DNA of 64,000 bases from Candidatus Zhuqueibacterota bacterium (GCA_034505795.1 JAPDQM010000007.1:1590-65589), one strand, 5' to 3'. Shown: positions 1 through 64,000, numbered from the stretch's first letter. The notes: a model not told the origin generated them from the letters alone. Made by a program: numbers and translations.

Positions 1-644
1 ACCCGGAATGAGCCAATTTGCCTGGCGGGGATATCGAAGTGCTTTAGAATTCTTTGTTCGGATTTGTATTGTACAGAACAATCAAAGCATATCCCAATGC
101 AATTTGAAGCTCCTTCTTTTTTGTTTTTTTCTTTGGGCGCTAATATGAGTAAGTCTTGATTCTTCTGCCACCTTATTTCCCAGGCCTCAGGATTGAAATT
201 GTCATCAAATAATGGCGTGAATTCATAAGAATGCAATTCTGAGGCCGCATATTCAAGAATCAGACAATTAATGTCTTCAAGAAAGTAAAGATGCTCGACA
301 ACATCTTTCAGAAAGGTGCGCAAGAGATGATCGGGGTAAATTTTGATTTGTGAAGCCGCTTTTTTTTCAATATGTTGGCCATCAATGACCATTGAGTAGT
401 CTGCGAGATATTTTCGAGACATGACATAAAAACCTTGATGCCCATCCTGAAGAGTGCTACCAGCAAATCCATAGAAGAATGCTGATTGTTTATTGGTAAA
501 TATAAACGGTCTACCTGGCTGCGATGCAACTTCGATGGCGAGTGGTTCGAAGTCGGTCGTTTCGATTGGCATTTTGGTGGCCTTTTGCTTTCCACAATTC
601 AGGAATATTACCAATATTAATAGAATCATGTTGATTCTTTTCAT
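1..644 (-). CDS. hypothetical lipoprotein (partial; runs off the window's left edge, minus strand)
   Basis: Manual reverse-complement translation gives an open frame from an ATG at 644..642 to position 1 with no stop. N-terminus MKRINMILLILVIFLNCGK has a lipobox-like LNCG. No recognisable family. The listed 308..595 ORF is in a different frame and is considered spurious. Confidence 0.45.
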   Translation of the reverse strand, partial: MKRINMILLILVIFLNCGKQKATKMPIETTDFEPLAIEVASQPGRPFIFTNKQSAFFYGFAGSTLQDGHQGFYVMSRKYLADYSMVIDGQHIEKKAASQIKIYPDHLLRTFLKDVVEHLYFLEDINCLILEYAASELHSYEFTPLFDDNFNPEAWEIRWQKNQDLLILAPKEKNKKEGASNCIGICFDCSVQYKSEQRILKHFDIPARQIGSFR

Positions 645-694
645 TGATCTGTTACCCTTCTTAGTTAAAGCATATAGATAGAAGCAGCCGCAAT

Positions 695-1855
695 CTATTT
701 TGAATGATTCAATTTTGCCACCATATCGCGGTGCACCAAGACGCTAAGTATTTTTATCTTAACATAATCATCCCGCAACATGAAATAGCCTTTAAATTGG
801 CCTTTCCAGGCGCTGCCACCGGAGTCTTTGACAAGAAACCAGGTATGATTGCCCATTTTTTGATATCCAACGAGATGCATGGCATGATCATCGGTGGTCG
901 TGTTATTATGAATTCGGAATTCCCGCGCGTTCTGACCAATTGCTGTTGGTGGCAGATCAAAATATGGGATAACGGCGACATCATATTCGCCGTTTCGGCC
1001 AATCTCAGATGTATCGCCAGCAATTGCCAGCGTGTAACCTTGTTTTAGCGCATCCACTATTGTGTTGTAAAACACTTCCAAGGGGACATTCAGATAATCC
1101 TCGCTGTGCCACCAATTATCAGGTGATTTCAATTCGGCTTTTTGATAAAAGGGCGCATACATCACCGACATCAGCGGCACATAATCATCAGGATTCAATT
1201 GCAGATAGTCCTGCATCAATTGATTTGGGGTAATTTCCTTTCCATCTAACGCAATGGTTTTTGGTGGTTCTCCCAAATATTTATTCAAAATGATCTTTGT
1301 GGTAGCGATTACTTGCTCTTCGTCCCAGATCTTATTTTTCGCAATGTAATCCAGATAACTCATTATCTCGCGGAACATTAGCGCGTGATTATGTCGAGTT
1401 CGCCCGTTAATTAGGCCGGAATAATCGGTGGCTCTCACCAATCCATACTGTCGCATTCGCTCTAATACTGCGTTCTGCTCCGAACCTTCGCCAAGGAAGG
1501 AATCGCCATGTTCGCGGACAAACCGCCGGACCTTTTCGACATACTCCCAATAGACAATATACATTTCGGATAATTTGACGGCAGTTCTGCCTTTGCGGAC
1601 CAACTCCGACTCTAAAAATGAGATAGTTGAAAAGCACCAGCAGGTGCCAGTAGTATCCTGGGTTATGGGTGGCAAATGATAGAGCGCATGAAATCCATCC
1701 AGGGTCGCCGGTCGCTGAAGCTTGGAAAAATCCATGGTCAGCACTTTTTGTGTCCGGCCATAGCGATCTTTGGTTTCATAGCGCAGTTCGTCTTGCGCAA
1801 TCAGAAATGGCGCGAGCAATAGAATGAAAACAGAACCATAAAATATCTTTCTCAT
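695..1855 (-). CDS. C1B-family papain-like cysteine aminopeptidase (aminopeptidase C / bleomycin hydrolase-like), secreted
   Basis: Signal peptide MRKIFYGSVFILLLAPFLIAQ. Catalytic Cys context TQDTTGTCWCFSTISF (Q...CW papain motif). His context DHAMHLVGY typical of PepC/bleomycin hydrolase. Confidence 0.7.
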   Translation of the reverse strand: MRKIFYGSVFILLLAPFLIAQDELRYETKDRYGRTQKVLTMDFSKLQRPATLDGFHALYHLPPITQDTTGTCWCFSTISFLESELVRKGRTAVKLSEMYIVYWEYVEKVRRFVREHGDSFLGEGSEQNAVLERMRQYGLVRATDYSGLINGRTRHNHALMFREIMSYLDYIAKNKIWDEEQVIATTKIILNKYLGEPPKTIALDGKEITPNQLMQDYLQLNPDDYVPLMSVMYAPFYQKAELKSPDNWWHSEDYLNVPLEVFYNTIVDALKQGYTLAIAGDTSEIGRNGEYDVAVIPYFDLPPTAIGQNAREFRIHNNTTTDDHAMHLVGYQKMGNHTWFLVKDSGGSAWKGQFKGYFMLRDDYVKIKILSVLVHRDMVAKLNHSK

Positions 1856-1864
1856 CAGAGCTCC

Positions 1865-3196
1865 TTATCGAAAATAATATGGGTATCGGCGCTGTATCTT
1901 TTTTTGTTGCATATAATTTCTTGCCAGGTCCAAAAATATTTCGATATCGCGATCGAGATCAAAGGAGGTGCCATCAAAATAAAACAGGCGAATTGGAAAA
2001 TTGGCACATGCCTTACTCACCTGGGGGTAAACCGTTTCACAAACAATGCCATTCATGCAGGTGAATGGGCTGATGTCAATAACGCCATCTGCGCCATGGT
2101 GGTACAAATAAATCGCCTTGCCAACATTCAACACCATCTCACCCAATGCGCCATTTTGAGGAAGGTATGGGCTACTATAAGCTAAGACCTGTCTGATATC
2201 ATGCGGCTCTTCATATCCCTCAAACTCGGCTCGGAGTGGCTGTAATAAATAGTGTTCATCATGGCGCTGGATGGCAAATTTTATTTTTGCTGCCAACATG
2301 TCGCTTGAGTAACGTTTTCCGGCCCGAATCAATCGCCACCTCTGCTCATCGTTGGTGTACCAGAGCCATTCGGCAATATCGGAAATCCATATTTCGCCGC
2401 CCAATGCTTCGATTTTATTAATGAGGTAATTGTGGCTAAATTCATTTAGCCGACAAAATATCTCTCCAACCACGCCGATAAGGGGCTTATCTTTCGTAAA
2501 GCGTGCGGATAGCGAGTGATATCGCTTATTGGCACGTACTAAGCCTTGCCGCAGTTGCCGCAAGCAATGCCGGGGCCGAAGACCCTGGGTGGCTAAAATT
2601 GAGCTGAGTTCATCGAGACTTTGATGAAAGAGTTCATCAGCTAAATTTCTATTTACTACATAAGGTCGAATTTTTAAATGAAGCTTTCGCAGACAATCGC
2701 TGGCCAATAATGCGTGCCATGAGGTGCGGATGAGGGCTCGAGCGGCCTCACCAAAACCCTCATAACCATTAGCGCTGGTTGGTGAAATGACCAGCGCCTG
2801 CTCGTAACCCCGTTCACGCAGGATCTTTTTGAGCACGGCCTGATATTGGCCGAAACGGCAGGGCCCGCCGGAGGTCGGTAACAAAAAAGCAGTTCTGGCA
2901 GGATCGAATCCCGGGTCGTCGATAACTTTCAAAAAATCGCCCAGCGTGACGCGTTCAGGCAGGCATTCATCGCCATTCAGATATTTCGCGCTCAGTTCTA
3001 GCGTGCTCGAATCCGAAGCTGGCGATGGTTGAGCATGAATACCGGCCGCTTGAAATACAGCCGACATCAGCTTAGCTCCACTGTAGCTCATGCGCGGAAT
3101 ATAAAGCAATCTACCGACTATGGAAGCGCTCTTCTGTGATTGGGTTGACATCGAATCCGTTTCATGTTGTGGCCAAAGCTTCAGCATGGTCATCAA
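1865..3196 (-). CDS. hypothetical protein, possibly CoA-enzyme-activase-associated / 2-hydroxyacyl-CoA dehydratase-like (DUF2229/HgdB-like)
   Basis: 443 aa with several conserved-looking Cys (GGPCRFGQY, FCRLNEF, FTCMNGIVCE) and a VVGEIF.R motif reminiscent of the DUF2229 C-terminal region. Assignment is from memory of the family only. Confidence 0.35.
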   Translation of the reverse strand: MMTMLKLWPQHETDSMSTQSQKSASIVGRLLYIPRMSYSGAKLMSAVFQAAGIHAQPSPASDSSTLELSAKYLNGDECLPERVTLGDFLKVIDDPGFDPARTAFLLPTSGGPCRFGQYQAVLKKILRERGYEQALVISPTSANGYEGFGEAARALIRTSWHALLASDCLRKLHLKIRPYVVNRNLADELFHQSLDELSSILATQGLRPRHCLRQLRQGLVRANKRYHSLSARFTKDKPLIGVVGEIFCRLNEFSHNYLINKIEALGGEIWISDIAEWLWYTNDEQRWRLIRAGKRYSSDMLAAKIKFAIQRHDEHYLLQPLRAEFEGYEEPHDIRQVLAYSSPYLPQNGALGEMVLNVGKAIYLYHHGADGVIDISPFTCMNGIVCETVYPQVSKACANFPIRLFYFDGTSFDLDRDIEIFLDLARNYMQQKKIQRRYPYYFR

Positions 3197-3332
3197 TGCA
3201 GGATTTCAAAATCCTCTGCTGCAATACCTGCGGGCCATGTCTGGTGATGATATTTGCCGCCTTGTCGACGGTCATAAAAACAGACTAACCGATCAAATGG
3301 AAATAGGAGGGCGGATAAGCTGCCATCCTGTT

Positions 3333-5165
3333 TCAAAACGATCGATTGGTTAGCCAGGTTCGTCGAATGAATTGCTGAAAATCGCTTTTGGGTGTGGAAC
3401 TGCTGAGATAGTACCGCTGACTGGCTCGCCCTTTGACTCTGGCCGAAAGCATCAAAAATAATTTATCGCGCTGCACTGAAAAATCGATATAACTGCTAAC
3501 GCCAAGCGTATCGATAATTTGTTCCAAATCACGTGATGAATTTAGCTTGTGATTGGCCAGCGACAGTAACCTATCCCCAACCCTAAGGCCAGCGAAAGCT
3601 AACGGCCCTTTTTCGCTCAAATCCAGAACCTCATTGGTTTCATCGGAGATAACGATATACCCCAAATCAGCTATAGTGTCCGACTGCGAACGAAAGAAAA
3701 TGCCAGCGCTCTGAAATATTGTTTCGATCGGGGGGGGCAGCACACCATCGATGTATTTATCAAAAAATTCCGATACGTCAACGCCGCTCACCGCTTTGAT
3801 GGCTCGTGGCAAGTCCGAGTCTTGATATTCACCGTTATTAAGACCGAACCAATTGTTCATGAACAAAATTACATCATCCAAGGAGCGCTGATTCTTCGAA
3901 AGTTCGCGGATTTGCAAATCAAGCAGCACCCCCACTAAGTGACCTTTAAGCCGAATGAACTGATGCACCCGAGGATCGTTACCGAAAATTAGCGGAAGCT
4001 GGCTTAATGGCGTATTCGAGTATTCGGCATACTGGTTTAAATGATTCATCAAGCGGACGTACTCCTGAATGAACTCATCAGCGGAGATCAAATTCGCTCG
4101 GACCAAATTCAGATGCCCATAGTAATCGCTAACGCCGCTAACAAACCAGTGCCGCTCTATAAGGTCTCTGTTATATGCCTCAGTATTTCCGAAGATTGGA
4201 TAAAAGCGAAAGCCATTCCAGGTTTGAAAAAAATTGCTGGCGACCAGCCGAACGATTTTCAATAAATCATCTCTGGCAGTTTGAACCGGCGCATACACAA
4301 TGCTGCAATTCTCATAGGCTTTGGAAACCAACCGGACGTTGTCGGGATACATTCGAAAGATAAACAAATAAGTGTCAAAAGGAACATCTTTAAAGAGCTG
4401 AAGTTGGTTGGTCATCACCTTATGAGTCAGCACGGACAAAGAGTCGTAATTGAATTTTTTATCACCATCCAATATGATATAGCAAGTACGATTTTGAATA
4501 GTAAAGAAAATATCGGCAAAGGGAGCAATATATAAAGGCCGATTGAGTAGTTGCCGATAGTTATCGGCACGATAAACAAACTGTTGATCGGTCAATGAAA
4601 GCCCGGTAGCCAATTTCCACCGATGTGGAACGCGAACCGATAACACAATTGGCATCTGGTCATATTCACGAACGCACATAAATACAGAAGCACCGTCCAC
4701 CCTGGCAAAGCGTCGACTGAGGCATTCCCCAAGCGCTCGATCTTTCTGGATTTTGATCTTGTAAGAAATAATCACGATGTTACTTTTTTTGGTATTAATC
4801 GACCAGGTATTGGCAGCGGTTTGAGTAATGGCCAGGGTATCGCCATAATCACCAATTGCGCTGATTCTGGTGATGCCGGTCTTAGTAGCGGACTTCTTGC
4901 TTAGCGGATTTAGTTCGGGAATAAAGGCGTAGAGGGATTTTTGCCGATTATTATCAATACTAATGGTGACATTGAAACCATCCCAATTATCTTCATCTAT
5001 TTCTAAATAATACGACAGTTTCTCCTGAGCAGAGACCGGCCTCGCAGCAATTAAGCAGCAAGCGAATGATAGTAGATTGTATGAGAGAAGCCCTGTTGCT
5101 GCTGACCTCAAAAATTTCGATAATTTGCTCAATCCTACCTCCGCCGTCAAAGACTCAACCGACAA
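3333..5165 (-). CDS. M61 (glycyl aminopeptidase)-like protein with C-terminal PDZ domain; zinc ligands degenerate (probable pseudo-peptidase)
   Basis: The segment ..VASNFFQTWNGFRF...HWFVSGVSDYYGHLNLVRANLIS aligns to the M61 signature HEFFHxWN....WFSEGFTSYYGxLLLVRAGLIS. HEXXH is replaced by SNFFQ and the third-ligand Glu by Ser. C-terminal PDZ-like GLRVGDRLLSLANHKL. N-terminal hydrophobic signal/anchor. Confidence 0.6.
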   Translation of the reverse strand: MSVESLTAEVGLSKLSKFLRSAATGLLSYNLLSFACCLIAARPVSAQEKLSYYLEIDEDNWDGFNVTISIDNNRQKSLYAFIPELNPLSKKSATKTGITRISAIGDYGDTLAITQTAANTWSINTKKSNIVIISYKIKIQKDRALGECLSRRFARVDGASVFMCVREYDQMPIVLSVRVPHRWKLATGLSLTDQQFVYRADNYRQLLNRPLYIAPFADIFFTIQNRTCYIILDGDKKFNYDSLSVLTHKVMTNQLQLFKDVPFDTYLFIFRMYPDNVRLVSKAYENCSIVYAPVQTARDDLLKIVRLVASNFFQTWNGFRFYPIFGNTEAYNRDLIERHWFVSGVSDYYGHLNLVRANLISADEFIQEYVRLMNHLNQYAEYSNTPLSQLPLIFGNDPRVHQFIRLKGHLVGVLLDLQIRELSKNQRSLDDVILFMNNWFGLNNGEYQDSDLPRAIKAVSGVDVSEFFDKYIDGVLPPPIETIFQSAGIFFRSQSDTIADLGYIVISDETNEVLDLSEKGPLAFAGLRVGDRLLSLANHKLNSSRDLEQIIDTLGVSSYIDFSVQRDKLFLMLSARVKGRASQRYYLSSSTPKSDFQQFIRRTWLTNRSF

Positions 5166-5360
5166 TTGCGCTTACTCGAATAAATCAAAATTGTTCCCCA
5201 AAACGACTAACGATTGAGGCTGGCGGCCGGCCATTGTGAAAGGGGCAGCCGCTGCCTTTCCCAAATTCAAGAAAATGCCACGGTGATTTTTAATAACAGG
5301 AAGCATTGGTTTCACCAGAAATGCCCACCATGGCATCGTTCAATTGTTGATAATAATAGA

Positions 5361-6608
5361 CTACATGCCATACATGGCAATAATCTCTTCCTTGGTTTTG
5401 CCCAAGATATTATATTTTTTGCCCACTTTTATAAACGCGTCGAGGGCTTTATCCAGGTGATGTTGCTCATGGCCGGCAGAAATTTGCGTTCGGATTCTTG
5501 CCTGGCCTTTGGGCACTACCGGAAAGAAAAAGCCAATGGCATAAATTCCTTCGGCATACAAATCGCGTGAAAAATCCTGCGATAGCTTGGCATTGAACAA
5601 CATGACGGGCACGATTGGGGTATCTCCTTCTTTAAGGATAAAACCAGCCTCGGATAGCCCTTTCCGCCAATAAGCCGCATTTCGTTCCAGCTTATCCCGT
5701 CGTTCCGTGGTTTGCGACAGGATTTCTAAAACTTTCAAAATACCGGATACGATAACCGGCGCCACGGTATTTGAGAACAGATAGGGTCTGGCCCGTTGAC
5801 GGCAAAGTTCAACAATTTCGCGACGTCCGGAAACGCAGCCGCCAGATGCTCCGCCCAATGCTTTGCCGAAGGTTGTCGTAATAATGTCGATCTTGCCAAC
5901 GACGCCATATTTCTCGTGAGTGCCGCGTCCGGTCTTGCCGATAAAACCGGTGGCATGGGAATCGTCGACAAACACCATGGCATCATATTTTTCGGCTAAC
6001 GCCACCATTTCATCGAGCCGAGCGGTGTCTCCATCCATCGAAAAGACGCCATCGGTGATAATTACTTTTAGCCGTTTATCGGCATGGAATTGCAATTTCT
6101 CTTCCAGATGCTCCATATTTGAATGTTTAAATGTATCGTGCTGGGCCTTGCAGAGACGAATGCCGTCAATAATGGACGCATGGACCAGCCGATCTGATAT
6201 CATCACATCCTGTTCATTCAAAATTGCTTCAAATACCCCGGCATTGGCATCCATGCAGGAGGGAAAAAGAACCGTATCTTCGGTGCCCAGAAACTCTGTC
6301 ATTTTCTGTTCCAACTGATGATGGATGTCCTGCGTGCCGCAAATAAAACGAACCGAAGACATGCCGTAGCCTCTGTAATCCAGCCCTTGATGAGCAGCCC
6401 GAATCACTTCTGGATGGCTGGACAGGCCGAGGTAGTTATTTGAACACATATTGATCACTTTTTTCAAATTTGAACCGGCAGGATATTCCACCTCGATGTC
6501 CGCTGCTTGCGGGGCATGAATGAATCGCTCCTCTTTGAAAATCCCCTGATCACGAATAGCCTGCAAGTCCTGCTGGTAAAGTGCACGAATTTGATTACTA
6601 AATGCCAT
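5361..6608 (-). CDS. alpha-oxoamine synthase (serine palmitoyltransferase / cysteate-acyltransferase / Kbl-like PLP enzyme)
   Basis: PLP-lysine motif TTFGKALGGASGG and DDSHATGF, typical of AOS family class II aminotransferases. Start moved to internal ATG 6608 (MAFSNQIRAL), preceded by GGGGAG SD. Sits in an operon with ACP, acyl-AMP ligase and AcpS. Confidence 0.8.
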   Translation of the reverse strand: MAFSNQIRALYQQDLQAIRDQGIFKEERFIHAPQAADIEVEYPAGSNLKKVINMCSNNYLGLSSHPEVIRAAHQGLDYRGYGMSSVRFICGTQDIHHQLEQKMTEFLGTEDTVLFPSCMDANAGVFEAILNEQDVMISDRLVHASIIDGIRLCKAQHDTFKHSNMEHLEEKLQFHADKRLKVIITDGVFSMDGDTARLDEMVALAEKYDAMVFVDDSHATGFIGKTGRGTHEKYGVVGKIDIITTTFGKALGGASGGCVSGRREIVELCRQRARPYLFSNTVAPVIVSGILKVLEILSQTTERRDKLERNAAYWRKGLSEAGFILKEGDTPIVPVMLFNAKLSQDFSRDLYAEGIYAIGFFFPVVPKGQARIRTQISAGHEQHHLDKALDAFIKVGKKYNILGKTKEEIIAMYGM

Positions 6609-6720
6609 AATCGCTTCTCCCCTATTGTCAGTCAGAATTGAACGGAACACATTTTGGAGGCCCTGCCGTTGCGAATCGGCCACCAATTTGGGTTTAAGGG
6701 CTTATTTATTTCTGAGCGAC

Positions 6721-6969
6721 CTAAATAAACTGCCGCACCAATTCACAAATCTTATTTACGGTATCGAATGCTTCTGGAGTCGCTTTTTCATCGGGGATGG
6801 AAATCTTGTATTTATTTTCCAGAAAACGCTTCAATGAAACCATGGAGAACGAATCTACAATTCCGCCAGAAATTAGCGGCGTATTTACGGTTATCTCTTG
6901 ATCTTCATCTTCGAGATACTCTTTTTTCACATAATCGAGCACGATTTTTTGCATTTCATCCATAATCAA
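6721..6969 (-). CDS. acyl carrier protein (dedicated, stand-alone)
   Basis: 82 aa acidic protein with phosphopantetheine-site-like GGIVDSFSMVSL. Strong SD AAGGAGATT before the ATG. Confidence 0.7.
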   Translation of the reverse strand: MIMDEMQKIVLDYVKKEYLEDEDQEITVNTPLISGGIVDSFSMVSLKRFLENKYKISIPDEKATPEAFDTVNKICELVRQFI

Positions 6970-7061
6970 TCTCCTTGAAATTTGCTGTTCAAAATCAACT
7001 ATCGTTGCTAATCGCTAATGAAAGTTTAGGCAAAGTTCGAACTTCGTCCTCCAGCTAAGCA

Positions 7062-8765
7062 TCACTCATTTTCCAGGGTTGAAGTATCACCGATTTCTTC
7101 CCCCCATTCTTTGGCACGCAGGAGGCGACGCATGATTTTGCCACTTCGGGTTTTAGGCAACGAATCTACGAATTCAATCTCCTGGGGCATGGCCAGTGGG
7201 GAAAGTTTTTTTCGAATAAAATTCATGATGTTCAACTCCAGTTCAGCATCGGCATTGTAACCCGGTTTGACCGCTACAAATGCTTTTACGACTTCCATAT
7301 TGATCGGATCTGGCTTGCTAACAACCGCGGACTCGGCCACAGCTTCATGCTCTAACAATGCTGATTCAACCTCAAATGGGCTAACGAGGTGACCGCCGGT
7401 GTTAATGACGTCGTCGTCGCGGCCGACAAACCAAAAATAGCCGTCATTATCAATGGTCGCCCGGTCACCAGAGATGTACCACCCATTGATAAATTTTTTC
7501 TGAAAAGTAGCCTCATTTTTCCAGTAGGTTCGAATCATTGCGGGCCAGCCAGGTTTGAATGCAATCAAACCAATAGTACCGTTTCGGGATAGCGGCTCGT
7601 GCGTTTTTGGATCCAATACCGTCCCTGTTATGCCGGGGAATGGTTTGCCCATGGATCCGGGCTTTATTTTCATTCCAGGATAGTTGCTGATCATGATCGA
7701 GCCAGTTTCGGTCTGCCAATAGGTATCATGGAATGGCAAACCAAATACTTTTTCCGACCAGATAACTGCCTCGGCATTTAACGGCTCGCCCACACTGGCC
7801 AGATGACGCAAGGAACTGAGATCGTATTTTTTTACAATTTCATTACCCGCTTTCATCAGGGAGCGAATGGCGGTGGGGGCAGAGTACCAAACGGTGATGC
7901 GATATTTTTCGATAAATTTATACCAGGCATCAGCGGAAAAACCCGCATCCAGAACGCATTGGGTAATGCCCAGACTCCAGGGGCCGATAATCCCATACGA
8001 GGTGCCTGTTACCCATCCTGGATCGGCGGTACACCAGTAAATATCGTCGTCATGCAAATCCAGCACCCATTTGGTCGTCAAATATTGAGAGATTAATGAG
8101 TAATGTACATGTTGAACGCCTTTGGGCATACCAGTAGTTCCAGAAGTATAATGCAGAACCGACGGCGTCTCTGCCGTTGATGGAAAAATTTCAAGATCTT
8201 CAACAGGTGGAATGCTTTCCAATAGAAAGGCAACTTCTCGCTCTGGGAGTGGCTTGGGATCATCATAGTCAATGATGATAATATGCTTCAACGCGGGCAA
8301 TTTATCTTTAATTTTGCGCACCTTGGCAACATGTTTTTTTTGAGTGATAATGGCCGTGGTAGCAGCATTTTCGAGCCGTACAAACAACGACTCATCGCCA
8401 AAGGCAGAAAACAACGGCTGAGCAATGGCACCAATCTTCAAAATTCCAAGAAAGCCGATGTACAGCTCTGGCACACGATCCAGAAATAGGCACACGCGAT
8501 CACCATTTTTAATGCCTAAGTTTTTGAGGAAAGCGCCAATAGTATTGCTGGCCAGTCGGATTTCATTAAACGTATACTGCTTTTGCTTGCCGCTTGATCC
8601 CTCCCACAGCAACGCAATTTTATTTGCGCGACCCAGTTGACAGTTACGGTCAGCGCAATACCAGCCAATATTGATGGTAGCACCGGGTTTGTAGCCAAGT
8701 TCCTTCTCTGAAATCGACCAATCAAAATTCTTTACACGTTCTTCGTAAGATCCGATGTGTGACAT
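7062..8765 (-). CDS. AMP-dependent acyl-CoA/acyl-ACP synthetase (ACS/ACSM-like adenylate-forming ligase)
   Basis: AMP-binding motif HYTSGTTGMPKGV, YWQTETG, and C-terminal SGKIMRR lysine motif. SD AGGAGAG before the start. Confidence 0.8.
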   Translation of the reverse strand: MSHIGSYEERVKNFDWSISEKELGYKPGATINIGWYCADRNCQLGRANKIALLWEGSSGKQKQYTFNEIRLASNTIGAFLKNLGIKNGDRVCLFLDRVPELYIGFLGILKIGAIAQPLFSAFGDESLFVRLENAATTAIITQKKHVAKVRKIKDKLPALKHIIIIDYDDPKPLPEREVAFLLESIPPVEDLEIFPSTAETPSVLHYTSGTTGMPKGVQHVHYSLISQYLTTKWVLDLHDDDIYWCTADPGWVTGTSYGIIGPWSLGITQCVLDAGFSADAWYKFIEKYRITVWYSAPTAIRSLMKAGNEIVKKYDLSSLRHLASVGEPLNAEAVIWSEKVFGLPFHDTYWQTETGSIMISNYPGMKIKPGSMGKPFPGITGTVLDPKTHEPLSRNGTIGLIAFKPGWPAMIRTYWKNEATFQKKFINGWYISGDRATIDNDGYFWFVGRDDDVINTGGHLVSPFEVESALLEHEAVAESAVVSKPDPINMEVVKAFVAVKPGYNADAELELNIMNFIRKKLSPLAMPQEIEFVDSLPKTRSGKIMRRLLRAKEWGEEIGDTSTLENE

Positions 8766-9151
8766 AGACTCTCCTGCTCTAAAATGATAATAGCAACCGC
8801 CATTTGATTAAGATGCGAAACTGAGACATGTATTTTTGACACATGCAAAGCGTCAATTATTTTTTGAGCTTGCCCCGAAACGACAATGCTTGGCTTCCCC
8901 AATTCGTCATTTGTCATTGCGACGTCCCGCCATGATAATCCTTTTCGCCAGCCGGTGCCAATCGCTTTAAAAAAGGCTTCTTTGGCGGCAAAGCGAACAG
9001 CATAATTTTGCGCTTTGTTCTTTAGCTTGCTCTCACAATAGCTCACCTCGCTATCGCTGAAGACTCTGCGAATAAAACTTTCAGCGCCGGAACCCAGTTG
9101 CTTTTCAATTCGCGGGACCTCAATGATATCAATGCCGATACCCACTATCAA
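8732..9151 (-). CDS. acpS: holo-[acyl-carrier-protein] synthase (4'-phosphopantetheinyl transferase)
   Basis: MIVGIGIDIIEVPRIEK...FAAKEAFFKAIGTG is a classic AcpS signature. Its 3' end overlaps the ligase start by 34 nt (translational coupling). Confidence 0.8.
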   Translation of the reverse strand: MIVGIGIDIIEVPRIEKQLGSGAESFIRRVFSDSEVSYCESKLKNKAQNYAVRFAAKEAFFKAIGTGWRKGLSWRDVAMTNDELGKPSIVVSGQAQKIIDALHVSKIHVSVSHLNQMAVAIIILEQESLCHTSDLTKNV

Positions 9152-9188
9152 TTCAACAATTCCTTTCCCTCGAAAGTTTTCTCCGAGC

Positions 9189-12100
9189 TCATCGAATAAG
9201 CAGCAACTTCTTCTGCAGGTTTAGATCAGACACTCTGAGCTGATAGAAATATACTCCTGACGCCACAGGTTCGCCCTTATCGCCAGTACCGTCCCAGAAT
9301 GCTGTGTAATACCCTTTGGCCTGAAGACCTGCAATCAAAGTTCGCACCTTCTGACCGTTGAGATTAAATATATCCAGTGTCACCTGCTGAAAAGATTCCC
9401 CTGCAATTTGATAATCAATCCGCGTCCAGCGATTGAAGGGGTTGGGATAGTTTTGGGCTAATTTATATTCGGTTGGTACGGGCAGCATAATATGGCCGCC
9501 TGGCTCCATGGTAACAATGGGCTGTGAACTGATCTCGATATTATCAATAAAAACGCCGGTAATCTTCCCCGGTGGCAGCGGCTCGTCGTCACTCACCCAC
9601 CGGAATCGCACTCGACTTAACGTGCCAGCAGCGATATCGGAGAGATCGTAATTATATGGCAACCAATCATTACCCATCAATACCGAATCCAGCGCTCCGC
9701 CGCTTCCGATGAAATCTAATTTCCGCCATTTCAAACCATCAAATACGTCGACATAAAAACCATTCACGCCATAGATAGCCACATTAAACCAGGCCCAGAA
9801 TGTCAGTCGGCTATTGTGACCCAGATAAAAAGCTGGACTTTCAAGCGTGGCGTCGTCATGGGGCAGATAATTGCCTGTGGCTTCGTCACCACAATACCAG
9901 GAATAGCCCCCAGAATAAGGATTTTGGGTTGACAGATGCCAATGATTGGACATTGCGTTGGGTCGATACCATCCTCCTGTCCCGTGTTCAAGATCGTCCT
10001 GGAAGCCAGTTGCTCCGATGGTCAGGTGGAACAACGGCGAGAACAGAAATCCCTCCTCGGTGGTGATGTTCAAACGAAAATCCGGAAACGATGGAATTGG
10101 CGGTTGTAGCGCCTGCACGATGAATGAATCCACAGCCATCTGCCCTGGAGCTATCGTTCCCCAGGCGCTGATTTTGGGATCGATTTGAATTTGGGGATCA
10201 GTGGTAGTGAGCGTCGACCGAACGTTATGAGCACTGGCCAGGCCATTGTTGACCACGCCAATGGTCAAACGGAATTTTTCACCGGGCTCAGGAATCGAAT
10301 TGCCGTTTCCCCATTCCCTGTCGTTGATTTCTTGATGTGAGAGCGAAATTACAGGGGCAGCGTTGGTCAAGGCAAGGGTTTGATTCCAGGCCAGGCCGGA
10401 CTCAGCTAAGATTTGGGCATTCAAATGCAAAACATATCCATTGGGGCATTGACGATCAACGGCGAGGATCAAGACATCCATGCATTCGGTGCTATCATTG
10501 GCAGCAATAGAACCGGCGATAGCGCTGGGATCGATCATGGTAATAAATGAATCGGTTGAAGTGACCGTTACAGTCACTTGATTCGCATCTGCCGCGCCAA
10601 GATTTTTCAATCTTAGCTTGAGGTGAACAGTTTCGCCCGGATTGATCAACCCATCTCCATTCCCTGTGCGATCATCAATGCCAAGATCGGAGCAAATTAC
10701 ATAAGGTGCGCTGGATTGAACTGCAATCGTCTTTTCAACGGGTAAAAAATTAGATGCCGTCACCGTGAGTTCGATTGGTTTTGAAGCATCTGTCACCGAA
10801 ATAGCGAATTGAATCTGCCCTGCGGCATCGGTGCGGCCATATTCATAGATAGTTTCAGCTTGCCTGAGACACACCAGGGCCTCTTCAAGTGGCGAACTGC
10901 GGTGAGTTACTGTGACTGGAATAACGGAATTGCCGATGTTTACCCGGGCGGGTGCTTGAACATTCAGATGGGAGGGAGCGTCCGTCCATACTGGCATTTC
11001 AGGATCACCCAGTAAATTGATTTCATACATGCACCAGCGGTAGACATTCTCTTGCCGGGCAAATGGCACATAATAAGCTTTGGCTAAGGCTAACGCCAGG
11101 CCCAAATTGTGGACCCGCTCTTTGAACAAAAAACGAAAAAACTGAAAGTCAAACCGATCAGAATAGCCATAGCCAGGATTGCCTGGCGAACCCCAGCCAT
11201 AGCGAGAGTTGCCGATAAAAGCCACTCCCCCGCCATTGGGATTATTCACATAATCTTCTGCAATGCAATCGACTTCAAAATTGGCCGGGTAGCAACCGAT
11301 GGAATAGAGAATACCTTGCATGGTACCATTGGTCAATGTCTGCATGTCCGCTCTTCGGAAATAGCCGTCCCCCATTCCCATGACATTGGCGCTGGCATGG
11401 CCATGGTGGTTAATGATATGTTGGCCGGCGTCAATAGCCGTGCGAACCGTGGCGATGGATTCATTGCCCAGGTCTTCATATAGCTTGGTGATCTCATAAA
11501 AATTAGGAGGCAAATATGCCTGTTCAATCATATCTTTGCCGATTCCAGTATTGGTATATGGATTGGCCCACAGGATCTCGGCAGCAAACAGCATCTTGCG
11601 CAAATATCCTTGCGGAGGATTTTTCTCATAAGTCAACACTTTATCAACAAAGACCTTCGCTTCCGCTGCATCTTCGACCGGCGCCCGGCCAACAATGACC
11701 TCAGGAATCATATTAATTTCATCGGCAATTTCGCCGAAAATCTGATCGCCATCATCATTCCAGGAGCCATCCAGATCCGCGTAGTACAGATCGCACGGAA
11801 TTTCGTTCTCCCGACGATCGCCGCCGAACTTGCAATCCATAGCAAAAGCGGTTCTGGCGGGGATAATGTTCACATCGCCTCCCAAAAGCACCCAATACAC
11901 GCCCCAGAGCTTCACTGCCTGGCGGATAAAATTTCGGATTTGTTCTTGCCTGTCTGAGCCTGCAAACTTGGCATAAATGTATTCGGTTGTTACGATAGTT
12001 GCTGGAACGCCTTTTTTGGTTTTCCAATCCAGAAGAGGCTTGAAATTGCTTTCCAGCGAACTGCTGGTAATAATTAAATATTCATATTTCGGAGTTGATT

Positions 12101-12779
12101 CAGATGCTTCATCTTTGGCAAGCGGTTTTTTCATCAGTAAAGAGCCAGCCATGTTTTTTACGAGCTTCGATGCCAGGATAGCAGAGAACTCAGTTTCGCT
12201 GATGGCATTTTGGGTCTGATGGTAACTTTCCTGCGTTGCAATGACTTGAAAGAGGATGTCTGAATAAAAAAACAGCTTTTGTTCTGCGGGATGATATTGC
12301 AGCGGATAAACACGAAGCGCAACAAGTTTGATGGCGCCCAAACGTGCCTCTCCCGCTAATTCGATGACTTGTGCGGGAAATGCGGCTTCGGAGGCATAGA
12401 TGCGCGCATTGGGTGTTGGAACATCGATTGCAGAGCTGTTTTTTGAATGTGCGGAAAGGATTTCTGGCCGAATTGCTGGAAGAATCGAATAATTTCCAGT
12501 CAGCAATTCAGGTTCTACCGCGGTCATTTCGATGTGATCGACGCGTTCATCGACTGGAATGGCCAGGTGAATAATTTGAAACGGTAGTTGTGGCGCTCCT
12601 ACCTGCGACGACAGTTCCAGCCCTTTCATAGTAACCACGTCAAAGTGGTAGCTTTTTGAAAATGCCAAATCGAGCTTATTAAAATGGTGGCTCACACTGA
12701 TATTTCTTGAATTCGAGATTTGAGTGACCATCAGCGTGAAGAACAATGTTTTGCTTATTAGGCAAATTAATTTTTTCAT
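9189..12779 (-). CDS. C25 (gingipain-like) cysteine peptidase with Ig/CARDB-like repeats and T9SS C-terminal sorting domain
   Basis: Signal peptide. YEYLIITSSSLESNFKPLLDWKTKKGVPATIV (C25 N-terminal core), putative catalytic His IINHHGHAS and Cys YSIGCYPANF. C-terminus LAQNYPNPFNRWTRIDYQ... is a Por/T9SS CTD. Confidence 0.7.
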   Translation of the reverse strand: MKKLICLISKTLFFTLMVTQISNSRNISVSHHFNKLDLAFSKSYHFDVVTMKGLELSSQVGAPQLPFQIIHLAIPVDERVDHIEMTAVEPELLTGNYSILPAIRPEILSAHSKNSSAIDVPTPNARIYASEAAFPAQVIELAGEARLGAIKLVALRVYPLQYHPAEQKLFFYSDILFQVIATQESYHQTQNAISETEFSAILASKLVKNMAGSLLMKKPLAKDEASESTPKYEYLIITSSSLESNFKPLLDWKTKKGVPATIVTTEYIYAKFAGSDRQEQIRNFIRQAVKLWGVYWVLLGGDVNIIPARTAFAMDCKFGGDRRENEIPCDLYYADLDGSWNDDGDQIFGEIADEINMIPEVIVGRAPVEDAAEAKVFVDKVLTYEKNPPQGYLRKMLFAAEILWANPYTNTGIGKDMIEQAYLPPNFYEITKLYEDLGNESIATVRTAIDAGQHIINHHGHASANVMGMGDGYFRRADMQTLTNGTMQGILYSIGCYPANFEVDCIAEDYVNNPNGGGVAFIGNSRYGWGSPGNPGYGYSDRFDFQFFRFLFKERVHNLGLALALAKAYYVPFARQENVYRWCMYEINLLGDPEMPVWTDAPSHLNVQAPARVNIGNSVIPVTVTHRSSPLEEALVCLRQAETIYEYGRTDAAGQIQFAISVTDASKPIELTVTASNFLPVEKTIAVQSSAPYVICSDLGIDDRTGNGDGLINPGETVHLKLRLKNLGAADANQVTVTVTSTDSFITMIDPSAIAGSIAANDSTECMDVLILAVDRQCPNGYVLHLNAQILAESGLAWNQTLALTNAAPVISLSHQEINDREWGNGNSIPEPGEKFRLTIGVVNNGLASAHNVRSTLTTTDPQIQIDPKISAWGTIAPGQMAVDSFIVQALQPPIPSFPDFRLNITTEEGFLFSPLFHLTIGATGFQDDLEHGTGGWYRPNAMSNHWHLSTQNPYSGGYSWYCGDEATGNYLPHDDATLESPAFYLGHNSRLTFWAWFNVAIYGVNGFYVDVFDGLKWRKLDFIGSGGALDSVLMGNDWLPYNYDLSDIAAGTLSRVRFRWVSDDEPLPPGKITGVFIDNIEISSQPIVTMEPGGHIMLPVPTEYKLAQNYPNPFNRWTRIDYQIAGESFQQVTLDIFNLNGQKVRTLIAGLQAKGYYTAFWDGTGDKGEPVASGVYFYQLRVSDLNLQKKLLLIR

Positions 12780-12809
12780 AATGCCATTCCAGCAGATTAT
12801 TCGGTAACA

Positions 12810-15176
12810 TCAGGGCAAGTGGATCATTTTTTGGGCCATCATTGTCTTATATGGTTCAAGTAGTCTCAGTCGATAAAAATAGACTCCTGCAGCTACCGCA
12901 TGGCCTTCGTGATCGCGAGCATCCCACATGACCTCATGGCTACCAGGAACTTGAAATACAAGATCGAACGAGCGGATAATTTGCCCAATGGCATTAAAGA
13001 TTTCAAGTTTTGCTGTCGTTGGGGCAGCGACCTCAATTCTTATTTGCGTTTGGCCATTGAATGGATTGGGATAATTTTGCGCCAGCAGAGCCGAGCCCGG
13101 CATGGTTTCGCGGTGTGACATGGCAACGGATGTTAGCGTCAAATCCTGGGTTCCCCCTGCCTTATGATAGCGCTCGGCGAACTCCTGCAAGTACAGATTA
13201 GCAATGAGGGGGCTCTTGATGATCAAAAAATTTTCGTCATTGCTATTTTCAGCCGCATTGCTCCAATTATACGACCCGGTGACCAGCGCTGAGTTGCCTG
13301 AACGGCCATCGCCATCGATGATCAAATATTTATGATGCAGATATTTTGCTTCTTTATCGAGATGCACATCAGCGGGCGGGTTCCAGGGCTGGCTGCCAGT
13401 GCCAATCAAATTATAATACTGGCTACCAGATAAGTCTTCGCCATCAATCACTCCTTTGATCTTAAACTCAGGAACAGTTTTCCATTTTCCATACATGGCA
13501 TTGGCGATTGAGGACTGGTTGAATGTCAACATGCAGAAATACAACGCGTGCTGTGCTTGCTCGATAGCAGCTAACAAAGCCTCCTGACCATGATCCGAGG
13601 GGCTCATATATTGTAGTACTTCGACACCGTTGATATTAAAACGGTGCGGCGTATTCTCAGTCTTGCGATAACCGAAGCGAGATTTGGCAGGATCAGGTGC
13701 GTCACGGTCACTGCCCCACATTTCATTAAACTCGATCGTATAGCATTCTGCCAGGGCTTGATCCTGGATTTCGATGACATTTTCGGCATTATACAATCGG
13801 GCGGATTCGGTGGCATTATATGAGCCGGTCCAGACCCAGTCGTCAGCAGCCGAGGTGGTGTCGCGATGATCGACAATCATGAATTTATTGTGCATTGCGG
13901 CATTACCGTTGTTGTCGCCAAAACGATCATTAATGATGGGCACGTTGGCATTTTTGAGGAATTGAACGGCATCGCTGTCGCCAGGTCGCTGGGAATCGTA
14001 ATCATAGATAACCCGAACTTTCACCCCGCGCTGAAATGCGCCTACCAATAGGCCTGCGGCTTCATCCAAAAAATAGAAACAGAAGTCGATCGAATACCTG
14101 GCCCCTTCGATACGCGCACCGAGCTTATTCAGTAGATTCGCCTTTTCGGCGTTGACACCAAACTGAGCATAACCTGGATCCACCGACTGATTAAAATAGA
14201 CATTCATTTTGCCGGTAGATGATGGGTTCGAGGCACTCATGACAATGCGATCCGCCGAATATTGATAATTGCCATTTGTGCCGGCTCCGACCCTGACATG
14301 ATACAGGGTTGCCGGCCATAATTGGGCCAAATGTACCAGATGGTTTTTCACTGATTCCTGTACGACAATGGTATCGATTTCATAATTTGAGGTTTTGCCA
14401 TAAATGACAATGGAATTCGTGGCGCTCTGAGTTTGCCATGTTAGGTCCATCGAGTATGGCAAAATATTTTTTTCGACCGGTCCAGAAACGATATCTAAAA
14501 CTGAGTTGTCGATGACATCGGCTTTGAATCGAGGCAGCAGTTGGTAGCCCTGGGTGTAAGGACTTTCGGGATCGTATTGCTGAATCACACCGATGACATC
14601 GAAGCGAGCGGCCGGCGCCGAGGTATTGCTCAAGTCGGTATCTTTGTCAATTCGAATTTCACAGGAACCCGTAGCATCGGTCAGAATAAAATTACTGCCA
14701 GCCCCAGAAACCGTCCATTTGCTGGTGTTGACAGCCACGTTGTTGATGCGAACCAATTGTCCCTCCAGCTTTTCGACACCATTGGCCCCCTCAGTGGCCA
14801 CATCCAAACAGGTAATGAGCTTTGGCACAACAGATGGAGCTCTGGGCACGCGAAGCAAAATTGTGACATTTTTTAATTCTGTCAATCCACTATACTGAGT
14901 CACGGTGCCAGAGATTTTAACCGAATCACCAATATTTACTTTAGAAGCGAAGTTTGCATCATAGATGGCTACTCCGCCGGTGCGATCCTGGATCGAGCCG
15001 GTAATGCCAAACTGATTGCTGACGGTAACTTCGCCAACGATGGTGACGGTCTGATTCAACAAGATTGGAACGCCCTGGGCGTCATTTTGATGAAGAGTAG
15101 CGATGTCGATAACTTGAGCCACCGCGGAGTTAACTAGAAAAATTAAGCCAAGAAGGATGCCATTTTTTTTCAACAT
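12810..15176 (-). CDS. secreted phospholipase D-superfamily protein (two HKD motifs; nuclease/PLD-like) with T9SS C-terminal domain
   Basis: HKD motif 1 MHNKFMIVDH...GSYNATESA. HKD motif 2 LHHKYLIIDGDG...GSYNWSNAAE. Start set at ATG 15176 (MLKKNGILLGLIFLVNSAVAQ signal peptide, SD GAGGA). C-terminus LAQNYPNPFNGQTQIRIE is a T9SS CTD. Confidence 0.75.
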   Translation of the reverse strand: MLKKNGILLGLIFLVNSAVAQVIDIATLHQNDAQGVPILLNQTVTIVGEVTVSNQFGITGSIQDRTGGVAIYDANFASKVNIGDSVKISGTVTQYSGLTELKNVTILLRVPRAPSVVPKLITCLDVATEGANGVEKLEGQLVRINNVAVNTSKWTVSGAGSNFILTDATGSCEIRIDKDTDLSNTSAPAARFDVIGVIQQYDPESPYTQGYQLLPRFKADVIDNSVLDIVSGPVEKNILPYSMDLTWQTQSATNSIVIYGKTSNYEIDTIVVQESVKNHLVHLAQLWPATLYHVRVGAGTNGNYQYSADRIVMSASNPSSTGKMNVYFNQSVDPGYAQFGVNAEKANLLNKLGARIEGARYSIDFCFYFLDEAAGLLVGAFQRGVKVRVIYDYDSQRPGDSDAVQFLKNANVPIINDRFGDNNGNAAMHNKFMIVDHRDTTSAADDWVWTGSYNATESARLYNAENVIEIQDQALAECYTIEFNEMWGSDRDAPDPAKSRFGYRKTENTPHRFNINGVEVLQYMSPSDHGQEALLAAIEQAQHALYFCMLTFNQSSIANAMYGKWKTVPEFKIKGVIDGEDLSGSQYYNLIGTGSQPWNPPADVHLDKEAKYLHHKYLIIDGDGRSGNSALVTGSYNWSNAAENSNDENFLIIKSPLIANLYLQEFAERYHKAGGTQDLTLTSVAMSHRETMPGSALLAQNYPNPFNGQTQIRIEVAAPTTAKLEIFNAIGQIIRSFDLVFQVPGSHEVMWDARDHEGHAVAAGVYFYRLRLLEPYKTMMAQKMIHLP

Positions 15177-15420
15177 AATCCTCAATGTTATGTTCAAGGC
15201 GCACATTAGTTCTGGAAGCGCACTGCGAATTGCAGTCTCTCGGGGAAATTTTTGTTGCCCTAAATATAAACATAAATAATTTTTCAGTCAAGTACATTAT
15301 CTGAAAAATTGCTTGAATTTTAATCCAGCAAGTGGTAAATTGAACTCCAGTAATGCTCATTGAGTATATAAAAATGACCAATTGCACGATGATTGGCAGG
15401 GCACAACTTTGAGGCGATTT

Positions 15421-18354
15421 GTGAAGCGATTGATTATAAAACTAATGGGTTTGATGCTGGTGTGCCTAAGTTCCATCGGCGTCGTTCACGGCCAATACTA
15501 CTTTGGCCGCAATAAGGTGCAGTACAACAATTTCACCTGGTATGTGTTAAAGACGGAACATTTTGATATCTATTTCTATCCGGAAATGCGCGAATTGGCA
15601 GAAATCGGGGCTGCTTCAGCGGAAGAAAGCTACCTGTTTCTGCAAAACAAATTCGACCACAGTATTTCGCAGCGTATTCCGTTGATCTTCTATTCCAATC
15701 ATGCGCATTTTCAGCAGACCAATACTATTCCATACCTTCTTCCAGAAGGCGTGGGCGGTTTTTTTGAATTTATTAAAGGTCGGGTAGTGGTGCCATCGAA
15801 TGGCTCCATTCCGGATTTCAAACGGGTGATTCGACACGAATTGGTGCATGTATTTACCCACAGCAAACATTATCAGATTTTAAGAGACCACCGCAAGACG
15901 CATTTCCCTTCCTTGCCGCTATGGTTTATCGAGGGATTGGCTGAATTTTGGTCGCAAGGCTGGAACGATGAGGCCGAAATGTTTATCAAAGACGCAGTGC
16001 TGAACGGCTATCTCGTACCGCTGGAGGATATGTATCAAATTTATGGCACGTTTTTGATGTACAAAGAAGGGCAAGCGATCTTCAAATACATCGAGGATAC
16101 TTTTGGTGAACATAAAATCGTCCAAATGATCGAAAATAGCTGGAAGTCCGACAATTTTTCAGATGTGATGAAGCTGACCATCGAATTGGATTACAAGGAA
16201 TTCGATCGGGCCTGGCTCTATCATTTGAAAAAAGAGCATTATCCGCTTCTGGCTGAGAATGATTTTCCAGAGATGGTTGCGCGGCAAATCACGTTTCAAG
16301 GAATCAATACCAAGCCAGCATTTTATCGACAGGAGGGCAAAGCGAGCCTGGTTTTTGTTTCCAATCGAACCGGCTACTCAGAGATCTATCGTTCGCCTAT
16401 TCCGGCTCAAAAACTGGAAAAAGAAAAATCGGTGGAAGCCCTGATCAAAGGCGAACGCAGCAATGACTTTGAGGCCTTTCATATTTTGAATAGCAAAATC
16501 GACGTGAATGCCAGCGGCATTTTGGCCTTTATATCCAAAAGCGGCGAAAGCGATCTCATTTATTTATATGATTTGAACGACAAAATCATAACCAGGAAAC
16601 TGAAATTTGATGAGCTGGTTACCCTTTACTCCCCCGCCTGGTCGCCAGATGGCAAACGAATCGCTTTCACGGGCATCAACTTTGCAGGCAAAAGTGATCT
16701 CTACGTGGTTGATGTTGAAACAGACCATTTGCAGCGCTTGACCAATGATTTCTTTGATGACCGGGATCCAGCCTGGGGGACTGATGGCCAATTCATCTAC
16801 TTTAGCTCGGATCGAACCAACTCTGACCAGGGTAGCTTTTACAATATTTTTGTGCTAAATATTTCGACGGGTGAAATTGCCTATGTCACCAATGGCTTTC
16901 ACAATGATTTTACTCCGGCAATTTCTCCTGGCGACCGATACCTGGCGTTTACATCGGATCGCGATGGCGCGTTCAATATCTGGTTGCTGGAAAATCCATC
17001 GGCAGCGGGATCATCTTATCTTGCCAGTCAGCAATGGTCGGCTGCAACTGCGATGGCCGCGCCGCCCATGCCAGTTTATTCGCTGAGCAATCATGCGCTT
17101 CAGGCACGAAAAATTACCAATTTTACCACTGGCGCGTATGATCCAGAATGGACCGATAGCGATCAGCTTCTTTTTACTGCGTTTGAGAAATTTTCATTTC
17201 AGATTCAATTGTTGGATGAAGTGAGTCGTCGCTCTGACAGCGCTGTGGTTGTTCAACGGGATTCATTGGAAGTAAAACGCCCTCTTGATATGAGCCCCAA
17301 AATCGTTGCGCCATCGGCGGTCAGCACGGTAAAATACAAACCCAAATTCAATCTCGATGTCGCCCAAAGCCAGGTGATGCAGGATCCAATTTTTGGCGTT
17401 TCGGGTGGCGCACAGTTAGCCATGAGCGATATGCTGGGCAATTATCAGTATCATTTTTTGATTTTTAATAACGCACAATCTCGCGATGAGTTCTTCGACA
17501 GCTTCAATATCGCTGTCTCGCGGCTCGACCTGTCGCGTCGCACCAATTATGCTGTGGGCTTGTATCATTTCGCCGGCCGCTATTACAATTGGTACGAGGG
17601 ATTTTTTTATGAACGCCGCTATGGTGGCTTTGCCTCGGTTAGCTATCCCCTATCGGTTTTTCAACGCATCGAAGCCTCGGTGAATTTTCGGCATTCATAC
17701 AAAGAATGGTACGGATTTGACAACTCCCGCAAGGCGCTGCTGGCCTCTAATTTCATCGGTTATGTGAAGGATAATTCGCTCTGGGGCGCTTCGGGACCTG
17801 TTGATGGTGAGCGGGTGAATATCACGCTCGGCAACACGACGGATGTTCAGCATTCCAATGTAAATTTTTATACCATCATTTTTGATGCCCGAAAATATTT
17901 TCGCCTCTCGAATCGAGTGACCTATGCCGTGCGCGCCATGACCCGGTACAATCATGGCAAAGAGGCATTGCCATTTTTTATGGGTGGCAGTTGGGATTTG
18001 CGAGGCTATCGACGCTGGTCGCTTTGGGGTAATAAAATTTTCCTCATCAACCACGAGCTGAGATTTCCGTTTATTGATCGCTTTATCATCAATTTTCCCT
18101 TTGGCGGCATGGGCTTCAATGCCATTCGTGGAGCGACTTTTTTGGACCTGGGGAATGCCTGGAATAACAAGTTTGAGAATATCCTGGGCAGCTTTGGTTT
18201 TGGCGTTCGCTGGCGTCTGGGAGGATTCCTGGTACTGCGGTTGGATTTCGGTAAGAAATTCGCTTTTCATGAAACCCGCAGCTTGATCCATCCCGGGAAA
18301 TTTGACTTGAGCCAAGGGGTCTTCACACAATTCTTTTTTGGCTGGGATTATTAG
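15421..18354 (+). CDS. Omp85-superfamily outer-membrane beta-barrel fused to an N-terminal HEXXH metallopeptidase-like domain and PD40/TolB-like beta-propeller (no POTRA recognised)
   Basis: HEXXH IRHELVHVFTH followed by a downstream Glu in WFIEGLAEFW (gluzincin-like). PD40 repeats (YSPAWSPDGKRIAFTG, SDLYVVDVETD, FTPAISPGDRYLAFTSDRDG). C-terminal ~350 aa barrel with Omp85 loop-6 motif DLRGYRRWS and aromatic C-terminus ..FFFGWDY. Start set at GTG 15421, giving signal peptide VKRLIIKLMGLMLVCLSSIGVVHG. The ATG at 15382 or 15445 is possible. Confidence 0.65.
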   Translation: MKRLIIKLMGLMLVCLSSIGVVHGQYYFGRNKVQYNNFTWYVLKTEHFDIYFYPEMRELAEIGAASAEESYLFLQNKFDHSISQRIPLIFYSNHAHFQQTNTIPYLLPEGVGGFFEFIKGRVVVPSNGSIPDFKRVIRHELVHVFTHSKHYQILRDHRKTHFPSLPLWFIEGLAEFWSQGWNDEAEMFIKDAVLNGYLVPLEDMYQIYGTFLMYKEGQAIFKYIEDTFGEHKIVQMIENSWKSDNFSDVMKLTIELDYKEFDRAWLYHLKKEHYPLLAENDFPEMVARQITFQGINTKPAFYRQEGKASLVFVSNRTGYSEIYRSPIPAQKLEKEKSVEALIKGERSNDFEAFHILNSKIDVNASGILAFISKSGESDLIYLYDLNDKIITRKLKFDELVTLYSPAWSPDGKRIAFTGINFAGKSDLYVVDVETDHLQRLTNDFFDDRDPAWGTDGQFIYFSSDRTNSDQGSFYNIFVLNISTGEIAYVTNGFHNDFTPAISPGDRYLAFTSDRDGAFNIWLLENPSAAGSSYLASQQWSAATAMAAPPMPVYSLSNHALQARKITNFTTGAYDPEWTDSDQLLFTAFEKFSFQIQLLDEVSRRSDSAVVVQRDSLEVKRPLDMSPKIVAPSAVSTVKYKPKFNLDVAQSQVMQDPIFGVSGGAQLAMSDMLGNYQYHFLIFNNAQSRDEFFDSFNIAVSRLDLSRRTNYAVGLYHFAGRYYNWYEGFFYERRYGGFASVSYPLSVFQRIEASVNFRHSYKEWYGFDNSRKALLASNFIGYVKDNSLWGASGPVDGERVNITLGNTTDVQHSNVNFYTIIFDARKYFRLSNRVTYAVRAMTRYNHGKEALPFFMGGSWDLRGYRRWSLWGNKIFLINHELRFPFIDRFIINFPFGGMGFNAIRGATFLDLGNAWNNKFENILGSFGFGVRWRLGGFLVLRLDFGKKFAFHETRSLIHPGKFDLSQGVFTQFFFGWDY

Positions 18355-18466
18355 CGTCAGCTCACTATTCAACAAAATTCCAATAGCGTATGGCACCATT
18401 CTCTGATTCGAATCGCACTGCAATGCCAGTGCATTTTATTTCCAATGGCAAAATAATGAGGAAAGC

Positions 18467-19603
18467 GTGTTTTTGAGATACCTAAAATTTAGCCTACTAA
18501 GCTTCATTATCCTGATGAGTTGCGCCAGAATTCGCCTGCGACCGGGAACATCGCTTGCCGAACCAATTCCCAATTGGCTCATGGCGGGTGGCAATCCAGC
18601 GAGAACCAATTCTTACGCTGGTGATATTTCATTACCACTCAAACTGAAATGGCGATATAGCGCAACTTCGGCCATCGGAAAAACGCTATTGGCCGTTGAC
18701 GGCGTACTGTATTTTACCACACTGGATGGTCGGCTGTATGCATTGGATATTCGTACCGGCAAAAAAATAGGCCACATAAAGACTGACCACGAAGCCACAG
18801 CAACTTATCTTGACAGCAGCTTAATTATTGCCCGACGCTATGGCGACGAGACATTGTTTCGATATGATCTAAAATCTGGCACGTATCAGTGGAAAATCGA
18901 TGCCGGGGATATTGCGTCGGAGCCGCTGATTCTGGACCAGCGCATTTTCATCACCGCCCTTTATAAGCATGTCGATCAGTATAATCCGGAACGAGGGGCC
19001 CGCATCTGGCAAACCAAACTGCCCAATCAAATTCAATCCTCACCAGCGGCGCATCAGAACAAGATTGTTTTTGGCTGTGATGACGGATTTGTGTATGCGG
19101 TTGATAAAAGCACCGGCAATGTTGTATGGAAATTCAAAACCAACGCCAGCGTCCAGGCGACTCCTGCTATTTGGGATACTGTTGTTTATATTGGTTCTCG
19201 CAATGGCATATTTTATGCGTTAAGCCTAAATGATGGCCATGAACTTTGGAGGTATAACGCGACAGGGCTAATTCTCCATGGGGTTGCGGTCAACGCCAGG
19301 CAGGTTATTTTTGGTACCACCGATTCCAAGCTTCACTGCCTGGAACGGCTCACCGGTAGAGAGCTGTGGACTTTTTTAGCCAAAAGCGTGATCAGCACTC
19401 CGCCATTAATTAGCCAGGATAAAGTTTTTGTGGGCTCGCTGGATCACCACTATTATGCCCTAGATCTGGCAACCGGCAAGGAGTTGTGGAAGTTCAAAAC
19501 CAAAGGCCGCGTTCGAACGCAGCCAATTATTTGGGACAAATATCTCATTGGTGCGTCTGAGAATAACTACCTGTATGTTTTTTCCAGCGAGGAGGACTTT
19601 TAA
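18467..19603 (+). CDS. PQQ-repeat beta-propeller lipoprotein (BamB-like)
   Basis: GTG start with GAGGAAA SD. Lipoprotein signal ...IILMSCA. Repeated PQQ-type blades (DGRLYALDIRTGKK, DGFVYAVDKSTGNVVW, NGIFYALSLNDGHELW, HHYYALDLATGKELW). Confidence 0.7.
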   Translation: MFLRYLKFSLLSFIILMSCARIRLRPGTSLAEPIPNWLMAGGNPARTNSYAGDISLPLKLKWRYSATSAIGKTLLAVDGVLYFTTLDGRLYALDIRTGKKIGHIKTDHEATATYLDSSLIIARRYGDETLFRYDLKSGTYQWKIDAGDIASEPLILDQRIFITALYKHVDQYNPERGARIWQTKLPNQIQSSPAAHQNKIVFGCDDGFVYAVDKSTGNVVWKFKTNASVQATPAIWDTVVYIGSRNGIFYALSLNDGHELWRYNATGLILHGVAVNARQVIFGTTDSKLHCLERLTGRELWTFLAKSVISTPPLISQDKVFVGSLDHHYYALDLATGKELWKFKTKGRVRTQPIIWDKYLIGASENNYLYVFSSEEDF

Positions 19604-19605
19604 AT

Positions 19606-20406
19606 TTGACGCTTAAATGGCGCCTCATGCTGAGCATTTTTTATATGCCACTGCTGGTTTTGCTTCCAGCGTTGCTTCAAGGGCAAGAAGTTAGCTATCT
19701 CAAGGTAGAAACCGATTCTACTGGAATTGTCATATTATGTGATGGCAAAATATTGGGGCCTACGCCATTGCCCGTTGTTAATTTGGTGGCTGGAGAGCAC
19801 CAGATTGTTGCCTTGAATCCAAAACGATTTTTATGGGGAAACCCAGATTGGTCCCGGCAGCTTACTTTTCCACCTGCTGAGACGTTGGTTGTGGCTCCCA
19901 GGTTCCAAAAGCAGGTGTTCATCCAAACTGAGCCTTTTGGTGCGGATGTCTATATCAACGATGAATGGCATGGAACCACGCCCTTAATTATGCTGCTCGA
20001 TGGGATTAACCGTCAGCAGCTCATGTTTAAAAAAGATGGTTATGAAACCCAACTGCTGCAATTCGATCCTGTTCAATCCAATTATGTAAAACTTCAATTG
20101 ATTAGAAAAAACGCATATTTCGAAAAAATCAATGCTAAATCATCTCAACGAACAGCTCAGCTTCGCCATAGGCGACTAACATATGGCTTATGGGGGTTGT
20201 CGATAGTGACCGGATTGGCCACGGTGTACTTTAAAGATCAGGCAGACGAAAAATACCGGAGATACCTGCAAGCTGGGTCGTTTAAAGAAATGAGCAGTTA
20301 TTTTAATGATGCCAGACGGTTCGATCGCTATTCCAATATTTCTCTTGGCGCGGTGCAAGGTTGCTTCGTGCTTTCGTTCTATTTTTTGATTAAATCGGTA
20401 GATTGA
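19606..20406 (+). CDS. PEGA-domain membrane protein
   Basis: TTG start 3 nt after the PQQ stop with GAGGAGG SD. Two PEGA-like beta-sandwich repeats (VILCDGKILGPTPL, ADVYINDEWHGTTPL). C-terminal TM helix. Confidence 0.5.
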   Translation: MTLKWRLMLSIFYMPLLVLLPALLQGQEVSYLKVETDSTGIVILCDGKILGPTPLPVVNLVAGEHQIVALNPKRFLWGNPDWSRQLTFPPAETLVVAPRFQKQVFIQTEPFGADVYINDEWHGTTPLIMLLDGINRQQLMFKKDGYETQLLQFDPVQSNYVKLQLIRKNAYFEKINAKSSQRTAQLRHRRLTYGLWGLSIVTGLATVYFKDQADEKYRRYLQAGSFKEMSSYFNDARRFDRYSNISLGAVQGCFVLSFYFLIKSVD

Positions 20407-20919
20407 AAATAATAGAATTTCGAGCATAGCCTCCATAAAATGCCGAGACACTCCCTTCGATGTTAACACCAATAATGATAAATGTCAGACTGAAGATTTA
20501 ATCTCCAATTAACAACCTCAAATATCATATTGGTTGAAACTACAAAAATAATTCATGAATTCCAAATTGTGTTTTTATTTTATCGAATCACCAAAGCTTG
20601 CTTTGCCTTTTCTTCGCCACCGGTATTTTTGCCACTTAGAGAAACAAATCCGATACCACTTCCATGCCCTTCTGGATTTGCATGCAATAAGTTATGCGAA
20701 GCAACCGACTGCAAAATTAAAAGCACCAAATTTTTTTCTTGATTTTTAGCAATGATTTTCTTAACATTGAATTTAAATTTATCTTTCATTTTAAAAATTT
20801 ATTGATTATATTTGAGTCCTTGGTTTTGAAATCTGCTATCTGAATAAATTCAAGTTATGTTTTGAATATCGTCTCGTTTTGTTTTGCTGATGGGGACGCG
20901 ATGTCTTGAAGAGGAGTTG

Positions 20920-23601
20920 ATGAGCACCATGCAAGTAAAAGAATTGGCCAAAATCTACAATCCCAAACAAGTCGAAGAAAAATGGTACCAACATTGGTTG
21001 GAACAAAATTACTTTCATGCTGAGGTAAATCCGAAAAAAAAGGCCTACTCCATCGTCATTCCGCCGCCAAATGTAACCGATGTGCTGCACATGGGACATG
21101 CCTATAATAATACGATTCAGGATATCCTGATTCGTTATCATCGCATGCTGGGGGACGAAGCCCTCTGGCTGCCGGGAACGGATCATGCCGGAATTGCGAC
21201 GCAGAATGTAGTGGAGCGGCATTTGAAGAAGACCGAAAAATTGACCCGTCACCAATTGGGGCGAGACGAATTTGTTCGCCGCGTATGGCAATGGAAAGAA
21301 AAATATGGTAGCGTGATTATCGAACAATTGAAAAAGCTGGGTTGCTCCTGCGATTGGGAACGCGAGCGCTTCACAATGGATCCCGGCTTATCAAAAACCG
21401 TGATTGAGGTCTTCTGTCGGCTGTACGAGAAGGGACTGATTTATCGCGGACGTTATATCATCAATTGGTGTCCCCGCTGTAGCACAGCGCTCTCGGACGA
21501 GGAGGCTATTCATCGTGATGAGCAAGGTAAATTGTGGTACATCCGATACCCGTTGAAAGATAGCGATCAATTTATTACAGTGGCGACTACTCGGCCTGAA
21601 ACCATGCTGGGCGATGTGGCAGTTGCGGTGAATCCCAATGATCCTCGTTTCAAACACCTGATCGGTAAGATGGCGGTTCTGCCGGTGCTCCAGCGAGAAA
21701 TTCCGATTATTGCCGACGAGATCGTAGACGCCAATTTTGGCACCGGTGCCGTGAAAGTCACGCCAGCTCACGATCCCAATGATTTTGAAATTGGCCTGCG
21801 CCATCAATTGCGACCGATCAATGTCATGAACGAAGATGGCACGATGAATGAAGAGGCTGGCAAATACAATGGCTACGAACGCTTTGCGTGTCGGACGGAG
21901 TTGGTCAAGGAGCTGGAAGCCGCAGGATTGCTGGAGAAAATTGAAAATCACCAGCACGCGGTCGCCCATTGCCAGCGCTGCGATACCGTTATTGAGCCCT
22001 ATTTGTCGGCACAATGGTTCGTAAAAATCAAACCGCTGGCCGAACCCGCGCTGCAAGCGGTGCTCGATGGCCGCATCAAATTTCATCCCGAAAAATGGGT
22101 CAAAGTCTATGCCAATTGGATTGAGAATATTCGGGATTGGTGTATTTCACGGCAGTTATGGTGGGGGCATCGCATTCCGGTCTATTATTGTCAGGATTGT
22201 CAGGAGATGATGGTTCGGCGAGAAGTACCGGCAACGTGCCATAAATGCGGCGGCACGAGCATCGTGCAGGATGAAGATGTGCTGGATACCTGGTTTTCAT
22301 CCTGGCTGTGGCCGTTTTCAACCATGAATTGGCCTGAAGATGCGCCCGAACTGAAATATTTTTATCCCACCAATGCCCTGGTGACGGCGCCAGATATTAT
22401 TTTTTTCTGGGTGGCGCGGATGATCATGGCCGGGCTGGAATTTATGGGCGATGTCCCCTTTCGGGATGTGTATTTCAATGGCTTGATTCGGGATGCGCAG
22501 GGCCGAAAAATGAGCAAGACCCTGGGGAACGGCATTGATCCATTAGCGATGGTGGAAAAGTACAGCGCCGATGCAGTGCGATTTTCGCTGCTAATGCTAA
22601 CCTCTGAGGGCCAGGATATCAATCTGGCAGAGTCCAACTTCGAGATTGGCCGAAATTTTTCCAATAAATTGTGGAATGCATTCCGATTTCTGGCTTTGAG
22701 TTTCTCGCCAGAGGAGATTCCGCATTTGTTGCAGGATCAGGATTATCTGCGCCATCCGGAGCGACTGCAATTAGCTGACCGCTGGATTTTGAGTCGGCTG
22801 CACCAAACCATTGCCAAAGTGACCGTCGCGCTGGATGAATTCCATTTTAACGAAGCTGTGGATAATCTGTACTCGTTCTTCTGGCGGGAGTATTGCGATT
22901 GGTATCTCGAGTTCATCAAGCCTCGGCTGTATGGCGATGATGCCTTAGCCAGGGATTTTGCGCTTTCCATTGGCATTTATGTGTTGCGCCACCTGATGAA
23001 GCTGCTGCATCCGTTTATTCCCTTTATTACTGAGGAAATCTGGCAGAGCGTAAAATTACCGCAGGAAACAGATTTAATTGTCTCGGATTGGCCAAAAGCT
23101 GATAAAATCTATTTCAATGATGCTGCAGAACAGGATTTAATGCTGATTCAGCAGGTCATCGGCGCTATCCGCAACATCCGAGGAGAAATGAATGTGCCGC
23201 CTCAAAAACAAGCCAACGTGCGCATTCGTAGCAGCAACGAACGACAACTGCAACTCATTCGATCCAACGAAGTTTATATCACTACGCTGGCCAGACTGGC
23301 CGGTCTGGAGGTTGGGAGAGATTTATCAAGGCCCAAATTTGCCGCTAGCGCGGTCGTGGCTGATATCGAAATCTTCATGCCCCTGGAAGGGCTCATCGAT
23401 TTTGAAGTGGAGAAGAAACGATTATCAAAAGAAATCGCACGGCTGGAGCAACAAATTCAAGCAACTCAAAAAAAATTGATCAACCCGGATTTCATTGCCA
23501 GGGCGCCAAGCGAAGTCATCGATCGGGAAAAACAAAAGGTCAATGATTTTCAAGCCAGCCTGGCAAAACTGCAGACGAATCTGCAGAGCATCGAAAGCTG
23601 A
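20920..23601 (+). CDS. valS: valine--tRNA ligase
   Basis: HIGH-type motif PPPNVTDVLHMGHAYN, KMSKTLGN (KMSKS), editing and C-terminal coiled-coil regions typical of ValRS. Start moved to the MSTMQVKEL ATG. Confidence 0.9.
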   Translation: MSTMQVKELAKIYNPKQVEEKWYQHWLEQNYFHAEVNPKKKAYSIVIPPPNVTDVLHMGHAYNNTIQDILIRYHRMLGDEALWLPGTDHAGIATQNVVERHLKKTEKLTRHQLGRDEFVRRVWQWKEKYGSVIIEQLKKLGCSCDWERERFTMDPGLSKTVIEVFCRLYEKGLIYRGRYIINWCPRCSTALSDEEAIHRDEQGKLWYIRYPLKDSDQFITVATTRPETMLGDVAVAVNPNDPRFKHLIGKMAVLPVLQREIPIIADEIVDANFGTGAVKVTPAHDPNDFEIGLRHQLRPINVMNEDGTMNEEAGKYNGYERFACRTELVKELEAAGLLEKIENHQHAVAHCQRCDTVIEPYLSAQWFVKIKPLAEPALQAVLDGRIKFHPEKWVKVYANWIENIRDWCISRQLWWGHRIPVYYCQDCQEMMVRREVPATCHKCGGTSIVQDEDVLDTWFSSWLWPFSTMNWPEDAPELKYFYPTNALVTAPDIIFFWVARMIMAGLEFMGDVPFRDVYFNGLIRDAQGRKMSKTLGNGIDPLAMVEKYSADAVRFSLLMLTSEGQDINLAESNFEIGRNFSNKLWNAFRFLALSFSPEEIPHLLQDQDYLRHPERLQLADRWILSRLHQTIAKVTVALDEFHFNEAVDNLYSFFWREYCDWYLEFIKPRLYGDDALARDFALSIGIYVLRHLMKLLHPFIPFITEEIWQSVKLPQETDLIVSDWPKADKIYFNDAAEQDLMLIQQVIGAIRNIRGEMNVPPQKQANVRIRSSNERQLQLIRSNEVYITTLARLAGLEVGRDLSRPKFAASAVVADIEIFMPLEGLIDFEVEKKRLSKEIARLEQQIQATQKKLINPDFIARAPSEVIDREKQKVNDFQASLAKLQTNLQSIES

Positions 23602-23671
23602 CGATGTCAAATTTGGTCCCAGCTAAAATCACGGGATAATTTGCATCCAGCGTAACATGGAGGAATTGACT

Positions 23672-25039
23672 ATGGAAAAATACATCATTTTCATGTTTGT
23701 CATATTTCTGGCGACGACATTGTCCCTCGCTCAGGAACGCGAATTGGCTGTCACTGTTTATAACAACGATCTGGCAGTGATCAAGGACATGCGATCGCTG
23801 GAACTGGCAAAGGGCGTTTCGGAGCTGAAGTATCAGGACGTGGCCGCGGCCATTGACCCCACGTCTGTGCATTTCCGATCGCTCACCGCGCCAGATAAGG
23901 TAGGGATTCTGGAACAGAATTATGAGTACGATCTGATCAACGCCGATAAAATTGCCCAAAAATATGTCGATAAAAATATCACAGTCCAGTTGAAGGATAA
24001 AAAAGTCTTCAAAGGCATGTTGCTGAGCTTCGATGGCGCTAGTCTCATTTTAAAAACCGATTCGGATACGGTGAAACTGATCAGCCGGGAAAATATCGCC
24101 AATATTGATTTTCCCAAATTGCCCGAGGGGCTGATTACCCGGCCCACGTTGGTCTGGAAAATTCAAAATGACCAGCCGGGCAAGCATAAAACTGAAGTCA
24201 GCTATTTGACCTCAGCGATGAATTGGCATGCAGAATATGTCGCCGTATCCAAGGATGATGACCAGCGATTGGAACTCAGCGCCTGGGTTTCGATTGATAA
24301 CCGTTCTGGCGCAACTTATCCAAATGCAAAATTAAAACTAATCGCTGGAGAAGTCCATCGCGTTACACCTGCAGTGCCGATGCGGGCGATGGGCAAAGCC
24401 TATGCGCTAGAAGCGATGGATATGTCTGTGCCCCAATTTGAAGAGAAGCCATTCTTCGAATATCATCTTTATACCCTGAGCCGCCCCGCGACCATCAGCA
24501 ATAATCAGATTAAGCAGATTTCGCTCTTCCCTACTGCATCTACCAACGTAAAAAAAATCTACTCGTATGAATTTCAGCGGGCGGCTGAGGATGTGCGGGT
24601 GAATCTGGAATTTGTGAACAGCAAGGAAAGCGGTTTGGGCATGCCCCTGCCAGCAGGAAAGGTTCGAGTGTATAAACAGGACCAGGCCGATGGCTCGTTG
24701 GAATATGTGGGGGAGGACATGGTCGAGCATACACCCAAGGATGAAAAAGTCCGATTATATCTCGGCAATGCCTTCGACATCAAGCCAGAGCGGGCCATGA
24801 CCAATAAAGTATCGACCGGAAAGAATTCTTATGAAGAAACCTACCAGATCAAAATTCGAAATCACAAAGATAGCCCGGTCGAAATTCTGGTGGTAGAAAA
24901 ATTCTATGGCTTCTGGGAGATCAAGCGCTCCAGTCATACGTACAAAAAGAAAGATGCCTATACGGCTGAATTCACGGTAGCCGTCCCAAAAGATCAGGAG
25001 GCGGTGTTAGAATTTACCGTGGCGTATAGGACGCGCTAA
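23672..25039 (+). CDS. DUF4139-like (mucoidy-inhibitor MuiA-like) secreted protein
   Basis: Signal peptide MEKYIIFMFVIFLATTLSLAQ with GGAGGA SD. N-terminal TVYNNDLAVIKDMRSLELAKG pattern recalls DUF4139/4140. The family call is from memory. Confidence 0.45.
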   Translation: MEKYIIFMFVIFLATTLSLAQERELAVTVYNNDLAVIKDMRSLELAKGVSELKYQDVAAAIDPTSVHFRSLTAPDKVGILEQNYEYDLINADKIAQKYVDKNITVQLKDKKVFKGMLLSFDGASLILKTDSDTVKLISRENIANIDFPKLPEGLITRPTLVWKIQNDQPGKHKTEVSYLTSAMNWHAEYVAVSKDDDQRLELSAWVSIDNRSGATYPNAKLKLIAGEVHRVTPAVPMRAMGKAYALEAMDMSVPQFEEKPFFEYHLYTLSRPATISNNQIKQISLFPTASTNVKKIYSYEFQRAAEDVRVNLEFVNSKESGLGMPLPAGKVRVYKQDQADGSLEYVGEDMVEHTPKDEKVRLYLGNAFDIKPERAMTNKVSTGKNSYEETYQIKIRNHKDSPVEILVVEKFYGFWEIKRSSHTYKKKDAYTAEFTVAVPKDQEAVLEFTVAYRTR

Positions 25040-25059
25040 ATTTTTGCTGGCATCCCCAA

Positions 25060-27186
25060 ATGGGATCAGATAAATTGAACGAAGCACCTCGTACATTTTT
25101 AGCCACGGCGGTCCAATTTCTCAAGGGGATCGGTGAAAAACGCGCCGAGGCCTTAAAAAGTGTTGGGATTGCCACCATTGCGGATCTGTTCGAATACTAC
25201 CCTCGGCGTTACCTGGATCGCAGCCACATCACTCCTATACGAAAGCTGCGTCCCAATGAGACGGCGACGGTGGTGGGTAAAGTGGTCAATTCGGGCATTA
25301 AGAAGGGTGCGCGTGCGCGATTTATTCTGCTGCTTACCGACAACACGGGATTTTTATCCTGTGTTTGGTTTGCCCAACTTCCTTACTGGCAAAAGAAGTT
25401 CAAGCCCGGCCAAACATTGGCGGTAAGCGGCAAAGTGGGTTATTTCGGTGGACTTCAGATGGTTCATCCGGAATTTGATCTCTTGTCCGATACGGCAGAG
25501 GACCACGAGGATGAATTTTTGCACACTGGCAAAATCATTCCCCTTTATCCATCCTCGGAGTCGCTTGCTCGTGTCGGACTGGATAGCCGGGGATTTCGGA
25601 GAATCATCCATCATCTGGTGCGCAGCTATGCGGATCAGATCGATGATGCTATGCCGACTGCAATTGTGGAGCGACACCATTTGATTTCGCTTCGGGATGC
25701 ATATAAAAATATTCACTTCCCGGACAATTTCGAACGATTGCAACAAGCTCGCCGACGACTGAAATTCGATGAGCTTTTTTTTATGCAACTGCTGTTGGCA
25801 TTTCGAAAGCAACGTGTCATGCAACAGCAGAAAATGATGGCAGTGCCCACGGTCGGCGAGGGCGTCAAAGAATTGATCAATAAGTTGCCATTCAAATTGA
25901 CCGATGCGCAGCGAAAGGTACTTCGTGAAATCTATGCCGATTTGAAAAAGCCCTATCCCATGTATCGCTTGCTCCAGGGCGATGTGGGGTCGGGTAAAAC
26001 CATTGTCGCTTTGGTGACGATGTTGATGGCAATTGAGAATGGCTATCAGACCGCACTGATGGCGCCAACAGAAATCTTAGCTGAGCAGCATTATTTGACT
26101 TTTCGTCATTTACTGGAGGGCATGGCCATTGATGTCCGTTTGCTGATTGGGGGCCAACCAAAGAGCGAACGGACCGCTATTATGCAGGCCATTGAAAGCG
26201 GCGACTGTGATATTGTGGTGGGAACCCATGCGATCATTCAAGAAGGGGTTCATTTTCATCGATTGGGTTTGGTAGTCATTGATGAACAACATCGTTTTGG
26301 CGTCGAGCAACGCGCATTGCTAACCGAAAAAGGAATGAATCCTGAAGTGTTGGTCATGACCGCAACCCCAATTCCGCGCACGCTATCGCTCACTTTATAT
26401 GGCGACCTGGATGTTTCGATAATCGATGAGCTGCCTGCGGGCCGGGTGCCAGTGAAAACCTACTGGCGGTATGAAGACAAGCGCAATGAAATTTACGGAT
26501 TTGTGAAATCCAAGATCGATCAAGGTCAGCAGGCCTATATTGTTTTTCCATTAATTGAAGAATCAGAGAAATTGGATTTGAAAGCCGCCATCGATAGCTA
26601 CGAGCAAATGTCTCGGGGCATTTTTTCAGGCTATCGGCTGGCCTTGTTGCATGGTCGGATGAAAAGTGCGGAAAAAGATGCGATCATGACCGCTTTTAAA
26701 AACGGCGACATTCAGATTCTGGTGTCGACCACGGTCATCGAAGTTGGTGTTGATGTTCCCACGGCCACGGTCATGGTTATCGAAAATGCCGAACGCTTCG
26801 GGCTCACGCAGCTCCATCAATTGCGGGGCCGCGTAGGACGCGGGGCTGAGCAATCGTATTGCATACTGATTGCCCGTCAGGGCCTGACTGAGGATGCACT
26901 CACCCGGCTGCGAACGATGACCGAGACAAATGATGGTTTCAAAATTGCCGAAGTGGATCTGCAATTGCGAGGGCCTGGTGAACTATTTGGTACCCGGCAG
27001 CATGGAATGCCGGACCTAAAAATTGCTGATCCCCTAACGGATACTGAACTGCTGCTTAGCGCTCGCACTGAAGCGTTTGAGCTGGTCAATAATTCTGAGG
27101 CGTTTTACGCCTTAGCCCTAAACCTGCAACACAATGCGCTGGTTCGACGCTATTATGATAAACTCGAACTATCGGGGATTGGCTAA
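25060..27186 (+). CDS. recG: ATP-dependent DNA helicase RecG
   Basis: N-terminal wedge/HhH region (LKGIGEKRAEALKSVGIATIADLFEYYPRRY), Walker A GDVGSGKT, DEQH box (VIDEQHRFGV), helicase C motifs. Confidence 0.9.
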   Translation: MGSDKLNEAPRTFLATAVQFLKGIGEKRAEALKSVGIATIADLFEYYPRRYLDRSHITPIRKLRPNETATVVGKVVNSGIKKGARARFILLLTDNTGFLSCVWFAQLPYWQKKFKPGQTLAVSGKVGYFGGLQMVHPEFDLLSDTAEDHEDEFLHTGKIIPLYPSSESLARVGLDSRGFRRIIHHLVRSYADQIDDAMPTAIVERHHLISLRDAYKNIHFPDNFERLQQARRRLKFDELFFMQLLLAFRKQRVMQQQKMMAVPTVGEGVKELINKLPFKLTDAQRKVLREIYADLKKPYPMYRLLQGDVGSGKTIVALVTMLMAIENGYQTALMAPTEILAEQHYLTFRHLLEGMAIDVRLLIGGQPKSERTAIMQAIESGDCDIVVGTHAIIQEGVHFHRLGLVVIDEQHRFGVEQRALLTEKGMNPEVLVMTATPIPRTLSLTLYGDLDVSIIDELPAGRVPVKTYWRYEDKRNEIYGFVKSKIDQGQQAYIVFPLIEESEKLDLKAAIDSYEQMSRGIFSGYRLALLHGRMKSAEKDAIMTAFKNGDIQILVSTTVIEVGVDVPTATVMVIENAERFGLTQLHQLRGRVGRGAEQSYCILIARQGLTEDALTRLRTMTETNDGFKIAEVDLQLRGPGELFGTRQHGMPDLKIADPLTDTELLLSARTEAFELVNNSEAFYALALNLQHNALVRRYYDKLELSGIG

Positions 27187-27286
27187 CGCGACCTCCAATT
27201 TCATGCATCCAACTTAACGGCCGGAAATGATATTAATCTGACGTCGGCAAAGTATTGTATAATTCTTTGAATCTTGAGGGAGAAGA

Positions 27287-27589
27287 ATGATGGCCGATAA
27301 ATTAACTGAGAAGGAACAGGGCAAATTTTTATTTTCTTATCTGGTCATGACCTATCAAACAGCCGCCTTGATCAATTTGGGACATCTAAAAGATCCAGTC
27401 ACTGAAAAAGTGACCAGAGATCTGGAGAAGGCGAGATTGTCCATTGATATCCTGGGAATGCTGCAGGCAAAAACCGCAGGCAATCTTGCAGCCGATGAAG
27501 CTGAGTTGCTGAACAATGTGCTGCGAGATCTGCGACTGCTGTTTGTGAAAGAGTCAGAGAAAAAGAATCAAGCTGGAACGAAGAGCTAA
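27287..27589 (+). CDS. DUF1844-like small protein
   Basis: 100 aa. The pattern FLFSYLVMTYQTAALINLG...ARLSIDILGMLQAKTAGNL matches my recollection of the DUF1844 family. GAGGGAGAAG SD. Confidence 0.45.
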   Translation: MMADKLTEKEQGKFLFSYLVMTYQTAALINLGHLKDPVTEKVTRDLEKARLSIDILGMLQAKTAGNLAADEAELLNNVLRDLRLLFVKESEKKNQAGTKS

Positions 27590-28067
27590 CGAGCAGGGCC
27601 AAGCGTTACGTCGGATTGAATGATAGCGCATCAACTGCGATTTGTTCAAAAATAGTTGTTGGTCATTCAAGACCATCTATTCGCCAACTGGGTAATGAAG
27701 CTGACAAATTACAGGCATCGCCAGTTGCAGAATATGGGGTAATTTGATGTGACCTTGCTTAAGGCTATTTTAATCATAGGTGGCTACCCCTTTAATTAGC
27801 GATTTGGTTTCGCGGCTTAGCCAAATTTTAGCTTGCTTTAATATAAAATTTTGCTTACGTTTTAATTTGCATTAAGGTGGTCGGGGCTTAAATAAAATAG
27901 CACATCGCAGCACCCTGATTAGCGTGCATATTTAAGGATTTTCAGATTTGTTGGCCGATCGTTTTTAACGATGCAAAGGCTACGGCTGGTTTAAATACGA
28001 ATCATTGCATTCTTCGCTGGTGGACAAGCTGGCGATGCAGAAACCTGTTCATTCTTGCAGTTTTTTT

Positions 28068-28853
28068 ATGGGAACAACACATTCAACACGTGAGCATTGG
28101 GAAAAATTCTGGCAAGGACGCACCGATATCGATGCGGTTTATTCCACGGGTGACCGAATTTTTGACAATTTGCGCCAGCTAACACCACTTGCCAGGCGCA
28201 AGGTATTGGAAGTGGGAGCTGGCAGCGGTCGGGACAGCTTTCGGTTCGCGGCCGCAGGCGCTACAGTTTATGTTCTGGACTACGCTACCCGCTCGCTGGC
28301 GATTGTGCAGCATCTGAATCGAAGCAGCCCTGCTGTGGTCCATGCCATTCAAGCAGATGCGTTACACATTCCGATGCCGGATAATTCGTTGGACATCATC
28401 TTTCATCAGGGGTTGCTGGAGCATTTCAGAGACCCGTTGCCGCTGTTGCAGGAACAGTATCGTGTGCTGAAGCCCGGCGGCTGGCTGCTGGTGGATGTGC
28501 CGCAGCGGTATCATTACTATACGCTGATGAAACATGCGTTGATTTTTTTCAATAGGTGGTTCGCAGGCTGGGAAACAGAATTTTCAATTCATGAGTTAAA
28601 AAAATTACTCGAGCGAGCTGGATTTGTGGCGCGGCATCAATATGGCAGTTGGATGCGCCCCAGTTTGGCCTATCGCGTCATTCGGGAGGCGGCCAAAAAG
28701 ATTCGCATCAAGTTGCCGCTTTATCCGCGTGGTTTTGAACCGGTAGCGCAGCTACGTGATCGGATGCGGACAAAGCTGGCGCAACAACCATGGGCATTTT
28801 ACACCTTTCTCGATATTGGAGTCGTTGGACAAAAGCAGATGATTGAAAAATAG
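28068..28853 (+). CDS. class I SAM-dependent methyltransferase
   Basis: Motif I VLEVGAGSGRD, motif post-I VYVLDYA, LKPGGWLL. Start moved to ATG 28068 (MGTTHSTREHWEKFW) from the longer 28005 ORF. Confidence 0.7.
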   Translation: MGTTHSTREHWEKFWQGRTDIDAVYSTGDRIFDNLRQLTPLARRKVLEVGAGSGRDSFRFAAAGATVYVLDYATRSLAIVQHLNRSSPAVVHAIQADALHIPMPDNSLDIIFHQGLLEHFRDPLPLLQEQYRVLKPGGWLLVDVPQRYHYYTLMKHALIFFNRWFAGWETEFSIHELKKLLERAGFVARHQYGSWMRPSLAYRVIREAAKKIRIKLPLYPRGFEPVAQLRDRMRTKLAQQPWAFYTFLDIGVVGQKQMIEK

Positions 28854-28859
28854 GCGATC

Positions 28860-29975
28860 ATGGGATATAGGATACTGGTAATCAACTGGCAGGATATTCG
28901 GAATCCCCTGGGAGGTGGCGCCGAAGTTCATTGTCATGAAATTTTCAAACGCATTGCCCAACAGGGTCATGACGTAACGCTGCTGTGCAGCCGCCATCGC
29001 GACTTACCTTCTGACGAAGTTATCGATGGCATCCGTGTGATTCGCCGTGGGCATCGTTATCTGTTCAATTTTTGGGTACCATGGCTTTATCGTCAATGTG
29101 CCCGGCAGCAGCAGTTTGACGTGGTGATCGATGATATCAATAAAATCCCGTTTTTTACCCCTCTTTATGTAAGGGAGCCGCTCATAGGAATCATTCACCA
29201 TTTGTTCGGATCCAGTATTTTTCTGGAATCCACACTGCCGGTGGCGCTATATGTCACGGCGGCTGAGAGCTTGGTGCCGAGCGTTTATCGAAATATCCCT
29301 TTGGCCGTCGTCTCGAATAGTACGAAGCAAGAGCTGATGAGGAAAGGATTTCGTAACGAACAAATATCTCTGGTTCAGAATGCGGTCGAAGCGATCGCTT
29401 ATCCTCATCAACCCGAAAAGCGCTCGCCGACACCAGTTATTGGCTATTTGGGAAGAATCAAAAAATACAAAAGTGTCCATCACCTTCTTCAAGCCTTCGC
29501 CGAGGTCTTGCTGCAGTTGCCCTCGGCAGAACTGCTGGTGGTTGGCGATGGTGATTATTTGCCGCAATTGAAACGGATCGCCAGGCGGCTCGGTATCGAT
29601 GGCAAGGTGCAATTCACCGGTGCCACGACGCAATCCACAAAAATCGATCTACTCAACCGGATGTGGCTGGCAATCAATCCCTCTCCCAAAGAGGGCTGGG
29701 GGTTGACCGTGATCGAAGCCAATAGCTGTGGCGTGCCCGTGATCGCCGCTGATTCCCCTGGTTTACGAGATTCTGTTGTAAACGGCAAAACCGGTTTTCT
29801 ATATCCCTATGGCGATTACCATCGCCTGGCGCAACTGATTATTCAGCTTATTCGAGACGATCGGCTGCGGAATAGCCTGGTTACGCCCTGTCGGGAATGG
29901 GCTCGACAATTTAATTGGGAAGAATCGGCCAGAAAAATGCTGGCACTCATTGAATACGTTTTGTCTCGGAGGTAA
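28860..29975 (+). CDS. GT4-family (GT-B, retaining) glycosyltransferase
   Basis: C-terminal EX7E-type region KEGWGLTVIEANSCGVPVIAADSPGLRDSVVNGKTGFLY. 7-nt gap to the upstream MTase. Confidence 0.8.
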   Translation: MGYRILVINWQDIRNPLGGGAEVHCHEIFKRIAQQGHDVTLLCSRHRDLPSDEVIDGIRVIRRGHRYLFNFWVPWLYRQCARQQQFDVVIDDINKIPFFTPLYVREPLIGIIHHLFGSSIFLESTLPVALYVTAAESLVPSVYRNIPLAVVSNSTKQELMRKGFRNEQISLVQNAVEAIAYPHQPEKRSPTPVIGYLGRIKKYKSVHHLLQAFAEVLLQLPSAELLVVGDGDYLPQLKRIARRLGIDGKVQFTGATTQSTKIDLLNRMWLAINPSPKEGWGLTVIEANSCGVPVIAADSPGLRDSVVNGKTGFLYPYGDYHRLAQLIIQLIRDDRLRNSLVTPCREWARQFNWEESARKMLALIEYVLSRR

Positions 29976-29981
29976 AAGTCA

Positions 29982-32711
29982 ATGCAAAATGACACCCGTC
30001 TTAATCGAATCATTGCAGCAATTGTCTTTCTTATTTCATGGCTGGTTTATTTGCGGACCGTCGCTCCAACCACGTCCTTCTGGGACTGCGGTGAATTCAT
30101 CACCTGCTCCTACATTCTTGGCGTACCACACCCGCCAGGTGCGCCGCTCTATATCCTGGTCGGCCGTATCTTTAGCATGATTCCTTTTGTACAGGACATT
30201 GGGATGAGAGTGAATATAGTATCCACTATCGCCAGTGCCATAACGGTGATGCTGGCTTATTTGATCATCGTCAGGTTGATTACAATGTTTCGTGGTCGAC
30301 CGCAGCAAAACCTGGATCGGCTGATAGTATATGGCAGCGGGGTTATCGGTGCGTTGACTTTCGCCTTTACCGATTCCTTCTGGTTCAATGCCGTGGAAGC
30401 GGAAGTGTATGCCATCAGCATGTTTTTCACCTCATTGGTGCTATGGCTTATTCTGGTCTGGTATGAGAAAGCCGATGATCCAAATAGTGATAAGTACATT
30501 TTACTGATCGCGTTTTCCCTGGGATTGGCCATCGGCGTCCACCTGCTGATGATTCTGGCGATGCCCGCATTGTTCCTGATCGTCTATTTTCGAAAATATC
30601 AAAAAATCGAATGGAAGAATTTTTGGATGTTCGTGGGCTTATCATTCCTTGCGTTCGTGGCACTCTACCCCGGTATTGTGAAGTGGTTACCGAATTTGTC
30701 ATTATGGATGACACGAAAAACTGGTGCTGAATTCACAACATTCTTCTTCCTGGTATTCATTGGCGCATTGCTATACGGAGTCTATTATACCTATCGGACA
30801 AAGAAGCGGCTGGCGTTTCTTATTTGTGCCTCGTTCTTCCTGGTTCTATTGGCATCCTCAACCTACACCTCATTGTACATTCGTTCCGGGCTCAATCCCG
30901 ATATTGATGAAAACGATCCCGAAAATCTCGAAAATTTGGTTAGCTATTTGAATCGAGAGCAGTACGGCGACTGGAGTTATGTCGATCGCCGTGCGCCACT
31001 GTGGGACTACCAGATTGAAAAAATGTACCTGCGTTATTTTGGCTGGCAATTTATTGGCCAGGGCCAAACTCTGGATGATGAAGGCCGAATTGTCGAGAAT
31101 TATAGCCTTAATGGTTTGTTGGGGTTGCCATTCCTGGTGGGCTTGATCGGCATGGCGTTTCATTTTCGTAAAGATTGGAAAAATGCCTCGGCAATTATGC
31201 TTCTGTTCTTATTTACGGGAATTGCAATTGTGCTGTATTTGAATCAGGAAGATCCCCAGCCCCGTGAGCGAGATTATGTCTATGTCGGCTCATTCTTTGC
31301 TTTCGCACTGTGGATCGGAATTGGCATCACCGCGATCATCGACTATTTGCGTAAGTTGTCGAGCAAGTTTCCTGACTGGCAAAAATTGGCAATCATTGGG
31401 ATCGCCATGTTATTGCTCGCATTTATTCTGCCAGCAAATATGTTGGCCCATAATTTTAAATCGCATGATCGTACCGGCGAATATGTGGCTTACGACTATT
31501 CCTATAACATTCTGCAAAGTTGTGAGCCCAATGCGATTCTCTTTACCAATGGCGACAACGACACCTTCCCACTCTGGTTTCTGCAATATGTCTATGGCAT
31601 CCGGAAGGATGTTCGGGTGGTTAATTTGAGCCTTTTAAATACGCATTGGTATATCAAGCAATTGCGCGATCAGGAACCGCGCGTGCCCATCAGTTTGAGC
31701 GATGCTCAAATCATGAGCCTGCAGCCGCAGTATTGGCCTGAACCGCGGCCGATCCGCTTGGAAGTACCGCAAGACGCCTATCTCCGTGACCGCTCGGAAG
31801 TGTTGGGCGCCAAGCAAACTCTGCTGGCCGACACCAGCAAGCCACCTGAAATCACCTTCAAGTTGGAACCAACCCTCTATGGCAAAGGTATTCGGGTCCA
31901 GGATCTGATGATCCTGGATATCCTAAGGACTAATCGTTTCCGACGTCCGATATATTTTGCTTTAACCGTTTCGCGTGACAATCAGATCAATCTTTATGAT
32001 TATCTGCGGATGGATGGTCTGGTCTTTAAAATCGTTACCTATCCCACAAAAGATCTGCCCCTCTCCCCTACTCATCTGAAAGCGAATTTATTTGACAGAT
32101 TCCAGTATCGGAACTTAAATAATCCCGACGTCTATTACAACGAGAATATCAAGGGGCTGCTGCGCAACTATCAAGGAGCATTTTACAGCCTGGCGCAATT
32201 CTACGGCCGAGAACGGATGTTCGATAAAATGACTTCGGTGCTGGACAAGTTGACCACGGTTATGCCCGATTCGATTATTCCCATGCGCAAGGAATTACAG
32301 TTCGAGATGGGACGGTTGTATTATATCGGCGGTCAACAGGATAAATTTAAGGACATTCTTTATAAAATGATGAAGCGCGGCGATGTTTCTCTCGATGAAA
32401 AATTGCAATATGCCAGCTACTATGCCCAGCTTTATCCCACTGAGGCTTCTAAAGCGGTAGATCTGGTCAAACAGCTCCAGGACTGGTTTCCCAAAAATGC
32501 CGAGCCAACCTACTGGCTGGCCAGTCACTATTTGCGCACGCGAGAATATCAAAGCAGCATCGATGTGCTGAATCAATGGATCGCCAAAAACCCAGGTGAC
32601 AAAAATGCAGCGGATCAATTGCGGTCATTGCATCAGCTTATCGAGCAATCAAAACGAGCCGATTCGACGGCCAATCAGATCCGAAGTGATAGCGTGACAA
32701 CAGTAGAATGA
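29982..32711 (+). CDS. DUF2723/TMEM260-like polytopic GT-C-fold glycosyltransferase with C-terminal TPR region (paralog A)
   Basis: N-terminal LRTVAPTTSFWDCGEFITCSYILGVPHPPGAPLYILVGRIF matches the DUF2723 signature (acidic DxGE motif in the first extracytoplasmic loop, as in PMT/ArnT/TMEM260). About 11+ TM helices, then a TPR-like helical tail. 909 aa. Confidence 0.65.
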   Translation: MQNDTRLNRIIAAIVFLISWLVYLRTVAPTTSFWDCGEFITCSYILGVPHPPGAPLYILVGRIFSMIPFVQDIGMRVNIVSTIASAITVMLAYLIIVRLITMFRGRPQQNLDRLIVYGSGVIGALTFAFTDSFWFNAVEAEVYAISMFFTSLVLWLILVWYEKADDPNSDKYILLIAFSLGLAIGVHLLMILAMPALFLIVYFRKYQKIEWKNFWMFVGLSFLAFVALYPGIVKWLPNLSLWMTRKTGAEFTTFFFLVFIGALLYGVYYTYRTKKRLAFLICASFFLVLLASSTYTSLYIRSGLNPDIDENDPENLENLVSYLNREQYGDWSYVDRRAPLWDYQIEKMYLRYFGWQFIGQGQTLDDEGRIVENYSLNGLLGLPFLVGLIGMAFHFRKDWKNASAIMLLFLFTGIAIVLYLNQEDPQPRERDYVYVGSFFAFALWIGIGITAIIDYLRKLSSKFPDWQKLAIIGIAMLLLAFILPANMLAHNFKSHDRTGEYVAYDYSYNILQSCEPNAILFTNGDNDTFPLWFLQYVYGIRKDVRVVNLSLLNTHWYIKQLRDQEPRVPISLSDAQIMSLQPQYWPEPRPIRLEVPQDAYLRDRSEVLGAKQTLLADTSKPPEITFKLEPTLYGKGIRVQDLMILDILRTNRFRRPIYFALTVSRDNQINLYDYLRMDGLVFKIVTYPTKDLPLSPTHLKANLFDRFQYRNLNNPDVYYNENIKGLLRNYQGAFYSLAQFYGRERMFDKMTSVLDKLTTVMPDSIIPMRKELQFEMGRLYYIGGQQDKFKDILYKMMKRGDVSLDEKLQYASYYAQLYPTEASKAVDLVKQLQDWFPKNAEPTYWLASHYLRTREYQSSIDVLNQWIAKNPGDKNAADQLRSLHQLIEQSKRADSTANQIRSDSVTTVE

Positions 32712-32728
32712 AAGTGCGAGGCCTAAAA

Positions 32729-35410
32729 ATGGATCGAGAACTGTTCATTCATCGGTTGGGTGCAGCACTGGTGTTTATTTTCTCTTTGATTGTTTATAGC
32801 CTCACCATTGCTCCAACGACGTCATTTTGGGACTGCGGAGAATTCATTACCTGTGCATATATTTTGGGCGTTCCCCATCCGCCCGGGGCACCATTTTATC
32901 TGCTGCTGGGGCGAATCTTTTCCATGATCCCCTGGGCAGCAGATATTGGCTTGCGCGTTAACCTCATTTCCGCGATTGCCACCGCACTTACCGTGATGCT
33001 GACATATCTAATTATTGTCCGATTGATTAAGCTATGGCGTGGTCAGATTCGATCGGGCTCCGACCGATTGATTCATTATGGCAGCGCTATTATCGGCGCG
33101 CTGGCCTTTGCCTTTTCCGATTCCCTGTGGTTCAATGCCGTCGAGGCTGAAGTTTATGCCATCAGCATGTTTTTCACCGCGATTGTGCTCTGGCTAATTT
33201 TGGTCTGGCATGAAAAAGCCGATGATCCTCATAGTGATAAATATTTATTCCTCATCGCCTATTCCATCGGTTTGGCCATCGGTATTCATCTATTGAACAT
33301 CCTGGCACTGCCAGCAATATTTTTGATCTATTACTTCCGGCGTTATCAATTTCGCTGGTCGTCCTTTGCGGCGCTGATCGGAATCGGCTTGTTAATTTTT
33401 ATCGGGATCTATCCGGGCATTGTAAAGTGGCTGCCCAATTCAGCCCTTAATATGCAGCGACAATTTGGGCCGGAGCTGACCGCTGCCTTCTTTATTGCTA
33501 TGGCGGTAATGCTATGCCTGGTCCTCTGGTGGGCCTGGTTGCGCCGCCATCGTTCTGCTTTGGTGGTCGGGGTTTGCTTGCTCTTAATTTTGATCGGGGC
33601 ATCAACTTTTACCAGCGTTTACTTGCGCTCGCAGTTAAATCCAGCGATCGATGAAAATGATCCAGAAAATCTGGCAAACCTCGTCAGCTATATCAATCGT
33701 GAGCAATATGGCGATTGGAGTATCACCGAACGGCGAGCGCCTCTCTGGGAGTACCAGATCAAGAAAATGTATCTGCGCTATCTGGGTTGGCAGTACATCG
33801 GCAAAGGTACTACGATTGGCCCCGACGGATTCTTAGCTGAAACCATCAGCTTGAGCGGCCTGCTGGGGATTCCCTTTTTGATCGGCCTGCTGGGAATGGT
33901 ACATCATTTTTTCAAAGACTATCGACGCTCTCTGGCAATAATGGTCTTCTTCATCATGACTGGCGTGGCGATTGTCATTTATCTCAACCAAACGGACCCT
34001 CAACCACGGGAGCGCGACTATGTCTATGTGGCGTCTTTCTTTGCTTTTGCAATCTGGATTGGTATTGGGGTCGCCAGCGTGCTGGAATCGCTACTTGACG
34101 GCCATCAGGCGACCAGCCGTAGACAGAAGATAATGGCCATCGGTCTCTGGTTGGTGTTATTCATTTTCATTCCGCTGCGGATGTTGGCGTTCAACTATCA
34201 CTCGCACGATCGCAGCGGCAACTATGTTGCGTATGATTATTCCTACAACCTGCTGCAATCATGTGAGAAGGATGCAATTTTATTTACAAATGGCGACAAC
34301 GATACCTTTCCGCTCTGGTTTTTGCAGTATGTTGAAAATATCCGACCGGATATTCGGGTGGTAAACTTGAGCTTACTCAATACGCCCTGGTATATCAAGC
34401 AGCTTCGAGATCAGCCGCCACGGGTGCCCATCAGCCTGGTAGATGCTCAGATCGACCGCCTGAGTACTACCTATTGGCCGGAGAAAAAGCCAGTGTCAAT
34501 TGATGTGCCGCTGGAAGCTTATCAAAAGGCGCTCGATGATCTTGAACAACGGCAGGAGTTTGTTCCCAAAACCAGCACTGGTTCCCCTAAGATTAGCTTT
34601 GAACTGGGGCCAACTTTTATGGGCCAGGCAATACGGATTCAGGATATCATGATTTTGAATATCATTGCTGCCAATCGCTTCCGACAACCGATCTATTTTG
34701 CTGTCACGGTATCACCGGATAATTTGCTAAACCTGCATGACTATTTGCGCATGGATGGCCTGGCTTACAAGTTGGTGACATATCTGGGCGACAAAATCTC
34801 ACCTTCACGTCTGAGAGAAAACCTATTTGAAAAATTTCGCTATCGCAATCTCAACAATCCAAAGATCTACTACGATGATAATATCATTGGTCTCTTAATC
34901 AATTATCGCTCCGGATTTTTGCGGCTGGCGAATTTCTATCGGCAAGAAAAAATGACCGCTGAGATGCTGGCTACGCTGGACAGGATGGAGCAAATGATCC
35001 CTGAGAATGTCATTCCTATTCAGGATCGTCGCCTATCTTTAGGTATTGGTCAGTTGTATCTGGAAGCCGGCCGGCCCGAAGAATTCGCACGGCGGCTCGA
35101 GCTGTGGCTGCAAAAGCCTGGAATTTCCCTGGAGGAACGGCTCGAATTTGCACAGGTCTATTATCAAATGTTAGCTGATGCACCACGATCCGAAGCGATA
35201 GCCCGAACCATCATTCAAGAGGCGCCGCAGTTTCTGCGCGCCTACTATTGGCTGCTCAATTTATATGCCGAAACCCAGGCCTATCAGAAGGGACTGCAGC
35301 TTGCCGATGAGCTGCTGCAACGCCAACCTAATGATGTGCAGGCCCTGGCACGACGTCAGCAATTTCAACAGAAGCTGCAATTGCTGCCGGATTCGTCGAA
35401 AAGCAAGTAA
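32729..35410 (+). CDS. DUF2723/TMEM260-like polytopic GT-C-fold glycosyltransferase with C-terminal TPR region (paralog B)
   Basis: Collinear paralog of the previous gene (same SFWDCGEFITCAYILGVPHPPGAPFYLLLGRIFSMIP, NGDNDTFPLWFLQYV, VVNLSLLNT.WYIKQLRDQ.PRVPISL blocks). Start set at MDREL, which aligns with the paralog A N-terminus. The longer ORF from 32708 would overlap gene A by 4 nt. Confidence 0.65.
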   Translation: MDRELFIHRLGAALVFIFSLIVYSLTIAPTTSFWDCGEFITCAYILGVPHPPGAPFYLLLGRIFSMIPWAADIGLRVNLISAIATALTVMLTYLIIVRLIKLWRGQIRSGSDRLIHYGSAIIGALAFAFSDSLWFNAVEAEVYAISMFFTAIVLWLILVWHEKADDPHSDKYLFLIAYSIGLAIGIHLLNILALPAIFLIYYFRRYQFRWSSFAALIGIGLLIFIGIYPGIVKWLPNSALNMQRQFGPELTAAFFIAMAVMLCLVLWWAWLRRHRSALVVGVCLLLILIGASTFTSVYLRSQLNPAIDENDPENLANLVSYINREQYGDWSITERRAPLWEYQIKKMYLRYLGWQYIGKGTTIGPDGFLAETISLSGLLGIPFLIGLLGMVHHFFKDYRRSLAIMVFFIMTGVAIVIYLNQTDPQPRERDYVYVASFFAFAIWIGIGVASVLESLLDGHQATSRRQKIMAIGLWLVLFIFIPLRMLAFNYHSHDRSGNYVAYDYSYNLLQSCEKDAILFTNGDNDTFPLWFLQYVENIRPDIRVVNLSLLNTPWYIKQLRDQPPRVPISLVDAQIDRLSTTYWPEKKPVSIDVPLEAYQKALDDLEQRQEFVPKTSTGSPKISFELGPTFMGQAIRIQDIMILNIIAANRFRQPIYFAVTVSPDNLLNLHDYLRMDGLAYKLVTYLGDKISPSRLRENLFEKFRYRNLNNPKIYYDDNIIGLLINYRSGFLRLANFYRQEKMTAEMLATLDRMEQMIPENVIPIQDRRLSLGIGQLYLEAGRPEEFARRLELWLQKPGISLEERLEFAQVYYQMLADAPRSEAIARTIIQEAPQFLRAYYWLLNLYAETQAYQKGLQLADELLQRQPNDVQALARRQQFQQKLQLLPDSSKSK

Positions 35411-35468
35411 TTAGCCGGGACCTTTTATTGGGGTGAATTGACAAAGGCACTATTTAACGAGGTATGAT

Positions 35469-36422
35469 TTGTTTCGTAGAATTGGAATTCCAATATTAAA
35501 AATAGGCATTAGTTCATTTTTAATCGGGTGGTTGCTTGTCCGATTAGGCCCACGAGATATTTTTGATCGCTTTCTATCCGCCAATATCTGGTGGATTCTT
35601 TTAGCCATCATCGTGTTTAGTTTGAGCAATATTTTTGGTGCTCTGCAGTGGCAACTTTTAATGAAAACCAAATCCATTCATTTGCCCTGGAGCCATGTGC
35701 TTGCTTATTATTATGTGGGGCTATTCTTCAACAATTTTCTTATCGGCAATGTCGGCGGAGATGCGATTCGGGTATACGATATTGCCAGATTGTCTGGGGA
35801 TCTCCCCCATGCGATCTCCACTGTTTTTTTTGATCGATTGATTGGCTTTTTTGTAATGACAACGCTGGCCTTGCTATCTGGTTTGTTCTGGCACAATATT
35901 TTTCAATCCAATTCGCTGGAGACAATTACCATCATCATTTTCTTATTGTGGGTGGTATCATTTGTATTTCTGTTCAATGAAAATCTCGCCAGTCGAATTG
36001 GGTGGCTCTTTCGATTTATGCTCACGCCCAAAATGAACCATAAACTCAGAGCCGTGTATCAGAGCATCAATGCTTTTAAACATGAACGACGCATGTTGCT
36101 CACCATTGGCCTCATTTCGCTCTTGGTGCAATCGTTGCGGGTGCTGGTTCACTATTATGCCGCATTATCAGTTGGCGTGCAACTGCATCTTAAATATTTT
36201 ATCATATTCATTCCTGTTGTGGCGCTGCTCTCAAGCCTGCCCATTTCGATTGGCGGCATTGGCATTCGGGAAGGTAGCGCCGTCGCAATGTTTTCGCAGG
36301 TGAATTCCCTGCCGCCAGAATCCATTGTCGCGTTTGAATTTTTAGCCTATCTGATTGGCTTAATCGCCACTATCCCTGGCGGTATATTTTTCATATTGCG
36401 CCGGGAAAAATTCGATGCTTAA
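35469..36422 (+). CDS. flippase-like / LPG-synthase-TM-domain (UPF0104) membrane protein
   Basis: TTG start. Polytopic. FFNNFLIGNVGGDAIRVYDI motif typical of the PF03706 'flippase-like domain'. Confidence 0.55.
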   Translation: MFRRIGIPILKIGISSFLIGWLLVRLGPRDIFDRFLSANIWWILLAIIVFSLSNIFGALQWQLLMKTKSIHLPWSHVLAYYYVGLFFNNFLIGNVGGDAIRVYDIARLSGDLPHAISTVFFDRLIGFFVMTTLALLSGLFWHNIFQSNSLETITIIIFLLWVVSFVFLFNENLASRIGWLFRFMLTPKMNHKLRAVYQSINAFKHERRMLLTIGLISLLVQSLRVLVHYYAALSVGVQLHLKYFIIFIPVVALLSSLPISIGGIGIREGSAVAMFSQVNSLPPESIVAFEFLAYLIGLIATIPGGIFFILRREKFDA

Positions 36423-36571
36423 CCTTGTGCTGCTTTAAAACAACAGGGCTATTTTGCGTAGTTCCCGGTTGATGGAAACCATATTACCAGGCGGTCGTGC
36501 CGTAATTGCCACAGCATCCGATTCTGGCAATTCGAGGTAGTAGCCTAATCTAGTTTCAGGAGGAGGAAATT

Positions 36572-37603
36572 ATGAAAAGATCCATTGTTACTTGCATATT
36601 GCTTTCATCATTAATATCGTTGGTGCTCGTTTTCAACGGCTGTTTGCGAAGCAAAACGCCTTTGGGGTTGGACAGCGAAATCCGCGTGGTAGCCGATTCC
36701 ACCATCTGGCAACAGGCTGAACCTACTTTGCGAGAGATTTTTGAAAAAACCGAAAATATGCCGCAACCAGAAAAATTGTACCTGCTAATTCCCGAGGAAC
36801 CTAACAAAGCGAAACGGTTCAAAAATATCATTTTCATCGCCACGCTGGAGGCAACCGACAAGTTATCAGCGACAATCGTATCCGGACTTTCTGACCAGGC
36901 TCGAAGCCGTGTGCAGCAAGGTTCCATCCTTTTTGTCAAAAGGGATGAATGGGTAAAAGGACAGCTTCTCCTTTTCCTCATCGGCCGTGATATGCCAACT
37001 TTGCTCTCCCAGATGGATGCCATGCGCTCCGAAATATTCTTCCAGATTGATGATTATTGGAATCAATTTCATAAGAACATCCTTTACCGAACCCGCGAAC
37101 AGGTCGATGTCGAAAAACAGTTGCTAAAGAATTATGGCTGGACAATCCGTGTCCCAATTGATTTCCAACTGGACGTGCAATCGGCCAAGGATCGATTTGT
37201 CATGTTTCGCCGAACCATCCCGTATCGCTGGTTTTCAGTTTTCTGGATCGACGCCACCGATCCCAGCATTATCACCAAAGAGTGGTGCATCGCTAAGCGC
37301 AATGAGATTGGCAAGCTGTTTTTTGAAAATGAAGTAGTCGAAGAAACCTATGAGCCGGTGATCGCGGAAGAAACCATCTTTCTGAATCGTCGCGCACTAC
37401 GGCTAAAGGGACTATGGAAGGATGATGCTAAGGTGGCAGGCGGACCATTTCGCCTGTACTGCTTTTTTGATCGGCCAACGGAACGCATCTATTTCATTGA
37501 CATGCACATTTTTGCGCCCAATGTCCAGCGGAATAAATTGCATTACTTCCGACAGATGGAGATCATTGCCAACACATTTCGCACAACATTGGATCCGCAG
37601 TAA
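36572..37603 (+). CDS. lipoprotein of unknown function (DUF4837-like)
   Basis: Excellent SD CAGGAGGAGGAAATT. Signal plus lipobox LVLVFNGC. No catalytic motifs. Confidence 0.45.
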   Translation: MKRSIVTCILLSSLISLVLVFNGCLRSKTPLGLDSEIRVVADSTIWQQAEPTLREIFEKTENMPQPEKLYLLIPEEPNKAKRFKNIIFIATLEATDKLSATIVSGLSDQARSRVQQGSILFVKRDEWVKGQLLLFLIGRDMPTLLSQMDAMRSEIFFQIDDYWNQFHKNILYRTREQVDVEKQLLKNYGWTIRVPIDFQLDVQSAKDRFVMFRRTIPYRWFSVFWIDATDPSIITKEWCIAKRNEIGKLFFENEVVEETYEPVIAEETIFLNRRALRLKGLWKDDAKVAGGPFRLYCFFDRPTERIYFIDMHIFAPNVQRNKLHYFRQMEIIANTFRTTLDPQ

Positions 37604-37895
37604 TTCTAGAAAACTATTTCGCCTGCTGCGTGCGTTCTCCTGGGGGCTATTTCGTGGCTAATAAATGATTCAAATTTGGGCTGCGTACGCGGCGCAAATA
37701 TTAATAGGCTATTTCACACTTGGCTTGCTATCGGAGGCTGTAACGGAGAGGGAGAGAATCTATTATACCAGAGCCTTAAATCGCCAGTTTATTTAGCAAG
37801 ATTTATAAGGCAGGGTCACTTGGAGGAAAAAATGCAAAAAGATACCAGGCGTATTCTTCAAGCTGTCAAATTTTTTCTGCTTCCCGACCCTTTCA

Positions 37896-39143
37896 CTACC
37901 CCTCAGCAATGCTTTTCGGAAAAGCGGCCTGTTTTAGCCGCATTAGCTTTTCTTCCTCCTCAGCGATTGTGTGGCGTGGCTCTTTTGATGTCAGATCCGC
38001 TAATTCAGTTAAATACAGAAATCCGCCCATATAGAGTTTCCCCGGCCCATAAACTGGAGCAAAGCGAATTTGCACCAACTGCTGGTGCACCAGGGTCTTG
38101 AATGCGATGGAGTTGAACCGCGCTCGGGCATTTAAAGTAGATAGCACTTCGGTCAACCAATGAACGCCATCACCGAGGGGCAAATCGAATACGGTTAATC
38201 CCACCACCTTCTCTTTGGGCATTCCCAGGATAATTTCTGCAGTCTGATTCAAAAAGATGATCCGATTTTCGGTATTGCAGAAAATTAAACCATCCGACAG
38301 GCCACTCAACATTAGATCGAGCAAACTTCGATCAAACAATGATGGCATTTCCGCTTTGTGTGGTTTCACTGGCGTCTGAAAATTGATCATCACCTGGTCG
38401 ATCTGGTTGCTATCGTTAAAAATCGGTAGCGCCTGAATTTTTATTTCGCTACCCAATTCTGCCGATTGCTTTCGACAGAGGCAAGGTCCATAATACGAAC
38501 TTTTGCATTGCTGCACCTTTCGTAGTGGACAGACGCCATCAGCAATCTGGCATGGCTGCGCCAGAGCGCAGAGTTGTTCATAACATTTCTTGCCAACCGT
38601 CTGCGAACGTTGATATTGGAAGGAATCGAAAAACGCGTCATTGGCTTCGATGATTTCGAATTGATCGCTGATGATCAAGAGCGGATGAGGATTAATATTC
38701 ATTGCCGCCCAAAAATATTGCCAGGAGCGTTTGGGATCGGTCGCGATTGGAAGCTTGAAAGCGGATTTATTTCGTCGTGATTGCCAGACTTCGCTTTTCA
38801 ATAGTTCCACCAGAGCCGTGGCATAGCCAGCATCTTTAATTAACAAAAAATCATTGCGCGCCGATATGGCCATATTCAAGCGCCTGAATTCCAGACTGTC
38901 AGCAAGCACCACAATAGGTATAGCTTCGCTATGAAGGGCAATTTCCTGATAAGCAGCCATGCTGTCCGACTCCGAGCCAGTGGTATCCAATAGCAAGAAA
39001 TCATAGGAAGATAATTTGAATCGATGCCAGCAATCACGTACCGAGATGGCAAAGTCAACCTTCAATTGCGGCAATTTGACCTGCAAGGTATCTTGAAGGT
39101 CTTTGACTTCATGGTATCGAAAACCGATGAGAAGCAAATTCAT
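37896..39143 (-). CDS. atypical receiver (REC)-PAS-PAS signalling protein without output domain; Cys-rich PAS insert
   Basis: The N-terminal REC-like fold keeps a phospho-acceptor-position Asp (DFLLLDT) and Lys (LLIKD) but lacks the N-terminal acidic pair. Two PAS-like regions follow (ISDQFEIIEANDAFFDSF...; GLIFCNTENRIIFLNQTAEIILG). An 8-Cys cluster CYEQLCALAQPCQIADGVCPLRKVQQCKSSYYGPCLC sits inside. Confidence 0.55.
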   Translation of the reverse strand: MNLLLIGFRYHEVKDLQDTLQVKLPQLKVDFAISVRDCWHRFKLSSYDFLLLDTTGSESDSMAAYQEIALHSEAIPIVVLADSLEFRRLNMAISARNDFLLIKDAGYATALVELLKSEVWQSRRNKSAFKLPIATDPKRSWQYFWAAMNINPHPLLIISDQFEIIEANDAFFDSFQYQRSQTVGKKCYEQLCALAQPCQIADGVCPLRKVQQCKSSYYGPCLCRKQSAELGSEIKIQALPIFNDSNQIDQVMINFQTPVKPHKAEMPSLFDRSLLDLMLSGLSDGLIFCNTENRIIFLNQTAEIILGMPKEKVVGLTVFDLPLGDGVHWLTEVLSTLNARARFNSIAFKTLVHQQLVQIRFAPVYGPGKLYMGGFLYLTELADLTSKEPRHTIAEEEEKLMRLKQAAFPKSIAEG

Positions 39144-39328
39144 GGTCAGCCTGATGTAATGAATTCCAGTGTGATCTTATTCAGAACCGGAGTCCATCCA
39201 AAGCTGTCGTGCAAAGAGGAAGCATGGTATCCAGTCAGATATGAAAGCAATCGCCTGGCTCTGCGGCCAGAGATTTTAGCACGCTCAAGTGCGCTACAAT
39301 ATAGCAATCCAATTTCAAAATGTCAAGC

Positions 39329-39904
39329 TTATGTCAAAAATTTAATTGTGGCCGGATCACTGTGCAGCAGCGAAATGATCCATTCTACCAATTCTATGCG
39401 ATTCGAAGGATCAACGGCAACAATCATCGTATCCTCTCGGTCGCTCAAAAGCGCTCTGAACCAATCGGCCCGCTGCTGAAAAGCGCCAAGCACCCGCACT
39501 GGCGCATCCAAACAGCGACAAATCATCTGTTGAAATTGCTTCGCTTGCATTTCCATCATGCCGATTTCATCCATTACGATTAAATCGGAATCAGTGAGCG
39601 CGCGCTGCAGGATCGTTGCACCTAGATCGTCAAATTTTCTTGAATCGTAATGATAGATATCGAATTGAGCAGATGATTTCATCTCGGTATGGGCAAAGCA
39701 TTCTTCCAGACCATCGAAGGATTGCAGAACGAAGCCACACTTCTGTGCGCTTTCAAATACTGGCCGCGTCCGAAATCCACCGATATTCCAGCCTGTCATT
39801 CGCTGCAGTACTTGATTGATGATGGTTGATTTTCCGCTGTGCAAAGCCCCCGTTAAGAAAATATTTTTAGCATGTGGCTGCATAGTTGCTTTTATGATTT
39901 TCAT
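39329..39904 (-). CDS. THEP1-type nucleoside-triphosphatase (PF03266-like P-loop NTPase)
   Basis: Walker A LTGALHSGKST, followed by GGFRTRPV...GFVLQSFDG, Walker B LIVMDEIG. Start ambiguous (MKIIKAT at 39904, or MQPHAK at 39883, or the longer ORF to 39955). Confidence 0.6.
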   Translation of the reverse strand: MKIIKATMQPHAKNIFLTGALHSGKSTIINQVLQRMTGWNIGGFRTRPVFESAQKCGFVLQSFDGLEECFAHTEMKSSAQFDIYHYDSRKFDDLGATILQRALTDSDLIVMDEIGMMEMQAKQFQQMICRCLDAPVRVLGAFQQRADWFRALLSDREDTMIVAVDPSNRIELVEWIISLLHSDPATIKFLT

Positions 39905-39906
39905 AA

Positions 39907-39937
39907 AAAACCCCGGTCTCACAAGAAAACCGGGGTT
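39907..39937 (-). terminator. hairpin + U-tract on minus strand immediately 5' of the NTPase ORF (terminator or attenuator-like)
   Basis: Minus-strand reading AAACCCCGG-ttttcttgtgag-CCGGGGTTTTTTATG. A 9-10 bp stem and a T-run run straight into an ATG. Confidence 0.45.
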
Positions 39938-40224
39938 TGCTCTAATCCCATTCACGGATCGGCTGCCCGGCCCAGGTTCCGGGCATAGGTCTCATCCTTC
40001 CCATTTCAATATGGGGCAGGAAATAATTGTGATTGGTTGGGGGACTTTTCCTGAAATCAATATAATAATAATTTTTAAAAAAGTCAAATGGGAAATTTAC
40101 TGTTTGTAATTTTTTTCCGAATTCAATTCGATATGTTTTTCGAACCGTAGCGTTTTCCGCAATGAGCCGGGCTGATTATTCAATAAATTAGCACCAATCC
40201 ACATCGTTTTTGCCCAGCGCTTAA

Positions 40225-40749
40225 TTACATTTTTGAAGCCGGAGGCGCCCAGGTTTCCAAAAATTGAAGTACGCGGCCGGGGTGATGACCTTTTTCACTA
40301 CTCTCCTGCGGAGTATACTCAAGACTGCCCGTTTCCTGTGTATGAAGCTGCGAACCATCTTTTTCCAGCACAACCAATACTGGAAAGCCATATTGAAATG
40401 GATTGCCGTATTTTTCATTCAAATCCAGGTTCTTATCCCGCTTCCCCACATCAATCATCACCAGAAGATAATTTTTTTTCAGTACCTGATGAATTGTGGG
40501 ATCGTCTTTCAATAAGCGATGCAAACGATGACACCAGATACACCAATTGCCACCGAACATGAGCAGAATTCGCTTTCCTGATTGCTGGGCAGTTACGATT
40601 GCGCGCTCAATATCCTCCTTGGCGATTGCCTGTTCATCATAGATTTTTTCCTGCATTATGCTTTTGGTGGCTGGTGCATCATTTTTGCCACAGCTCAGTA
40701 ATAGCAGCGCGATGATGGGTAGGATCAGGCATATTCGATTAATCTTCAT
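40225..40749 (-). CDS. thioredoxin-fold lipoprotein (CxxC: WCIWC)
   Basis: Signal plus lipobox LLLSCGKND. Trx-like ILLMFGGNWCIWCHRL. SD GGAGGT. Confidence 0.65.
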   Translation of the reverse strand: MKINRICLILPIIALLLLSCGKNDAPATKSIMQEKIYDEQAIAKEDIERAIVTAQQSGKRILLMFGGNWCIWCHRLHRLLKDDPTIHQVLKKNYLLVMIDVGKRDKNLDLNEKYGNPFQYGFPVLVVLEKDGSQLHTQETGSLEYTPQESSEKGHHPGRVLQFLETWAPPASKM

Positions 40750-40766
40750 TGTACCTCCGATATTGG

Positions 40767-41543
40767 TTATCTTGCACAGGTTTGCGCTCGGCCACCATCG
40801 ATACTATAGGTTACGCCGGTAATCCAGCTTGCTTTTGGCGAAGCCAAGAACAGAATCAGTTCTGCGATCTCTTCTGGCAGCCCAATGCGACCCAGGGGAT
40901 GAGTGGTCTTGCTATGTTCGAGAAAGGCTTGATAGGTCTGCTCATTCATTCCGCTATTTCGATGCAAATTGGTCAGGGTCACTCCGGGGTTTACTGCATT
41001 CACGCGAATCCCCTTCGAGGCCAATTCAAGCGCCGCGCATCGGGTCAATTGATCCACGCCGGCTTTGCTGACGCAATAGGCTAAAACATTGGGAAATGCG
41101 CGCAGGCCAGTGACACTGGATACATTAATGATATTTCCCTTGCGCTCGATCAGCGACGGCAAGGCATATTGCATCATCAAAAATACCGATCGAAGATTTA
41201 TACTCATCATATAATCCCAATCCGCAACTTTTGTGTTTTCGATATTACCGCTCGCAATTATTCCTGCGCAATTGATGAGTATATCGATGCCCCCAAATTT
41301 AGTCATCGTGGCATCAATGCAATTTTTGATTTGCGCTTCTTCTGTCACGTCTGCGACAACTGTGCCGATATCCGCCGGATCTGTTCCGATAGTTGTAACA
41401 AGAGTATGTAGCGCTTGCTCGTTTCGAGCCACTAACATAACCTTTGCGCCTTGCTTTGCAAACGCAATTGCGGTTGCTTTGCCGATCCCGCTACTGGCAC
41501 CGGTAATCAACGCGACTTTGTTTTCGAAATCTGAATTTGACAT
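40767..41543 (-). CDS. SDR-family NAD(P)-dependent oxidoreductase
   Basis: TGASSGIGKA Rossmann motif, NAG, catalytic YCVSKAGVDQL (YxxxK). Start moved to MSNSDFENK with GAGGAA SD. Confidence 0.85.
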   Translation of the reverse strand: MSNSDFENKVALITGASSGIGKATAIAFAKQGAKVMLVARNEQALHTLVTTIGTDPADIGTVVADVTEEAQIKNCIDATMTKFGGIDILINCAGIIASGNIENTKVADWDYMMSINLRSVFLMMQYALPSLIERKGNIINVSSVTGLRAFPNVLAYCVSKAGVDQLTRCAALELASKGIRVNAVNPGVTLTNLHRNSGMNEQTYQAFLEHSKTTHPLGRIGLPEEIAELILFLASPKASWITGVTYSIDGGRAQTCAR

Positions 41544-41580
41544 AAGAAACATTCCTCGATTTTCGATCACTAAATTCAAG

Positions 41581-42489
41581 CTATTTGAGAACTATTTGAT
41601 CATCCTGGAATTCAATCCCCAAATCCGTCAGCGATCGTTCCAACTGGAGTTTTTGGGCTTCGCTTAGATTTTGAAGCGGCGGCCTCACCGCGCTCTCTTC
41701 AAAACCTCGCAGATATAATATGAATTTGGTAGCAGCATGAATGGGCAAATCCTGCAGCAATTTCCGAACGGCAGACAAACGTTGTTGGGCGAATTTTCGA
41801 TAATCCGATTGCGGCACGGAACGGTAAACCTCCATCACCAACTCTGGCAAGCTATTCGTAATTGCTGTAATGCTTCCACCAGCGCCTGCCTCCAGCCCTG
41901 ACTCCAGCAGCGAGTCATTGCCCACAAAAATATGCAATGGTCGGAAGCTTTCGATGTAGCCGCGCGTGATATTCCACTCACCGGTCGAATCTTTCAGTCC
42001 CAGTAAATGTTTGAAGGCCATCAGCCGCTGGATGACCTCATGACCGATGGCAACCTGCGTATTTTGTGGCATGTTATAGAGAAATGCCGGTAACCGTGTC
42101 CGACTGAGAATTTCCCAAAAGTAGTCGATCAACCCAATGGTGGAAATATTTTTAAAATAGTAGGGTGCCGAAATGAGCAATGCGTCGGCGCCGATTTCGC
42201 TGGCGAAGTCACTCAGGCCAATGGTCTCGACGAACGAACAGGAGCCAGTTTGGGCAATGACTTTCAACTTGCCTCGAAATTTCATGACCCAGGAGAGAAC
42301 GTTTCGCCGCTCTTCAATCGCAAGAGAAGGAAATTCGCCGTTGGTTCCCAATACCACTACACCTTGAATGCCACGCGCGTTTAAGAATTCAAGGTGCTGC
42401 CTGATTAAATCAAAATTGATTGCCCGATCCTTCAGCGTAAATGGAGTTGGCAGTGGCGCAAATGCACCTTTAAACTGCTCGAAAATCAT
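41581..42489 (-). CDS. DapA/NAL-family class I aldolase (dihydrodipicolinate synthase family protein)
   Basis: The N-terminus, pattern GVVVLGTNGEFPSLAIEERRNVL and (beta/alpha)8 family length are as in the DHDPS/N-acetylneuraminate lyase family. Starts 2 nt upstream of the SDR stop. Confidence 0.7.
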   Translation of the reverse strand: MIFEQFKGAFAPLPTPFTLKDRAINFDLIRQHLEFLNARGIQGVVVLGTNGEFPSLAIEERRNVLSWVMKFRGKLKVIAQTGSCSFVETIGLSDFASEIGADALLISAPYYFKNISTIGLIDYFWEILSRTRLPAFLYNMPQNTQVAIGHEVIQRLMAFKHLLGLKDSTGEWNITRGYIESFRPLHIFVGNDSLLESGLEAGAGGSITAITNSLPELVMEVYRSVPQSDYRKFAQQRLSAVRKLLQDLPIHAATKFILYLRGFEESAVRPPLQNLSEAQKLQLERSLTDLGIEFQDDQIVLK

Positions 42490-43066
42490 GTCATCGCCTC
42501 ATTTGTTTAGCCGTGTAATTTAATACTTTTTTGCAAATAGTCAACAACTTTTTTCCAGCAATATGTTTATCCACCCCAACCCTAACAGCGCCTCTTAGCA
42601 AGTTGCGCGGTTAGGCATTCGTCTCGAGTCGAATTGTCAGCGATCGGTCTTCTTAAAAGACCAACCGCTTCACGATAATTTCAGCTAACAATTTTAAGAC
42701 TTCAAAATGAATTTAATGGAAGAAACGCTTTCAGCGAAGGAATCAAATTGTTTCAGCAACGAACAGTTGCTTGTATTCAGATACAATTTTGTATTTAGCA
42801 CAGACTGCAGCGTAGACTCCGAGCGACCCATGAGGCAATTTCATCGCCGGCTCAGATCGCTGGGACATGTCGTCGGTGCTGATAGTTTTTATTTTAATTA
42901 TGAGATGATCGGTGCAATAGAAAATTGCATGGATTAACGACCACTAAAAAAATGCAAACACCAGCCCAACACGGCATGGTATTTGCAAAAATCGCCCACA
43001 GATCAATTTCCTAAGATCGTATTCCCTCTAAATCGAGCAGTTGTGAATCAAGCAGGAGTATCACGA

Positions 43067-45955
43067 ATGAAACGAGTAATGTTCCCAATTTTGTGCATTC
43101 TTTCCGTGTTGACGGGGTTGCTGCCATTGAGCTATGCCCAACAGCCCTGGTCCGATGAGATATTTATTTCCCAGGGCAATACACCGGATTTGGTGATCGA
43201 TCCTTCCGACGGTCGTTTGCATCTTACCGTAATGACCAACAGTGGCGTAAAATATATTGTTACCAATTCAAAGGGTGCCATATTGAATCAAGAGATGGTG
43301 CCTAATACACAGAATGATCGAGGCCTGTGGAAGTTTGGTGCATCCTTAGCTATCGATAGTAAGAAAATGCCACATATCGGTTTTCGTGATAACGAATATG
43401 ATGTTGTCTACGATATTTATTATACCTACAAATCAGCGAGTGGTTGGTCCACACCTCTAAAAATCGCCGATAATATCTATCGTGGCTATATGGTTCGCCT
43501 GGCAGCGGATAGCACGGATCGCATCTATTTTGCGCATGGTGCAATTACCGATCAAGAAACGATTACCGGACCGGTTTATTATTATATCATTCAAAACAAT
43601 AAAGTCGTTTTGAAGCAGACCAATATCAACCAGATTCGCGGGGATGAACGTTTTGAAATGGATGCTACCCGAGCTGGCATTGTGGAACTCGTAACCAGTG
43701 ACTTTTCTTATCCGCAGGAAGGTGGTCCCATTTTTTATTGGCGATCCAGTGCTCCAGGCGGTCAGTTGACTTATCGAGGAGACATCCATGCCGATGATGC
43801 ACGGGGCGGCGCCAATGGCTCGACCGATTTATTTATCGATGCTACGGGCACTGTTCATGTCTGCTATGGGGCCGAAATCGATAATTCGGTGTATTTTCCA
43901 CCCACCGTACGCTATGCCCGAATTGAGAACGGCGTGAAAGTCCGCGATACCAGAGTCACAGTTAGCGGAGAACTCACTGGCTGGAAAATACCAGTCGGTG
44001 TGGCCTCAATCGCTGCCAGCGAGGACGGCACCAAGGTTGTCGTTGCCTATCTAAAATCCGAAACTGGCCCCTTGATGGCACGGCTATCCGAAAACAGCGG
44101 GCTGAGTTGGGGTGAGCCGATACGTCTGGCAGATGGATGGGATACCGCGGATGCTCGTAATAAACATATCGTTCGCGCTTACCGCAGTAACTTTTATGTC
44201 CTCTACCCCTCTGCCAGTGGGGTGAAGCTGCGACATTTGCGATTGACCCCCAATGAAGTGCCTGTCGCTAAAGCTGGAGGCCCCTATAGTTCAACCGAGG
44301 GGACCGCAGTGACCTTCAATGCTTCGACTTCAAGCGATCCCGATGGTGTGATCGTCAGTTACTATTGGGATTTTCAAGCGGATGGCACCTGGGATGATAC
44401 TACGAGCACGCCGAACAGTACATTTGTCTATCAAGATGATTTTGTCGGGAAGATGAGACTCAAAGTTATTGACAATGAAGATGCATTCGCAGTGGATAGC
44501 GCGATGGTTACCATCACCAATGTCGCCCCCAAAGCTGAAGCGGGTGGTCCTTATTCTGGCAAATGGAACACACCGATTCAATTTTTCGGCAGCGCGGTGG
44601 ATCCGGGAACAAGGGATGTATTGACTTATCACTGGGATTTGGATAACGATGGCATTTTTGAAACCATTGGCCAGAATCCTCAAAAAAGCTATGCCCAGGG
44701 GGAGCGGCACACGGTCTGGTTGAAGGCCATGGATGATGATGGTGGTGTAGGGATGGATTCTGCACTGGTTATCATTGCCAATGAGCCTCCGGTGGTCAGC
44801 CCGATCCCAGGACAGTCGATCATCAAGGGACAGAGCTTCGCACAAATTAATCTGGATGATTATGTTAATGATCCCGATAATCCGGATGACCAGATCAACT
44901 GGCGCGTCATTAACAATGATTATGTCAATATCAGTATTGCTGACCGAATTGCGAAGATTACGGTGAAGAATGCCCAATGGGTTGGCAGCGATACGGTTCA
45001 ATTCATTGCAACGGACCCTGGCAATCGCTCAGATACCTCAACAACAGCGTTTACGGTGCAACCTTCCAACCAGCCGCCGCAAATTGCTCAAATTCCAGAT
45101 CAGACGGTGCTGGAAAATGAGCGCTTTCAAGATATCAATCTAGATGATTTGGTCATCGACCCGGACAATGCTGACAGTGAATTGCGCTGGAGTGTTGTTG
45201 GCAACAAAGAGTTGCTGGTCACGATGAATAATCGACTGCTCCGTATTGCTGTGCCCGATTCTGAATGGCATGGTCAGGAAAAATTGACCTTTGTAGTCTC
45301 CGATCCAGGCGGTTTAAAAGATAGTACCCGCGCTATCTTCACAGTGATTGCACTGAACGATCCTCCGATTGTAACTCAAATTCCGGATCAAACCATTCTG
45401 CCGGGTGGAACTTTTGCAGCAATCAAACTGGATGAATATGTTTTTGATGCTGATAATCAAAAAGAGGAACTGGTCTGGTCAGCTTTCGGTGCTATTCAAT
45501 TGCAGGTCCAGATTATTAATCGCATTGCTACTGTTGTCGTTCCCAATCCAGATTGGTTGGGCCAGGAGACGATTATTTTCTATGCCAAAGACCCCTGGGG
45601 ATTAAGCGGCAGTTCTATTACTAACTTTGCGGTTAAGCAATCCACTACGGTGGATGCCGAAATGGGAAGCACACCAGTGGCTTTTGCCTTGCATCCCAAT
45701 TATCCTAACCCATTCAATCCGGAAACCTGGATCAGCTTTGATGTACCAGAGCCTACGGCAGTAAAAGTGGTGATCTACAATCGATTGGGTCAAAAAGTAA
45801 GAACTTTGGTGGATGAAACCAAACCAGCGGGACGCTATCAGGTTCGCTGGAACGGCTGTGATGACAACGGCCGGCGAGTATCGTCCGGCATCTATTTCTA
45901 TCAACTGGAAAGCAGCAAATTCAATGCAACCCGAAAAATGATTCTTCTTATGTAA
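43067..45955 (+). CDS. large secreted protein with PKD and Ig-like repeats and T9SS C-terminal sorting domain
   Basis: Signal peptide MKRVMFPILCILSVLTGLLPLSYAQ. PKD-type repeats (GGPYSSTEGTAVTFNASTSSDPDGVIVSYYWDFQADGTWD; GGPYSGKWNTPIQFFGSAVDP...YHWDLDNDGIFE). Four ~95-aa tandem Ig-like repeats (PPVVSPIPGQS.., PPQIAQIPDQT.., PPIVTQIPDQT..). C-terminus LHPNYPNPFNPETWISFDV. Confidence 0.7.
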   Translation: MKRVMFPILCILSVLTGLLPLSYAQQPWSDEIFISQGNTPDLVIDPSDGRLHLTVMTNSGVKYIVTNSKGAILNQEMVPNTQNDRGLWKFGASLAIDSKKMPHIGFRDNEYDVVYDIYYTYKSASGWSTPLKIADNIYRGYMVRLAADSTDRIYFAHGAITDQETITGPVYYYIIQNNKVVLKQTNINQIRGDERFEMDATRAGIVELVTSDFSYPQEGGPIFYWRSSAPGGQLTYRGDIHADDARGGANGSTDLFIDATGTVHVCYGAEIDNSVYFPPTVRYARIENGVKVRDTRVTVSGELTGWKIPVGVASIAASEDGTKVVVAYLKSETGPLMARLSENSGLSWGEPIRLADGWDTADARNKHIVRAYRSNFYVLYPSASGVKLRHLRLTPNEVPVAKAGGPYSSTEGTAVTFNASTSSDPDGVIVSYYWDFQADGTWDDTTSTPNSTFVYQDDFVGKMRLKVIDNEDAFAVDSAMVTITNVAPKAEAGGPYSGKWNTPIQFFGSAVDPGTRDVLTYHWDLDNDGIFETIGQNPQKSYAQGERHTVWLKAMDDDGGVGMDSALVIIANEPPVVSPIPGQSIIKGQSFAQINLDDYVNDPDNPDDQINWRVINNDYVNISIADRIAKITVKNAQWVGSDTVQFIATDPGNRSDTSTTAFTVQPSNQPPQIAQIPDQTVLENERFQDINLDDLVIDPDNADSELRWSVVGNKELLVTMNNRLLRIAVPDSEWHGQEKLTFVVSDPGGLKDSTRAIFTVIALNDPPIVTQIPDQTILPGGTFAAIKLDEYVFDADNQKEELVWSAFGAIQLQVQIINRIATVVVPNPDWLGQETIIFYAKDPWGLSGSSITNFAVKQSTTVDAEMGSTPVAFALHPNYPNPFNPETWISFDVPEPTAVKVVIYNRLGQKVRTLVDETKPAGRYQVRWNGCDDNGRRVSSGIYFYQLESSKFNATRKMILLM

Positions 45956-45962
45956 CAGCCAA

Positions 45963-46046
45963 TAGTCAGGGCCGTCCTCCTCCCTGACTATTCTATCCTG
46001 TCACATTTCCAGAGCCGGGATTCTTATCCCGGCTTTTTTATTTTTA
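45963..46046 (+). terminator. tandem hairpins after the PKD/T9SS gene; second is a canonical rho-independent terminator
   Basis: Hairpin 1 TAGTCAGGG-n10-CCCTGACTA (45963-45990). Hairpin 2 GCCGGGA-ttctta-TCCCGGC followed by TTTTTTATTTTT (46014-46046). Confidence 0.75.
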
Positions 46047-46346
46047 TTAAAACGCTGGGGTATAGCATGCAGGTATGCTTATTCTTCATGGGGAGCCTTC
46101 TGAATGGGCATCTTGATGAGATTTTTTTTCATTTTTTTAAAATTATTCTTGATTCTTAGCTGAAAATTCTTTATTCTTTAGGTTCAAATTGGGGCTGCTG
46201 ACTCTGGCGAGAGATTCTGGCGGATGATTAAGACATCATTCCGCTTTGGAAGCGAATGCAGGGGCAATGGCCAAAGCATCTGTTAAGAAGCATAAAAAGT
46301 CCCTATTCATAGCGGGACGCGAATCGATTAACGACAAGGCATCGGC

Positions 46347-47738
46347 ATGAAGATTCATTTTTTAGGAGCGACAAAAACAGTTACTGGCTCCATGCATATT
46401 CTGGAAATCAATCATCAATATATACTGGTCGATTGCGGCCTCTATCAGGGACGCCGCGAAGAAGCGAATGATCGCAATCGAAATTTGCCCTTTGCGGCTG
46501 AGCGACTGGCGACCATGGTCCTGTCGCATGCTCATATCGACCATTGCGGCAATATTCCTACCCTGGTAAAAAAAGGCTTTCAGGGAAAAATCCATACCAT
46601 CGATGCCACAGTGGAGTTGTGTCGTCTGATGCTGGCGGACAGCGGGCATATTCAAGAAAAAGATATCGAGTACCTGAACAAAAAGCGTCAGCGGCGCGGC
46701 GAAAGCTTATTAATGCCACTTTATACCCAGGCCGATGCAGAAGCGGCTATGGAATTTTTTCAGCCGCATGAATATCATCGACCGTTCCAATTGCTGGATG
46801 GCGTGACGGCTACGTTTTACGACGCTGGACACATTCTGGGTTCGGCGCTAACCAAATTTACAATTAAAGAAAATGGGCGCAGCTTCAATCTCGGGTATAT
46901 TCTGGACCTGGGTCGGAAGAATTTGCCCATCCTGCGCGATCCGGAGCAACTGGCCGACCTGGATTATGTCATCATCGAGAGCACCTATGGTGGCCGAATT
47001 CATGATAGTATCCTGGAAGTGGAAGAAAAATTAATTCAAATCATTCAACGAGCTATTGCTCGTAATGGCAAAATTATTATCCCCTCGTTTGCCCTGGAGC
47101 GCACTCAGGAAATCGTTTATTGCTTGAACAATTTATGGAATAGCAAACGAGTGCCACAAATTCCTGTGTTTGTCGATAGCCCACTTGCCGTCAATGTTAC
47201 CAGCGTTTTTAAAGAATATGAACAGTATTTTGACGAAGAAACGAAAGCGCTCATCAGGCAGAATGATGATCCCTTTGGATTCGCCAGGCTGAAATATGTC
47301 CGTGATGTGGAAGAATCGAAAAAATTGAACTCGCTGAAGGAACCCTGTATTATAATTTCGGCTTCAGGCATGTGCGAAACGGGCCGTATCTTGCATCATC
47401 TCAAGAATAACATTGAAAATCCTAACAACATCATTTTGATTGTCGGATTCATGGCGCAGAATACATTAGGACGGAAATTGGTGGAGAGATGGCCGGTGGT
47501 CAAGATCTTTGGTGAGGAATATCATCTAAATGCAGAGGTGGTAATTATGAATGCCTTTAGTGCCCATGCCGATCGCAATGATCTGCTGGCATACCTTCAG
47601 GGCACACAGAAAAAGCTGCGGCAGGCATTTCTGGTCCATGGCGAAGAGAAGCAAAGCCAACAATTGGCGGATGCCCTGGCCGAAACAGGATTCTCAAATA
47701 TCATTATTCCTTCGATCGGCGACACTTATGAAGTTTAG
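46347..47738 (+). CDS. MBL-fold beta-CASP ribonuclease (CPSF73/RNase J-like metallo-hydrolase)
   Basis: The N-terminus MKIHFLGATKTVTGSMHILE...LVDCGLYQG, HAHIDHCGNIP (HxHxDH motif) and a beta-CASP region. Confidence 0.75.
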   Translation: MKIHFLGATKTVTGSMHILEINHQYILVDCGLYQGRREEANDRNRNLPFAAERLATMVLSHAHIDHCGNIPTLVKKGFQGKIHTIDATVELCRLMLADSGHIQEKDIEYLNKKRQRRGESLLMPLYTQADAEAAMEFFQPHEYHRPFQLLDGVTATFYDAGHILGSALTKFTIKENGRSFNLGYILDLGRKNLPILRDPEQLADLDYVIIESTYGGRIHDSILEVEEKLIQIIQRAIARNGKIIIPSFALERTQEIVYCLNNLWNSKRVPQIPVFVDSPLAVNVTSVFKEYEQYFDEETKALIRQNDDPFGFARLKYVRDVEESKKLNSLKEPCIIISASGMCETGRILHHLKNNIENPNNIILIVGFMAQNTLGRKLVERWPVVKIFGEEYHLNAEVVIMNAFSAHADRNDLLAYLQGTQKKLRQAFLVHGEEKQSQQLADALAETGFSNIIIPSIGDTYEV

Positions 47739-47933
47739 CCTGAAGGCGCTGCGCGCATTTGGGTGCCGCGTGATTGCAAAAATTAAAGCCTTTTGTAGCT
47801 GGTTCCGGCTGAACAGTCAGTCCCAGCGCCACGCTGCTGGCATAGCTGGTACCTCAGGCTTATTCTGAAGCCTGGCATGTTGGAGGTAGACGTTCAGCTC
47901 GGCTAATAAATGTTACTCTGTGAGGATTCAAAA

Positions 47934-49025
47934 ATGAAAGTACCTAAGCGAATTGGAATCTTGACTGGTGGCGGTGATTGCCCCGGTCTGAATGCAGTCA
48001 TCCGAGCAGTAGTCAAAACTGCAGTGAATGATTATCATATGTCCGTGGTCGGTTTTCTGGATGGTTTTGAAGGATTGGTCGAGAACAAATTCATTAACTT
48101 GAGTTCCGATAATGTTTCGGGCATCTTAACACGTGGTGGCACCATTCTTGGTACCAGCAACATCGCCGATCCCTTCAATTATCGGGTTCTTGAGGGCGGC
48201 AAATACGAATACCGGGATCGCTCCGATCAGGCGCTTAAAACATACGAAGATCACGGCCTAGAAGCGCTGGTTTGCATTGGAGGTGATGGGACGATGGTGG
48301 TCTCTCATAAGCTGATGCAGAAGAAGATTCCCGTTGTTGGCATTCCGAAAACCATCGATAATGATCTTTTTGGCACCGATGTGACCTTTGGCTTCGATTC
48401 GGCATTGACGACAGCCACCGAAGCCATCGACAAAATTCACACTACGGCGCAATCGCATCATCGGGTGATGGTGGTTGAAGTAATGGGGCGCTATGCTGGC
48501 TGGCTGGCGTTATGTTCTGGCATTGCTGGAGGCGGCGACATTATTTTGATTCCTGAAATTCCCTATGAAGTCGATAGTATTATCGCCGAAATAAAAAGCC
48601 GCAAATATCGTGGGCGCTATTTCAGTATTTTGGTAGTGGGTGAAGGCGCCAAACGCAAAGGCGGTGAACTGGTAGTGCAGAAAAAAATCGATGGCAGTCC
48701 CGAGCCAATCAGGTTAGGAGGCGTAGGCCACAAAGTGGCCCGAGAGATTGAAGAAAAGCTCGATGTTGAGACACGCGTAACGATTCTGGGGCATTTGCTG
48801 CGCGGGGGCGTCCCCACGCCAGCCGATCGTTTGTTGGCCACGCGCTTTGGTTACGCGGCAGTCAAACAACTGGCACAAGGCAGCTTTGGCAAAATGGTCG
48901 CCCTGCGAGGCAATGAAATTGTCACGGTTGCTATCGAAGAAATTGCCGGCAAAACACGCACCGTGCCTCCGGACTCGCCACTGATTGCACTGGCTCGTTC
49001 CGTTGGCACATGTTTGGGCGATTAG
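47934..49025 (+). CDS. pfkA: 6-phosphofructokinase
   Basis: GILTGGGDCPGLNAVIRAVV, GGDGT, PKTIDNDL, MGRYAGWLAL. Confidence 0.85.
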   Translation: MKVPKRIGILTGGGDCPGLNAVIRAVVKTAVNDYHMSVVGFLDGFEGLVENKFINLSSDNVSGILTRGGTILGTSNIADPFNYRVLEGGKYEYRDRSDQALKTYEDHGLEALVCIGGDGTMVVSHKLMQKKIPVVGIPKTIDNDLFGTDVTFGFDSALTTATEAIDKIHTTAQSHHRVMVVEVMGRYAGWLALCSGIAGGGDIILIPEIPYEVDSIIAEIKSRKYRGRYFSILVVGEGAKRKGGELVVQKKIDGSPEPIRLGGVGHKVAREIEEKLDVETRVTILGHLLRGGVPTPADRLLATRFGYAAVKQLAQGSFGKMVALRGNEIVTVAIEEIAGKTRTVPPDSPLIALARSVGTCLGD

Positions 49026-49063
49026 CGGCTGAATGAAATAGCTGCCGGAAACGCACAATTTAG

Positions 49064-49095
49064 AACGGCGCAGAGGTGGCTGGCTCTGCGCCGTT
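49064..49095. terminator. perfect 12-bp-stem hairpin between convergent pfk and elbB (bidirectional terminator candidate)
   Basis: AACGGCGCAGAG-gtggctgg-CTCTGCGCCGTT, followed by a T-rich TTTGCGTTGTTG. Confidence 0.6.
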
Positions 49096-49115
49096 TGCGT
49101 TGTTGCCAAGCACGA

Positions 49116-49790
49116 CTATTTGGTCATCTCTAAAACTTTTAGCACGCATTTTTCGATGCCTCGGGCCACATGAGCAATCGTCGGACCCAACATATATGCG
49201 GGTGTGGAAACGATCTTGTTGACTTCATCGGTGACGATTTCGTCCACTTTTGCATTGACATGCTTCCCCCCCATTGACTCGATGGCGGCTGCGGTGGCAG
49301 AATCATTACCTATGGTCAATAGCGGATGATACGCAGCCAGAACTTTGGCGGCGATCACCGGCGCGATGCAGATGAATCCCATCGGCTTTTTTGCCTGGTG
49401 CAGCGCTAAGATCAATTGTTCGACCTCAGCATTCACTTTGCATTTGTCGCCATCCACGGCAAAGGTGCACAAATTTTTAGCTGCGCCATAGCCGCCGGGA
49501 AAAATAACTGCGTCAATCTCTTTCGGATCTACTTGTTTCAAACTTTTGATCTCTCCCCGAGCGATGCGAGCCGCCTCGATCAACACATTCCGCACTTCGT
49601 TCGCAGCGGGTTCGCCTTTCAGGTGGTTGATCACATGCATCTGTCTTATATCTGGTGCCATGCAAATGATGGTCGCTCCCGCTTGATCCAAGTTCAGCAG
49701 CGTAAGCACTGCTTCATGAATCTCTGCGCCATCGTATACACCGCATCCCGATAACACGACTCCGATTCGTTTGCGATTGTATAGTGCCAT
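49116..49790 (-). CDS. elbB: ElbB-like DJ-1/PfpI-family protein (glyoxalase III-like)
   Basis: KRIGVVLSGCGVYDGAEIHEAVLTLLNL is near-identical in pattern to the E. coli ElbB N-terminus. Conserved Cys in FICIAP. Confidence 0.8.
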   Translation of the reverse strand: MALYNRKRIGVVLSGCGVYDGAEIHEAVLTLLNLDQAGATIICMAPDIRQMHVINHLKGEPAANEVRNVLIEAARIARGEIKSLKQVDPKEIDAVIFPGGYGAAKNLCTFAVDGDKCKVNAEVEQLILALHQAKKPMGFICIAPVIAAKVLAAYHPLLTIGNDSATAAAIESMGGKHVNAKVDEIVTDEVNKIVSTPAYMLGPTIAHVARGIEKCVLKVLEMTK

Positions 49791-49941
49791 CGCCCATCCT
49801 CCTGATAATGATGTGCATTTTTTTAAAACATATTGGAGATTATTTCAAAATCCAGCCAGATAATTTCATCAATAATATAGCTAAAAGAGATTTTGCTGTC
49901 AACAAAAAAATTGGATTGCTGGCAAAAATAAAATATTTGAC

Positions 49942-49970
49942 TTGACAATTTGAGAATTTGGAGCTATATT
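49942..49970 (+). promoter_or_regulatory. near-consensus sigma70-type promoter (TTGACA, 17 bp spacer, TATATT) upstream of GH3
   Basis: Read directly: ttgaca(49942-47) att tgagaatttg gagc tatatt(49965-70). Lies in the elbB/GH3 divergent intergenic region. Confidence 0.5.
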
Positions 49971-50101
49971 ACCCAGCAAAAATTGCCTTGGGAACTTTGT
50001 TCGTGAAATAATTCACTCTGCTGGTCAATCTTACAGTGACAGCTAATACACTTCCTGACATTTTTGCCACCACTATTTTCAGTCCTGCAGGCGGAGGCAG
50101 C

Positions 50102-52729
50102 ATGAAAATCATGGTCCCTGTTCATTTATTTTTACTTTTTGTTTGGAGTCTTAGCGCGACGGCCCAACAACCGCTATTTCTTGATCCCTCAGCACCAATC
50201 GATGATCGAGTTACCGATCTGGTCTCGCGTCTGACGCTGGAAGAGAGAGTCTCTCAGATGGTTTATAATGCGCCAGCCATCGAACGCCTGGGCATTCCTG
50301 CTTATAACTGGTGGAATGAATGCCTCCATGGGGTGGCACGAGCGGGCATCGCCACGGTCTTTCCACAAGCTATTGGGCTGGCGGCCACCTGGGATACGAA
50401 TCTGATATTTGAGGTTGCCAGTACGATCTCTACTGAAGCCCGAGCGAAACACCATGAATTTGTGCGGAACGGAGAACGTGGCATCTACCAGGGGCTTACC
50501 TTCTGGTCGCCCAATATTAACATTTTTCGTGATCCGCGCTGGGGACGAGGTCAGGAAACCTATGGCGAGGATCCCTATCTCACGGCGCGCATGGGAGTCG
50601 CGTTCGTTAAGGGCTTGCAGGGGAATGATCCCCGCTATCTCAAAGTCGTTGCAACACCGAAGCATTTTGCCGTACATAGCGGACCTGAGCCCGACCGCCA
50701 CCACTTCGATGCCTACACCTCTGAGCAGGACCTGCGCGAAACCTATCTGCCGGCATTCGAAGCCTGCGTGACAGAGGCCAATGCCCAATCGATCATGGGG
50801 GCTTATAATCGTTTCCGTGGCGAAGCGTGCTGCGCCAGCCAGAAGCTATTGCACGATATTTTGCGCCGAGAATGGGGATTTACAGGATATGTGGTTTCCG
50901 ACTGCGGCGCGATCCGAGATATATTTGCTGATCACAAGATGGTGGCCACGCCTGAGGAAGCGGCAGCCATCGCTGTGAAAGCTGGCTGCGACCTCAATTG
51001 CGGCAATATCTATCCGCATCTGATTCGAGCTGTGCAGCAGGGGCTGATTAGCGAAAACGAAATCACGTTGGCGGTGAAGCGGTTGTTCAAAGCGCGCTTT
51101 CTGCTGGGCATGTTCGATCCACCCGAACAAGTGCCATTCGCACAAACGCCTTATGAATTAAACGATTGCTCAGCCCATCGACAACTTGCACTGCAAACGG
51201 CGCGGGAATCGCTTGTTCTACTGAAAAATGATCAACATGTATTACCTCTCTCCAGGAAACTAAAATCCATTGCTGTGGTTGGCCCAAATGCTGATGATGT
51301 TCCGGTGCTGTTGGGCAATTACGAGGGCACGCCATCAGCCCCAGTCACGATTCTGGAGGGAATCCAGCGTAAACTGGCCCCTGAGACGGAATTGATCTTT
51401 CGCCATGGCTGCGACCTCGTGTACCCTACCATCGCCACACTCCATCCCATACCGGCTTCGGCGCTTAAGCCGCCGGCCGAATTTGCCGATCAATCAGGTG
51501 TTCGCGCGGAATTTTTTGACAACATGGATCTGGCAGGTGAGCCAGTCCATATTTTGTTCAACCAAAATATTGATTTGAATTGGAAGTTCAAATCTCCACC
51601 ACCAGGAATGCAGCCATTTCATTTCTCTACGCGCTGGCGTGGAATTCTGGTGCCGCCGATCACGGGCAACTACGAGCTTGGAGTTACCAGCGATGATGGC
51701 TTTCGACTTTATTTAAATGATGTATTATTTTTGGAGGATTGGACACATCATGCACCTCGCACCAGTCGCAAAAGCATTTGGTTAGAGGCAAGCCGAGAGT
51801 ATCCCTTTCAACTGGATTTTTACCAGAATCTCGGAGGTGCCTTGTGCCAATTTGGCTGGCTGAAGCCCGGAGATCCAGAGTTATTTTTCAAAGCCGTGGA
51901 TGATGAATTCCAGCAAACGGTTGCTGCGGCTGCCAAAGCCGATGTGATCATCATGATTGGGGGCATTCATCCCCAATTAGAAGGTGAAGAAATGGATGTC
52001 GATGCTGCTGGTTTTAAAGGCGGCGATCGCACCACCCTGGATCTGCCGGCAATTCAGGAAAAGCTCTTGCAGGCGCTGCATGCCACCGGCAAACCAGTAG
52101 TCCTGGTGCTGCTGAGCGGAAGCGCCCTGGCGGTCAATTGGGCCAAGGAACATATTCCGGCTATCATTCAAGCGTGGTATCCAGGTGGCGAAGGCGGCAC
52201 CGCAGTAGCCGACGTGCTGTTCGGCGATTACAATCCGGCTGGACGGCTGCCAGTGACTTTTTACCGTTCGGTGGATGACCTACCGCCGTTCGAGGATTAC
52301 AATATGACCAATCGCACCTATCGCTATTTCAAAGGCGAACCGCTATATCCATTTGGGTATGGTTTGAGCTATACCCGGTTCAAATACCAGAATCTCAAAA
52401 TTGAGCCCCGGAAAATTCAACCCGATCAGAATGCGCTGGTAACGATTGACGTGCAGAATGCTGGAGCTCTAGCCGGCGATGAGGTGGTTCAATTGTACGT
52501 TTCAGACCGCGAAAGCAGTCAGCCGCGGCCGATAAAGTCACTAAGAGGTTTCCAGCGAATTCACTTGCTGCCTGGCGAGCAACGAACCGTGACATTCATG
52601 CTAACGCCACGCGATCTATCGCTCTATCACGAAACGCAAGGCTGGTTGGTCGAACCGGGTGAATTTGAGATCATGGTTGGTGGGAATTCGGTCACTGGTC
52701 TCAAAAACAAGCTCATTGTGAAACCATGA
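50102..52729 (+). CDS. GH3 beta-glucosidase/beta-xylosidase with inserted PA14 domain, secreted
   Basis: Signal peptide MKIMVPVHLFLLFVWSLSATAQ. GH3 N-terminal domain with catalytic-Asp context GFTGYVVSDCGAI. PA14 region (TGNYELGVTSDDGFRLYLND). C-terminal fibronectin-like domain. Confidence 0.85.
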   Translation: MKIMVPVHLFLLFVWSLSATAQQPLFLDPSAPIDDRVTDLVSRLTLEERVSQMVYNAPAIERLGIPAYNWWNECLHGVARAGIATVFPQAIGLAATWDTNLIFEVASTISTEARAKHHEFVRNGERGIYQGLTFWSPNINIFRDPRWGRGQETYGEDPYLTARMGVAFVKGLQGNDPRYLKVVATPKHFAVHSGPEPDRHHFDAYTSEQDLRETYLPAFEACVTEANAQSIMGAYNRFRGEACCASQKLLHDILRREWGFTGYVVSDCGAIRDIFADHKMVATPEEAAAIAVKAGCDLNCGNIYPHLIRAVQQGLISENEITLAVKRLFKARFLLGMFDPPEQVPFAQTPYELNDCSAHRQLALQTARESLVLLKNDQHVLPLSRKLKSIAVVGPNADDVPVLLGNYEGTPSAPVTILEGIQRKLAPETELIFRHGCDLVYPTIATLHPIPASALKPPAEFADQSGVRAEFFDNMDLAGEPVHILFNQNIDLNWKFKSPPPGMQPFHFSTRWRGILVPPITGNYELGVTSDDGFRLYLNDVLFLEDWTHHAPRTSRKSIWLEASREYPFQLDFYQNLGGALCQFGWLKPGDPELFFKAVDDEFQQTVAAAAKADVIIMIGGIHPQLEGEEMDVDAAGFKGGDRTTLDLPAIQEKLLQALHATGKPVVLVLLSGSALAVNWAKEHIPAIIQAWYPGGEGGTAVADVLFGDYNPAGRLPVTFYRSVDDLPPFEDYNMTNRTYRYFKGEPLYPFGYGLSYTRFKYQNLKIEPRKIQPDQNALVTIDVQNAGALAGDEVVQLYVSDRESSQPRPIKSLRGFQRIHLLPGEQRTVTFMLTPRDLSLYHETQGWLVEPGEFEIMVGGNSVTGLKNKLIVKP

Positions 52730-52851
52730 ATGTCGCATTGCAAAAAATTTATCAGTTGAATTTAGCAACTCATCTTTAGTATCCGAGTTGATAATTTTAT
52801 GTCCAATACGATAATGATGCATATCAAAAATCTACTGTTCAGGAGCAAAAA

Positions 52852-54819
52852 ATGAAAATCCGTGTTATCATTCTAATTTTGCTATTTGTCATCACCAGAT
52901 TACTCGGCCCATCTTTATTATTTGCCAAAGAATATTCATTATTTTCGCCAAACAAAAAAACCGAAATTCGGGTGCAAGTGGACAACAAATTGCGTTACGC
53001 TGTGGTTCATGGCAATCAACCTGTGATTGCGCCCTCCCCCATCTCACTGACTTTGGAAAATCAGATTATCCTCGGCCTGCAGCCAGTGGTTACGCAGGTC
53101 CAACGGCAAGCCATTCGGGATACTCTGAAACCCGTGATACGGTTGAAATCATCCCGCATTCTGAATCAATATAATGAACTTCGGCTCAGCTTTAAGCAAA
53201 ATTTCGATGTCATTTTTAGGGCCTACAATGATGGCGTGGCTTATCGATTTGCAACTAAAGAAACGACTCCGATTACAATTTACGCCGAAGAGGCTACTTT
53301 TGAATTTTTAAATGATCATTCTATCTATTTTCCCGAAGAGGATAGCTTTTTTTCGCACTCCGAGCGAATCTATCGGCACATTCGGTTAAGCGAAATAGGT
53401 CCCAACCGCATGAGCTGCTTGCCAGCAGTGGTGGCGATAGATAATGGCCTCCGAATCGCTATTCTTGAAGCGGATCTGGAAGATTACCCCGGGATGTATC
53501 TCACGGGGATGGCCGATTCTCCAACGCGTTTGATCGGTATATTCCCAAATTATCCGCTGGCGGTTGAGCAAAAAAGCGATCGTGATGTGCCGGTCACCAA
53601 ACGAGCCGACTACCTCGCCCGCACCAGCGGTACGCGGTCCTTTCCCTGGCGTGCGTTGATCATTGCTGAGAGAGATGCGGACCTGGTTGAAAGTCAATTG
53701 GTTTATAAATTGGCAGCAGCCAGTCGCATCGGCGATACCGGGTGGATCAAACCCGGCAAAGTGGCCTGGGATTGGTGGAACTGGAACAACGTTTACGGTG
53801 TGGCTTTTCGAGCCGGAATCAATACCGAAACTTATAAATATTATATCGACTTTGCTTCCAGGCATAGAATTGAATATGTGATTCTGGACGAGGGATGGTA
53901 CAAATTGGGCAATTTGCTGGATGTCGTGCCCGAGATCAATATCCCCGAACTCGTCCAGTATGCGAGGGAACGCCAGGTTGGCATCATCCTTTGGGTGATC
54001 TGGAAAACGCTCGATGATCAACTGCAACCAGCGCTTGATCAATTTGCTGCCTGGGGCGTAGCAGGTATCAAAGTCGATTTTATGCAGCGCGATGATCAAT
54101 GGATGGTGAATTACTATTACAAAATCGCGCAGGAAGCCGCTAAGCGGCACTTGCTGGTGGATTTCCATGGCGCTTACAAGCCGACTGGCCTGATGCGAAC
54201 ATTTCCCAATGTGCTGACCAGCGAAGGGGTTCGTGGGCTGGAATGGAGCAAATGGTCCGCTGATGATCCTAATCCCGGACACAATCTGACATTGCCATTT
54301 ACACGGATGCTGGCCGGTCCAATGGATTATACGCCCGGCGCCATGATCAACGCAACCAAAGAACAATTTCGGCCGGTGTTCAATCGACCCATGAGCCAGG
54401 GCACTCGCTGCCATCAACTGGCAATGTATGTAGTTTTTGAAAGCCCGCTGGAGATGTTATGCGATAGTCCGTCGAATTATGAGCGCGAGCCCGAATGCCT
54501 GGAATTTCTTAGCGCAGTTCCTACTGTCTGGGATGACACCAAAGTGCTGGACGCTAAAATAGCTGAGTACATTCTAATCGCTCGAAAAAGCGGTAACAGA
54601 TGGTATCTGGGTGCAATGACCAATTGGAGTGCGCGAGACCTGACCGTTGATTTTTCATTTTTAGATGACAAAACATACCATCTGCAAAGCTACCAGGATG
54701 GCATAAATGCCGATCGCAATGCCATGGATTATCGCAAATCCCAACTCAGAATCTCACGGAATGATCGTCTGACCATCCACCTGGCACCAGGCGGGGGCTG
54801 GGTGGGTATTGTCGAATAA
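52852..54819 (+). CDS. GH97 glycoside hydrolase (SusB-like alpha-glucosidase/alpha-galactosidase family)
   Basis: The N-terminal beta-sandwich, central TIM barrel with VILDEGWY and calcium/acid-base region are typical of GH97. SD CAGGAG. Signal peptide. Confidence 0.75.
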   Translation: MKIRVIILILLFVITRLLGPSLLFAKEYSLFSPNKKTEIRVQVDNKLRYAVVHGNQPVIAPSPISLTLENQIILGLQPVVTQVQRQAIRDTLKPVIRLKSSRILNQYNELRLSFKQNFDVIFRAYNDGVAYRFATKETTPITIYAEEATFEFLNDHSIYFPEEDSFFSHSERIYRHIRLSEIGPNRMSCLPAVVAIDNGLRIAILEADLEDYPGMYLTGMADSPTRLIGIFPNYPLAVEQKSDRDVPVTKRADYLARTSGTRSFPWRALIIAERDADLVESQLVYKLAAASRIGDTGWIKPGKVAWDWWNWNNVYGVAFRAGINTETYKYYIDFASRHRIEYVILDEGWYKLGNLLDVVPEINIPELVQYARERQVGIILWVIWKTLDDQLQPALDQFAAWGVAGIKVDFMQRDDQWMVNYYYKIAQEAAKRHLLVDFHGAYKPTGLMRTFPNVLTSEGVRGLEWSKWSADDPNPGHNLTLPFTRMLAGPMDYTPGAMINATKEQFRPVFNRPMSQGTRCHQLAMYVVFESPLEMLCDSPSNYEREPECLEFLSAVPTVWDDTKVLDAKIAEYILIARKSGNRWYLGAMTNWSARDLTVDFSFLDDKTYHLQSYQDGINADRNAMDYRKSQLRISRNDRLTIHLAPGGGWVGIVE

Positions 54820-55074
54820 ATCAACTCAGGCATGTGGGCATTTCATGTTGAATTGAGTATGATCTGGACTATGCTTTTGCTGATGAATGCTTCGTGTTGG
54901 CTATGGTATAAAATTTGTAAGCGAATTGAATCAGGAGAAAAGTGGCTCAATTTTAAGCGATTGAATCCAAGTCATTCGGGCTGAGCAAGAAAATGGGCTT
55001 AACGCAAAAGCTAACTTGCTGTGGCTAAACTGCTATAGTTGGGCAGTTATCTCTGGCCCTGAATTAAACACATC

Positions 55075-56715
55075 TTGAAAGACATGAACATCAAAATTCA
55101 TCTTGCAGCGTTGTTTTTCTTTGTGTGGTCCTCACTTTTGGCCACGGATTATTATATTTCGCCCAACGGGAGTGATGAGAATCCCGGCACAATCGATCGG
55201 CCATGGCAGACTATTGGTAAAGCCAATCAGGAATTGCAGGCTGGCGATACGGTCTATTTGCGGGAGGGGCGTTATTCGCAAACCATCCGCCCTGTGAATA
55301 GCGGCTTGCCTGACGCAACCATAACGATTTCCGGCTATGCCAACGAAGTCGCCATTATTCATTCCAGACCTACGGGTGCCGATTTGAGCGGCAAAAGCTA
55401 CATCATTATTCAACGACTCCACTTTGAGAATTGCAATTATTTCATTCGTTCCATACCCGATGGTTTCGATTTTTGTATTATCAAAGAGTGCATCATGCGA
55501 AACCAAACCGGATGGTGTGGCATTGAGATTGGCGATGGCTGTCAGCACAATCAAATATTAAATAATGTCATCGACAGCGGCGGTGTTGAAGGCGATTGCA
55601 TCCACATCGGCTCGGATGATTTTGGCGAGCAAGTTGGCGCTCAATACAATTTGGTGGCCAATAATGAATGCTCTGGCGCAATGCATGGGGGTATTTGTTG
55701 TGCGGGCGATCGTACCCAATTCAATCTTATTCGTCAGAATTATGTGCATGATATCGGCGATAATGGCATTGCCACCGGCGCCGGCGTCCGATGGACACTC
55801 ATTGAAGGCAATCGAATCTTCAATCCCGGGATCGATAGCGATGGTGCATCCGCCATGCAAATTCGTTCCGAAAACTGCATCATCAGGCATAATATCATGT
55901 ATCGCGACTTTGATCTTGATATTGAAAATGGTGCCGCAGCCTTGCTACTTCAATCCACCGATGAACTACCCGATGTTCGTAACAATAAAATTTTTCATAA
56001 TACGATTTATCGCTTTGATCAGCAGCGAACGCATTGGCATGGAATACAACTGTCGGTGTTAAATACCGAAATTCCATTCGGTCCCAATATTTTCAAGAAT
56101 AATATCATCTATAAAAATGGCGTCGGTAACGAGAATGGTTTTCAAATCGCCTACACGCGCGCGGTGACTACGCCTCCACTTGATATTTTCGCTGGCAATC
56201 TGATCTGCCGGCAGCAGTCGAATGAGCCGGTGATCTACTTATTCGAGTTCGATCGGCGGCGTCTGACTCTCACAGATGCCATACAACAATATCCCAATAA
56301 TTTCCGGGCTTCGAATATCGATGCCCCTCCCCTATTTATTGATGAAGCAATGTTCGATTTTCGGCTGCAGCAGAATTCTCCCGGGATTGATGCTGGCGTT
56401 TTTCTGACCAGAACCATAGGCGACGGACAGGGCAATCAGGTGACAGTCGAGGATGCCGCTTATTTTTGTGATGGTTGGGGTGTTATTGAAGGCGATACGA
56501 TCCGTGTTGGCTCAAATCACGCCGTTAAGATTCTTGAGATTGACTATCCGAATAATCGACTCACGGTTGAACGATCCATTTCCTGGCAGGCAGGCGATCC
56601 GGTGAGCCTGAATTATGCCGGCAAAGCACCTGATATTGGTGCTTTTGAAATGAATGGCAGCCGAGACAGACTGGCGCCATTACCTCCGCAAAATGTCAAA
56701 GTAATGAGTCCATGA
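55075..56715 (+). CDS. right-handed parallel beta-helix (pectin-lyase-fold) protein, secreted
   Basis: Signal peptide. YYISPNGSDENPGTIDRPWQTIGKA start typical of beta-helix CAZymes/lyases. Multiple NxIxxN-type repeats. Confidence 0.55.
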   Translation: MKDMNIKIHLAALFFFVWSSLLATDYYISPNGSDENPGTIDRPWQTIGKANQELQAGDTVYLREGRYSQTIRPVNSGLPDATITISGYANEVAIIHSRPTGADLSGKSYIIIQRLHFENCNYFIRSIPDGFDFCIIKECIMRNQTGWCGIEIGDGCQHNQILNNVIDSGGVEGDCIHIGSDDFGEQVGAQYNLVANNECSGAMHGGICCAGDRTQFNLIRQNYVHDIGDNGIATGAGVRWTLIEGNRIFNPGIDSDGASAMQIRSENCIIRHNIMYRDFDLDIENGAAALLLQSTDELPDVRNNKIFHNTIYRFDQQRTHWHGIQLSVLNTEIPFGPNIFKNNIIYKNGVGNENGFQIAYTRAVTTPPLDIFAGNLICRQQSNEPVIYLFEFDRRRLTLTDAIQQYPNNFRASNIDAPPLFIDEAMFDFRLQQNSPGIDAGVFLTRTIGDGQGNQVTVEDAAYFCDGWGVIEGDTIRVGSNHAVKILEIDYPNNRLTVERSISWQAGDPVSLNYAGKAPDIGAFEMNGSRDRLAPLPPQNVKVMSP

Positions 56716-56727
56716 TCTGCTCTTTAT

Positions 56728-56758
56728 GCGTGGTTGAAGTTTTTTCCTTAAACCACGC
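56728..56758 (+). other. 8-bp stem hairpin 12 nt after the beta-helix gene stop
   Basis: GCGTGGTT-gaagttttttcctta-AACCACGC. T-run is inside the loop, not 3' of the stem. Confidence 0.35.
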
Positions 56759-56953
56759 TATTAAGGCAATCCAAAATTCTAATGATTGGGCGCGAAGCAT
56801 ATCCATCCACCTTGGATGTGGAAAATTGATAAAAGGATTACTGACAATTTAGCTTAAGAAATACCGGGTTTGGCGTATCATACCGGTGTTCTTAGGATTC
56901 ACTGGGTATAAAACACTGCACTATGAACCATAATTTAGGAGGGAGTAGAGATC

Positions 56954-58774
56954 ATGGTTTTCGGAACCTGGGATTGGCTGGTGATCGGACTTTATTTTGT
57001 TGTCATTCTGGGGATTGCCTGGTGGGGGATCCGGAAGCGCCAGGACACGTCATCGGACTATTTCCTGGCTGGGCGACATCTGGGATGGTTTGTTGTGGGA
57101 GCATCAATTTTTGCGTCGAATATTGGCTCGGAACATATCGTTGGCCTGGCTGGATCTGGCTGTACCGATGGAGTAGCCATGGCGCATTATGAATTACATG
57201 CCTGGTGTTTATTGGTTTTGGGTTGGGTGATGATTCCGTTTTATATGCGCTCCAAGGTTTTTACCATGCCAGAATTTTTGGAACGCCGCTTTTCGCCGAG
57301 TTCGCGCACGATTCTTTCAGTGATTTCTCTCGTAGCGTACGTCCTCACCAAGATCGCAGTGGGCATTTTTGCTGGTGGCATTGTGTTCAGCGTGCTGCTG
57401 CCGGATCTGAATTTTCTGGGCATGGATTCGTTCTGGATCGGCTCGATTTTGGTGATTGTGCTGACTGGCCTTTACACTATCCTCGGCGGACTCCGGGCCG
57501 TAGCCTATACCGATGCGATGCAAACCGTGGTGCTGATTTTTGGCTCACTAATCGTGACGCTCTTCGGACTTCTGGCCTTGGGGGGTGCCAGTGGGCTGGG
57601 GAGCGTCTTTGATTCCAGCCATCCCTTCGCGCTGTTCTCATTTTTGCAGCGTGGTTGGAGCGAACTGCGAGCCATTTGTGGTAGCGAGATGTTCAATCTC
57701 TGGAAACCCCTGGTGCCTTCCGGAATCGAAGGTTCATGGGCACCGGTGCGCGAAGCCAGTCGCATGGCCTGGTATTTCAATGATAATTATCCCTGGCTGG
57801 GTATGCTATTCTGTGCGCCAATTATCGGCCTGTGGTATTGGTGCACCGATCAATACATTGTCCAGCGCGCATTGGGTGCGCCGAATGAACGCCAGGCCCG
57901 CAAGGGATCTATTTGTGCGGCCTTTTTAAAACTTTCACCTGTATTTATCTTCATAATTCCCGGCATGATCTGTTTTGCTCTGGCCAAAAGCGGTCAGGTG
58001 GCTGCCATTCAGCATCAGCTTTTTGATACGCAAGGCCAACTCATCCGAGATAATGCCCAACAGGCGTTTCCCCTGCTGGTGGCAAGTATTCTGCCCATTG
58101 GTATTCGTGGCCTGGTAGTCGCTGGCTTGTTAGCGGCCCTGATGAGTTCTCTGGCTGGAGTCTTCAATGCTTCATCAACTCTCTTTACCATCGATTTCTA
58201 TTCAAAACTTCGGCCCCAAGCCACACAGCATCAGTTGGTCTGGATGGGTCGGATTGCCACGTCAGTGATGGTGCTGATCGGCTTGCTCTGGATTCCGGTG
58301 ATCAAAGGCGGCAAAGGATTGTACGATTATCTTCAAGGTATTCAGGCGTATCTGGCGCCGCCGATTTTCGTGGTCTTCTTCTTCGGCGTTTTCATGAAGC
58401 GGCTCAATACCAAGGGATGCCTGGCCACACTTCTTGTGGGTTTTGCCATGGGCTTGTTCCGATTATTTGTGGATACGCCTGTGAAATTGTTAACAAATTT
58501 TGCGTATGAGCCGGGCTCGTTTCTTTGGGTGGTAAACAATATCTTTTTCCAGTATTATAGCTTGTTGATTTTTGTTGTCTGTGCCGCGGTCATGATTGGT
58601 GTAAGCTATGCAACCGCCCCACCAGCGTATGAAAAAATCAGCGGCTTGACCTACGCCACGATGACCGAGGAAGATCGGCGTCGCACGCGGGCCAGTTGGG
58701 GCACCAGCGATGTCGTTGCGTCGGTTTTAGTGCTGGTGATTATCGTCGCGATCTATCTCTATTTTCGTGGCTAA
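56954..58774 (+). CDS. sodium:solute symporter (SSF/SGLT family) sugar transporter
   Basis: N-terminal DYFLAGRHLGWFVVGASIFASNIGSEHIVGLAGSG signature of SSF. 13-14 TM helices. SD GGAGGGAG. Confidence 0.85.
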   Translation: MVFGTWDWLVIGLYFVVILGIAWWGIRKRQDTSSDYFLAGRHLGWFVVGASIFASNIGSEHIVGLAGSGCTDGVAMAHYELHAWCLLVLGWVMIPFYMRSKVFTMPEFLERRFSPSSRTILSVISLVAYVLTKIAVGIFAGGIVFSVLLPDLNFLGMDSFWIGSILVIVLTGLYTILGGLRAVAYTDAMQTVVLIFGSLIVTLFGLLALGGASGLGSVFDSSHPFALFSFLQRGWSELRAICGSEMFNLWKPLVPSGIEGSWAPVREASRMAWYFNDNYPWLGMLFCAPIIGLWYWCTDQYIVQRALGAPNERQARKGSICAAFLKLSPVFIFIIPGMICFALAKSGQVAAIQHQLFDTQGQLIRDNAQQAFPLLVASILPIGIRGLVVAGLLAALMSSLAGVFNASSTLFTIDFYSKLRPQATQHQLVWMGRIATSVMVLIGLLWIPVIKGGKGLYDYLQGIQAYLAPPIFVVFFFGVFMKRLNTKGCLATLLVGFAMGLFRLFVDTPVKLLTNFAYEPGSFLWVVNNIFFQYYSLLIFVVCAAVMIGVSYATAPPAYEKISGLTYATMTEEDRRRTRASWGTSDVVASVLVLVIIVAIYLYFRG

Positions 58775-58820
58775 AAAAAGCAGTATTCAGTCTGCTTCTG
58801 AGGGCGATTGGTTTAGATTT

Positions 58821-58852
58821 ATAGGCTGCGGTCTACCAAAACCGCAGCCTAT
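58821..58852 (+). other. perfect 12-bp stem / 8-nt loop hairpin between SSS transporter and pectinesterase genes
   Basis: ATAGGCTGCGGT-ctaccaaa-ACCGCAGCCTAT. No U-tract follows. Confidence 0.5.
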
Positions 58853-58894
58853 ACTGATTGCCTGTATTTCGTTCAACAAAATGCCTAAAAGAAT

Positions 58895-59992
58895 ATGCGT
58901 ATTTGCTTTCCCATCCTTCTTGCATTGTTGATCGGTGCCAATCACCGATTATCTGAAAATATGCCTTACCAGGCCAGAGTTGTTGCGGGATATGCTGGCC
59001 AACCTGGTGCCAAGATTGCTGGCGAACCAACATTTGCAACCATCAAGGAAGCACTTGATTTTATCCCCAATACCAATGACCTGCCTTTCAAAATTTTTAT
59101 TGGCAATGGCCACTATTATGAAAAAATTGTTGTAACCAAGGCTCACGTTCAGTTCATCGGAGAAAGCCAGGAGCAAACAATCATCACCTTTGATGCATCG
59201 GCAGATAGTCCGAATCCGACTGGCGGTACTTACGGCACCCAGGGGTGTGCCACGCTAATCATTAGTGCGCCGCATTTTCGAGCCGAAAACCTCACGATTG
59301 AAAATAGCTTTGATTATCCCACGAATGCGGCCAAATCAGACGATGATCCCTCAAAAGTGCGCAATCCACAAGCCGTGGCACTCATGACGGGTCCAGGCAG
59401 CGATTGCGTTGTGTTTCGCCGCTGCAAAATTGTAGGCTATCAGGATACCATTTTTGCCAATAGCGGCCGACATTATTTTGCCGGCTGCCGAATTTTCGGT
59501 CATGTTGATTTCATTTTCGGTGCTGGCCAGGCAGTATTTGAAGAGTGTGAAGTGGTATCACGCAATCGAGCGGGAAAAAATCCTACCGGCTATATCACCG
59601 CTCCCAGCACGCTGGCCAGTTTTCCGTATGGTTTTCTGTTCCTTCGTTGTCATCTGGTCAAAGAAACATCGGAACTGGCTGCAGGTTCGGTTCGTTTGGG
59701 GCGCCCCTGGCATCCGAATGCCAACCCTAGCGCATCAGGCAGTGCCATTTTCATGAACTGCTATATGGATGACCACATCAGTGCCGAAGGCTACGCAGCC
59801 ATTTCCGCGCTTGACTCCTCGGGAAGCCGGGTTTGGTTTGAGATTAAGCCAGACTCGCGCTTTTTTGAGTTCGGCAGCTATGGGCCCGGCGCTATTCAAG
59901 GTCCTAAACGACCGGTCCTCGAACCCCAAGCAGTAAAATGGTATACGCCAGATCAGGTGCTCGCAGGCTGGCATCCCGAAACGAATGATTAA
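58895..59992 (+). CDS. pectinesterase (pectin methylesterase, CE8)
   Basis: CE8 motifs QAVALMTGPGSDCVVFRRCKIVGYQDTIF and FGHVDFIFG, plus a catalytic Asp/Arg region. Signal peptide. Confidence 0.85.
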   Translation: MRICFPILLALLIGANHRLSENMPYQARVVAGYAGQPGAKIAGEPTFATIKEALDFIPNTNDLPFKIFIGNGHYYEKIVVTKAHVQFIGESQEQTIITFDASADSPNPTGGTYGTQGCATLIISAPHFRAENLTIENSFDYPTNAAKSDDDPSKVRNPQAVALMTGPGSDCVVFRRCKIVGYQDTIFANSGRHYFAGCRIFGHVDFIFGAGQAVFEECEVVSRNRAGKNPTGYITAPSTLASFPYGFLFLRCHLVKETSELAAGSVRLGRPWHPNANPSASGSAIFMNCYMDDHISAEGYAAISALDSSGSRVWFEIKPDSRFFEFGSYGPGAIQGPKRPVLEPQAVKWYTPDQVLAGWHPETND

Positions 59993-60062
59993 GCTGGTGA
60001 AGATTGATCGCAGGCGATATATCTTAAATACCGAATGTTAAAAATAACTCGCTGGATCAAGG

Positions 60063-61103
60063 TCACGGATTCTTTGATACCGCCCGCGTGGATTCTCGGA
60101 TGATAAAATCCGTTTCCAGGACGACCCGTTCCGGCGGTAACTGAGTGGAAGATTCAATATTACGGATTAGAATTTCTGCGGCCTTTCGACCAATCTCGTA
60201 TTGCGGCGCTCGAATGGTGGTTAGCGGAACGGGATAGATTTTAGCGTAATAAATATCATCATTTCCAACAATGGAAATATCTTCGGGAATGCGAATATTC
60301 AGTTCCTTCAGTGCGCTCATCACTGCCAATGCTTGCTGATCATTGAAGCAAACGATAGCCGTTGGATAATCTTCGCGACGAAGATGCTTGAAATAATTCA
60401 TCGTATTGCCAAAACTTTCTTCATATCGCGACCCAATGGAAACGATCATCTCTTTATGAAACACCAGAGGACTCTCGCTAAAAGCATCACGGAATCCCTC
60501 GATGCGCTCCTGCGTGTGCGAAGATTGCGGAGGTCCGGCGAAATGAACGATCTTTGTATGACCGCTGTCGATCAAATACTTTACCGCTTTCTTAATCGCT
60601 TTTAGATTGTCGATGGCCACGACATTGGTCTGAATCCCCTTAACGTCCTCCAACAATACAAAGGGATAATTGATCATTTTTAGTTTGAATAGATGTTCAA
60701 TTTCGGCAGCTCCTTCTACCAGCGGCGCAATGATCGCCCCTTTAATGTCTTTGGTCGAGAAAAGGTGAGTGAATTTTTTTTCGCAGTTATGATCATTTTC
60801 GGAACTGGCGATAATGAACGAATATCCTTTTTGATAGGCATACTCCCTGGCACCCAGCGCAATCGTTGTATAAAATGAATAGCTTAAATCTTTAATGATA
60901 ATCCCAATACTTTTATCTTGATTGCCATTTTTCAAATTTCTGGCCATGCCACGGGGACGAAAGTTCAGTTCTTTCATCACCGCTAAAATATGTTCGCGCG
61001 TATCCGGCTTTACAGTATTTTTAGCATTGATCACTGCAGAAACAGTACCTTTCGAGACGCCCGCATGTTTCGCCACATCTTCTATTGTTATTTTTTTCAT
61101 CAA
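60063..61103 (-). CDS. LacI-family transcriptional regulator
   Basis: N-terminal HTH ITIEDVAKHAGVSKGTVSAVIN. Periplasmic-binding-protein-like sugar-binding core. Confidence 0.85.
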   Translation of the reverse strand: MMKKITIEDVAKHAGVSKGTVSAVINAKNTVKPDTREHILAVMKELNFRPRGMARNLKNGNQDKSIGIIIKDLSYSFYTTIALGAREYAYQKGYSFIIASSENDHNCEKKFTHLFSTKDIKGAIIAPLVEGAAEIEHLFKLKMINYPFVLLEDVKGIQTNVVAIDNLKAIKKAVKYLIDSGHTKIVHFAGPPQSSHTQERIEGFRDAFSESPLVFHKEMIVSIGSRYEESFGNTMNYFKHLRREDYPTAIVCFNDQQALAVMSALKELNIRIPEDISIVGNDDIYYAKIYPVPLTTIRAPQYEIGRKAAEILIRNIESSTQLPPERVVLETDFIIRESTRAVSKNP

Positions 61104-61136
61104 TCACCCCGGCACATTGTCAATAGATGCCTCATA

Positions 61137-61152
61137 TTTTGAAACGTTTTAA
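61137..61152. promoter_or_regulatory. second, imperfect operator copy TTTTGAAACGTTTTAA upstream of the lacI-family gene (autoregulation site candidate)
   Basis: Shares ATATTTTGAAACGTTT with the 61394 site. ~35 bp upstream of the lacI-family start on the minus strand. Confidence 0.5.
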
Positions 61153-61393
61153 TTGTCAGTTCAGCTTAAATATAATGGCTTTAAATGACAAAATCAATAG
61201 AAATTTTGATGAACTGCGCCTCGCACCAATTTTTTCCAATTTTAATTCAAATAACATCACTTCCTTTCTCTGCCAGAAATTGATCACGCCTCTTTAATAA
61301 AAATGAATTAGCAATGCCACTGGATGACTGTTCAGAACCTTCAAGCAATATTCCCAATTTTTCGCTTGACTTTTAGCTGGCGCTGTGGTATAT

Positions 61394-61407
61394 TTGAAAC
61401 GTTTCAA
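61394..61407. promoter_or_regulatory. perfect 14-bp palindrome TTGAAACGTTTCAA (LacI-family operator candidate) overlapping a putative -10 (TATATT) upstream of GH8
   Basis: Seen in sequence 40 bp upstream of the GH8 start. LacI-type operators are CG-centred palindromes of this form. Confidence 0.6.
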
Positions 61408-61446
61408 TTTTTTTGTAATGTCCAACCAAATCAAGGCAAGGTGGCG

Positions 61447-62721
61447 ATGGCAATAACCGCTTTTCTAACCGCTCTTATTTTTAGCTCGCTGCTGATGCAT
61501 CCAGTTAGCTATCATCCGACCTGTAACAGCTATCCGCAGCACCGAAACACACAAATTGGCACAGCAGGAGCCTACTACAACCATCAATATCCCAATCTTT
61601 TTATCGAACTGCTCCACAAAACACCGATTGAGGTCCAAAACCGCATCGACAGCACTTTCAACCAATTATTTCATGGCGATGACCAAACCCAGCGCATTTA
61701 CTTTCCGGCTGAACCTGATATGGCCTATATCGAAGATATCGGGAACCGTGATGTTCGTACCGAAGGTATGTCCTATGGCATGATGATCGCAGTTCAACTC
61801 AACAGAAAAAATGAATTCGACCGATTGTGGAAATGGGCAAAAACCTTCATGCAGCATCAGAGCGGTCCGAGTAAAGATTTTTTTGCCTGGCACTGCCGAA
61901 CCGACGGAACCAAAATTGATCAAAACTCTGCCTCTGATGGTGAAGAGTGGTTTGTCATGGCATTGTTTTTTGCCTCGGCCCGATGGGGCAATGGAGAAGG
62001 AATTTTTAATTATAAAGCTGAGGCGCAAAAAATATTAGACGCCATGCTCTCAAAGGCTGAATGTTCGGATCGACCTGATGTCATAACCAATATGTTCAAT
62101 AAAAAACACAAACAGGTGGTTTTTGTGCCGGTGGGAAACGCCGATGATTTCACGGATCCATCCTATCATTTGCCGCATTTTTACGAGCTATGGGCGCGCT
62201 GGGCGGATAAAAATAACCAGTTCTGGCGCGAAGCCGCTGACACCAGCCGTCAATTTTTAAAAAGGGCCGTCCATCCCCAAACCGGATTAGCGCCAGATTA
62301 TGCTCGATTCGATGGTTCACCTTTTGATCCATTTTGGGGCGGCGGGCACAAAGATTTCCGGTTCGATGCCTGGCGCGTGGCCATGAATGTTGCAATGGAT
62401 TACCATTGGTTTGCTCGGGATGATTGGGCCGTCATGCAGTCCAATCGGCTGCTTGATTTTTTTTCCAACCAGGGCATTAACAGCTATGGCAATCAATACA
62501 CGCTGGATGGTAAAAAATTGGGAGACGATCATAGCGCCGGTCTGGTTGCCATGAATGCTGTGGCAGCTTTAGCCGCCACCCATGAAAAACGAAAGGATTT
62601 TGTCGAAGAATTGTGGAAATTGCCCATTCCCACTGGAACATGGAGATACTACGATGGGATGTTGTATCTGCTGGCGCTGCTCCAACTCAGCGGCAATTTC
62701 AAAATTTATCAGATACCTTAG
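61447..62721 (+). CDS. GH8 glycoside hydrolase (possible reducing-end xylose-releasing exo-oligoxylanase type)
   Basis: RTEGMSYGMMIAV (GH8 catalytic Glu context) and ASDGEEWFVMALFFASARW resembling the GH8 PROSITE signature. Start at ATG 61447 (a GTG at 61441 is also possible). Signal-like MAITAFLTALIFSSLL. Confidence 0.65.
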   Translation: MAITAFLTALIFSSLLMHPVSYHPTCNSYPQHRNTQIGTAGAYYNHQYPNLFIELLHKTPIEVQNRIDSTFNQLFHGDDQTQRIYFPAEPDMAYIEDIGNRDVRTEGMSYGMMIAVQLNRKNEFDRLWKWAKTFMQHQSGPSKDFFAWHCRTDGTKIDQNSASDGEEWFVMALFFASARWGNGEGIFNYKAEAQKILDAMLSKAECSDRPDVITNMFNKKHKQVVFVPVGNADDFTDPSYHLPHFYELWARWADKNNQFWREAADTSRQFLKRAVHPQTGLAPDYARFDGSPFDPFWGGGHKDFRFDAWRVAMNVAMDYHWFARDDWAVMQSNRLLDFFSNQGINSYGNQYTLDGKKLGDDHSAGLVAMNAVAALAATHEKRKDFVEELWKLPIPTGTWRYYDGMLYLLALLQLSGNFKIYQIP

Positions 62722-62772
62722 ATTTCAGAATTAGTCCATTTCGGCAGAATGCATAAAAACAGATTAATTTGT

Positions 62773-62874
62773 TGTCATTCCGAACGGAGCGAAGCGGAGT
62801 GAGGAATCTTTAGATTATGCAGAACCAATGACTTTTACAGATTCCTCTCCGCCGATTGGCGGATCGGAATGACA
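62773..62874. repeat. ~100-bp nested imperfect palindromic element (REP/MITE-like) between GH8 and GH115
   Basis: Outer 11-bp inverted repeat TGTCATTCCGA (62773-83) / TCGGAATGACA (62864-74). Inner 9-bp inverted repeat GAGGAATCT (62801-09) / AGATTCCTC (62839-47). Partial complementarity between CGGAGCGAAGCGGAG and CTCCGCCGATTGGCGG. Confidence 0.5.
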
Positions 62875-62964
62875 TGTAATGCCTAAAAATTTTTATTTTC
62901 ACACAGTCTGGCGAGGTGGACCCGATCTCACTCCATCACTTGAAATTTAAATTAGGTGACTCCC

Positions 62965-64000
62965 ATGACTCGTACCAGCAGAATTGCTTTTCTTTCAATC
63001 CTTAATTATTTCTGGCCAACCGTGTTACTCATCTCACTTTTAACCATTTTCCTATTTGTTTGCCCAAAACCTGCACCAGCAAAAAGCAATCTGTCTTACA
63101 TCTCCACTGAAAAAAGCGAGGGGGCATTCACTCTTTCAACTAGCGGCAAATCAGCGCCATTATGCGTCAGTTCTCAGGATTATCCCGGCGTGATCCGCGT
63201 TTTGAAACTCCTGCAAGCCGACATTGAACGGGTAACAAACGTCAAGCCCGATCTTTCAATAGATGTGATACCGGCCGGCAGTGAAGTCGTTCTGATTGGA
63301 ACGTTGGGCAAAAGCCCACTGATCGACAAGCTGGTTGCAGATAAAAAACTTGAGGTCGATGACATCGCCGGAAAGTGGGAAACATTTTTAATTCAGATTT
63401 TGGAGCAGCCATTTCAAAATGTCGATCGTGCTTTGATAATTGTTGGCAGCGACAAGCGGGGCACGATCTTCGGCATGTTCGATCTTGCCGAGAAAATCGG
63501 CGTCTCGCCCTGGTATTGGTGGGCTGATGTGCCGCCGAAAAAGAAAGCTGAAATTTATGTGCTTCCCGGTCGGCATACGTTGGGTGAGCCCAAAGTAAAG
63601 TATCGGGGCATTTTTATTAATGACGAAGCGCCCGCTCTTTCCGGCTGGGCGTATGAAAAATTTGGTGGCTTTAATTCCAAGTTTTATGAACATGTATTTG
63701 AGCTAATATTAAGATTGAAAGGCAACTTCCTTTGGCCCGCGATGTGGGGCAGAGCTTTTTATGATGACGACCCAGAAAATCCCCGATTGGCCGATGAATA
63801 TGGCGTGGTGATCAGCACCTCCCACCATGAACCCATGATGCGGGCGCATGACGAATGGCGACGCTATGGCTCCGGTCCCTGGAATTATGAAAAGAATGAA
63901 GCCAATCTCAAGAAGTTTTGGCGAGAAGGCATCCAACGCATGGGTAATTACGAAAGCATCGTTACTCTGGCCATGCGCGGGGATGGCGATGAACCTATGA
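62965..64000 (+). CDS. GH115-like alpha-glucuronidase (partial; continues beyond window)
   Basis: Manual translation MTRTSRIAFLSIL...RGIFINDEAPALSGWAYEKFGGFNSKFYEHVFELILRLKGNFLWPAMW...VISTSHHEPMMRAHDEWRR with no stop before the window end. Resembles the GH115 catalytic domain from memory. Confidence 0.45.
   Translation, partial: MTRTSRIAFLSILNYFWPTVLLISLLTIFLFVCPKPAPAKSNLSYISTEKSEGAFTLSTSGKSAPLCVSSQDYPGVIRVLKLLQADIERVTNVKPDLSIDVIPAGSEVVLIGTLGKSPLIDKLVADKKLEVDDIAGKWETFLIQILEQPFQNVDRALIIVGSDKRGTIFGMFDLAEKIGVSPWYWWADVPPKKKAEIYVLPGRHTLGEPKVKYRGIFINDEAPALSGWAYEKFGGFNSKFYEHVFELILRLKGNFLWPAMWGRAFYDDDPENPRLADEYGVVISTSHHEPMMRAHDEWRRYGSGPWNYEKNEANLKKFWREGIQRMGNYESIVTLAMRGDGDEPM

What the first reader, a model, noticed from the sequence alone, without database searches (positions are those of the whole stretch)
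28068..36422. Glycosylation locus with two tandem paralogous DUF2723/TMEM260-like GT-C enzymes carrying TPR tails (candidate bacterial protein O-mannosyl/glycosyl-transferases)
The locus runs SAM-MTase, GT4, two ~900-aa polytopic paralogs sharing the N-terminal motif [15 protein letters not shown](S/A)[12 protein letters not shown](L/F)Y, and a flippase-like protein, with intergenic gaps of 6-58 bp. DUF2723 is the domain of human TMEM260, recently shown to be a protein O-mannosyltransferase. The acidic D-x-GE in the first loop matches the catalytic DE/DxD loop of PMT/ArnT/PglB-type GT-C enzymes, and the TPR tail mirrors the eukaryotic TMTC O-mannosyltransferases. The two copies diverge mostly in the TPR tails, which suggests two acceptor specificities. 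Bacterial DUF2723 proteins are uncharacterised. In an organism exporting T9SS cargo, they are candidates for a novel surface-protein glycosylation system.
Basis: partly seen in the sequence, partly recalled or inferred. Interest (0 to 1): 0.75.

Follow-up and report, generated by a model that had tools for sequence, protein, structure and literature searches.

The report
Tandem bacterial TMEM260-like glycosyltransferases in operon
A candidate-phylum KSB1 bacterium carries two adjacent, apparently active copies of the bacterial relative of the human protein O-mannosyltransferase TMEM260 inside a conserved envelope-glycosylation operon; the family assignment is solid and already in the databases, but what the enzymes glycosylate in bacteria is still unknown.

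Summary

Both paralogs are TMEM260-family (CAZy GT117) GT-C enzymes:
- Pfam PF11028 at E~1e-67.
- hhalign to TMEM260 at 99.7% probability.

Five of the six residues shown by mutagenesis of human TMEM260 to be needed for donor binding and catalysis align to identical residues (D52, H67, R264, Y267, D441). All five are invariant in 72 relatives from FCB-group lineages. The sixth, R355, could not be placed. The positive-inside rule puts these motifs in the periplasm.

The paralogs differ most in the TPR tail (29% identity against 62-84% in the catalytic parts).

The gene cluster recurs in rearranged order across FCB phyla. Either MTase-GT4 or a GT2 sits beside the GT-C gene.

The most likely function is periplasmic O-glycosylation of proteins from a polyprenyl-phosphate-linked sugar. 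Acceptor, sugar and any T9SS link remain untested, and LPS is a live rival acceptor.

This is a new member of a known kind, of moderate interest.

The parts
27590..28067 (+). 478-nt non-coding gap upstream of the operon, the presumed promoter region
   Evidence: This is the only long gap in the gene string. It has no Rfam match. The sigma-70 scan is uninformative: 23 sites against 18.4 +/- 4.6 expected.
28068..28853 (+). Class I SAM-dependent methyltransferase, 261 aa, no TM segment, cytoplasmic
   Evidence: Methyltransf_11 at E 1.4e-21. There is no specific NCBIfam equivalog. The 261-aa gene call appears in a near-identical MAG. Orthologs at 45-62% identity lie next to the GT4 and GT-C genes in KSB1, Calditrichota, Ignavibacteriales and Bacteroidota.
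28860..29975 (+). GT4 (GT-B fold, retaining family) glycosyltransferase, 371 aa, no TM segment
   Evidence: Glycos_transf_1 at E 3e-37 and Glyco_transf_4 at E 3e-16. The best solved relatives are a BshA-like protein (2jjm) and PimA over its full length at E 2.5e-15. Orthologs at 44-67% identity are adjacent to the GT-C gene in 19 of 84 loci.
29982..32711 (+). Paralog A: TMEM260-family (GT117) GT-C glycosyltransferase, 909 aa. It has 13 predicted TM helices, a periplasmic Rossmann-like domain (~496-720) and a TPR domain (~721-899).
30063..30152 (+). Sugar-recognition loop of A (residues 28-57, [30 protein letters not shown]). D35 equals TMEM260 D52 and H50 equals H67.
   Evidence: Alignments. 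Both residues are invariant in 72 of 72 relatives, although D35 was part of the retrieval pattern. The loop is predicted periplasmic.
30954..30965 (+). R325-E-Q-Y328 of A, equal to TMEM260 R264-E-E-Y267. This is the donor-loading loop that contacts phosphate and sugar.
   Evidence: Human numbering was rebuilt and aligned by hhalign. R325 and Y328 are invariant in 72 of 72 and were not used for retrieval.
31254..31277 (+). PQPRERDY motif (425-432) in the periplasmic loop before the TMH10-equivalent helix. R428 and R430 are candidates for the TMEM260 R355 position.
   Evidence: R428 and R430 are invariant, though the motif was part of the retrieval pattern. The position relative to the helix aligned is consistent, but hhalign leaves the region unaligned.
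31548..31571 (+). NGDNDTFP motif (523-530). D525 equals TMEM260 D441, the proposed general base.
   Evidence: G524, D525, N526, D527, T528 and P530 are invariant in 72 of 72 and were not used for retrieval.
32142..32678 (+). TPR-like domain of A (residues ~721-899, nine helices)
   Evidence: TPR_19 at E 5e-5. The profile matches consensus TPR proteins at E down to 6e-18. AF2 helices are listed. Identity to B here is 29%.
32729..35410 (+). Paralog B: second TMEM260-family GT-C enzyme, 893 aa (900 aa if it starts at ATG 32708). All catalytic motifs are intact.
   Evidence: PF11028 at E 3.8e-68. The WDCGEF, VPHPPG, NREQYG, PQPRERDY and TNGDNDTFP motifs are all present. It is 100% identical to NCBI protein P0053, which starts at M8. 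A GAGG lies 5-8 nt upstream of ATG 32729. BLASTP to human TMEM260 residues 32-484 gives E 8.5e-25.
35469..36422 (+). Flippase-like polytopic membrane protein of the MprF TM-domain family, 317 aa
   Evidence: LPG_synthase_TM at E 3.9e-40. TIGR00374 'flippase-like domain-containing protein' scores 80 bits against a cut-off of 43. It has seven TM-like segments. It follows the GT-C gene in KSB1, Calditrichota and other loci.
36572..37603 (+). DUF4837 lipoprotein (lipobox Cys24), last gene of the string. Its C-terminal half has a Mog1/PsbP-like fold.
   Evidence: PF16125 at E 2.7e-29. C24 is invariant. AF2 pLDDT is 91. Foldseek hits are a PSII assembly factor, Mog1, LpqN and DcrB. It is conserved downstream of the GT-C and flippase genes in 18 of 84 loci.

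Best explanation
The locus is a six-gene operon for periplasmic glycosylation whose transferases are two active bacterial members of the TMEM260 (GT117) GT-C family.

Proposed mechanism:
1. At the cytoplasmic face, a polyprenyl-phosphate-linked sugar or very short glycan is made or extended by the GT4 and modified by the SAM-methyltransferase. In sister lineages a GT2 replaces the GT4. The priming polyprenyl-phosphate-sugar synthase is encoded elsewhere in this genome. In related loci, an AglJ/PpgS/ArnC-like GT2 lies a few kb downstream.
2. The MprF-type flippase-like protein moves the lipid-linked donor to the periplasmic leaflet.
3. Each 13-TM paralog binds the donor phosphate and sugar with D35, H50, R325 and Y328, plus R428 or R430.
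4. The periplasmic Rossmann-like 'palm' supplies D525 as general base. The TPR 'fingers' hold an extended acceptor polypeptide, so that a Ser/Thr hydroxyl is glycosylated with inversion.
5. The two paralogs keep the same chemistry but have diverged in the TPR and in one palm insert. They therefore probably serve different client sets.
6. The DUF4837 lipoprotein is an accessory factor or a client.

Shown here: family, fold, topology, conservation of the catalytic residues, operon conservation and the paralog divergence pattern.

Inferred: the nature of the donor, a protein acceptor, the roles of the GT4, MTase, flippase-like protein and DUF4837, and separate specificities for the two paralogs.
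For: Family and fold:
- PF11028 at E~1e-67 for both paralogs. Pfam domains precomputed for their homologs cover both halves, PF11028 plus PF28495.
- Solved human TMEM260 (9RQL) is the best PDB sequence match, at E 3.9e-18 for the single sequence and 3.2e-26 for the profile.
- hhalign probability is 99.7 over 422 columns.

Catalytic residues:
- The residues whose mutation inactivates or strongly reduces TMEM260 are D52, H67, R264, Y267, R355 and D441 (preprint 10.64898/2026.03.17.711096).
- D52, H67, R264, Y267 and D441 align to D35, H50, R325, Y328 and D525.
- Both paralogs carry these residues. They are invariant in 72 relatives of 32-66% identity from KSB1, Calditrichota, Neomarinimicrobiota, Ignavibacteria, Kapaibacteria, Chlorobiaceae, Bacteroidota and Latescibacterota.

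Topology:
- Cytoplasmic loops have K+R 0.27 per residue and net charge +7.6.
- Periplasmic loops have K+R 0.09 per residue and net charge -6.5.

Operon conservation:
- The cluster MTase-GT4-GT-C-flippase-DUF4837 recurs. The orders GT-C-MTase-GT4 and GT-C-GT2-(MTase)-flippase-DUF4837 also recur across phyla.
- The AglJ/PpgS/ArnC-like GT2 lies 1.4-7 kb downstream of the cluster's last gene in 14 related loci (13 genomes), including one locus with the same tandem architecture.

Paralog divergence:
- TPR identity is 0.49-0.52 within each ortholog clade and 0.32 between clades.
- The catalytic parts show 0.77 within and 0.66-0.71 between.
Against: - No acceptor is identified, and no glycoprotein evidence exists for any bacterial member. 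Literature searches found none.
- The window holds no polyprenyl-phosphate-sugar synthase.
- The adjacent GT4 belongs to a retaining family not known to make polyprenyl-phosphate sugars, so its role is unclear.
- The GT2 that replaces it elsewhere is generic, MftF- or rhamnosyltransferase-like.
- The R355 equivalent is ambiguous (disagree).
- Two TM helices have no TMEM260 counterpart.
- Neighbours in Chlorobiaceae (LpxA) and Ignavibacteria (heptosyltransferase-II-like GT9) hint at LPS.
- Only five positions cleanly discriminate the A and B clades, so separate specificity is weakly supported.
- D35 and R428/R430 were part of the retrieval patterns, so their invariance is partly by construction.
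Confidence: 0.6

Rival explanations
1. The enzymes have the same family and donor chemistry, but the acceptor is not a protein. They would decorate lipid A, LPS core or another envelope glycan or lipid in the periplasm, as ArnT does. The TPR domain would dock the enzyme to an envelope machine rather than to a substrate peptide.
For: - In Prosthecochloris the downstream neighbour is LpxA. In Melioribacter and Ignavibacteriaceae it is a heptosyltransferase-II-like GT9.
- The active-site motifs are invariant across phyla, which fits a universal, non-variable acceptor.
- The TPR region of the profile also matches the LPS assembly protein LapB at E~1e-7.
Against: - The general-base Asp and the surrounding palm motif that grips the acceptor peptide in TMEM260 are conserved.
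- The whole palm-plus-TPR architecture is that of a protein-specific enzyme.
- TPR divergence between retained paralogs suggests variable macromolecular clients.
- The LPS-gene neighbours were examined in only three loci and are absent from the KSB1, Calditrichota and Marinimicrobia clusters.
Confidence: 0.2
2. A and B act as one obligate heteromeric enzyme, as Pmt1-Pmt2 and POMT1-POMT2 do, rather than as two enzymes with separate client sets.
For: - The genes are adjacent and tightly spaced, by 17 nt or a 4-nt overlap.
- Both copies have been retained together in at least four genomes.
- Tandem duplication of this gene arose independently at least three times: in the KSB1 clade, in L011 and in the Bacteroidota locus L078.
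- PMT-family GT-C enzymes work as dimers (PMC12705809 abstract).
Against: - TMEM260 was described as a single 'molecular hand' in the cryo-EM preprint, with no partner mentioned in the sections read.
- Most lineages carry a single copy.
- Both copies keep every catalytic residue.
- Divergence is concentrated in the substrate-binding TPR rather than in TM surfaces.
Confidence: 0.2
3. The enzymes transfer a preassembled, methylated short oligosaccharide en bloc, as an O-oligosaccharyltransferase. They would be the missing transferase of the FCB-group general O-glycosylation system, rather than adding a single hexose.
For: - The operon carries a cytoplasmic GT and an MTase that can only act before flipping.
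- The gene set AglJ-like GT2 + GT2/GT4 + MTase + flippase + GT-C resembles Dol-P-linked glycan assembly in Haloferax (own knowledge; family hits).
- PglB and STT3 are the top Foldseek hits.
- The O-OTase and core GTs of Bacteroidetes were stated to be unknown in 2022 (PMC8729774).
Against: - The donor-contacting residues of a monosaccharide-phosphate-using enzyme are conserved one for one.
- No phosphoglycosyltransferase or Wzx lies in the cluster.
- Presence of this subfamily in the model Bacteroidia, where the system was defined, was not tested.
Confidence: 0.1
4. This is an ordinary O-antigen, ECA or capsule locus, in which the large membrane proteins are polymerases or ligases.
For: The only hint is a sub-threshold Wzy_C match in paralog B, at E 0.0088 and 16 bits against a cut-off of 31.7.
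Against: - No Wzx, Wzy, WaaL, Wzz, ABC exporter or phosphoglycosyltransferase was found among the window's ORFs of at least 130 aa.
- The proteins are GT-C enzymes with a TMEM260-type active site.
- The locus sits among housekeeping genes (ValRS, RecG) with deep synteny.
Confidence: 0.02

Closest known systems
Human TMEM260 (CAZy GT117; PDB 9RQL/9RQM/9RQN), an ER protein O-mannosyltransferase for IPT domains
   Same: - Same Pfam families (PF11028 + PF28495).
- GT-C core followed by an extracytoplasmic Rossmann-like 'palm' and TPR 'fingers'.
- D52, H67, R264, Y267 and D441 are identical at aligned positions. The REEY/REQY and GD motifs are shared.
- N-in, C-out topology.
   Different: - Only 23-28% identity.
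- 13 predicted TM helices rather than 11, with two inserted after TMH7.
- Larger palm (~225 against ~150 aa) and longer TPR (nine helices against five).
- Operon context with a flippase-like protein, GT4, MTase and a lipoprotein.
- Tandem paralogs.
- The polyprenol carrier must be bacterial. Sugar and acceptor are unknown, and no IPT-type sequon was found in the window.
- Other prokaryotic DUF2723 proteins (Verrucomicrobiota, Asgard archaea) are closer to the human enzyme at 38-48%.
PMT/POMT (GT39) and TMTC1-4 (GT105) protein O-mannosyltransferases
   Same: - Acidic residue in the first extracytoplasmic loop.
- Polyprenyl-phosphate-sugar donor logic.
- TMTCs also carry a C-terminal TPR.
- PMTs act as paralog heterodimers.
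   Different: - No PMT, PMT_2 or MIR Pfam match at E<=0.01.
- The general base is predicted to lie in a Rossmann-like domain, as in TMEM260, not in loop 1.
Bacterial three-component periplasmic glycosylation systems: GtrA/GtrB/GtrC; CsbB/GtcA/YfhO; ArnC/ArnEF/ArnT (own knowledge)
   Same: The logic is a cytoplasmic GT, a small flippase and a GT-C transferase using a polyprenyl-monophosphate sugar outside the cytoplasm. ArnT is a top structural match.
   Different: - The flippase candidate is of MprF-TM (PF03706) type, not GtrA, EmrE-like or Wzx.
- The adjacent GT is a GT4 or a generic GT2 rather than a GtrB/ArnC-type enzyme.
- The GT-C carries a TPR domain, and its acceptor is probably protein.
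- An MTase and a lipoprotein are added.
PglB/STT3/AglB oligosaccharyltransferases (GT66)
   Different: No sequence-level match was found. Pfam listed no STT3/GT66 family at E<=0.01, and no OST was among the PDB sequence matches. The OST signature motifs were not looked for. The donor-binding residues are those of a monophosphate-monosaccharide enzyme.

Membership tests
TMEM260 / GT117 (PF11028 + PF28495) | N-terminal TMEM260-like profile match above the curated cut-off | tested here: met
   PF11028 scores 225.7 and 229.2 bits against a cut-off of 24.2, covering 176-178 of 179 profile positions. PF28495 (TMEM260_2) is precomputed for all homologs.
TMEM260 / GT117 (PF11028 + PF28495) | GT-C fold of the membrane domain | tested here: met
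   [not shown]
TMEM260 / GT117 (PF11028 + PF28495) | Sugar-recognition motif Asp (D52) and His (H67) in the first extracytoplasmic loop | tested here: met
   D35 and H50 in A, with the same motif in B. Both are invariant in 72 of 72 relatives.
TMEM260 / GT117 (PF11028 + PF28495) | Donor-loading-loop Arg and Tyr (R264, Y267; 'REEY') | tested here: met
   Human LREEYG aligns with NREQYG (R325, Y328) by hhalign. Both are invariant in 72 of 72 and independent of the retrieval patterns.
TMEM260 / GT117 (PF11028 + PF28495) | Arg at the extracytoplasmic start of TMH10 (R355) | tested here: inconclusive
   Invariant R428 and R430 (PQPRERDY) sit in the periplasmic loop just before the helix that HMMER aligns with TMH10. 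hhalign leaves this stretch unaligned. Superposition on 9RQM is needed.
TMEM260 / GT117 (PF11028 + PF28495) | General-base Asp in the Rossmann-like domain (D441, 'RGD') | tested here: met
   LLRGDLPG aligns with FTNGDNDTFP, placing D441 on D525. D525 is invariant in 72 of 72.
TMEM260 / GT117 (PF11028 + PF28495) | Extracytoplasmic Rossmann-like domain followed by a TPR domain | tested here: met
   AF2 shows alternating strands and helices at 519-684, then nine helices at 721-899. TPR profiles match. The positive-inside rule places the tail outside the cytoplasm.
TMEM260 / GT117 (PF11028 + PF28495) | Eleven TM helices (7 in the GT-C module + 4 in the variable module) | tested here: not met
   Thirteen helices are predicted. 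Residues ~234-301 (two helices) have no counterpart in TMEM260. This is an insertion that keeps the topology and does not break the fold.
TMEM260 / GT117 (PF11028 + PF28495) | Asparagine ladder in the TPR (N602, N638, N642, N680) that binds the acceptor peptide | not testable with these tools
   The human sequence beyond residue 484 could not be obtained. One conserved Asn (N729, 88%) opens the bacterial TPR.
TMEM260 / GT117 (PF11028 + PF28495) | Transfers mannose from polyprenyl-phosphate-mannose to Ser/Thr of a protein | not testable with these tools
   This needs biochemistry or glycoproteomics. No paper on a bacterial member was found.
PMT/POMT (GT39) and TMTC (GT105) | PMT / PMT_2 profile match; MIR domains (GT39) or a long C-terminal TPR array on a PMT_2-type core (GT105) | tested here: not met
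   No PF02366, PF13231 or MIR hit at E<=0.01. Only fold-level similarity was found.
Gtr-type three-component glycosylation system | GtrB/ArnC-type GT2 polyprenyl-phosphate-sugar synthase and a GtrA-family flippase encoded with the GT-C | tested here: not met
   The window has no GT2. The flippase candidate is PF03706, not GtrA. An AglJ/PpgS/ArnC-like GT2 is nearby only in related loci.
Wzx/Wzy/WaaL O-antigen or PglL-type O-OTase locus | Wzx flippase, Wzy polymerase, WaaL/PglL (Wzy_C) ligase, and a priming phosphoglycosyltransferase | tested here: not met
   None was found among the window's ORFs of at least 130 aa. The only trace is a sub-threshold Wzy_C hit of 16 bits against a cut-off of 31.7.

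The most novel reading that the evidence does not exclude
This FCB-wide TMEM260-like subfamily could be the long-missing periplasmic transferase of the general protein O-glycosylation system of Bacteroidota and their relatives. It would either attach the first core sugar or transfer the glycan. The O-oligosaccharyltransferase and the core glycosyltransferases of that system were still reported as unknown in 2022. Lineages with tandem paralogs would have split the client proteome between two TPR specificities.
Probability: 0.1. Interest if true: 0.85.

Novelty: new member of a known kind. Interest (0 to 1): 0.5.

Why it matters
If these enzymes glycosylate proteins, they would be the first bacterial representatives of the third animal O-mannosylation pathway. 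That pathway would then have a prokaryotic ancestry with the active site kept almost residue for residue.

The subfamily is found in at least 598 species genomes of the FCB group. It often sits at a conserved housekeeping position, so it probably performs a core envelope function that is currently unannotated beyond a family name.

The analysis turns this into a testable proposal:
- It names the residues to mutate (D35, H50, R325, Y328, D525).
- It names the partner genes: MTase, GT4 or GT2, flippase-like protein, and DUF4837 lipoprotein.
- It names cultured relatives in which to test them, for example Chlorobaculum and Prosthecochloris.

The proposal also bears on an open question, the identity of the transferase in Bacteroidota general O-glycosylation.

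Tried and rejected
- **Exact look-up of paralog A.** Nothing was on record. The source was instead identified through paralog B (P0053) and DUF4837 (P0391), both 100% identical to proteins of a KSB1 MAG.
- **Retrieving full-length human TMEM260.** The search returned only fragments of 350 aa or less. Residues 30-484 were reassembled from overlaps. The TPR part is missing.
- **IPT-type sequon.** A regex scan of all window ORFs for GP..[GA]GG..[ST] found nothing.
- **Literature.** Searches for DUF2723, DUF4837, GT117, 'TMEM260 + bacterial' and 'Bacteroidetes O-OTase + GT-C' found no paper on a bacterial member. A search for MprF-type flippases linked to GT-C enzymes was uninformative.
- **The listing of cluster members for long representatives.** It gave almost no organism names.
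- **Promoter and terminator scan.** Promoter-like sites were no more frequent than in shuffles, and terminator-like sites only modestly more.
- **Rfam and tRNA scans.** Both were empty.
- **GT2 next to the GT-C gene in sister loci.** It was tested as a DPM1/GtrB-type synthase. Its best matches are MftF, PgaC and rhamnosyltransferase, so that reading was not adopted.
- **Standard O-antigen locus.** Rejected, because no Wzx, Wzy or WaaL was found.

Full report
**What is there**

The + strand of the window carries a tight string of six genes after a 478-nt non-coding gap (27590-28067).

| Gene | Coordinates | Length | Evidence |
|---|---|---|---|
| Class I SAM-methyltransferase | 28068-28853 | 261 aa | Methyltransf_11, E 1.4e-21 |
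| GT4 glycosyltransferase | 28860-29975 | 371 aa | Glycos_transf_1, E 3e-37 |
| Paralog A | 29982-32711 | 909 aa | PF11028, E 4.5e-67 |
| Paralog B | 32729-35410 | 893 aa | PF11028, E 3.8e-68 |
| Flippase-like protein | 35469-36422 | 317 aa | PF03706, E 3.9e-40; TIGR00374, 80 bits against a cut-off of 43 |
| DUF4837 protein | 36572-37603 | 343 aa | PF16125, E 2.7e-29 |

- The next gene is on the other strand.
- A near-identical KSB1 MAG (GCA_034505935.1) has exactly these gene calls.
- Paralog B and the DUF4837 protein are 100% identical to NCBI proteins from a 'candidate division KSB1 bacterium' contig of 71,355 bp. The organism is therefore a KSB1 (Zhuqueibacterota-related) member of the FCB group.
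- Paralog B most likely starts at ATG 32729, which has a GAGG 5-8 nt upstream, rather than at the overlapping ATG 32708.
- A and B are 55% identical over 877 residues, and the quoted N-terminal motif is present in both.
The only correction is that the unit extends one gene further than reported.

**Family and fold**

- Both paralogs match Pfam PF11028 (TMEM260-like, formerly DUF2723) at 226-229 bits.
- Newer Pfam releases also place a second family, PF28495 (TMEM260_2), on all homologs.
- The best solved-structure match by sequence is human TMEM260 (9RQL/9RQM/9RQN). The single sequence gives E 3.9e-18 and a 51-sequence profile gives E 3.2e-26.
- Profile-profile comparison with a TMEM260 alignment gives 99.7% probability over 422 columns. 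It spans A residues 13-572 and human residues 30-484.
- An AlphaFold2 model of A is confident, with pLDDT 84 and pTM 0.82.
- 9RQL was not in the fold libraries, so a direct structural superposition could not be made.

**Active site**

- The 2026 cryo-EM preprint on TMEM260 (10.64898/2026.03.17.711096) assigns specific roles to six residues:
  - D52 and H67 lie in the first luminal loop, Y267 in the donor-loading loop and R355 in TMH10. All four contact the mannose.
  - R264 contacts the phosphate.
  - D441 lies in the luminal Rossmann-like domain and is the general base.
  - Substitution of any of these residues abolishes activity or cuts it to about 20% (R355A and D52E retain ~20%).
- I rebuilt human residues 30-484 from overlapping fragments. 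Every residue named in the preprint falls at the right number.
- In the alignments:

| Human TMEM260 | Paralog A | Motif |
|---|---|---|
| D52 | D35 | |
| E55 | E38 | |
| H67 | H50 | |
| R264 / Y267 | R325 / Y328 | LREEYG against NREQYG |
| D441 | D525 | RGDLP against NGDNDTFP |

- Paralog B has the same residues.
- In 72 relatives taken from 84 loci of at least eight phylum-level lineages (32-66% identity), all of these positions are invariant. They form part of 79 positions that are at least 95% conserved, and none of those 79 lies in the TPR.
- D35, E38, R428 and R430 belonged to the patterns used to retrieve the loci, so their invariance is partly by construction. H50, R325, Y328 and D525 are independent of those patterns.
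- The R355 equivalent is unresolved. Invariant R428 and R430 (PQPRERDY) sit in the right place, at the periplasmic start of the helix aligned with TMH10. hhalign does not align this stretch.

**Topology and architecture**

- Hydropathy and the AF2 helices give 13 TM segments, which is TMEM260's 11 plus two inserted after TMH7 at about residues 249-301.
- Over 122 family members, the loops assigned to the cytoplasm have 0.27 K+R per residue and net charge +7.6.
- The loops assigned to the periplasm have 0.09 K+R per residue and net charge -6.5.
- This places the DCGE/HPPG loop, the REQY loop, PQPRERDY and the whole C-terminal half in the periplasm.
- The C-terminal half is an alpha/beta domain (~496-720) followed by nine TPR-like helices (721-899). 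This is TMEM260's own 'wrist-palm-fingers' plan, enlarged.

**Paralogs**

Identity between A and B by region:

| Region | Identity |
|---|---|
| First TM plus sugar-recognition loop | 67% |
| TM2-7 | 68% |
| Donor-loading loop | 70% |
| Palm core | 84% |
| Two extra TM helices | 35% |
| Cytoplasmic loop 451-480 | 20% |
| Palm insert 601-630 | 17% |
| TPR | 29% |

- Among 122 homologs there are 44 A-type, 53 B-type and 25 single-copy outgroup sequences.
- The TPR is 49-52% identical within each clade but 32% between clades.
- The catalytic parts are 77% identical within clades and 66-71% between.
- This fits clade-specific acceptor-binding surfaces. Only five positions discriminate the clades cleanly, so the support is moderate.
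- The A/B duplication is shared by the window and loci L001, L005 and L006.
- Independent tandem duplications exist in L011 and in a Bacteroidota MAG, L078. The duplication is therefore recurrent.

**Distribution and context**

- The wider family is large. In a library clustered at 50% identity, there are 9,320 clusters at E<=1e-10 and 1,762 at E<=1e-30.
- The subfamily with the FWDCGEFI and PQPRERDY motifs occurs in at least 598 species genomes. The 80 best are nearly all labelled as FCB-type lineages, apart from a few MAGs with other labels (for example L007 Actinomycetota, L073 Chromatiales). They comprise KSB1, Calditrichota, Neomarinimicrobiota, Kryptonia, Ignavibacteria, Kapaibacteria, Chlorobiaceae, Bacteroidota and Latescibacterota.
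- The window's neighbours were mapped on 84 loci:
  - KSB1 and Calditrichota have MTase-GT4-GT-C(x1-2)-flippase-DUF4837, or GT-C-GT2-(MTase)-flippase-DUF4837.
  - Neomarinimicrobiota have ValRS-DUF4139-RecG-DUF1844-GT-C-GT2.
  - Ignavibacteriales and Bacteroidota often have GT-C-(MTase)-GT4.
  - Many Chlorobiaceae, Kapaibacteria and other loci have none of these partners.
- About 19 loci have the GT4 next to the GT-C gene and about 21 have the GT2.
- Adjacency that survives rearrangement across phyla argues for functional coupling. GT4(+MTase) and GT2 appear to be alternative modules.
- The GT2 is generic, MftF- or rhamnosyltransferase-like, with one C-terminal hydrophobic segment.
- The GT4's closest solved relatives are a BshA-like protein and PimA.
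- A different 240-aa GT2 has polyprenyl-phosphate glycosyltransferases among its strongest matches: AglJ, PpgS, dolichyl-phosphate hexose transferase, ArnC and PgfS, all below their curated cut-offs. It lies 1.4-7 kb downstream of the cluster's last gene in 14 related loci (13 genomes), next to RmlD. One of these is L005, which has the same tandem architecture.
- That 240-aa GT2 is absent from this 64-kb window.
- No Wzx, Wzy, WaaL, phosphoglycosyltransferase or GT2 was found among the window's ORFs of at least 130 aa.

**DUF4837**

- The protein has a lipoprotein signal with an invariant Cys24.
- Its AF2 model has pLDDT 91.
- The C-terminal half has a Mog1/PsbP-like fold. It resembles a PSII assembly factor, Mog1, the mycobacterial envelope-biogenesis lipoprotein LpqN and Salmonella DcrB.
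- I read it as a periplasmic binding or accessory module, or possibly a client. This is inference only.

**Mechanism proposed**

1. A lipid-linked sugar, or a short and possibly O-methylated glycan, is built at the cytoplasmic face. The GT4 and MTase are encoded here, and the priming synthase is encoded elsewhere.
2. The MprF-type flippase-like protein flips the donor.
3. The two GT-C enzymes use it in the periplasm. TMEM260-type chemistry places the sugar on Ser/Thr of extended polypeptides selected by the TPR.

The one-for-one conservation of residues that contact a monophosphate-linked monosaccharide favours a polyprenyl-phosphate-hexose donor. The presence of a cytoplasmic GT and an MTase leaves room for a di- or oligosaccharide, as in Dol-P-based archaeal Agl pathways (own knowledge).

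My confidence, step by step:
- TMEM260-family GT-C enzymes using a lipid-phosphate-sugar donor in the periplasm: about 0.85.
- A protein acceptor: about 0.55.
- Mannose as the sugar: about 0.3.

**Rivals**

- A non-protein acceptor such as LPS or lipid A is the main rival.
  - For: ArnT is a top fold match.
  - For: LpxA neighbours the gene in Prosthecochloris, and a heptosyltransferase-II-like GT9 neighbours it in Melioribacter and Ignavibacteriaceae.
  - Against: these neighbours were seen in only three loci.
  - Against: the palm-plus-TPR design and the conserved base point to a peptide acceptor.
- An A-B heteromer on the Pmt1/Pmt2 model is compatible with the tight spacing and the recurrent duplication.
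- An en-bloc O-oligosaccharyltransferase role is the most novel reading.
  - The O-OTase and core glycosyltransferases of Bacteroidetes general O-glycosylation were reported as unknown in 2022 (PMC8729774).
  - I could not test whether the model Bacteroidia carry this subfamily.
- A standard O-antigen locus is excluded.

**Comparison with the known, and verdict**

- The proteins are members of the TMEM260/GT117 family by every sequence-level criterion I could test. The exceptions are the TM count (13 rather than 11) and the unresolved R355 position.
- They are distant members, at 23-28% identity to the human enzyme. Verrucomicrobial and Asgard sequences reach 38-48% in the N-terminal domain.
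- Databases already label them 'DUF2723 domain-containing' or 'protein O-mannosyl-transferase family'.
- The 2023 TMEM260 paper notes 'distant homologs in bacteria' (PMC10214176).
- No study of a bacterial member was found.
- New here are:
  - the residue-level match to the 2026 structure;
  - the conserved operon partners (flippase-like protein, DUF4837, and alternative GT4+MTase or GT2);
  - the recurrent tandem duplication with TPR-focused divergence.
- I class it as a new member of a known kind, with an undescribed operon context, and rate it of moderate interest.

Noticed in passing
window 9189-12779 (-), 12810-15206 (-), 42983-45955 (+): There are three large secreted proteins with FlgD_ig/CHU_C-type C-terminal domains, which look like T9SS cargo. 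One is a 1196-aa Peptidase_C25 protein with its propeptide (PorU- or gingipain-like). One is a PLD-like protein. One is a PKD/Big_9 protein (Por_Secre_tail is recorded for the ortholog).
   Followed up: partly
window 20884-27589 and loci L001-L036, L048, L065, L071: The gene order ValRS-DUF4139-RecG-DUF1844 immediately upstream of the TMEM260-like gene is kept across KSB1, Calditrichota and Neomarinimicrobiota. Synteny this deep is unusual for genes with no obvious functional link.
   Followed up: partly
window 36572-37603 (+): The DUF4837 lipoprotein gives a high-confidence AF2 model (pLDDT 91). Its C-terminal half has a Mog1/PsbP fold like LpqN and DcrB. The N-terminal half was not assigned to a fold. 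No paper mentions DUF4837.
   Followed up: partly
L005:17472-18194, L003:19745-20470 and 12 other loci: A conserved 240-aa GT2 has polyprenyl-phosphate glycosyltransferases as its strongest matches (AglJ, PpgS, ArnC, Dol-P-hexose transferase). It sits beside RmlD a few kb downstream of the cluster in related genomes, but it is missing from this window.
   Followed up: yes
L011:554-5936 and L078:4800-10724: Independent tandem duplications of the TMEM260-like gene occur in another KSB1-like lineage and in a Bacteroidota MAG. Pair identities are 54% and 50%, and both copies are equidistant from A and B.
   Followed up: partly
L056:10498-11418; L046:10971-12044; L037:11055-12125: In Prosthecochloris the gene after the TMEM260-like gene is LpxA-like. 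In Melioribacter and Ignavibacteriaceae it is a heptosyltransferase-II-like GT9. This is a hint of an LPS connection.
   Followed up: partly
window 50036-62721: This stretch holds a polysaccharide-utilisation gene set: GH3 with a PA14 domain, GH97, a beta-helix protein, a sodium:solute symporter, a pectinesterase, a LacI regulator and GH8. It is unrelated to the finding.
   Followed up: no
window 32708-32731: Paralog B has two candidate starts. ATG 32708 overlaps A's stop codon as ATGA. ATG 32729 is preceded by a GAGG. Public gene calls use the second.
   Followed up: yes
window 1865-3196 (-), 49116-49790 (-), 37676-38101 (+): These three ORFs, of 443, 224 and 141 aa, have no Pfam match at E<=1e-5. 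They were not examined further.
   Followed up: no
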